Assembly (NCBI GenBank): GCA_054600435.1
Contig: BAAIJX010000100.1
Coordinates: forward strand, 1 to 43,032
Direction of reading: 5' to 3'
Length of the DNA stretch: 43,032 bases
DNA from: Neophaeotheca triangularis
Lineage: Eukaryota
A program made the translations under genes and the position numbers. Shown piece after piece: positions 1 to 43,032 of this stretch; position 1 is the stretch's first letter; each line of letters begins with the position of its first letter. The notes beneath the pieces are model-generated. The model worked only from the letters and a program-made list of their open reading frames with translations. It was not told the origin of the DNA and did no database searches.

Positions 1-95
1 TAATTTTTCCAGTGGTTGTTTCCCTTCCCAGGCTGCTCCAGCTACAGCTCCCTCCTGTGGCCTTTTTTCCGAATGTGTTTTTGCCCGCCCTCCTT

Positions 96-141
96 CCCCC
101 CCCCCCCCCCCCCCCCCTCTCTCTCTCTCTCTCTCTTTCTC
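96..141. repeat. Poly-C run followed by (CT)n microsatellite
   Basis: Directly visible; it generates the spurious poly-Pro/SL ORF 12..452. Confidence 0.9.
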
Positions 142-480
142 AATGCTGCCCCGAAGACAGCGGGCGCTTGTCTTGTGTGTCTTGCTTCTACCTAACTAGT
201 CATGGTCGTTGTCATTGTACCGCTTATTGTCTCTCGTTCATATTCCATGTACATTATTCCTTTGATCTAACATATTCCTCCCACCCCCCAGACGATTGCG
301 GCAATCGCAACATCGACATACCCACCCCATTCTCATCCACAGCCCGCGAACACTCCACATATTCAACATTAATAACAGCCTCAATCGCTCATTGCGCCCA
401 GGAGGGCCTCGACCGGCTCTGTCACATGCGCAGGAGCTTTGACAGTGGCTAGCTGCTGTAGCCTGTGGGTGGAATAGTCT

Positions 481-2349
481 ATGGCGGCAACAATGAACGG
501 GCAGTGGGGTTATGCCGTGCCCGTGGACGGTGGCATGGATGGCAGCAGCGACGACATGGCGACAAGGCCAATACAGCGTCCAAACGCCGAGCGCTACGGC
601 TCACAAGAGTCGATTACAGCCAGCCTGAGGGAGAGGAGAGCAAACATGAGCAAAAGCCCGAGCAACAACGATCTACACGGGGACGCTGAGTACAACCGCT
701 CACGCCAACCTTCAGCGCAGAGTGGACATGGAAGCTTGGCTGGGAAGAAGAGAAGCTACAATGCTCTGAGAAGCATCAAGTCTCAAGACGAATCGCCTAC
801 GAAAGACGACGGCTCGGCTTGGATTCACAGGGACAAGCTTGCGCAGATCGAGAGTAGAGAGTTGGAGGAAGCGGGCTACATGCCTCGACAGCCGCGTAGA
901 TCTGGTAGTGCTGGACCGGGTGCGAGCGGGAGAGCAAGCAGATCGGAAAGCAGGTCTGGCAAGCGCAGTCGAGCTGCCAGTAGGGAGAGGACCAGCTTGA
1001 CGAATGAAGAGGATGGTGGCTATGGCGCAGCAATAGCAGACTATGGAACAAGCAGGAAACGAGTCTCAACCATCCCGGCAGCGGACGAGGAGGAGCAGGA
1101 ACAGGAGCGACCCTACGATCACGCTGCCAATCGTGAGTTCCGCATGCCCGAAGAGGTCGCTGCGGACCATCTACAGCAACAGCGGAGGCACCAGCCACCA
1201 CAACAAACTATCCGACCCAGCACGTCACGTCTACCAATCTCCAGAAATAGTCCTGCGCCAATCTCACAAGCCGTCGTAGAGCGCGATTCACCTGTTCCAC
1301 GCAGCAGACATGGCAGCGGTGCAATCAGCGCGAATTGGGCAGAGTTAGCTAACAAACGCCGATCACGCAGTCAAAGCATAAACAGCGCAGTAATAGTGGA
1401 TGACGAAAACCAGACCCAGACTCCTTCCCGCTCGCGGCCCTCTAGCAGCTACCAGACCCAAAATGCTACATTTAAATACAGCAACGCCGAAAATTCCTCG
1501 CCCCAGACCAGCTCGCCTCAAAGAGCCCGTCTCCCGTCCAAAGCCACCCCTGTATCTGGTGCTCGCAAAGCTCCAGGCGTGAATGGCAGCCTCCGTTCTC
1601 CTTCGTCTGCTGGCAACCACAGTGGCCACAAACCCCGCGCCCGCAGCGGCACGCACACTAAACCACGTCCTTCTAGTAGCCACAATCCAGGACGTCCCAG
1701 CACCAGCAGTCTCAACCGTCCCGAAGGGGACGCCCCCTGGATCGCCACAATGTACAAACCCGACCCACGTCTGCCGCCCGACCAACAAATGCTGCCCACC
1801 CATGCCAAACGTCTCGCCGCTCAAGAAAGAGGGGAAGAATACGACTCCTCCGGCTTTCTAGAAATCGAAGACAGTGCCCTCGACGACAGCACCCTCGACG
1901 CCGGCCGCCCAAGCCATGGCAGCGCCAGCCCCCTTCCCAGCCCAACTCCAAGCGCAAGACTAGCGCCGACCAGCCTCGCCGTGAATGGCACCGGGATACA
2001 ACGATCCCATTCTCGCCTTTCACAAGCTTCTCAAGACCCTCCCAAGCCCTCCGCTGAATGGCCCCTCTCCACCCCTTATCACGGCGACGGCGAGAAACCC
2101 GACAACCACGCCCCTTCCATTAAATCAACCCGTTCGGCTACGAGGCAAGACGGCGGCTATAGGATCACGCCAGCAGTGCCGCAGACGGCGCCGGGGCAGG
2201 GCAAGACCATGGGCGTTCCGCAGTTGGATCGGGAGAAGGCGGATGAAGCGCAGAGTGGTGGGGCAAATAGGGTGCAGGATTTGGAGAACGGTAGGGAGGA
2301 GGCGGGAGGTAAGAAGAAGAAGAAGTTTGGGTGTTGTGTTGTTATGTGA
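481..2349 (+). CDS. teaR: TeaR/Mod5-like prenylated cell-end marker receptor (622 aa, intronless)
   Basis: Long S/R/P-rich ORF with conserved-looking blocks WIHRDKLAQIESRELEEAG and PWIATMYKPDPRLPPDQQMLPTHAKRL; ends in polybasic KKKKK plus CCVVM CaaX box. Family recalled from memory. Confidence 0.7.
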   Translation: MAATMNGQWGYAVPVDGGMDGSSDDMATRPIQRPNAERYGSQESITASLRERRANMSKSPSNNDLHGDAEYNRSRQPSAQSGHGSLAGKKRSYNALRSIKSQDESPTKDDGSAWIHRDKLAQIESRELEEAGYMPRQPRRSGSAGPGASGRASRSESRSGKRSRAASRERTSLTNEEDGGYGAAIADYGTSRKRVSTIPAADEEEQEQERPYDHAANREFRMPEEVAADHLQQQRRHQPPQQTIRPSTSRLPISRNSPAPISQAVVERDSPVPRSRHGSGAISANWAELANKRRSRSQSINSAVIVDDENQTQTPSRSRPSSSYQTQNATFKYSNAENSSPQTSSPQRARLPSKATPVSGARKAPGVNGSLRSPSSAGNHSGHKPRARSGTHTKPRPSSSHNPGRPSTSSLNRPEGDAPWIATMYKPDPRLPPDQQMLPTHAKRLAAQERGEEYDSSGFLEIEDSALDDSTLDAGRPSHGSASPLPSPTPSARLAPTSLAVNGTGIQRSHSRLSQASQDPPKPSAEWPLSTPYHGDGEKPDNHAPSIKSTRSATRQDGGYRITPAVPQTAPGQGKTMGVPQLDREKADEAQSGGANRVQDLENGREEAGGKKKKKFGCCVVM

Positions 2350-3251
2350 ATTGGGCGCTGGGCATATACCCCGATGAAAGGTCGGTGCCTTTTCTTTTGC
2401 GTCGGAGTTGGGTCTTTTACGTCTCATTCTGCGCCGGGCTGCAACGAGTCCTGGTCGTCGACACTTTCCCGGACTTTGCCGGGAGCAAGTGCCATGGCAT
2501 GGCAGCTGGAATCGCTGATACTGCACAGTCCTCCACAAGCATAGCGGGCTCACCTTCTAATGCGCTGCGCTTTGTCTTTTCCTCGTTAATTACGTTTTGG
2601 CGATCCTTTGTTTAAGGTCATTTCCTTTGCTATCTTAGAGCGAGCGCAGGCGTCGGCTGTACGTTTTTGTTCTGGCGATACCACTTCCTGCATTTCTCTT
2701 TGTGGGGCTTTCATACTTTTGAGGGTAGGGTTTCGGTCACCTGAGAGGTATGGGACGAGGAAGTTGGGGGTTCTTAGGGGATGGACATGGGGAAGTACAC
2801 CTCCTAAATACCTGGTGGAAAGTGAGTCTTGTTGATTTGACACTTGCTGTTGTTCCTTGAATGCATAGGTAAATGAAGGCTGTCACTGGTAATGTTGAGG
2901 TTCAATCGGCGAGCTGAAGGGATGGTTACCAGGTGGCTCACGATGTGTTGTCGCGCGGTTGAACGTCTTAAAATGTCGCATCGTTCAATATACCCGTGGA
3001 CAATAATCGCTAAGGTCCGCATTCTCCTAAGTAAGCGCGCGCGCGCAGGCTTACTCCAACCCTTACCCTAGTGCAACCGGGTAATCCTCGGCAGGGCACA
3101 GACCCAAACTACTGCGCTAGTGGGCACTTTCCGAAAGCTGGGTGTCCGCCGCCGTTCTCGACCTCGAACCTCACTAGGAGTACGAATACTCCCCGTCGAG
3201 TATCCCTTCATTCGCGCCGACCACAATACCTCCACCGCCATCACAACTACC

Positions 3252-5257
3252 ATGTCGTGGCGTAACAATGCGAGCCGTACGGGCGCCAACGACATGCCGC
3301 TAGGCAACCGCCGCCGCTTCGGCGCCGACGACGCCGGTCCACCACCTCCGCCGATGCAGAGCAGCAACAGCTTCGACACGCAGAAGCGCGGGCGCAGTCC
3401 CGAGCGCAAGGTGCCGCAGTTCAATCCCGATGGCACCAAAAAGCGTCGCAAAGGTAACCGCTGGGGCGACGCGTCGGACAACCAGGCGGCTGGCCTCATG
3501 AACTTGCCCACCACAATTACTGGCTCCATGACGGCTGAGCAGCAGGATGCTTATGTCGTTCACCTTCGCATTGAGGAAATTACGCAGAAGATCAGGATTG
3601 GGGATGTCGTGCCAAAGGATGGAGACAGGTATGGCTGCAGAAGTGAAATATTGGAGTAGAGAGGTGCATGGTTACTAACTGCGGTTGATAGATCTCCCTC
3701 GCCTGCACCGCAGTACGACAACTCTGGTCGCCGTACCAACACGGCCCCCATTCGCTACAAGAAGAAGCTCGAAGCCGAACGCCACGAGCTGGTCGAGCAA
3801 GCCATGAAGACAATCCCCAACTACCACCCTCCTCCGGACTACCGTCGCCCTACCAAAACCCAAGAGAAGGTCTACGTACCCGTCAAGGACTACCCGGAGA
3901 TCAATTTCAGTAAGAACCCTAACTTCTCCCTTGCTTTTCTCCGCGCGCGCTTCGTGATGCTTTCGCTCATGTATCTGCGGCCATGTGCCGTGCTAACCCA
4001 GCACTAACCATACATTATACTAACAATTAGCTATCAAGTTGGTCTACTAATCGGCCCTCGCGGCAACACACTCAAGACAATGGAGAAGAGATCCGAAGCC
4101 AAGATCGCCATACGTGGAAAGGGTTCTGTCAAGGAAGGCAAGGGCAAGTCAGATGCCGCTCACGCCAGCAACCAGGAGGAGGATCTCCACTGTCTCATCA
4201 TGGCAGACACCGAGGAGAAGATCAACAGGGCCAAGGCTGAGATTCACAATGTCATTGAGACGGTACGTCGCATTCATCAACTCATTTTCAAGTTTCTTAC
4301 TGATACTGTTCCCAGGCCGCCTCCATTCCCGAAGGTCAAAACGATCTCAAGCGTGGTCAGCTCCGTGAGCTTGCTGCACTCAACGGTACTCTCCGTGACG
4401 ATGAGAACCAAGCTTGCCAGAACTGCGGCGAGATTGGCCATCGCAAGTGGGACTGCCCCAACGCCAAGAACTTCACCGCCAACATCATCTGTCGTGCTTG
4501 TGGCAATGCTGGTCACTTGGCTCGCGACTGTCCAGGGCGTGCGCGCGGCTCCGACTGGCGTAACCTTCCGGCTCGTCGCCCCCAACAGGATGCTCTCGAG
4601 GATGCTTACAACGAGCTCTTGGGTGATGGCCCTGCCGGTCCTCGCCAGGCCATCGAGTACAACAGTGGCGGCGGCTATGGTCAAGCTCCTGCCGAAGCCC
4701 CGTCTGGTCCAAGTGGTGGCCGTGGCGCCGCACCTCCATGGGCGAACCGCGATCCTGCCCCACGTCAGCCTTCGAGCGATCTTCCTCCGTGGATGCGCAA
4801 CCAAACCCAATCTCAAGAACAAGGTCAAGGTGGGTACGGAGGCGGCGGCTACGGCGGCTACGGAGGTGGCGGCCACGGCAATGGGTACGGTGGTGCTCCG
4901 CAATCCTCCTCCGGCGACCAACAACAAGCGCCACCATGGGCTCGCTCCGGATCTGCCGGCGGCTACGGTGGAGGTGGTGCTGCTGCTCCAAGCTCGGGCT
5001 ACGCTCCGCCATACGCCCAACCACAGCAACAGACGTATGGTCAGCAAGGTTATGGCGGCTACGGAGGCGGCTACGGAGGTTACGGTGGGTATGGTGCTCA
5101 GCAGGGCGGCTACGACAACAGCGCCCCGCCACCTCCTCCACCGGCCAACGGCTACGGCAACGGCTACGGCAACGATGCTTACGAAGCTCCTCCCCCGCCA
5201 CCCCCACCCGGCGGCGACGAGGTTCCTCCTCCCCCTCCCCCGCCTCCGGGCGCTTAG
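3252..5257 (+). CDS. MSL5: Branchpoint-bridging protein (BBP/SF1), 4 exons; introns 3629-3691, 3910-4038, 4263-4315
   Basis: [18 protein letters not shown] motif, KH domain ([16 protein letters not shown] after splicing), QUA2 ([13 protein letters not shown]), two CCHC knuckles, Gly/Pro-rich tail; GT..AG introns restore the frame. Confidence 0.95.
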
Positions 5258-6453
5258 ATGGTTGTTGGCGTGTCATCGGCGGGTGACCGATTCAAAAGGT
5301 CGCTTGCACGCTTCGACATCCTCCAATCGGCACGACATTCGACTACTTCGACAACATCTGGAAATATAGGTGAGAGACATCAGCGGCTGGCTAGCTAGAA
5401 GGGTGACGAGCAATCGGGATCCAACATGCTAAAGGCTGCTAGTGTTACTCATCTTGACCATCCTAGCTTACGGGGAGGCAAGAATACCCGGCTGCTTGCT
5501 GAAGAGACAAGCAAGCAGCGAGACTTGAACTCCGAGGACTGCGTTCAGCCTTCACCGCTAGTCTTGCTGGCTGACTGCCTCTCCGGCTTGCTGACTGGCT
5601 TGCTTGCTTGCTTGTGTTACTTACCTTACTTACCTTACCGTGCGGTGCTGTACATTACGGTGCAGCCAGTATTCAAAAATTGTGCTTTCGTGTCTCTTAA
5701 CTCGCAGGTCTTCTAACCTGCAGTGCGTTCCGTCGGAGAGCCTCAACCTTGGTCCTGCTCCCAAGCTTGTTACCGACAGCCTGCTCCACCCTGTGTATGT
5801 CTGATTAGGTGAGTGAGTGACGGAGGCTTGCTTTGCAGACTCGAATGCGAGAGTGGTCTGCAGTGCTGACTGCATCCTACCAAAATCAAACATGTTGCGG
5901 AATCTTCACACGCTCGCGCCCTAGAGTCCCGCAAGCCGCCAAAGCTTCACTATAGCTTGCAAGCCTAGCCTATGGGCGTGGACATGAACCGTTGCTTACC
6001 GCAGTCGAATAGGTAGACTCCCGTCACGTCACTACATTGTGGTACTGAAGTCCACCCGGAACTGCCCCAGGACTGGGAATGATCGTACACCACTACTGCA
6101 TTACCCACAAAACGCTCACTGCGTCGGCTGGAATATTGATTGCCGGTATTTGCAAAAGGTCTGGAGACGTTTCATGTCAAGTCGAGGTCGTTTGGTTCGT
6201 AACTCGTTTCTTTCGTACATATATGAGTTCTGGCTTGGGATCTCGTGGACATGAGGTAGGACACGATAGCGCAGGACGTGGCGAGACAAGGCGATGGAAG
6301 CGGTGAAAATCAGCCACGGGGAACGACGAAACCACCCTGCCTCCCCCATCTAGACGTTGGTTAGGGCTCCCGCGGCCGGCACTCCCTCCCACCCATCCTC
6401 GAAAAGCGAAATTGCGCAGCATCCCACCAATCGCTCCACACCCCCCCAAAATA

Positions 6454-9004
6454 TCACTCTCCATCTCCACCACTCACCCCCTCCAGCGCCAAAAAAGCAA
6501 AAACACTACCAACAACCGGACGACAAAAAAACCTCGGCCCGCCTCTTGGCCACCCGCCATCATCCTCCGTAAAGTACAGATCCGTCAAGGGCCTGTCTAC
6601 GATACTACTCTCGTTAACCCACATGGCGACGCTGTCGAGGATGCTCTTGCGGGTTGATGGGGAGGCTACGGCCGCGGCTTGGAACGCCCAGTCCAGTTTG
6701 CTGTATAAATGGCGTGAGTCGAGGGGGAGGCCGTAGTGTTGGAGGGCGTCGTGGTACCAGGCTGATTGGGTTTGGTAGATGATGTTGGGGATGAAGTCGC
6801 GGACTTTAGTCCGCGGGGCCGAGGAAGCGTGGAGAGGGAATTGAGCGTTGTCGGGGACGAAGGTGTCATCGTCGCTGTCGTTGTTGTTGGTACTGCTGCT
6901 GTTGGACGTCAAGGTCGGATGGAACCCCAGCACCCCGTCCGCGAACAGTGAATACAGCGTCGTCCAGCTGCCGTACCAATCGTACGCCAACTTGGCCCGT
7001 CCGCCGTCGCGCGACATTCCGTATTCCTGCCATTTCTCCACGTAGACTTGGCTGATGTTGCGGTAGTACTTGACGTCGTCTTGGAGGTTCAGGACTGCGG
7101 CGAGCTCGCTCATGGCTTTGATGCCTACGATACCTTTGAGTGCGAGGTTGGTGTGTAAGCGTAGGGGCCCCGCGAAGTCGTCGGTGCTGAGTTGATTTGC
7201 TGGGTATAGACTGTAGTCGACTAGGTAGGAGGTCCACTGCGTCCAGAGAGGGTAGGTTTTTGTTAGCCAGATGCGGACGCCTTTGGAGGCGTTGAATAGG
7301 GAACCACGCCAGGGGTTATCGAGGTGGGTGACGCTGCTTTCATCTGAGGAGGGTGTGGTTAAGGCGAAGGGAGAGGCGACAGAGGGGTCTGAGAGGTCAG
7401 GCAGGGCAGTCGGAAGGTTCGAAAGCGCTTGAGCACGGTCAGACGGGGAGGAAAAGAGCGAGTTTACGAGCGAAAGACCCATGATCAGCATATCGCCGCA
7501 TTCTTCCACTGGCATGTACTCGTCGTGACCCGCCGGGTGGCCAGTCAGATTGGGGAAGTGGGCGCCTAGGTCGTGCATCGTGTATCTGTGTCTCGTCAGC
7601 AACTCTACCCATCATGTCATACCACAGCTGCAGCCGAGGACAAGGTGACTCACTTGTTAGGATACTGCCCACTCCCCATATGCTCCAACAAGGGCTCGAG
7701 CAGATATGCCAACCACCGGGGCTGCGTGTACAAGAAGAACGGCCACGCGGGGAAAATGACATCGACAGTCTGGCTATTACCATTGCTACTAATCTCTTTC
7801 AAGAAGAGGATCGGGTTTTCCGGTGTTCCCGAGAAAGTCGTCCCTCCCATCACCTGTCGCGCCGCCAAAGCCACAATGTCAACGTAACTGTCGCTCCCAC
7901 TCTCGTAAGCGTCGACGGCGAGCTGGGAGCTGTAGTTTGCCGCTAGTGAGGAAGCGGAGGCGTAGTCGGCGTAATGCCAGGCCAGGAGCGCGGCGTCGGT
8001 GTGCAAGTAGGACTTCCACAGCGGTCGCATATATGTCAGGCCTCGGGCGGAAGCGAACTGCGTGACGGGATCTTGGAGGTGGTTGAGCGTGAAGAGCGCG
8101 GTTGCGGTCTTTTTGCTGCTGGAAGAGAGGCTAAGTGTCTTGCTGAAAGCAAAGACTGGCTCTTCGTCCATGATGTCGCGGTAGTGGTCGTCGACCGCGT
8201 TGCGCAACTGCCCGGTCTTCGCAAAGTGCTGGCGCAGTACGCCCGATGTGCCGCACTCGTGTTTTACATCGGATGATGCGCTCAAATGCATTGTGCCCCA
8301 TTCTGCTTGGTCGCCGTTCTCCGTGAACAGCAGCTCGGTGTCGCGTTTTACTTGCCAGGTCTTCAACTTCCCCTTGTCTTCCAGCTCCGTCTCTTCGAAT
8401 TTCCATCTGATCTTGCTACCTCTGTCCCCGCTCACCCACTGGCCATTGGCGTCGAGGTAAATGTTCACATCGAAGTCACCCTCGGCATAGACTGCGATAT
8501 AAGCCCCTGGGATCGATTGGCGCAGCGTCGAAGTGGGTGTGATGGGGGAGAGGAAGGAGATGGTCAGCTCGACGGGATCGTGATCGAGGCCTTTAGGCGA
8601 AGGGACCGAGTAGGTGAGGTTTGTTGTCGAGGCATCGTAGTTGGCTCCGTTGTAGGTTGGGAAGCGGATGTCGTAGTGGCTGCTCTCTTCGTCTAGAGAG
8701 TCTTGGGCACGCCCCAGAAGAGGGTAGACGGTTGAGGACTCGTTGACGGAGGCGAGGATTGAGAGGCCGACCTAGCGATGATTTAGCGGTGAAGTTCCCG
8801 CCTTGGCTTATTGGGATATGCTACCGTTTTGCCCGTGTAGAAGATGGGCCATTTGGTCCAGGGCTCCTCTCGCGCATGTTGCAGCCAGGTGGAGAGGTAG
8901 GGGTTGCGGACGATGAGTGGGAGGACTCCAGGCGTGAGAGTGGCTGCACTGGCGACGTTGGACAGACTGGCTGCCGTCGCCGCGAGGATGCTCGAGATAC
9001 GCAT
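6454..9004 (-). CDS. gtaA: Secreted glutaminase A (GtaA; DUF1793/DUF4965 type); introns 8772-8824 and 7586-7653
   Basis: Signal peptide MRISSILAA..., motifs PLIVRNPYLSTW, FLKEISSNGNSQTVDVIFP, MPVEECGDML, QLSTDDFAG, GLPLDSRH, RPVVG. Confidence 0.88.
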
Positions 9005-9634
9005 GGTAACCGACTTGTGTTCAAGGCGTGGTATTCAACGACTTTGAATCTCTCCTCTGCATTCGACTCCACGGCAAGCTCGTCTGGTCTGCTGTCTATC
9101 GCGATGAAGGCTGACTGCCAACTTACGTCTGTCGCTAACCGCGCTTGCTGCAAATTGATTAGTCAACCATTAATCCCTCGTCCGAGACGTCAGTTAAAGC
9201 TTGAGCTCTAGCTGTGTATCTAAACCGTAATCATCTTACCTTGCCTAGGTACCCGCGACCTCACGTCCATATCCATCCATGCATGTCAGACGCAACCTTG
9301 TTACGCAAGACTGCGGGGAAGGAGGTGAAGCTAAGAGCACGACATCTGGGGTTGTGTGGGGTTAGCTCTGACGAACCATGTGATTGTGGGAGCCTGAGGT
9401 TGAGTACCCTTGGTATCTATCTTAGTAACAAGATATCTATATTGGATGCCTCCTTTTCCTCAGTGGCATTGGAAGAAAGTGAGTATATGCACTCGTATCA
9501 GCGTAGACTCATATATATAAATTGAAGATATGGATAGTTGCCACTCATATCTTGCATCTCTCAGCCTCTTTTCGTCCTCCAGTCCCCTACCACGCCGCAC
9601 AACTTATGGCTGTTCCTACAGCCCCACCACATTC

Positions 9635-12087
9635 CTACTTCTTCCCACTCATCTCAGTAGTAGGACTCACGACCTCCGCCTCTTTTGCCGCCCCCTCACC
9701 CCAACTCCCACTAAAATCGGGCAAATCAAAAGTCGGCGCAGCCTTGACAGCATTCCTCTCTCTAGCCGCCGGCAAGACCTCACCAGCACTAGTCCCAGCC
9801 TTCTTCTCCACACTTACCACCCCTACCGAAGACCCAGGCACCTCCCTATGGCTAACCTGCTCCCGATCTCCAATAACCCTTGCCTCTCCACCGCTGCCTC
9901 GCCCTTTCTCCTTCTCCGGCATTCTCAACTCCATCAAGCTCCCCCGTCTCAGCTCTTCCAATTTCTGCACAGGGTCCCAGTCCGCCTGATCCGGCACACC
10001 CTCAGCCGGAGGCAAGTCGAGCGCGCCTTCACCTACACTTCCGCTACCCCCCTCACCGCCCCAGAAAGTGCCTCTCCTGACAGGAGCTGGCGTGACAGGG
10101 AGACTGGGCCTCTCGATAGCAGAAGGAAAATCTGTGAGAATCAGGCTCTCGCGGCGTTTACCGACTTCGCGTTCCAAGTCCGGGTCGCCGCCGATGGGGG
10201 AAATGACGTCTTTCTCGCCAGCCAGAGGGTTAGTTGACGCGGTTTGCGAACTCTGCCGTTCTTTCTCGAATTGCTGCAGACTTGGCAGCGGGACGCCCGA
10301 GTTCCTAGCTCGCAGCGCCCGCACGTACTGCTCGATTCCGGGCATAGCGTCCCAGGCATTGCGTGTTGTGGGGGTGTAGGCTTGCCAGGGCTCCGAGTCG
10401 TTGATCTGGATTGCAGGGGTTGTCGTGCCGGTGCCTGGTTTGACTGGCGACGCAGAGACACCGAGTTCATCTTCGTAGGATGCGGTTTGGGAGATTTGCG
10501 AAGGCTGTTGGGCTGGCTCATCCTCGGCAAAGGTACGGGTGGGTTTAGGAGCTGTGCGTTCTTCCCAGGGAAAGATTGGAGGAAGTTTATGGGCGGCTGG
10601 CTTGGGAGCAGGAGGGGGGATTGGATAATGCAGCGTGTTTGGTGGTTCGGGGTAGTTTTGTGGTGGTTTGAAGGGCGTCGGGTCAGCATTGAAGCCATAG
10701 ATCTGGGAAGGAAAGTTCGCGGCTTCAGGTTTGGAGGCCGAAGGAGGCGGTGCTCTGTGACCTTGTCAGCATGTCTCCGACATTTCGGACAAAGTAGTTG
10801 CTATCCGAGCCTGCCTACCTTGTGGCATCCCATTCCACTTGCGGTGCAGAGAACTTCCTCTGCTCAACTGTGGGGGTGGGCTCGATTAGCCCTTGCTCCA
10901 GCTGCTCCACTGGCTCGCTCAGATCAGTGAGAGGGGCCTCGGTAGTGTTCAAAGATGCTTCTGGAGTTAGAGATGAATGAGGGGATATGGAAGTGCCTGC
11001 GGCGGAGTAGGCGTTATCAGCGCTCTGCGACTCACCCTTGACCTCAGACTGCGCGAGTGTCGAGGAGGGTGTGTAAGCGCCTGATATGTAGTCGTTGACC
11101 TGTGGGACGTGTCAGTGCGAAGGCTTGCGCATCCGAGTACTTGTTTGTCCCTACCGATCCCATGAGATGGCGATCATACACCGCCCACCATCGCCCTATC
11201 AGCTCTTTATACGCCCCACTCGTGGAAGTGGACATGACTTCCCTCCCAATCTTCCACGGCTTGTGTTCTCCGATGAAGTGCACAACGCTGATCCCACTTT
11301 TGTAATACCTATAGGCCGGCTCGTACTGATAACTCCCGTTTGGTGTGGTGTTGTAAGTAAAGCTCAGTCTTTTCCACCCCTTGTGCTCATAAAACTGATT
11401 CAGCAGCCCCTGATCCGCCCCATCGAAGCTGTCACCAGCAGCAGCAAGTGTTCGAAGTGCATTGTAGTCGCCCATGGAGGGCGATATCACCATGACACCA
11501 GTATTGAAAGCGTCTGGCCAGCCGATATCTGGTGCTGCGGCGAAATTGTCGGGCAACGCGAAGAGCTCGTCGGGGGCCCGCAGACAAACTACATCGGAGT
11601 CGAGGTAGACGATCTTGCGGAACTGAGTGAGTCTCCAGAGGTGGATTTTGGTGAAGGCGTAGAGGAGATCGGGTCGGTTCATGAGGTAGAGGCTGGAGAT
11701 ATTGGGGGTGGCTATACGTTCGATTGGAAGGACATGGTCGAAGAGTTTCTAAACAAGAGCAATGAGCAAGAGTAGTTGGAAGAGCAGGTCGGCGCAGATG
11801 CTGAAGCGTACCCTCAGCTGCTGCAGTGTAGTTACCCGTAGGCTGTCCAACGTGATCAGGCATGCGAGCTTCTTAGTCGATCCAGCGTCTCGGAGAGAGT
11901 GAGAGAGTACTGCCGCGCCTGGGAAGGAGTCAGTTGGCTTCACGATGGTAGGGATTCCATGGGTCCAGTGTACCTGGCAAGTAGCTGTCGCTCATGACAA
12001 GCTATCAAGACCATGTCAGCGCTATCCCGGACCACCGTGGTACTGCCATTCACCAACCGTGCAATAAACATCTTCGAGAGCCGCCAT
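9635..12087 (-). CDS. Glycogenin (GT8 glycosyltransferase) with long low-complexity C-terminus, multi-exon
   Basis: Spliced N-terminus MAALEDVYCT/LVMSDSYLP/GAAVLSHSLRD; FTKIHLWRLTQFRKIVYLDSD, AAPDIGWPDAFNTG, SFDGADQGLLN, VVHFIG; C-terminal block WDPVQKLEELRR. Internal 3' exon boundaries not fully resolved. Confidence 0.88.
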
Positions 12088-12284
12088 GTTGTTTCAAGAG
12101 TCTTCAGACAGTGTTCCAGAGTTGTTTTTGACGTTGGCAAATGTGTTGCTCGGGCTTGTCCTGCTACCGCGACGCAACCATGTCTCCTCTCGCACCCAGG
12201 CAGTCAATTAGGTTGCAATTGATAACGACAGTCTCTCCTGTAGCAACAAAACAACACGTAACCTCGGAATCTAACGCTGGACGA

Positions 12285-12337
12285 GTGGTGGTGGTGGTGG
12301 TGGTGGTGGTATCTAGTGGTAGTAGTGGTGGTGGTGG
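12285..12337. repeat. (GGT)n trinucleotide microsatellite
   Basis: Directly visible; a short (GCTGGA)n run lies nearby at ~12427-12460. Confidence 0.85.
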
Positions 12338-13009
12338 AAAGTAAGGTACCTAAGGTAGGTAGTGGGAGGAAACAACATGACGAGCTCCACCAAGCTCGCT
12401 TGCCGCCGTCGTTGGAGAGCCCGAGAGCTGGAGCTGGAGCTGAAGCTGGAGCTGGAGCTGGCCGAGACCGAGACCTGTCCCCACCTGCACCTTCAGTAGG
12501 TAAGGTAGTAGTATAGGTAGACGACCCGAAGCCAATGCATGTTGGGCGGGCTTGGCACATTATATTATGTGAACATATGAACCCTGCATAAGTCTGTACT
12601 TCCTAATAAGGTACTCGTTTGTACCCCTCTCCAATCACCTCTTCTCCACCCCCTCTCCTACCCCTTCTCCTACACCCTCTCCACCCTCTCTTCCGCCCCT
12701 CTCCCACCACTTTTCGGCCAACACTTGTCTTGCATTGATCGACGCCGCCACCACCGCCACCGACGTCGTCGACGACCATAGTTTCAAGCAGCGCGGTCTT
12801 TTCTTCGTCAACACGAAAGTACATATCGACCTGGACACGTCTGCGAGATGCTGCATACATAAGAACTAGGACTAAGGGAGGGACCACAGTCTTCAGTCTC
12901 GAACAACTCGACTCGTCTCTACCTTGCTACCTAGGCGCTCGGGTACTCGCACTGCCTTTCTCTCAGCCAAGGCACTGGAAAGAAAGGGAAGAAATTCAAA
13001 AAAAGATTA

Positions 13010-13891
13010 TCACGCCTTCTTCTTCGCGAAAGCACAAACCTCCTCCATACAATCCACCGACTGCATATCGACGCTAAAGTCCCATTGCCTCTTGTGCCTG
13101 CCAGGCCCAACATGCAGGTCGTCCAACAGCTCCTTGATCATCTTCATCATCGTCTTCGTCTTACCCGTGTTGGCGGGATCACCCTGATAATCCTCCCAGT
13201 AAGACGTTTGGAGATCCTCACAAAAGTATATTCCCCCGGGCTTCACCGCTTTCCACAAAGCCTCCAAACTCGCCCTCTGCTGATACATTTGGTGTCCGCC
13301 GTCGTCAATGATGATGTCAAAGTCTGTGCCCGCGGTTTCCATGAACTGATTCAGGAAAGCGACATCCGCCTGGTCGCCGGCGTAGATCGTCGCAGCGGTT
13401 GTGTTTGCCGCCCACTTCTCCGCGCACGCTGCGTCGTACTCGATGAAGTAGAGGTCAAGGTAAGGGAAGAATTCGAGCCAGGTGTAATACGAAGCGCCTG
13501 GGCCGTACGACATGTCGCAACCAAGGCCGATCTCGAGCAGTTTGAGCGGCTTGTCGCGGAGGGGCGCCAGGTACTTTTCGTACATGTGGTGGTAGGAGTG
13601 GGTTGTAACCTTGTCCGTGCCGTGTGAGAGGGCGACGTCGTAGAAAGTTGGTCGGGACGGGGATGAGGAGGGGGCGTTGGCTAGGCTGGTGAAAAGGTAA
13701 GTATTCGTGTGAAGGCTAGCCTGGCTCCACTCGACCTACCCCTTTGGTTTCTCTGGACTTGTTTCCGGCCCGTCGAGATGGGACCTCCATGATTCTGGCA
13801 CGCCGCTGCTTTGGTGAATTAGGGTGCCTCCTAGAAGCAAAACCGCTATTGCTGCTAGGATGTAGGGAAGTTTGCTTGTTGCTACGGCCAT
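13010..13891 (-). CDS. N-terminally anchored class I SAM-dependent methyltransferase (MycE/ElmM-like sugar O-methyltransferase signature); intron 13686-13739
   Basis: ATG 13891 gives MAVATSKLPYILAAIAVLLLGGTLIHQ (TM/signal anchor); phase-2 GT..AG intron joins to HGTDKVTTHSYHHMYEKYL, LLEIGLG, GDQAD, DIIIDDGGH, KPGGIYFCED. Confidence 0.85.
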
Positions 13892-14172
13892 TGTTGCGGT
13901 TTGCTGTAAACACTTTTAGAACAGATAGCTGGGAAGGAGAGAATCTCGCCCGTTTAACCAGACGCCTTCCAAGCCATTCCACTTCTCGACGCGTAGAAAA
14001 GCGCGCTGGACCAACGGAGGAATGCAAACTTCTCCATTACATCTTCCAAGTCCGCAAGGGGAAGCAATCCGGCCAAGCTCGAAAAGAATGTTTCGACGAC
14101 GACAAAAAAGATCATCTTCGCCTGCTTCGAGCCTTGACACGCAGCAGTTAACGACTTTTACGGGAAGCCGCC

Positions 14173-15768
14173 ATGGAACCGTACTATCTCTACTTCGCTT
14201 CGCTACTAATCCTTAACAGCGCTTTGGCCTACCATCAACACCAGCGGGGCTCCACTACCGAGAAAACCACCCGTTCGAACGAGAAAACCCTGGAAGAGGA
14301 AGAAGCCACTCTCGCACTCCCACAATTAGGCCCCGAAGACCTCGCCGACATTGACAACCATGCCAATGCCAGGGTGTCCCCGACGCCCTCCCTTCGTTCT
14401 TTCAAACTCACCTACTTCCCGCTCTACGCTCTGGCCATAGCCTCCGATTGGCTCCAAGGCCCCTACATCTACACCCTATACGCCCACGAGAAGAACTTGC
14501 CCGAGCCGGTTGTCGCAGCGCTGTTCACCACGGGTTTCATCGCCGCGGCAATTTCCGCGACTTTTGTCGGTGGCCTCGCAGACAAGTATGGTCGTCGGAG
14601 AGCATGCAGGGCGTTTTGCGTCTTGTACGCCGTCAGCTGCGCAACTGTCTTGAGCGACAATCTTGCCATCCTGTTTGTCGGCAGAGTTGTCGGTGGCGTG
14701 GGTACTACCCTGTTGTTCACGGTGTTCGAGGCTTGGATGGTTGGCGCTTTTGCGCATCAGGGCTTAAGCGCTGTAGATGGCGAAGGAGCCCTCGGCGGGC
14801 TGTTCGGGTTTGGTATCACTGTGAGTGGTGTTGTCGCCATCGCTGCGGGCGTGGTTGGCGAAGCCCTGGTCGGTTGGTTCGGCACGAAGACTGCGCCCTT
14901 TGTAGCTGCTATCGTATGTCTCATTGCTGCTTGGTGGGGCATCGGGAGGGTCTGGGGCGAAAATTTCGGGGAACTCGATGGGAGGAAGAACCCGGATGGG
15001 AAAGGCTGGGAGGGCTTGAAGATTATATTGACTGGTGAGTGCTCCCTTTGCTCAAAGACTTGTAACATTTCTGGGGTGCGACGCATCTGTGCTGACTGTG
15101 CCGGGGCAGACACTCGCATCCTCACGCTCTCTCTTGCCAGTGCCATCTTCGAGGGCTCTATGTACCTCTTCGTCTTCTTCTGGTCGCCGGCATTGCTCTC
15201 TGCACGTATCCGCAGTGCCGAAACCACTGCTGGAAATGAAACCGCCACGCCCGGCTCAACGCCCGACCCCCCACCCTTTGGCCTCATCTTCTCGACATTC
15301 ATGAGCGCAATGATGCTCGGCAGTCTCCTCTACACCCATCTCCAAACGCCCTCCACTCCTCCAACGTCACATCCACGATCCCCGACGCCCGGCCTCAAAC
15401 GCAACGATTCAACCTCGTCTCCTGCCCCCCACGCCCACCTCCTCCAGTCCCTCCTCTCCCTCTCCAGCATCGCCTTCCTCACCACCACCCTCGTCTACTC
15501 CGAACCCGCAACTTTCTTCACCTTCCTCCTCTTCGAGACCTGTGTCGGCTTGTACTTCCCCACCATGTCACGACTAAAGAACCTTGTAGTGGGCGAAAGC
15601 GTCCGGGCGAAAGTCTACGCTTGGATGCGATTGCCGTTGAATATTTTGGTTGTGGTTGCGTTGGGGGTTACGAGGGAGGGTGATGCGCATCGCGTGAGGG
15701 TTTTCACTGTGGTAGGGGCTTTGTTGCTCGGGGGATTTCTTGTTGTTGGGAGGGTGTTGGTGCGGTGA
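14173..15768 (+). CDS. MFS transporter of the MFSD5/DUF791 (MOT2, SAMT-1/GoSAMT) family; in-frame intron 15035-15109
   Basis: Signature ASDWLQGPYIYTLY, GGLADKYGRRRAC, TTLLFTVFEAWMV, FEGSMYLFVFFWSP, RAKVYAWMRLPLN; many TM segments; GTGAGT..GCTGAC..CAG intron. Confidence 0.9.
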   Translation: MEPYYLYFASLLILNSALAYHQHQRGSTTEKTTRSNEKTLEEEEATLALPQLGPEDLADIDNHANARVSPTPSLRSFKLTYFPLYALAIASDWLQGPYIYTLYAHEKNLPEPVVAALFTTGFIAAAISATFVGGLADKYGRRRACRAFCVLYAVSCATVLSDNLAILFVGRVVGGVGTTLLFTVFEAWMVGAFAHQGLSAVDGEGALGGLFGFGITVSGVVAIAAGVVGEALVGWFGTKTAPFVAAIVCLIAAWWGIGRVWGENFGELDGRKNPDGKGWEGLKIILTGECSLCSKTCNISGVRRICADCAGADTRILTLSLASAIFEGSMYLFVFFWSPALLSARIRSAETTAGNETATPGSTPDPPPFGLIFSTFMSAMMLGSLLYTHLQTPSTPPTSHPRSPTPGLKRNDSTSSPAPHAHLLQSLLSLSSIAFLTTTLVYSEPATFFTFLLFETCVGLYFPTMSRLKNLVVGESVRAKVYAWMRLPLNILVVVALGVTREGDAHRVRVFTVVGALLLGGFLVVGRVLVR

Positions 15769-17018
15769 GTTTGGATCATGTAGTGCCGATGGGCATGGTT
15801 GCGCAATTTCTAAAATGATGCGGCGGGTTCTGGGAAGTCTGAGGACCACGTCGCATTTGTATAGCTAGAGCTACCGAACGTTCAACCTCTTTTCCGCACG
15901 CGCTGCTGTCAATCCTGAACATGTTACCATGGGTTTCAACTCTAGCTTGTCACTGCGTCGAAAACTTTGGCACTTCCCATCGCTGGCAAGCCGCTGATTC
16001 AGCTTGACATGGTTAACTTACACCTCGGAAGTGGTCGAGCCTAGAAATCATGGCCCATTTCTGATTCCATCAGCAGCCTTCTTCGCGTCCTCGATGGCCT
16101 CGGGAGACATGCTCACATCATGTCGCAATTAGACCCTACCCTACCCTGTCCAAGTACTATATAAACTATAAAAGTATCGCTGTCTGCGTTTCACGAAGCG
16201 GGCGTCTCCCGAAATTGGGTTTGATACCGATTGCTGCCAAGCCAAAGCACCTACAATACCTTACTGTGTTCCAAGGTTCCCGTCTTCTGTATCTCCAGAC
16301 TACAATACCATAGTAACGTTACACCGTGAGCATGATGAGCGACAAGACATGACGAAACGTGGGAGTGATAATCCATTTCCACCAACGAGCCTTTGTACTA
16401 CTTAACTTACCTACTGTACCTTATGTATGTACCATGTAGGTTCAGTAGTACTGCCTCCGGTGGGCTAGTGCTAATGAACTGAGGTCACACGCCCACGAAA
16501 CATACACCCTGTCGGGCTATACAACGGCATTCCGACCAACCGCGTGCTTGTTGTGGGCGAAGAAGCTCCGAAGCCATCGCACCATACGTCGCTGTTGTTT
16601 AATAATATTAACAGGATGCAGTGATGTGGTGATGCACCCCGCGCGAGGCACCCCGCCTAAGGCCAATTTGGACGTCGTGTTTAGCCCGGGAGAGTAATCT
16701 AAAAGGCCTCGCTTCTTTGCCCATTCATCTATCACGGAGATTCTAGACGACCCTTTCACCCCCTAGACTCTACTTTGAAACCCTCGCTTCCTTTGCCTTT
16801 CATCTATCATAGAGACTCTGGCGGACCCTGCGCGGTAGCCTTGAACTTCGATTATACAACCTCTATTATCCGAGGGCACGTTGCGTGATGGTTGGTGACA
16901 TGGGACAAGGAGGTAATGATGTGGTGGGTGTCTATATAACAACGTCTTTCGCCCTCTTCCATCTCGAACCGACCTTCTCTCTCTTAATATCGCTCCTTCC
17001 TTCGCTTCTTCTCCTCAT

Positions 17019-17047
17019 ATCATCTTCATCTTCATCTTCATCTTCAC
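17019..17047. repeat. (TCTTCA)n hexamer repeat in the 5' UTR region of the GH43 gene
   Basis: Directly visible. Confidence 0.8.
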
Positions 17048-17075
17048 CTTCGGCCCTCCTTCGAACCGAACAAAC

Positions 17076-18102
17076 ATGTCGACCATGTTCAAGACTCTGG
17101 CTCTCGCCGTGCTGTCGCTCGCGCCTGGTGCGCTGGCCCAGTACCCCGGCCCCGGCCCCGTCACCGGAGACATCGGCGCCCACGACCCTACCGTTGTCAT
17201 TAGGCCTAACGGTGGCTATCTCCTCGGTGTGACCGCGCCGGGCATCGGCCTCAAGACTTCTGCCGACCGCACCCAGTGGGATAATGCGGGCGTGGCGTTC
17301 CCGGACGGCGCTCCGTGGACCCAGGAGTACACTGGCGCGGACGCATTTGCAAACCTGTGGGCTCCTGTAAGCACAGCCTCCATTCATAGCTTCTGCCGGC
17401 TGAGAGACATTCGCTGACATTCTTCACCACTAGGACTTGAGCTACCAAAACGGCCAGTACTACATGTACTACTCGGCCTCCTCCTTCGGTACCTCTCGCT
17501 CGGGCATCTTCCTCGCTACGAGCGCCACGGGCAACCAGGGCGACTGGCAGAACCAAGGTCTCGTCATAGAGTCCTTCTCGGGCGGCGAATACAACGCCAT
17601 CGACCCCAACCTCATCGTCGATGAGGCCGGCAACTGGAAACTCTCCTTCGGCTCCTTCTGGGGCGGCCTTTACCTCATCGACATCGACCCGTCCACCGGC
17701 CTGCGCTCCGGCGACTCCATTATCAACCTCGCCCGTCGTCAAGAAGCTGGCGGCGCCATCGAGGCTCCTGTCATTACGCACCACGGATCCTACTACTACC
17801 TCTGGGCCTCCTTCGACATCTGCTGCCAGGGTGCCGACAGCACGTACCGTGTCATGGTCGGCCGCTCCGCGGACGTCGAGGGCCCCTACGTCGACGCCGC
17901 GGGTGTTGACATGACTAACGGTGGTGGCTTGGAAGTGTTGGCCGGCAACCCCGGTGTCATTAACGGCCCAGGTCACCAGGCTGTATTGGAGGATTCAGAC
18001 GGTACCGCCCTGTTCTACCACTGGTACGACCCGTCGGGCTTTGCGCAGCTGGGCATCAACCTCATGAGGTGGGACGAGAATGGCTGGCCCGTTGTCTACT
18101 AG
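17076..18102 (+). CDS. Secreted GH43 endo-1,5-alpha-L-arabinanase; intron 17367-17433
   Basis: Signal peptide; catalytic motifs AHDPT, LWAPD (after splicing), YNAIDPN, SFGSFWGG, IEAP, GPGH. Confidence 0.92.
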
Positions 18103-18264
18103 GTGCGAGTTGTCACGGACTGGGTTTGTTCGGGGACGTAGCAGGGTGCTGTGTTGTCTTCCTACGTCATGTATTGTTCTTTAAGTAGCGTTTTTAACAC
18201 GATGCCCGTTGAAGTCGGTCGTCTATCTTCATGACCGCCTTCTAAAAGTGGACGAAATCCTACG

Positions 18265-18870
18265 TACTATACGTAAACTCTAACTAAAAGTCCTTCTCTT
18301 CAACAAATAAGTATATTTTTATCATATAATTATAGGTAGTAGTAAGAGAGCGAGATAAATTCAATTTATTTCTATAGGAGCTAGAAGTTAAGGAAGAGTT
18401 AAGAGAGGAATATCGAAGAGAGATAAAGGAGGATAAAAAGGGTAGGGAGGAAGGTAAGAGGTAGATAAGGGAGAGGGGAGAAGAGGTAGAGGAATAGGTA
18501 ATAAAGAATAAGTAAGACATAGAGTAGAGAGCTAAAAATATAGATAGATTTTAGGGGATAAATAGGGTAGGGAGAGTATTATAAAGATAGATAGTCAATA
18601 GGTATTATAACTATAGCGCTATTAGGGTATTAGTAGTCTAACTATAATACTTTAACGAGAATAAGAATAAGACTAAGACTATAACTTAGTTAGTATTATA
18701 GTATAGTAAAGGGGGAACATAATAATAGTAATAATAGTAATAGTCCTTTAATATAGAAACTATTCGATAGTAGATAGGAGACTTCTTTATTAGCTATCTT
18801 ATATACTTTTATAGTATATATACTTAGTATTCCTAAGCCCTCTATAGCTAGGCTACTATTATCCTATTAG
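18265..18870. mobile_element. Very AT-rich, heavily RIP-degraded repeat relic of unknown class; target of element B
   Basis: Abrupt GC drop, extreme TpA excess, no long ORF; no domain recognisable. Confidence 0.5.
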
Positions 18871-19028
18871 TACTACGACTAAAGGGTGTAGCACTAAGTG
18901 TGAGATATAAACAAGATAGATAGATGAAACTATCTAGCTATAGGGGTAGAAGTAGCTAGCCTAGGGCTAGGCTACTACCTTCCCTACTAGACTAATAGGG
19001 TAAGGGCTCCCTACCTCCTACCGTAATA
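18871..19028 (-). repeat. 3' LTR of element B (~158 bp)
   Basis: Minus strand begins TATTACGGTAGGAGG (RIP of TGTTAC..., same start as the A LTR) right after the PPT and ends GTCGTAGTA (cf. GTCGTAGCA in A). Confidence 0.8.
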
Positions 19029-19090
19029 AACTCCCCCCCCCCCTAAGAGGCGTACATGTCCTCATAAGCTAAGGTCATCTTCCTAAAGGG

Positions 19091-19390
19091 AAGTCGTCTC
19101 GACGAGATTAAGTCGTTATGGGTAGCGCGAAGTCGTCTCGACAACTAGGAGTCATGACGACTAACTAGAGTCATGTCGACCGGCTAGAGTCGTGTTAACT
19201 ACCGCGAGTCGTCCTAACTACCCGGAGTCGTCTTGACAAATAGAAGTCGTCTCGACTATTAGGAGTTATCTCGACTACTAGGGGTCGTCTAGATAGGGAA
19301 AAGTCGTCTAGACTTTATAGGGCCGTGTTAGTAGCGAATAGTCGTCTCGACAGTAAGAAGTCGTTTTGACAACGAGGGGTTATATTAGCC
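19091..19390. repeat. 19-bp-period array with GTCGTCTCGAC-like core in 3' UTR of B
   Basis: Units start 19131, 19150, 19169, 19188 ... 19340, 19359, 19378; spacers variable. Confidence 0.88.
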
Positions 19391-19559
19391 TTATAGTGTT
19401 CGAGAAGCCATTAGCGCTACGAGAGGCAGTAGCGTGATAGCTAGCCATAGTAGGAGGTCAGGGTGCGGTTAAAATAAGGCTTAAGGGTTTTAGTAGCGCG
19501 GGGAAGTTCCTTTATGCTTTAGATAAATATACTATGTACTATACTAGTTATATATCGCT

Positions 19560-19880
19560 CGCGTAAAAGCTCGTAGAGAGCGATAGCTATACTAGTATAA
19601 GCTATTAAAGTACTAGTCTATAGAAAAGCTCGTAGAGGGATAAAGCTATGCTAGGAAGAGCTGTCAAAACGCTAGTCTATATAGAGCTCGTAGAGGGTTT
19701 AAAGCCGTGCTAGGATAAGCTTCGAGGGATAAGCCTCATTTTAGTAGAGCGGAGATGCCGTGTAGTTAAAGGGATTTCGTCCTAAGTCGGTAGAGCGAAG
19801 GTACCTAGTAGTTAAAAGGGATTATGCCCTAAGTTAGTAGAGCGAAGGTACCTAGTAGTTATAAGGGATTTCGCCTAGAG
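19560..19880. repeat. ~58-bp (x3) and ~47-bp (x3) tandem repeats in 3' UTR of B
   Basis: GCTCGTAGAG at 19569/19628/19686; GTAGAGCG at 19744/19790/19837. Confidence 0.8.
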
Positions 19881-19959
19881 TACTACTTATAACCTAGGGT
19901 TATAGAACGGTATAGGTATGTTTACTTACTAACTAGGGAGTATTCGTAGGTAGTAGACG

Positions 19960-22900
19960 CTTATTAGGGTAGGGCGTCTTGTTTAAGCTATAGGGAGGGA
20001 CGGTCGCCGGCTTAGCGCTACTAGTAGGTACTCTAGATCGAGTGTTATAAGCTAGGCCTACTAGGGTTAGTTCGATAGTAGCTCGTGGCCTAATAGTAGC
20101 TTATAGCGCTATCCTACCTACTATTAGTAAGGACTAGAAGTCTAGCTTAGGAATGTTATTAGGGGGAACTAGTACCTAGAATAGTTAAGTGACGTCTATA
20201 CTAGAGGCATTTCCTATAGAGGGAGGGGGAGCGTCTAGTTGTTTAAAAGCCTAATTGTTCTATACTGTAGTAACCTAAGGGGGTAGGTCGATGACGTTAA
20301 GCTCGTCGTAGCGCATGGCGCCGTCCTTTACTAGCTTAATGTTAGTAGCTATGGCGGCGAGGGTATCGCGCTTAATATTAGTTATTACCTTTAGCTACTC
20401 CCTAGCTTCTTCCTAGAGGCGCTCCGATTCAATGTAAGCGCGCTCGGATACCTTTAGGGCGGTGTAGTATCTCTATGCTATATCGTCGTAGCTATACTAA
20501 GAATCGGCCGTTATCTCGTCGTCGATCGGTAGTAGAGGGTCCTATTAGGCTCCGGACATCATTAGGGCGTTAGAGCTAGTAGCGCTTTACGCGAAAGCGC
20601 CCTTATAGGGAGCTTTTATGGCTACTAGGGCCTAGTGTTTATCTTTAACGAATAGGTCGGCGAGTACCGCTAGGCCGTAGCGCTTCGTAGCTACTACGCT
20701 AGGGGGTAGGGGTAGTCTAGTAGGTAAGCGATACGAAGTCGTAGTCGTTAGGACGGGGGCGGTACTAATTAAGGGTCCTATAGGAGTTAAGTAAGGTAGG
20801 GGGAGGCGGAAAGCGTTACTAGTCCTACCTATAGACACTACTAGAGGGAGAGTAGCGCTTACTAGTAGCATATCGTCCTAGTCTTAGGGGGGAGGCAGGT
20901 TTATAGCATAGCGCTAAATCGGAAATAGGTCGGTGTCATAGAACTCTACTATGTTAGTAAGCTCCCTAATTACCTCTTGGCTAGGGATGCTAGGGACGGG
21001 TCTAGCTAGGGCATTATGGCCTTAGAGCTAAACATCTACGACCTATTAGGGCACTACTTAGTGTAGCTAGTTGAAGCTAGCTTACGTGTCGAGATACGTA
21101 CGCAGATCGTCCTACACGCGGTCTACGTCTACGTACTCCGGCTAGTCGATTTTAGTCTAATTAACCTCTATATCAGGGTCGTATCTAAAGATGGGTTTCC
21201 CTTTCTAGGAGTGATAAGACTTAGATGCGCCCGCTATATTAGGGCGTATCTAAGGGTAAAAAACGAGGTCATTAGTGTCGTAATCAATACGACGGTCGTC
21301 ATCGTGTGCTGTCTCTAGAGTGTCGTAATAGTATTTCCTACTACTAAGGGTATACATACCCTAGACGTAAACGTATTAGTAGCGGTTGTCGCTCTTAACG
21401 TAGATAACTACTAGTAGGCCGCGGGGACAGCGAATAGGTAGGGGTAATACATCCTAGTTAAAATTCGCTGGCTAGTTGTTATATAGGAACCTTTTCGATA
21501 GCACTTTATCTATATAATAGAGTAACATGAGCTTGTAAACGTTATAGTCGCTCAGGATCGCGTTCCTAGGCAGGAGGTTCTCGCGAGAGAAACGGGAGTG
21601 TATCATATAGTACTAGTAGTAGCCCTATATCTTAGCTAGGTTGAGCTCGGAGCCTAGCTCCTAGGAGATTTCGGCGCTTTTAGGGCAGGTTTCGTCGTAT
21701 ATTAGAAACTAGTCTTCGACCTTATCGACTCCGTTATAGTAGCGTATAGTGGTAAAGGGGTTCGGGATTCCGCCGCCTATAGTAGAGTTAACGAAAGGGG
21801 ATAGCGACTACATGTCACGAACTATAAGGCCTATAATATATAGGACAAGTTCGGTATAACTATAGGGCTCGCTCTCGGTCTTCTAGTGGGCTTCTTAGAG
21901 TATAGAGTAACGACCCTTAGAGAGTACCTTAATAAAGTAAGAAAGTGCTGTAGCGAATCTGTCGCCTAGTACTAACGTCTTTAAGACTTCGAAGGAGTAG
22001 AGTTGTCCTAAACGATTAGTTACCTAGCGCTCGTACTTAGTTATCTTGGCGAGCTCTTCTATAGGGGTAGATACTTTAGTACCGAAGCTATAGAAGATTA
22101 AGAAGTAGAGTGGATTAGTAGGCGCGGCGATGACTTAGTTGTCGTCTTCATATATAAAGTAGGCGATTGCCCTAGGCTAGGCGTTCGAGATGTAGTCTAC
22201 TAGCCTAGTACATAGCTTAGCTTGTTTAAGGGCGAGCTTAGCGATAGCCTATTTGTTATAGTACTCTAGGGACTCCTTAGGGTTTTTGCGCTCGACGCCT
22301 TCACGGATAGTGCTCTAGCGCTTAGTGTCGCGAAAAGCGTTGTCGATAGTTAATTGAGCTTTAAGAACGGCGAGGAGTCGGTCTCCTCTCCTATAACGGG
22401 CTACTACCTATATCGCCGACTCTTATAGGAGTAGTACTCTATTAAGAAGGAGTTACTCGGGTACTATGTAGCCGACGAGGTAGGCAAAACCTAGCGTAAC
22501 GACGACCTTAGTACGCTTCGAGTACTTAATCTAGGTAAGAGTACGCTCTAATAGGTTCTTTAGGGCTATAGGAAAAGAAGCGCGAAGTAACGGCTAGTAC
22601 TCTTCGTTTAACTAAGTAAGGCCGGCGAAAAGTGATAGGCCTATATAAGCTAATGTAAGCGACGCGGCTTCTATACCTTAGGGGCTATAGGCAGCTTTAA
22701 GCTAGGGTAGTAGCGTGGAGTCGTTATCGAGTTCTAATAGGCATAGGAAGAGTATACTGCCGAAGAGTGAATTAATTGGCGTAAAGCGGAAGTAAGTAAA
22801 CAAAAGCTTAGCTAAAGTTTAAGGGCGAAGGTCTTTACACTTTAGGTCGAGAAGATTAGTAGCGGCTAAGAGGCTAAGAGTGAAAGTGTCTTGAGTAAAA

Positions 22901-23133
22901 GAGACGCCGAGGTTAGTATAAAGGAGGACTACCGCCGCGTTTTCAATTAACTAGGCCTCGTGGGACTAGAATGGTAGCGATAGAGTAGGAAGGGAGTAGA
23001 TATCTAGAATGTGTAGTCTATTACGCGCGAAGGTGTCACGCTAGTAGGGAGACTACTAGGCTAGCGGTAGGTCTAGTTTTTCAATAGACTAGTAGACCGC
23101 TAAAGGCGCGGCGGGTTAAGATGTGTCGGCCAT
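19960..23133 (-). pseudogene. Extra ORF of element B (RIP-inactivated, unknown function); 3' end approximate
   Basis: ATG at 23133 is in frame with GSELNLAK..YY..HSRFSRENLLP (from 21654); YVYV*GMYTL and ID*PEYVDVD match the A extra ORF. Confidence 0.8.
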
Positions 23134-23454
23134 TATGCTATTCTCTCCCTATAGGAGGCGAGGGCATATAGTTTAGGTTAAGTTAGTCTCTTATATACGA
23201 AGAAAGCGTCTTGGTATGAAGTACGGTAAGAGTATAAGCTCGTTTGGCGTAAGAGCTACTAGTAGTAGGTTAGCGGAGGTGTACTCGATTTTAGAGATGT
23301 TATCGCTAGGTAGTAACAAGTTAGAGTTGTCTAACATATAAGAGTGTGAAGTAGGTAGGCGACTAAGTGTTATTATGGAGCGAAGGTGTTATGTGAAAAG
23401 GGTGTTGTGGCTAGGTATAGTTATAGGGTAAGGGAGAACTTTTCAGAAAGGTAT

Positions 23455-23601
23455 TATTACGGCAGGAGGATCGTAGGCTACGGCAGGAGGCTGCCTACCC
23501 GACAGGCCGCCTGCCCGATACTTAGGGATAGTATCGTACATAGACTCACCTATCATCTTATATCCACTTCACATTCTGACCCATACTGTTAGGTCGTGGC
23601 A
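23455..23601 (+). repeat. 5' LTR of element A
   Basis: Aligns without gaps to 36299-36445; TA(TG)...CA ends; followed by ACTAGTAG (probable RIP-altered TGG PBS). Confidence 0.96.
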
Positions 23602-23644
23602 ACTAGTAGCTAAGAACGTTAAGATTAACTGACCGAACTCCTCT

Positions 23645-23890
23645 AAGTCGACTCTACCCTATAAAGTCGTCTCCGCTAGGCGAGGTCGACTCCACAACAC
23701 TAGGTCGACTCCATAACACTAGGTCGACTCCAAAACACAAGGTCGACTTAGCGGAACGAAGTCGTCTCCACCTTATCAGGTCGTCTCTACCTAGTCAGGT
23801 CGACTCGACCTAAGTCGACACAGTCGACGACCTTAGCTAAGGCCGACGGCAAGACTTAAAGTCGACCCCTACCTACCAAAAGTCAACTCT
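23645..23890 (+). repeat. 19-bp-period GTCG(A/T)CT array in 5' UTR of A
   Basis: GTCG at 23647, 23666, 23685, 23704, 23723, 23742, 23761, 23780, 23799; looser copies follow. Confidence 0.9.
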
Positions 23891-24399
23891 AGGGTAGTGG
23901 GGTTTACGCCCGATCGCCGCGGTGACGCGCGAGTCGACATACCGTATAAAGAGGAGGTTAGACTTTAGAGTGATAGTTAGGTCCTAACCGTCTCTATACG
24001 GGCCTAGACGAGCTTAAAGCTCGCCCGGTAGCCGCGTAACCAATCCGCAGAACGCTTTTAACTACTACTCATAGCCGGCTACAATTAAAGCCTTACTACT
24101 CACCGAATAGAACTACAACCATTTGCCCTCATCTTTCCGTACCTACCGCGGTCGCCCGCGGCTTCCGGTCGTTACCCGAACCCGCGGAAGGAGCGTCATC
24201 GATTGTTGACACACCTAGACCTAATTGCCTTGCCAGGCTGCTTAATCGCCGGAAGTCGATTGAGCTAACACCGTAAACCTAGAACCGCTACTAGACCTCG
24301 CTAACGCCTCTATCGATCGAGCGTACTAGCTAGCTAACTACTACGCTAATCATTAACGCTTAAAAGCAGTAGTGGGAAGGTACCTAAGGCTGAAGGCAA

Positions 24400-27300
24400 T
24401 CGCTAAGACTATCGTCGTAGCATATCCGTCCCCTTCTATCGACTTAGGAGACGCCGGTTACCCCCTATCCTAGAACGTTAATAAAACCGAAGTCACTCCT
24501 AAGGCAAAGGATCTCCTTAAGACATACGAAACAATCAAGCACTATCCTTCGCTTAAACTTGAAGAACTACAGACGGCACTCGCTAGTATCCCCGCCGCGT
24601 CGATAGCCCCTCGACGACCTTTGTCCACTCGACGACCGTCGTCTACCGCGGCTACGAAAGTACCCCTAAAGCCGCGACGAGTCGCCCCGTTAGAGAAAAG
24701 GCAAGTGGCATTACTGCCCCGAGCTACCGAAGCCCCCGTGCCGGTAACCCCGGTCTCCTAAACCCCCGTCTAGAAGGAACCACGAACGGTACTCGCTACG
24801 ATCCCTTCGGCTAGCTTAGCTACAAAAGTACCCCTAGAACCGCAACGAGTCGTCTCGTCGGAAGACAACCAAGCGGCATCCTTGCTACGAGTTGCTGAAA
24901 ACCCCGTACTAGTTACCCCGGTCTCGCAAACTCCCGTCGTCGAAGTCGACTCAATTAGCTCTACGGTTAGCGAAGATCTACTCATAATTAGCCCGCACTT
25001 ACACGGTTTCTAAACTCCGGTCGACTACGGCTAGTACTTGTACAGCTAATCTGCGGTCGAGGACGACTCGCTCCTACATAGTCCCTAAGCAACAGTTAAA
25101 GAGAAGATAGCTAATAACGACCCCGTCCCTCACGAGCCCACTAACTCTACCTTATCCCGTGAGTTAACTACCGACTCTTCTCCCTCGCAGGTCGATACCT
25201 GCCGCTACCTGCCCCATTCCTTTAAGCCTTGCCCGGAAGCGAAAATCGCCTTGCTAAAGGCAAAGGTCTTACCGATCAACTAAGCTCCCCTAATAGTCAT
25301 GTCGGCGAGGGGTAGTTACTCCCGAGAGGAGGCAGGCGACTAGCACTACGACGGTGAGCCCGGTCCTAGTAATTGGGGGCCGAGGGACACTCCGGTAGAA
25401 GATGACAGGCCTGTCGTATCTCTAGGCCTTCTCCGTAACATGCTCCGTGAGGCGGCAGAGGAAGCGAGGATAAGCACCGTAGCCGAGATAGACACTCGCT
25501 TCGCCGCGCTAAGGCGCGAGCTAGGCACGACTAACTCCGACCATTCCCGCTAGGTAGAGGGCCGATAAGACGGCGGAAACATCCGTCGTAGTAATGATGC
25601 CCGTAATAGCGAGCCGCTTAACTACGGGCAATACGCTAGCTTGAATCGTTCCGACAGACTACGACGAGGAGGATTTATGCCCGAGCCGCCCCACTAGCAC
25701 TCGGAAGACTAGCCTTATCGATCGGAAGACCGCCCTTCACGCGGTAACGACGAGTAACGTTAGTAGCGCCCCCGCTCACATAGTAGGCGCCGCGCTCGTA
25801 GCCGCCGTAGAGGTAATCACGACCCTAACGGCTCCGACCCTAGGTCCGACGGCGACCACTAGAACTAACCTAACCGCCGTAACGGCCTAAGCCGCCGAAA
25901 CTCGCGGCCTCGCCGCGATTCACACTAGCCGCGCTCCTTGTTAAGGTCTCGCTCTCGTAATAAAGGCCCTTTCCGCGCTAACGACGTTAGTTTCTTCGAC
26001 CTAAATCTACTAGTCACCGAGACTACCCTAGCCGGAGACGCCGTCACCTACTGCAATAAGACTTATTTTCGTTCTGTCCACTTTTTCGTATAAGCCGCCC
26101 GCGACTACGCTTTCGTCAACTCGGCATCGGAAACTAGACTGCAACTCGGAAAATGTCTTAGAGGGGGGGCATAGTAGTAGTTCATTACCTAGCTGACCGA
26201 CGGAGACAGAGCCTACCTTAGAGGAGGTAGCGGTATTAAGCGATAGGAAGCGGCCCTACGCGATAAGTATAGAGTCTCCGTCACGACGGCGATAAGAAAC
26301 CTTATAAGGGAGGGGTAGACAAAGGAAGATGTTAGGAGCGGGAGAAACCCCTCTGATTTCGTGCTTAGCTACTACAGATAGGCTACCGAAGCTCGAATCG
26401 ACAGCACCCTAGCTCGTCTAGCCTAATGCTAGATGAGAATCACCGGCGAAATGCGAAGGGACATCCTAAAACCGAGCGACTTTACCACATAGGAGTCTTT
26501 TATCCGTGACATAGAAGACGTAGCGGACATATAGAGGGATTTGTACCCCGCCCCCCCCCCCCCTTAATGAACGTAAGTATAACTATTAATATCTAACTAA
26601 TAACAGCACTAGCGGCCGCCGTAATCGAGGCGACAACCGCCGGTCGACTAACACTACCTAGTAACCCTTCGCTCCTCGCGGAAACGCTAACGACCGAGCC
26701 CCTTATTATCTACGTACTAGCTCGAATGCACAGGGCTAAGCCCTAGGCTAGTCAAAAGAGTTCGTTTCTAGGGATGCGCGGGTCGCTTAGGGTGATCGCT
26801 AGCCCTATAATCGCCCTTAGGGCGATCGCTAGCGCACTCCCCGCCTAAGTTAACAATAGCGACAGGGCAATTAGAATCGGTAGGACTAGACTAGGCCCTT
26901 AAACAATCACCTAGAGGACGTAGAAGAGACCGACCACGAAGGAGAGAATGGTTAAGCCGACGACGAAGCAGACGGGGAGCCTAAACTCTTAGACGAAGAA
27001 CCCTAGGCAAACTTTAACGACTTGATTGCGTACGAGGACGACTTCGACGACTACGCGGACGCTACTGACCCGATCGAATGCTACGTAAACGAGGCGTTCG
27101 CACCTAGCCTTATTACGGGAGCTAGAACTCCGGCCCCACGACTAGTGCAAACAAGTGTAGAGCGACTAGCTAAAGTCAAGTGCCTACGGTATAGGAACTC
27201 CTTTAGCTCTAAGAACGCACTCTATAGGCACTTGCGCGTAGAGCATAACGAGAGCGCGTAGCTAGCGGCAGCCCGAGCATTAAGCTCGGCCTAACTCGCC

Positions 27301-30300
27301 GGCGCCTAACTAGACCTAGCCCCGGCCGAGGAGCCGACCGAGGAGCTACTAGTGGTCAAATCATCGGCTCTCGATACATCCTATAACGGCTATGCTTTCC
27401 GCAATTTTCATTTCCTACGCCTCCTAGTGAGGTTAGCAAAGGCCGGCGCCGACTATGCCGTCTACCTCGACACTAGCGTAATAGTTTCCATGATCGACTC
27501 GGATTCCCTAGCATTGCAATTACCAAATATTACGCGACATCGTTCGAAAGTTCCTTTCTAAGTACGCGGTGTCGGCAACAAAATGGCGACCTGTACTCAA
27601 TTCGTCTACCTCCTGTTCTAGATTGTCGCCTAGGCGACTACCGGCCGCGTTTTATACGAAATGAAACACGAATTTCACATAGTTAGCGGGTTGAAGCCGC
27701 TAATGCTGATATCAATAGATGTCATCACGCCGTTAGCGATGAAAATCGACATTCCTAAGAAACTAGTGCATATCGGAGCATGCGCTAACGTAAAAGCACC
27801 GTTACTTGTTAAGCCACGGGACAAAGTCCGCCTCGGTACCTCACTAAAGCTCTCGTAGACGACCGTGATACTACCTAGGTCTTTGGCTAACCTGCTAGTC
27901 GCGTGCCTAGCACTCCCCGTAGGCCGCGACTTTTAGTTCTTACCTTCCCCTAACCTACCGGCGGGTCTCATAGGTTATAACCATGTAGTCGACGCAAAAT
28001 TTTCCCTCGTCATAGTCCGTAATGACACCGACGAAGCGATCTCCCTGCTAAGGGGTATAACTCTCGGTCGCCTCACCGAATAGTAGGAAGAAGACAGCTA
28101 CTACATCGACCTAGAAGATCATTGCCTCGTAGGGCTACCGCAGAAAACCATCTTCGACGGTTTACCGATGACCGACGAGCAGGTTACACTCGACAACGGC
28201 ATCACGGCCTACGGCAGCACATCCCAAATCAAAACGCTATAGAGCCTCCTCGCAGAATTCTAAACCCTGTTCGTGGATAAAGGACAGACCGTCGACATCC
28301 CCCCCGAGCGCTACATGACTATACCCCTCAAGGAAGGATAGGAGACGGCTAAACTTTCGACAAAAGCGTATCCGCTTTACGCAACTGATCGCGAGGTAGC
28401 CGACGAGACACTCGACAAGCTCCGTGCCTAAGACAAGATTGACTTTTCTCGCAAACACACGGCTTTCGGCGCCCTAGTCTTCGTGGTGTAGAGGACTATA
28501 TTCAAGGACGGCTAGCCGGTAAGAAAGGGTAGAGCGGTTGTCGACATCCGGAACCTTAACTAGGTTACCGTTAAAGACAGTTACCCGCTCCCACTACAGG
28601 AGGATTTGCTACAAGCTACCCGAGGCGCTTTAATTATCTCCGTCATAGACGCAGTCGCTTTTTTCTATTAATGGTTAGTAGCGGAGCACGACCGCTACAA
28701 GTTAGCGGTAAATACTCATCGAGGGCAAGAAATTTTCAAGGTAGCGATCATGGGTTTCAAAAACTCCGTCGCCTATATCTAAAGGGAACTAGACAACATA
28801 CTTCGGGAACTGCGGCCTTTCTGCCGCGCATATATTGACGACATAGTCGTTTTTTCTCGTGACCTAGATAAGTACCTAGACTACCTTCGACAGGTGTTCT
28901 TAGTCCTGTCTAGCTATAGCGTTAGCCTTAGCCTATCGAAGACCTTCCTCGGTTTCCCTTTAATAGCACTACTTAGGTAGCAAGTCAGCGGGCTTAGCCT
29001 AGCTACCTATAAAGATAAAGTCAAGTCTATACTCGACCTCAAATTTCCCCGTACCTTGAAAGACCTAGAGAAGTATCTCGGCCTCACGGGATAGCTAAGA
29101 CAAGTCGTGCTATACTACGCCTAAATCACTAAGCCACTACAGACCCTTAAGACCTAGTTGCTAAAAGGTGGCCTAGTTAAAGGCAACGCCCGCAAAAGAT
29201 ACTCTACCACGACCCTTGTCAAAACCGATTCCGACGAGGTACGTAGTAGAGCGTATAGCGCTTTCTAAACGTTACAGAATATCTTTAGAGACACTTAATT
29301 TCTCTATCACCTCGACCTAGCGAGGAAGCTCTATGTCGACGTAGACGTATTAAAGGAGTTCGGTTTTAGAGCCGTCATCTACATGGTCTAAGGAGACCCC
29401 GAGCCAGTAATGACCGGCAACAAGGCAATGCATTTTCCTCGTAAGGATATCTAGCCGATCGCCTTTCTAAGTAAAGGTTTAACAACCGCCGAAAGCCATT
29501 ACTAGCCGACCGAACTCGAGATAGCCGGCCTAGTGTGGGTACTACGTAAGGCACGACATATGTTTCAATCCTTAACCTAGCTAGCAGTCGTTTTCACCGA
29601 CCACGCCGCTATGACCGCAATCGTAACCTAGTATAGCCTAATAACCACTTCCTGTACGGATAAGCTTAATCTTCGCCTAGTACGCGCAAGCTAGTACATC
29701 TCGTAGTTCAATCTCGACGTCAGATACCGACCAGGAAGAATTCATCTAGTCCCTAACGCTCTTAGCCGCTTGCTCGGAGACCTAGAGACACCGGCGGCGA
29801 TGCCCGACCACGACGGACTCGACCTACTAAGCTACAAAGAAGGCTATTAGGGAGCATAGGAGCCGCTCGTTTTTCACGCCACTCTAGTAGAGATGAGCGA
29901 TAGCATGAAGGATGAAATCCGGTAGGGCTATTAAGACGACTAGTTTTAGGCCCCGCGATTATAACAGCTCGTCGACTAGGAGACAAGAAGAGAGCGCGAG
30001 CACGCTAGTGACCGCGCTAGGGAAGCAAGTCAGCCGGATAAATCGGCGACGACTCCCCTATAGAACGACGTCAAGCGCGTAGTAGACAATAACCTGACCG
30101 GGGAAGCGGAATCGAGCCCACTAGGACTCCGTTTCTTCCTCCGTGACGGCCTGATCTACTATAGGGACGAGGAAGACGGCCGCGAGCGGCTATGTGTACC
30201 CAAACCTCTCTTCCGCGAGATCTTCGTAATGGCGTACGACTAGCATCATCACGCTAGATTCTTCCGATCTTACACTAGGATCTAAGCCAGTTTTTATGTC

Positions 30301-31536
30301 CGTAAGCTAGCTCATGAATTGCGGCAGTACATATCGTACTACCTAGATTGCAACCTGTATTAGACACTCCGACACCCGCCGTATGGCGAGCTGCAACCGA
30401 TTGCCATAAGGGCAATCCCCTATCACACCTAAACAGCCGACTAGGTACATGCTTTGCCGCCGATACCGGGAGGCTTCGACTCCCTCCTTACGGTCACCGA
30501 CAGATATACTAAAAAGATACTCCTGATCAAAGGTAGGGCCGACTAGAGCGTACCGGAATGGGCAGTAGCTTGGCTAGAGGCTCTACGCTTTGCCGAGTGG
30601 AATATACCGACCATACTAATTAGCGATCGCGACCCGCTTTAGCTATCGGCATTTTAGAAGTCCGTTTTCTAGAAGCTTAGAACCCGCTTCCTAGCGTCGA
30701 CCGCATACTACCCCTAGACGGACGGGCAATCGGAGAGGACTAATCAAATAGTCGAAATCGCCATGAGGTACTTCATAAACTCTAATCCCGAGACACTATA
30801 GGACGCCGCGCTCTCGCATATTCAATCCTCCCTTAACAATGCACGTAACGCCTCGACTAACGAAATCCCTAATGTCATGATATAGGGCTTCAAGTCAAAT
30901 CTCGACGCCCTTAACCCCTTACTAGAACTTCCGGCGGCTAACTACATAGTACTCCGCTAAGTGGCGAGGGATTAGGCCTCGGACGCGCTAGCGATGGCCG
31001 CGGCAGCAATAAAGGATAGATACGACCGTACCTACAAACCTATCCGCTTTCGTGTAGGCGAAAAAGTCCTGCTAAAGCTATAGAAAGGATACTCCATACT
31101 AGGCTTTATACCCAAGAAGCTCGCGGCGTAGCGGATAGGGCCTTTCACGGTGCTCGAAGTGGTCGGCCGGCTTGTATACAAAATCGACATCCTAGAGCAT
31201 TGGCGAATTCACCCCGTCATATCCGTAGCATAACTAGAACTAGCTCCCTAGGCGCCCGACCCTTATAACAGGACACTAACGGAGATAGGGCCAGTGTGCG
31301 TCGACGACGACGGTTTTAGCGTGTACGAAATCGAACGCCTTATGGCAAGAAGACTCCGCAAGTAAAGTGGGAAAGATGTTAAGTAGTACCTCGTCAAGTA
31401 GAAGTCGTGGGGACCTACACACAACGTCTAGTATAACGCCGTAGACCTGTCTGACGCGTAGGAAATGGTAGCCGAATACGATAGAACCTACCCGGGAGAA
31501 GAAGGCAATGTCGGCATGAGAGGGCGGAGGAAGTAG
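24400..31536 (+). pseudogene. gag-pol of element A (RIP stops); start approximate
   Basis: PR YLDTS ~27463-27477; RT YIDD 28831-28842; RNase H LYVDVD..EFGF ~29329; IN HHCC ~30230-30352, ISDRD ~30619, P*TDGQSERTN ~30712; GPF 31138; chromodomain VYEIERL..YLVK*KSWGP 31321-31490. Confidence 0.93.
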
Positions 31537-32108
31537 CCACTAATGGCTCCCCGTACCGACGACGAGCGGCTCTAGTACCGGCAACACCCTATAGTCGTTA
31601 TCCCGCCGCCCTAAACCGAGAGGTCTACACCGGCTCCCCTACCTACGGTTAGCCCTTACGTAGAGGCCACTCTACCCCCGCTAGAAAGGCGCCTACCTAA
31701 GCCTCGACCTTTAAGGCAGAAGACGGGCGTAGAAGTACGCCGGCAGGCATAGCGCACTACTACGCGTGCCTTTTAGGGTGCTTAAGGCGCCTAACGGCGC
31801 TCTCTTATCCTTATCTAAGAGGCTAGTCGCCCTAACGACTAGACCGAAGTATTCGCATCTCGGCTTAGCAATACCTCATGCTTACCGCTTTAGGCAACAA
31901 CAATAACAATAACAATTTTTCGAAACTTCTAGAATACCGACCTAAGCCCGCGCGTACCTTCGACAACAACTTAGGCGCAACACAAACACAACACCACGAC
32001 CTTTCGCCCTAACCTTCTTCACTACCAATACCCTTAAACCCGTACCTCCTTACCCATAACTAACTACTACCTATCCGTCGTCGACATCAGTTAACGACGG
32101 CGCCCGCC

Positions 32109-35100
32109 ATAATTGCGACCTTACCCTCCTTGCCGGCGCTAGGAGAGCGCGATAACGGTGACTAACCGACCGCTATAGGTTTACCTAACTCCACTTATAG
32201 TGACTAAGAACTAGACCCTACCGGACAAGAGGACGCTAAAAAGGCACCACTACCTCGCGACACGTCCCCTACGCTATAGTGGTAGTCACCGGGACAAATC
32301 ACGGTCTTCGCGTATAGAAACCTACTTCTTCTAGACGCCGACTATCTTCCGGAGCCGGTATACCCTCTCTTACCGGAGGACAGTTAGCTTACGACCTACG
32401 CCGCTACGGTGCTGTTACACGCTAATCTCCCGCGCGAATTCAAGCAAAAGAATTTCGAGACTGTACTCCGCACGGTAGTAGGCGCCTTTAACGCCGACGG
32501 TACCTTCGACGACAATATAACACCTCGTGCTTTGTCCGAGTACCTCTATAACTACTTCCGCTTCACCTACATAAAGAAGCTTACCGGAGGCGTACTCTTC
32601 CTCCGACTCCTATACCTTAGAGCGGACGGTATCTACTACGCCCACGAGACCCTAGACGCCTACTTCGCCCCTAATACTCTCCGACGTAGTGCGGCCGTCG
32701 CCGAGATCGGACTAGACAGCTTCTAAGGAATACTAGCGCTCCGTGGTAAATACTCTACGTAGGCGGGTATCATTAACACCTTTAAGGTCGCCACATTCCC
32801 GGACAACCGTACTCTTACTAAAGCGGAGTACGAAAAGAGAAGGAAAGTCTAGGTGGTCCTAACCTTTATAACCAAGAGGGGTTACGAAGACCGCTAGGCG
32901 CTTGTCACTTAGGGCGCCCTCGCCCCTAACGAGACACTCGAGTAGGCCGCCGCCCGATATAGGGAAGGCGACTAAACCTTGGCCGCGCACGAGATCGCTA
33001 TCTCTGCTAACGACGACTACAAGGAAGACCCCGCGTAGATTAAGCTAAGACGACTCTACTACCTTGACTACCCCGGAACCCCGACAGATTTAACCGAAAC
33101 CGTCGTCGTCTAACTACTCGTAATCAAGAGAGCCGACCTCCCTCTCCGTCTATATTACTACCGTCGCCACCTTTAGCCGGCCGCTATTCGTCACCTATTA
33201 GCCGAGGACTTTAACTAAGTAGTCAGCACCCTAGCCGACCCCGGCTTCTCGTCTATCTTTAGCGCCTTGCTAGGTAAAGGTGCATACCCCGACGAGGAAC
33301 TGGCTCGCATTATAGAGTGCGAACTTTAGGCCACAAACAGGCTCGGTCGTCTTCACTAACTAGCTATCTTGCGAACTCTGTCGGACGAGGCCCGTTTCGA
33401 CATCGCGGTATCAGCTTTTATCTAGCTCCTTTCCTAAGAGAGAATTCGTAACGTCGAGGAAGCCGGCTATAGACACGAGCTCGTCCTTAGAGCTACGGGC
33501 CTAGCGGTACGAGACGTATAACGACCTAGCGCATATATCGACGAAGTCATAGGAGGCGCCGCTCTAAACCCGTTCCTTGTCCTACGCGACGGCGTTTTGA
33601 CAGACTTCTACTTCCTTTACGGAGCTACCCGCCCGGCTAGTCGTAAAGTCAAACGCAAGTATGGTTGCGAGCTTAACCTCGCAAACACACAAGGCAGCTA
33701 CTATTATTCCGCTATCTATTCCCGATAGGGACGCGATAACCTCCCGCCACTACACGCGATTTTAGAAGACTACGACGTGTACTCGCTCATGAAGATATGT
33801 TATAAAGACGAGTTCTTTAAAAAGGACTTCCTCTATACTAACTAGCCCGAGACCTTTAGCTACGAGGGCCTCCCACTACCTATCCGTAGGTAGCGCGGTA
33901 GACCCGCAATCGTTTAGGTAGAGTCTAAGAAGTAGTAGCGCTACGTCTACGTGCTAGGAGTGTACACACTATACGGAGGGGGCTATGTTTTCCACCATCT
34001 TAAGAACATAGCACTAAAGGACGCCGACCGGCGTATCGACATCGACTCCGCGAACTAGGGGAGCTACCTATAGCAACGCCCGGACTAGCCGCCGAAGTCT
34101 AAAACCATCTCCTACCGGTACTAGCTATATAAGAAGCCACTACCACCCTACTTTAGGTAGGAGCCGGACCTAAAGGTAAGGTTCGACCTTATCGATTGGC
34201 CGGAGTACGTCGACGTGGACAGGACCTCGCTAGCGTTACGCGCCTAGCTTAACGAACAGGTAGCGCTACCACGCGACGAGAGGATATGCTACGAGGCGGT
34301 AATTAAGCTTTAGAATAAAGGCAAGAACGAGGACGTCTAGGCAATCGAGCGCTACGAGGGAGAGGAAAAGATAGCGGAACACGTAGATGCCGAAGACTAC
34401 GACGACCTTAACGTACAGCTAATGGACAAGTTCGCCAAGTACGCTCTAGAACCGCCGCTACCCGAGGGCTTCACTACACTAGCCGGCGTGCCTCTTTCCT
34501 CCGGTCGTACTAGCGCCCGTTTTAGGGTGCCTAAAGGCTATAACAACGAAGCCCTAGTAAGCGACGATAGCGACAGCGAACCCCCTAAGAAGAGAAAGCG
34601 TAGCAACTCTTCCGACGAAGCCTCTACCGAAGATGACAAGCCTCCTAGCAAGAAGGCTATAGTAGCTAACCGAAAGGCCGCGAAGGAGCTAAAGGGCACT
34701 AGAGGCGCTTTTAAGACGTAGGAATACTAAATGAGCGGCGCCGCCTCTACGCGCACTCCGCTACGTAAAGTGGACAGGGAGCTTATAGATGACTCCTAGG
34801 ACGGCTATAAGAAGGCCGCTAAGATCTACTATAAGGTAATAGAGGCGTTAACGACGGCGTATAAGGCCGTCATTAAAGCCACGGAAGAACGTGACAACTA
34901 GCTTCGTACTATGCGCGACGTCAAGCGCAAATTCGAGAAAGCCGTGAGGGCAAACATCGCCGATACTAGAAAGGCCGGCAATAGCCACGGGTAGCTACAG
35001 CCTATTAGGAAGCCGAAGATAGACTCCGTATAGGCGGAATGGGCTTACGTCTAGCCGCATGCCCCAATCGACGGCGCCGAGCCCGAGAACGGCGTTACCC

Positions 35101-35474
35101 TAGACGACCTGCTAGCGGTACCGTAAGGTGTTCCTACCGTTAAGGACACCTCGCCCGCGGTAGAGGCAAGCCTTAGGAGGTTAACAAGGGCAGCCCACGC
35201 CCCCGAGCCGATCGTCCTAGTAACGGACGATAAGGCTACACCTAAGCCGAAGACCACTAGGCTAAAGAAGACAACCGGCAAGACAAAGGCAACGAAGTCC
35301 GTACTAAGGGCAAGGAGAGCCGACTCCGCGAGCGACGACGACACACTATAGGAGCGGCCATTAAAGGAAGCTAAGCACATCCCCTCCGTCGCGACCCTAA
35401 AGTAGCGTAAGGCTCGTCCCGACAGTTCCGTCCCCTATACTACGAAGCGTAAGACTAAGCACCTCCGGCTATAG
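32109..35474 (+). pseudogene. Extra ORF of element A downstream of pol (~1,120 codons, RIP-inactivated, unknown function); ends approximate
   Basis: One reading frame (includes track ORFs 32409..32726 and 34422..34721) interrupted by RIP-type TAA/TAG; CGCCCGCC-ATA likely a RIP-mutated start; homologues in B and C. Confidence 0.85.
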
Positions 35475-35984
35475 AGTCTTGCGCTCTTTCCGGCAGCTAA
35501 GGGCGACGGCCTTAGTCATGCTACCCGGCATGGGGTTTTTTGTTTTTTCCTACCCTTACTACCGACAACGTCGTTTACCCTTACTAACGATAACCGCTCG
35601 GGCACTAGCTACCCGATGACAATACGTAGTCTAACCACTACCGTAACTAATCGCCCTCTACTATCTACTTTCTTTTTGACATCGGAATCTCCGATTTTTG
35701 CCTATACCGACGAGGGCGTCGTACTAATTGTTTTGCCTCTATAGCGTAGCCGCTAACCCTTACGGCTACCGGTTACGTAACAAGCGAAAGTCGACTATCG
35801 ACTCGAAGAAAGGCCGCCACTATGCCACGACGCCTCACTAGCGAACCGAGCTAGTACGAGCTATTAGTGCAGTATATAGTCTAACTATCCCTTCTACACT
35901 AGCATCTTCCCTACCTAACGGCCGCTCATTTCCCACTCGACTACTGTTACCCTAACCACGACAATGACTAAAGTGCACGCGAAC

Positions 35985-36250
35985 TGACTCGACCGGACAA
36001 AGCTAACTCGACCTTAAGTCGACCTAGACTCGACCTCGACCGCCAAAGTCGACCTCGTAAAGTCGACTCGACATTAACCGCCGGAGTCGACCTCGTAAAG
36101 TCGACTCGACCTTAACCGCGCGCCGAAGTCTACCTCGTAAAGTCGACTCGACATTAACCGCCGGAGTCGACCTCGTAAAGTCGACTCGACCTTAACCGCC
36201 GGAGTCGACCTAAAGCACTTAACACGACCTGAACAGGTCGACTCGACCTA
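35985..36250 (+). repeat. 38-bp (2x19) GTCGAC tandem array in 3' UTR of A
   Basis: Unit AGTCGACCTCGTAAAGTCGACTCGACATTAACCGCCGG at about 36047, 36085, 36127 (after a 4-bp insertion), 36165, 36203. Confidence 0.9.
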
Positions 36251-36298
36251 ACGACCTCACGAGGGCGTGAGTATCTTTCGAGAGGGGGGGGGGGCAGT

Positions 36299-36445
36299 TG
36301 TTACGGTAGGAGGATCGTGGGCTGCGGTAGGAGGCTACCTGCCCGACAGGCCGCCTGCCCGATACTTAGGGATAGTATCGTACATAGACTTACCTATCAT
36401 CTTACATCCACTTCACATTCTAACCTATACTGTCAGGTCGTAGCA
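36299..36445 (+). repeat. 3' LTR of element A
   Basis: TG...CA, preceded by G-rich PPT, followed by TSD GGTAT. Confidence 0.96.
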
Positions 36446-38257
36446 GGTATAGAGTCGCATTATCATTATTATTACTAAAAGCGGAAAGCAAGAAGTCATG
36501 CTAAGAAGTGAAAGGTACTACGTTATACGTCGCCGTAACGACCGTAGGCATTATCGATAGCGCTAATAAGAATGGTAACGCCGCTAAGATGCCTTAGGCA
36601 CCCCTAAAGGCATAAGTAGCCGCCCTCCTAGCTTACTAGCGGACTTCCGCTCTAGAGCGCTAGAAATTAGGGCATGGGCGGGGGGGGTTAGCTTACTAAG
36701 GGAGCTCTTCTAGCTCTCCTTCGGAGACGGAGGGTAGTGGGTAGCGTGACGGGGGTAGGATAACTACCGTTAGGTACTATAGTAATAGCTAAGGTAGCTA
36801 GGGGGAATCGAGTCGAGGTAGGGGTAGCTAATAGCGTCTACCCCTTAGCCTAAGGTTTCTATCTATACTAGGATAGGTACGGTCATATTCTACTATTAAC
36901 TCCTATGTATCGGCTAAGTCGTCGGCGTTATACTAGAGATTGTGTACTAGGCCCTAGTCTTTCTACTTTACTAGATACTGTTTCATCGGCTTGCCCTACT
37001 ATATATACACTCTCCTAGCCAGTAAACGCTCGATTTCATACACTGAAATCCCGTTATCGTCTATAGAGACGGGGCCTAACTCGGCGGGCTTATAGCTATA
37101 AGGATCCGGGGCCTAGGGAGCTAGTTCTAACTAAGTAATAGAAACTACTAGGTAGATTTTCTAGTGTAGCGGAAGATCGAGCTTATAGGCTAGTCAGCCT
37201 ACTACTTATAGTATCTTGAAAGGGCCCGTTCTCTATGTAGCTAACTTCTTTAGGATGAAACCGGGGATAGTGTAACCGCGCTAGAGCTTAAGCAAAACCT
37301 TTTAGCCGGGTTTAAAGCAGATAGGCTTATGGGCGCGGTTATACCTGTCTTTTATTGTAGCAGCTACTATTACTAGTACATCTAATGCTTAGTCCCTTAC
37401 GACTTGTCTAAGCGCTACGTAATCTATGGCTAGGAGCTCGATAAGCATGTCAAGTACGTCTAGATTTATCTAGAAGCCTTAGATAACCACGTTTAGAATC
37501 TCGTTTATAGAGACGTTCCGGGCATTGTTAAGTGTCGACTAGATATAGGGTAGAGCTACATCCTAAGGCATGTCCGGGTTCGAGTTAATAAAGAAACGTA
37601 TAGCGATCTCTATAGTTTAGTTAGTTCGCTTAGACTAACCGTCGGTTTATAGATAGTAGGTAGTAGAAGCGAGGAACCTCGTACGAAGCCACCTAAAAAC
37701 TTCCTTCTAGAATGTAGAGAGCTATAGGGGATCTCTATCGCTAATAAGAATGGTAGGAATATTCTAATCGGCCGTCTAGAGTACTTCTAACTAAGCTACT
37801 ACCTACTCTAGGGCTAACTAATCTACGCGCCCTTTAATTAAGAGGATCTTTTTAGAGAAGCGGTCGGTAATAGTAAGTAAGGAGTCGAAGCCCGTCAGGG
37901 TAGGAGGTAGGGCATATACCTAGTCGGCGGTTTAAGTATGATATGGGATCGGGCGAACCTCTATAGGTTAGAGTTCGCCTAGTGGTCTATGTCGTCGTGT
38001 CTAATATAATACATAGTCTAGGTAGTAGGAGATATAGCGTCGTAGCTCCTAGGGCAAGTAGTAGATGTAAAAACTAGCCTACATGCATGTATATGCCCTA
38101 AAGAAACTAGTATGGTGGTAATTATCGTGTGCTATCGCGAAGACCTCCTTAAAGATTAAGCGGGGAATGTATAGGCGTTCCTAGCCGTCGGTATCATCTC
38201 TATAGTAGATAAGGTCGTCGCGTAAGAAGAACCGGAGGCCTAAAGGGGATGATTCCG

Positions 38258-38402
38258 TGACACAGTACGACAGTATAGGTCAGTATGTGTAGTGTGTAAA
38301 AGATAGGATAGACTCTCTATCTATAACTAAAGCTAGAAGTACATACTCTCTCCCCCTCTAGGTAGGAAGCCACACCTACACTAGATAACTCCTACTATAA
38401 CA
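38258..38402 (-). repeat. 3' LTR of element C (~145 bp)
   Basis: Minus strand TGTTATAGTAGGAG...GTGTCA; similar start and length to A and B LTRs; abuts B pol sequence. Confidence 0.75.
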
Positions 38403-38461
38403 AGTAGGGGGCTCCTTATACTCACTATGTCCTCATTAAGCTAAGACCGTTACGGTCCGTA

Positions 38462-38705
38462 GGAACCGAGTCGGTTAGCTTAAACCGAGTCGGTCGGTCT
38501 AAACCGAGGGGGCTTGCCGAAACCGAGTGGGTTTGTCGAAACCGAGTTAGTTACGTTAAACCGAGTGGGTTTGCTTAAACCGAGTCGGTTAGTGGGCACC
38601 TAGATGGAATGAAACCGCGCGTGGGGTCTAAACCGTGTCTGTAGGTTCAAACCGAGCTAGTAGGTTCAAACCGCGCTAGTAGGTTCAAACCGCGCTAGTA
38701 GGTCC
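38462..38705. repeat. 19-bp-period array with AACCGAGTCGGTT-like core in 3' UTR of C
   Basis: AACCG at 38464, 38483, 38502, 38521, 38540, 38559, 38578 and 38631, 38650, 38669, 38688. Confidence 0.9.
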
Positions 38706-38840
38706 GAGGCTATAGTCTAAGGTCGACGGAGCTAGGGAAGAGATTCGTCGTGTCACGTTACTAGAATGAGGAATTAGTAGACCGCGATTCCGTTTAGTAT
38801 GTAACTAAAGAAATATCTCGGACGCGGGCTCCGGAATTGC

Positions 38841-39038
38841 GGGTAGGCAAAAGCCTTCGCCTAATGGAAATCGCTTCTACGGGTAGGCAAAAGCCTTCGC
38901 CTAGTGACGCTAAGTTTCGGACGCGGGCTCCGGAAACTAAGGGCAGGTGAAAACCTTCGCCCTAATCGCTATGTAGGCAGGCAAAAGCCTTCGCCTATAG
39001 GAAACGCTAAGCTTTAAGGCAGGTAAAAACCTTCGCCT
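38841..39038. repeat. Five copies of a 22-nt bulged inverted-repeat motif RGGYAGGY-RAAA-RCCTTCGCCY
   Basis: Copies at 38841, 38881, 38941, 38975, 39017. Confidence 0.85.
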
Positions 39039-39079
39039 AGTAGACTAGCAAGAAGACAACGCGGGACGGAGGAGCGCGC

Positions 39080-42000
39080 ATCGCGGTTACACGGCTAGGC
39101 CGAAGTCTATAGCTACCTTGCTGATTTTTTAGGTTAGTGTTGTCTCACTATATCCCGCGCTAGTACGCCGTAGTTTATATGGTCTTCGGACCGCGGTACC
39201 CTCGAGGGATAGGGAGCTAATTAGGCTCCGAAGTACGGTAACTAGCGGCGTGCGCGCCTAGCCGACCTAGTCTCTATAGGCGGGGAGGCCTTCTAACGGC
39301 GCACGGAAGGCGTATAGGTCAAGGCGGGAGGGACGTCGTCGTCTCCCGTAAGGTTAACGATCTCTACTTTCCTTACGCTAGACGGGGGTACTTTCCCGGG
39401 GAAATAGAGGAGAACGGGGAGGGTGTCGGCGGCGTCGCGGACGGTCTAGGAGATGCCGGAGGTATCGACCATGATAGCGTCGAGCGTTTAGGCTTCTAGC
39501 CATTGTTTCCAACTCCTTATCGTTTCCTGCTCGCCCTCCTACGGGCTAGGATCTTCGTAGATAGTGATGTCTCCTAAAATCATCCCTTTATCCCATGTAT
39601 CTTACATCGCTTGCATTCTTGCTCTCTACACTTTAGCCGCCATGATAGCTATAGACTCGGAAGCTACCTTGACTAAGTCGTATTCCTTATGGGCTACCGC
39701 TATTAAGTTTATAGCCCTAGTGCGGACACCGTAGTCTACGCTATTCATGTCCGACTTTACACTGTCGTAGTTAGTTTCCGCGTCCTAGAAGGTGCTAAGG
39801 GCGTTAATTCGCGCCTCGTAGAAAGCATAGGCCTTCTAGTTATACTCTCCTTAGAACTAGCTAGTACGGTACTAGTCAATCTAGCGCGTAGGGGAGGTTG
39901 GTTAGGAGCGGCTCTATACGCCGGAGACGCGGCGAAAAGGGTTGTCGCGGAGGGAGGGACTAGTAGTACCTAGCGCGCGATTAAACGGGTCATTTATGGC
40001 GTTTGTGTTAAGCGATAGGAAACGCTGCCCGCCGCGCGAGCCCTATACTAGTTGTCTGCCGCTAGAGGTAGGCTGCTACTAAGTCTACTAGTTGCCTAGG
40101 GTACGAGGGTATTAGGCAGCCGTAGGAGCTTTTAGGTATTCGTCCTTGCGCCCGGAGAGGCCGCCGGAGATCCGCGGGAGTTAGGCGTCTAGGACATGGC
40201 TACTATCGGCCGGGGTTCGCGCGTGGCCCGAATAGTGTATCGGGTAATGACTACGGCGGTCTAGGGTGGCCGCCCTATCGCTAGTCACGCGGTAGAGGTA
40301 GGGGGGGATCTAGAAACCGGCTTCCGATAACGTGGCCTAGTCGTTACTCGCTAATGTCGGCAGGGTAGCAGTTAGCGGCATAGTAAGGTACCGGCTAGGC
40401 ATAGGCGGCGGTAACGCCGCTATCCTTAACATAGGCAGCTCGTTATCGGCATAGTTCTCCGCGGTGTCGTCTAGTAGGATGTTCTTTTGTCCCTAGACCG
40501 GGGGCGGGGTACGAGGCGCGGCGTCCCTTCCTACTAGCTAATTGTTAACGGTAACGTCGGCCATTAGGCGGTCGGGGTGTCCACGGGGCAGTACTACCTA
40601 GCCGTCTATGAAATCGCGGTATGCTAGTGAGATTCTGTCGACGTCGACGACCGTTAGCTAACGTATTACTGTCTAGTCCACTTCTAGGTACTCTTCTACT
40701 TAGAACTTGTTTGCGCGGGCTTGCCTCTACGCGTAGTAGGTAGCTAGCTTAGTAGCGAGCGTAGGACGTTACTAGGGAAAACCGCGGGGTGGGTTTAAGA
40801 CTGTCGTCATTAGGTCTTTCTCGGGGTCTCCGAGTACGGTCAAATAGTTGTATAGGTGTCCGCTACCGTAAAGTGTGTAGTATCCGTAGATGTAGGCGTA
40901 CTGCTACTTCCTACTTGTGTTCGACTAGAAGATACCGGGACGCCCCCTAGGGCGGCGGTTTAGTACCGGCTCGCCGCGAGCTATAAAGGTCTCTAGCTAG
41001 TTACGATGCAAGATTTTGCCGGTGAGGAGGGAGCGTTCGGCCATAAGTATAAGCTCTAGGACATCACAGTCTTCTAGCGCGGCGTGGGTCGGTAGCAAGT
41101 TGTCGATGTCGAAACGCGAGTGGAAAGCGCAGTAGTAGTAGGAGCCGGTGGTTTCGCCTAGGTTAAGTTCATGACCGGGGTCACGTGCCACGCCGATGCT
41201 CTTAGGGCGCTCCGGGAGGGTATATATTTAGTAGAAGTCATAGGGAACCTTAGGGTTACCGCGCTACACAAAGTACGGGTTTAGTTGTACGCCTCCTATG
41301 TTAGCGAGGCAGTAAGTGATAAGGGGTTAGGGGCAAATCGTATAGAGCATAGCTAAACCGACTGCGCGGAGGACTAGTTCAAAAGTGCCGTCTTGCTCGA
41401 GGGTTTAGACGGCGGAGTGTTCTCCTATAGTTAGGAGTTAGATAGCGGCTGCGACTATGTTATTAAAGACGCCTTCCGGGGCAAGGCTAGTAAGGGTTGT
41501 CTAGGGGTACAGCACTCCTAATGAGGTAGTTACAAGCTTATAGGCGTTATCGATAAGTGCGAGGTCTTGTGCCTCGTTACCGCTACGTTAAGTAACTAGT
41601 CGAAAGATGGAAGTGAATAGTGGATCGGCCTAATAGTAAACGACAACGCAATTAGTAAGCGCCTTTAAGGGTCGGAGCGAAGCCGGCTAGTAAGAGGCGT
41701 ACTGTTATAGACGGAAAGGGAGATCTACTTCGTGTAGGGCGAGTAGCTAAAGTGTTCGCAGATTAAGAGCGAGGTCTAACAATAAAGGTACTGCCGCCTT
41801 GAGGTCATAGAAGGTGTTATAGTATTCGGGCGTGTTCGGAAGGGTTATATCTACGCTTAGTCTTTCGAAAGCGGCCTAGAGCTAATTGTTACCCTCGCGG
41901 TAGCGGCGTGCGGCTTCCTCTACTGTTTCGTTTAGATCGAGCGCGCCCTACTAAATGAGTTCCTAGCGTGTGTTGTAACCAGGAAGGTTTGTGAAGGGTG

Positions 42001-42200
42001 AATCCTAGGTTGTAGCCTAACGACGGATGCGTAGGGCTTTCTCCGCCGGAGTTTAGGTTGTGTCTACCACCGTGCCGGTGGTAGACGCTAGGTTTAGATA
42101 CCCGCGGCGTGAAGTTAGCGCGGCGGAGGTGTGTAGGTAATGGTATGGCTGTTTGGCGCCGGTATAGGTATGTGGTAGGAGCGCTCTATAAGGCAATGAT
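39080..42200 (-). pseudogene. Extra ORF of element C (RIP-inactivated); both ends approximate
   Basis: R*ELI**GALDLNETVEEAARRYREGN (~41890-41968) and track ORF 40997..41191 (ELNLGETTGSYYYCAFHSRFDIDNLLP) are in frame and align to A. Confidence 0.8.
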
Positions 42201-42914
42201 GAAGAAAGTAGGGCTAGAGACGGTTATGATGTTGGTTAAGTCGGTTGTTATAGGTTAAAGGTAGGAGTCGTGTTTTGAGAAAGGGTGTCAAGGTAAGTGT
42301 TGTTGTCGGTGTTGTTATGAAGCTAGCCGGCGCGTGAGCGAGCGGAAAAAACGCGGTGCCAAGCCGCGGTTACGACGTCACCCCTGACGACGGCGTCGGT
42401 ATCGATAAGGCGATAGTGATAAAGAGGTGCGCGCGACACCTCAGGCCTTTCTGTAGAAGGCTAGTGTGGCAGACCTCGTCTGCCTCCTAACTTCACTGCC
42501 GGTACGGACAGGACGGGCTAGTATTACCGGGATCAGTGCGCGGTTTTCCGTAGCCGGTTAGTATTCTTCTTCCCTGGTCTGAGTATCGGTGGGGGCGGAA
42601 GACCCTGCCTCCGCTGCCGGGGCAGGGTTGGTTATCGGTGTATTAGGCTTTCTGCCCTTGACCTTGAGGTCTCCCTCTATGCCTAGGTAGAGCTCGTCGT
42701 ATTAGGTGACCATCTCGCGTGCGTCTAGCAGGTCGTTAACGTCGTACCACACGTTGTGAGATGGTCCCTAGCCGAGCCACTAGACAAGGTACTATTTGAT
42801 GTCTTTCCCTTGCTGCCTCCTCGTTCTGCGTACGAGCAGTCTCTCGATTTCGTATACTCCGATTCCGTCTTCATCTAGGCACACGGGCCCAGGCTCGCCG
42901 GGTTCCCGGCCCTA

Positions 42915-43032
42915 AGGGTTAGGGTTAGGGTTAGGGTTAGGGTTAGGGTTAGGGTTAGGGTTAGGGTTAGGGTTAGGGTTAGGGTTAGGGTTAGGGTTAG
43001 GGTTAGGGTTAGGGTTAGGGTTAGGGTTAGGG
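42915..43032 (+). repeat. Telomeric (TTAGGG)n tract, chromosome end
   Basis: AGGG followed by 19 perfect TTAGGG units to the end of the window, G-rich strand 5'->3' toward the end. Confidence 0.99.

Follow-up and report, generated by a model that had tools for sequence, protein, structure and literature searches.

A large third open reading frame, probably a gene of a single Dothideomycete lineage of Ty3/gypsy chromodomain elements, broken by RIP in Neophaeotheca triangularis

The system closest to the one described here was reported from fungi by Novikova, Smyshlyaev & Blinov (2010, PMC2864245), who marked an 'add. ORF' in chromodomain-containing Gypsy elements. As drawn on the maps of that paper, these elements are fungal, carry a chromodomain, reach more than 13 kb and contain an extra ORF without assigned function, all of which recalls our locus; the passages that present the extra ORFs, however, give no family, homologues, structure or selection test, and the comparison made here is by description only. 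Full-text literature searches returned no paper on the family that we call ORF3, and PMC2864245 was the sole mention of a fungal extra ORF. Since extra ORFs of fungal chromoviruses were noted in 2010, ORF3 is a further variant of something already known, and the statement in an earlier note on this DNA that typical fungal chromoviruses encode only gag-pol needs qualifying (PMC2864245).

Outside fungi, the nearest working model for the role of ORF3 is CERV, which is encoded by the Ty3/gypsy element Cer1 of C. elegans and is needed for the export of unspliced genomic RNA (PMC10309623). In that account CERV is a novel, non-Env, nuclear protein encoded by the element beside gag-pol; it differs in being made from a spliced mRNA, and its resemblance to ORF3 would be one of role alone. 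A third ORF besides gag and pol is also described in LTR retrotransposons of bdelloid rotifers, but the ORF3 family matches no known domain and is set beside these captured ORFs by description only (PMC5408684). Plant Ty3/gypsy elements (Ogre/Tat, and Athila with its env-like ORF) are likewise presented as carrying lineage-specific extra ORFs of unassigned function, in some cases located after pol and before the 3' LTR (PMC6431247, PMC2864245). They belong, however, to another kingdom and to other clades, Pfam shows no relationship to ORF3, and the Athila ORF is membrane-protein-like, which ORF3 is not. VANC proteins, the anti-silencing proteins of the Arabidopsis VANDAL elements, are fast-evolving accessory proteins associated with family-specific short tandem motifs. 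The 19-nt arrays described below may recall this combination of an accessory protein with short tandem motifs in non-coding DNA, although VANDAL is a plant DNA transposon.

Here, we describe ORF3 in three elements (A, B and C) of the window, that is the whole 43,032-nt stretch of N. triangularis DNA analysed (contig BAAIJX010000100.1, forward strand). We consider it likely that ORF3 is the third gene of one Dothideomycete lineage of Ty3/gypsy chromodomain elements, enclosed by the LTRs, conserved as a protein and destroyed by RIP in the window.

Three carrier elements and their third reading frame

The features on which the analysis rests are the following:

23455..36445, + strand: element A, 12,991 bp long, a complete retrotransposon of the Ty3/gypsy chromodomain type, with ORF3 between pol and the 3' LTR
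23455..23601, + strand: 5' LTR of A, 147 bp, TA...CA, preceded by GGTAT at 23450-23454
27181..31773, + strand: pol of A, domains through the chromodomain, then the conserved pol tail
30106-31482, + strand: integrase-chromodomain of A, 5' of ORF3
32109..35474, + strand: ORF3 of A, a RIP-broken frame of 1,122 codons
36027..36234, + strand: tandem array in the 3' UTR of A, 38-nt unit (2 x 19) with cores GAGTCGAC/GTCGACTC
36280-36294, + strand: polypurine tract of A, GAGAGGGGGGGGGGG, before the 3' LTR
36299..36445, + strand: 3' LTR of A, 147 bp, TG...CA, followed by GGTAT at 36446-36450
36867..38258, - strand: integrase-chromodomain of B, 62% amino acid identity to A
20281..23151, - strand: ORF3 of B, tblastn match 23031-20281, candidate ATG (MADTS) at about 23133
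42414..42911, - strand: chromodomain and pol tail of C (Pfam Chromo)
39389..42025, - strand: ORF3 of C, tblastn match 41995-40379, a form with a short N-terminus

Element A is a chromovirus: it combines LTRs of the TG...CA type and a target duplication with a pol of gypsy order, a polypurine tract and a chromodomain. Its two LTRs are 91% identical, the TA at the start of the 5' copy being a RIP-type change of TG, and the 5-bp target-site duplication GGTAT stands on both sides of the whole element. The LTRs, the polypurine tract and the flanking GGTAT thus indicate that 23455-36445 inserted as a single unit, ORF3 included. Along pol we find a protease-like LDTSV (27463), the RT motif YIDDIVVFS (28831), the integrase HHCC region (30244) and the chromodomain (31321-31482), and Pfam detected, in this order along 27001-32109, RVT_1 (E 2.9e-12), RT_RNaseH together with RT_RNaseH_2, Integrase_H2C2 and SH3_Tf2-1, which is the RT - RNase H - integrase order of gypsy elements. 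Against Pfam Chromo, the chromodomain of C scored 25.1 bits, equal to the cut-off (E 1.7e-5), and that of A, read with stops as X, 19 bits, under the cut-off (E 0.0013); that of B had no Pfam match, yet the region is 62% identical to A.

The integrases of the three elements are 41-62% identical. A inserted in the spacer of B between pol and ORF3, B resuming at 23449 and below, and C is truncated at its 5' side by telomere repeats. Arrays of 19-nt period with a sense-strand CGACTC core occur in A, B and C: besides the 3' UTR array of A, related ones lie in the leader of A (23683-23813) and in the 3' regions of B (19139-19232) and C (38464-38703).

The large sense ORF that the earlier note had placed at the env position is indeed found between the chromodomain and the 3' LTR of A, where its 1,122-codon frame contains 46 stops vs 65 and 80 in the other two plus-strand frames of 32109-35474. 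The first codon (32109) reads ATA, perhaps an ATG altered by RIP, the start codon of A being provisional. The N-terminal region is helical. Beyond the conserved core (aa 480-713, nt 33546-34247) come an acidic/basic patch, a further stretch of helix and a tail of basic character; the PPKKRKR motif reported near 34581 lies within the patch, at 34581-34601.

When the A frame, with stops as X, served as tblastn query against the window, B matched at 32% identity over 952 aa in one unbroken frame (E 1e-71) and C at 33% over 564 aa (E 8e-47), each 3' of a same-strand integrase-chromodomain, which bears out the claim of an ORF common to three divergent elements. In controls, the remaining five frames of 32109-35474 gave best E values of 4e-8, from the opposite strand of that conserved stretch, and of 0.004; shuffling gave matches outside the region in 16 of 20 shuffles, with a best E of 0.10. 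A, B and C can be aligned across the entire core, and the shared blocks quoted in the earlier note were all recovered (ARYREGD/ARYRRGD/RRYREGN; ELNLA..YYY..SR; YVYV.G.YTL; PEYVDVD). The length of about 1,000-1,120 codons proposed for every copy holds for A but not for C, which can be followed for at most 879 codons (42025-39389), its helical C-terminal part being traceable to about 39389; C does have the much shorter N-terminus ascribed to it, beginning opposite A residue ~253.

The stops in the ORF3 frames are explained by RIP, as had been suspected. All 163 of them (46 in A, 65 in B over 19900-23151 and 52 in C) read TAA or TAG, with no TGA among them. In the core they fall on W/Q columns of the intact homologues; elsewhere, counting the residues at these columns was uninformative because the alignment is poor. 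TpA/ApT is 2.04-2.71 in the elements vs 0.85 in the genes at 1-17500, and (CpA+TpG)/(ApC+GpT) is 0.32-0.49 vs 1.13, the usual RIP thresholds of the two indices being 0.89 and 1.03.

RIP makes no transversions. The selection that had been postulated for the ORF was examined through transversions, in a nucleotide alignment of the core that ignored the frame and in which nucleotide identity, on which the result depends, was 46-56%. In this frame-blind alignment, A and B kept the codon phase in 678 of 678 core columns, and transversions per core site amounted to 0.354 at position 3 vs 0.168 (position 1) and 0.221 (position 2). The third-position excess was present in all pairs, A-B (Fisher odds 2.27, p 9e-6), A-C (1.71, p 3.5e-3) and B-C (1.97, p 1e-4), and a protein-guided alignment left its direction unchanged (odds 1.76, 1.64, 1.35). 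At the level of sequence, this coding-type divergence among the elements supports the view that ORF3 evolved as a protein.

Relatives, origin and expression of ORF3

A profile built from A, B and C was searched against 1.84 billion protein representatives and returned 19 matches (E down to 1e-53), one of which is the window's own fragment, leaving 18 independent clusters outside. Intact copies, whose existence elsewhere had been envisaged, are among them: seven relatives are intact and 935-1,688 aa long. The four relatives named to organism are all from Dothideomycetes, of at least three orders (KAF2721752.1, Polychaeton citri; KAK3617380.1 and three sister accessions, Elasticomyces elasticus; OQO22999.1, Rachicladosporium sp.; QIX02112.1, Peltaster fructicola). 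A known host family or an already described TE ORF, which would have spoken against the reading of the earlier note, was absent from the matches, the sole relatives being unnamed hypothetical proteins.

Other searches added little. A metagenome scan with P0020 gave one contig, L001 (3,404 nt), whose copy has two in-frame stops and 516 nt upstream of it, a length that contains no chromodomain and is insufficient for reaching a pol; a metagenome scan with P0014 and P0010 produced 169 pattern matches, none of them confirmed, and viral contigs scanned with P0020 gave no match. Word-index searches found no match for residues 60-800 of ORF A among near-length proteins and, with the core profile among proteins of 400-2,000 aa, three members, all previously known, this index being insensitive for the family. 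A pol tail motif considered in the N-terminus of P0014 was rejected (BLASTP best E 1.2). Among sequencing runs, the stretch was present in a single DNA run, probably its source, and in no listed RNA run.

The family is probably element-borne, its place being seen in A, B and C and its relatives elsewhere being known mostly as proteins alone. It is not recent cargo, as the earlier note had already argued, since three elements with integrases 41-62% identical share its location and it has intact relatives in at least three Dothideomycete orders. A rival reading is an older capture: a host gene could have been taken up once by an ancestor and carried ever since without any role for the element. 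Gene sets list the relatives as normal, independent 'hypothetical' proteins, that of Peltaster is a 417-aa protein on a 2.77-Mb contig, which could be a host gene or a relic, and ORF capture is described for LTR retrotransposons of other phyla (PMC5408684). We nevertheless consider such a passenger unlikely: (i), the place was kept while the integrases diverged to 41-62% identity, (ii), the substitution pattern is of the coding type, (iii), the family is small and patchy (18 clusters in 1.84 billion representatives) rather than having one orthologue per Dothideomycete genome and, (iv), some members are multi-copy, with one 1,688-aa sequence on 26 contigs, one cluster of 18 members and multi-copy JGI and Logan proteins. 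These points disfavour only a useless passenger, and ancient capture is a possible origin of ORF3.

Alternatively, ORF3 could form the C-terminal portion of a Pol polyprotein, with frameshift or read-through leading into it. Relative to pol, its frame is -1 (+2) in A and -1 in B, so that these dead copies leave some room for expression by frameshift, and the A insertion with one duplication amounts to 12,996 nt, a multiple of 3. This reading is very unlikely, however. The frame is +1 in C, and a spacer with stops in all frames divides the conserved pol tail of A, which stops at about 31773, from the earliest conserved ORF3 residues at about 32300. Intact homologues have a Met immediately ahead of the conserved N-terminal motif (three full-length homologues start with M 2-6 residues ahead of F...QR(K), and two long forms have the same M internally). 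Finally, the core is absent from 64 of 64 close pol relatives with lengths up to 2,485 aa, and thus no fused form ties pol to ORF3. We find it reasonably probable that ORF3 would be a cistron of its own, translated from a distinct transcript that is 3'-coterminal, and not a part of Pol. CERV, in contrast, comes from a spliced mRNA, and removal of a gag-pol-sized intron would be unusual for an ascomycete.

The region is a nest of insertions, with A within B, and one may ask whether ORF3 is itself a separate mobile element, or an unrelated gene fragment, nested by chance in each chromovirus. This is highly improbable: position and orientation of the ORF are identical in the three elements, repeat scans show no termini or duplications of its own, the sole GGTAT duplication encloses all of A, and the ORF tree joins A, B and C in one group (support 98/97), matching co-descent with the elements. 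We thus retain the third-gene reading, in which ORF3 would have been carried inside the LTRs and copied together with the element, retained as a protein during the divergence of the element lineages, and later destroyed by RIP in the copies of the window.

Protein architecture and possible role

Four parts make up the ORF3 protein: a helical N-terminal region, which is variable, an alpha/beta core of ~225 aa, a long linker that is disordered, and a hairpin of antiparallel helices carrying a basic tail. The core consensus reads MGGAKP...LPP..LEDADV...NWP..F..GLPLP.RRQ.GRPAI.W...G.YTL.GGGH...WQRP...VD.DR, its conserved columns being P-P, D (LEDADV), R and G-P (RRQ.GRP), Y, Y.L.GG and W (WQRP). 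AlphaFold2 modelled P0004 with pLDDT values of 80-97 in the core (280-505), except for one block of 78 and one of 70, and with the hairpin at 639-728; pLDDT is below 50 for 462 of the 935 residues; modelled alone, the core reached a pLDDT of 79.9 and a pTM of 0.82.

The search for a fold or family proposed in the earlier note thus yielded a confident core model, but no match in Pfam, PDB or BFVD. Pfam gave a single sub-threshold chance match for ORF A (OVT1, E 0.17), none at E 0.01 for the 19 profile matches, and, for nine full-length members at E 5, three unrelated matches, each in one member. The core profile had no match at E 10 among PDB sequences, Foldseek with the core-only model gave best E values of 3.8 (PDB) and 0.76 (BFVD), VIA on the Foldseek list gave 0 of 37, and the ESM Atlas returned no usable match for the intact homologue P0002. 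As modelled, the core may represent a new fold or, failing that, a new family, an absent fold match not excluding a family.

The hydropathy threshold for a membrane span is a 19-residue mean of 1.6. In nine proteins (seven full-length homologues, P0020 and ORF3 of A) the highest 19-residue Kyte-Doolittle mean was 0.79-1.59 and a hydrophobic N-terminus was never seen, in agreement with the earlier view that ORF3 is not Env and has neither signal peptide nor TM. An Env-like protein making the element infectious, as in errantiviruses or Athila, has the position between pol and the 3' LTR alone in its favour and is scarcely credible in view of these nine proteins, of the absence of a Pfam match and of basic tails and a disordered linker that are un-Env-like. 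K/R clusters occur within the final 60 residues of six of the nine proteins; those of ORF3 of A are at residues 243 and 827-828 of 1,122.

Our best guess, drawn from the basic, NLS-like tails and the coiled-coil hairpin, is that ORF3 may be a nuclear accessory factor; as judged from sequence, the chances that it acts in the nucleus may be about even. More tentatively, it could belong to a class of element-specific helpers that act on RNA, DNA or chromatin of the element itself, be it in expressing or exporting genomic RNA or in warding off silencing, each single mechanism being doubtful at best; anti-silencing, transactivation and RNA binding, as suggested in the earlier note, are conjectures of this kind. 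It is tempting to speculate, as a long shot, that ORF3 is a regulator of new fold, a nuclear oligomer formed through the hairpin that would read the CGACTC arrays of 19-nt period present in the leader or 3' UTR of all three elements, as DNA or RNA, and would thereby protect its own element family against heterochromatin or RNA silencing, or promote the export and packaging of genomic RNA. Such a regulator would be an independently arisen fungal counterpart of VANC or of Rev/CERV.

Fungal LTR retrotransposons are usually treated as gag-pol machines, and RIP conceals further coding. The third-gene reading would make a large third gene a conserved, selected part of one chromovirus lineage of the Dothideomycetes, the class to which many plant pathogens and extremotolerant rock fungi belong. 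The 'hypothetical proteins' of this family in fungal gene sets are probably transposon genes, to be modelled as such in TE annotation. Intact copies of ORF3 are available for direct study, and its function would bear on how retroelements handle fungal genome defence or nuclear RNA.

ORF3 in a subtelomeric nest of three retrotransposons

The left 18 kb of the window has a GC content of 0.49-0.61 and is without RIP mutation (TpA/ApT 0.85, (CpA+TpG)/(ApC+GpT) 1.13); its last unmutated gene (~17437-18102, +) may encode a member of glycoside hydrolase family 43. RIPed DNA starts abruptly at about 18,100, and from there to 42,914 the window consists of nested RIP-mutated Ty3/gypsy elements (indices 2.0-2.7 and 0.32-0.49, respectively). 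Because telomere repeats end the window, ORF3, the RIP-broken frame carried by element A, sits in a subtelomeric transposon nest.

Features of element A and the telomere
23450-23454 and 36446-36450: target duplication of A, GGTAT, directly outside both LTRs
23455-23601: 5' LTR of A, 147 bp, begins TA, a RIP-type change
32109-35474 (+): ORF3 of A
36280-36294: polypurine tract of A, GAGAGGGGGGGGGGG
36299-36445: 3' LTR of A, 147 bp, TG...CA
42915-43032: telomere, last 118 bases to the window end, 19.7 perfect copies of AGGGTT, i.e. (TTAGGG)n

The only long repeat pair around ORF3 is a 148-nt direct repeat (23454-23601 and 36298-36445, 91% identical). The LTR pair, the polypurine tract and GGTAT on both sides identify A as a complete 12,991-bp insertion, in which Pfam finds, in order, RVT_1, two RT-RNase H models, Integrase_H2C2, a Tf2-type SH3 domain and a weak Chromo match. 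Pol ends upstream of ORF3 (conserved tail to ~31773) and the 3' UTR follows it; ORF3 was thus mobilised together with A. Upstream, a region of about 2.4 kb between the 5' LTR and recognisable gag gave no Pfam match; it contains a 135-nt unit that recurs every 168 nt (24636-24938, +, 73% identity). Just upstream of the protease, where a CCHC knuckle is usual in retroelements, the pol frame reads C-x2-Y-x3-F-x5-L-x2-H-x4-H (27181-27250, +); this fits classical C2H2 zinc-finger spacing if Y is a RIP-changed C, and the stretch had no Pfam match at E 0.01.

The earlier note had claimed an ORF of ~1,000-1,120 codons in each of three elements. When the 32109-35474 frame was searched against the window by tblastn, its stops entered as X, matches were indeed found in B and C behind their own chromodomains: at 23031-20281 (-) in B, as a single unbroken frame (32% identity over 952 aa, E 1e-71), and at 41995-40379 (-) in C (33% identity over 564 aa, E 8e-47). 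The remaining five frames of 32109-35474 reached E 4e-8 at best, and the best of twenty shuffles E 0.10. All four shared blocks that the note had quoted were correct. The length holds for A and fails for C, which is traceable for 879 codons at most; the much shorter N-terminus noted for C corresponds to the absence of its first ~250 residues.

The integrase-chromodomain region of A matches B at 38258-36867 (-, 62% identity) and C at 42911-42414 (-, 41% identity). Since the pol of B ends at ~36,600 and its ORF3 begins below 23,450, on either side of A, A inserted into the spacer between pol and ORF3 of B; with A removed, the gene order of B is that of A. B is truncated 5' at about 38,260, adjoining the 3' region of C. 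The order in C is chromodomain, ~420 nt, ORF3; its 5' side is cut by the telomere, the chromodomain region beginning at 42911, and C appears to have broken off and then been capped by telomere repeats.

Coding-type divergence and intact relatives

The ORF3 frames contain 46 (A), 65 (B) and 52 (C) stops, all 163 being TAA or TAG and none TGA, the outcome expected when CpA-to-TpA RIP changes on either strand hit CAA, CAG and TGG. Within the core, a conserved domain of ~225 aa (33546-34247 in A), stops coincide with W (NWPETF, WQRP, I.WP) or Q (RRQ) of intact relatives.

As RIP makes transitions only, transversions were counted. In a protein-guided alignment, A-B transversions per site were 0.289, 0.274 and 0.409 at codon positions 1, 2 and 3 (Fisher odds 1.76, p 1.5e-12), with position-3 odds of 1.64 for A-C (p 2e-8) and 1.35 for B-C (p 7e-4). 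Such an alignment favours a position-3 excess by construction, and the ~700-nt core was therefore re-aligned as nucleotides, ignoring frame. Codon phase was kept in 678/678 A-B columns and the excess persisted, with odds of 2.27 (A-B, p 9e-6), 1.71 (A-C, p 3.5e-3) and 1.97 (B-C, p 1e-4). A-B identity is 32% in ORF3 vs 62% in integrase; ORF3 has diverged faster than integrase, yet in a coding manner.

A profile of the three ORF3 sequences, run against 1.84 billion representative proteins, retrieved 19 proteins at E <= 0.001 (10 at 1e-10, 3 at 1e-30). One is a fragment of the window itself, matching 34422-34718 at 100% identity, which leaves 18 relatives: seven full-length and stop-free (935-1,688 aa), four of 274-526 aa and seven short fragments. 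Organism names were obtained for four of the ten clusters looked up (Polychaeton citri, Elasticomyces elasticus, Rachicladosporium sp. and Peltaster fructicola), all Dothideomycetes (three orders of Dothideomycetidae and one incertae sedis), and all four are annotated as 'hypothetical protein' or 'uncharacterized'. One 1,688-aa relative is carried by 26 contigs and one cluster comprises 18 near-identical members that vary in length, as a repeated element would show. In the core tree, A, B and C form one clade (98/97) adjoining a metagenome protein. The core was found in 0/64 close pol relatives. A further ORF3 copy, with two in-frame stops, lies on a 3,404-nt metagenome contig too short to show element context; ~140 nt downstream of its stop is a short tandem repeat (2747-2810 of the contig, 28-nt unit, 2.3 copies).

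Predicted protein and its expression

No Pfam domain was found in ORF3-family members, and a PDB sequence search with the core gave no match. In an AlphaFold2 model of P0004, a family member, built on a 20-row alignment, a helical, partly confident N-terminal region precedes the core (residues 280-505, pLDDT 80-97 except one block at 78 and one at 70), followed by a disordered stretch of about 130 residues, an antiparallel hairpin of two helices (639-728) and a disordered tail. Modelled alone, the core reached pLDDT 79.9 and pTM 0.82. Foldseek searches with the core model gave best E values of 3.8 (PDB) and 0.76 (BFVD), and VIA-align retained 0/37 chains from the Foldseek list; these unusually empty searches may reflect either a new fold or a technical blank. 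The earlier note had argued against an envelope protein, and ORF3 is not Env: a membrane-span-like window or hydrophobic N-terminus occurs in 0/9 proteins (maximum 19-residue hydropathy 1.59). KKRK-type K/R clusters lie within the last 60 residues of six of the nine, and ORF3 of A has PPKKRKR at 34581.

A conserved F...QR(K) motif (~32307 in A, ~23031 in B) stands near the N-terminus of three full-length homologues, whose initial Met precedes it by 2-6 residues; the two long forms keep the same Met internally. Relative to pol, the ORF3 frame is -1 in A and B and +1 in C, and the spacer has stops in every frame. We favour the reading that ORF3 would be a separate cistron with its own 3'-coterminal transcript; expression by frameshifting is less likely, and removal of a gag-pol-sized intron would be unusual in an ascomycete. 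Among sequencing runs, no RNA run contained the locus.

Tandem arrays of 19-nt (or 2 x 19) periodicity
23683-23813: A leader
36027-36234: A 3' UTR
19139-19232: B 3' region
38464-38703: C 3' region

These arrays could be a candidate cis-acting site. Their core, CGACTC, is on the element sense strand in the A leader and the B and C 3' arrays, and both orientations alternate in the A 3' UTR. The window contains 50 copies of GAGTCG (28.7 expected), and 0/100 shuffles reached that observed count.

A selected third gene

The nearest working model for ORF3 is CERV of the C. elegans Ty3/gypsy element Cer1, reported to be a novel nuclear protein required for genomic RNA export (PMC10309623). The homologous frames in B and C, the coding-type divergence and the intact relatives elsewhere confirm the original observation at 32109-35474: ORF3 is a real, old, selected gene. 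LTR retrotransposons with extra ORFs are known from plants and animals, and additional ORFs in fungal chromodomain Gypsy elements were noted in 2010 (Novikova et al., PMC2864245); full-text literature searches found no paper on the ORF3 family. Additional ORFs in such elements are not new in themselves; here, ORF3 represents an uncharacterised protein family.
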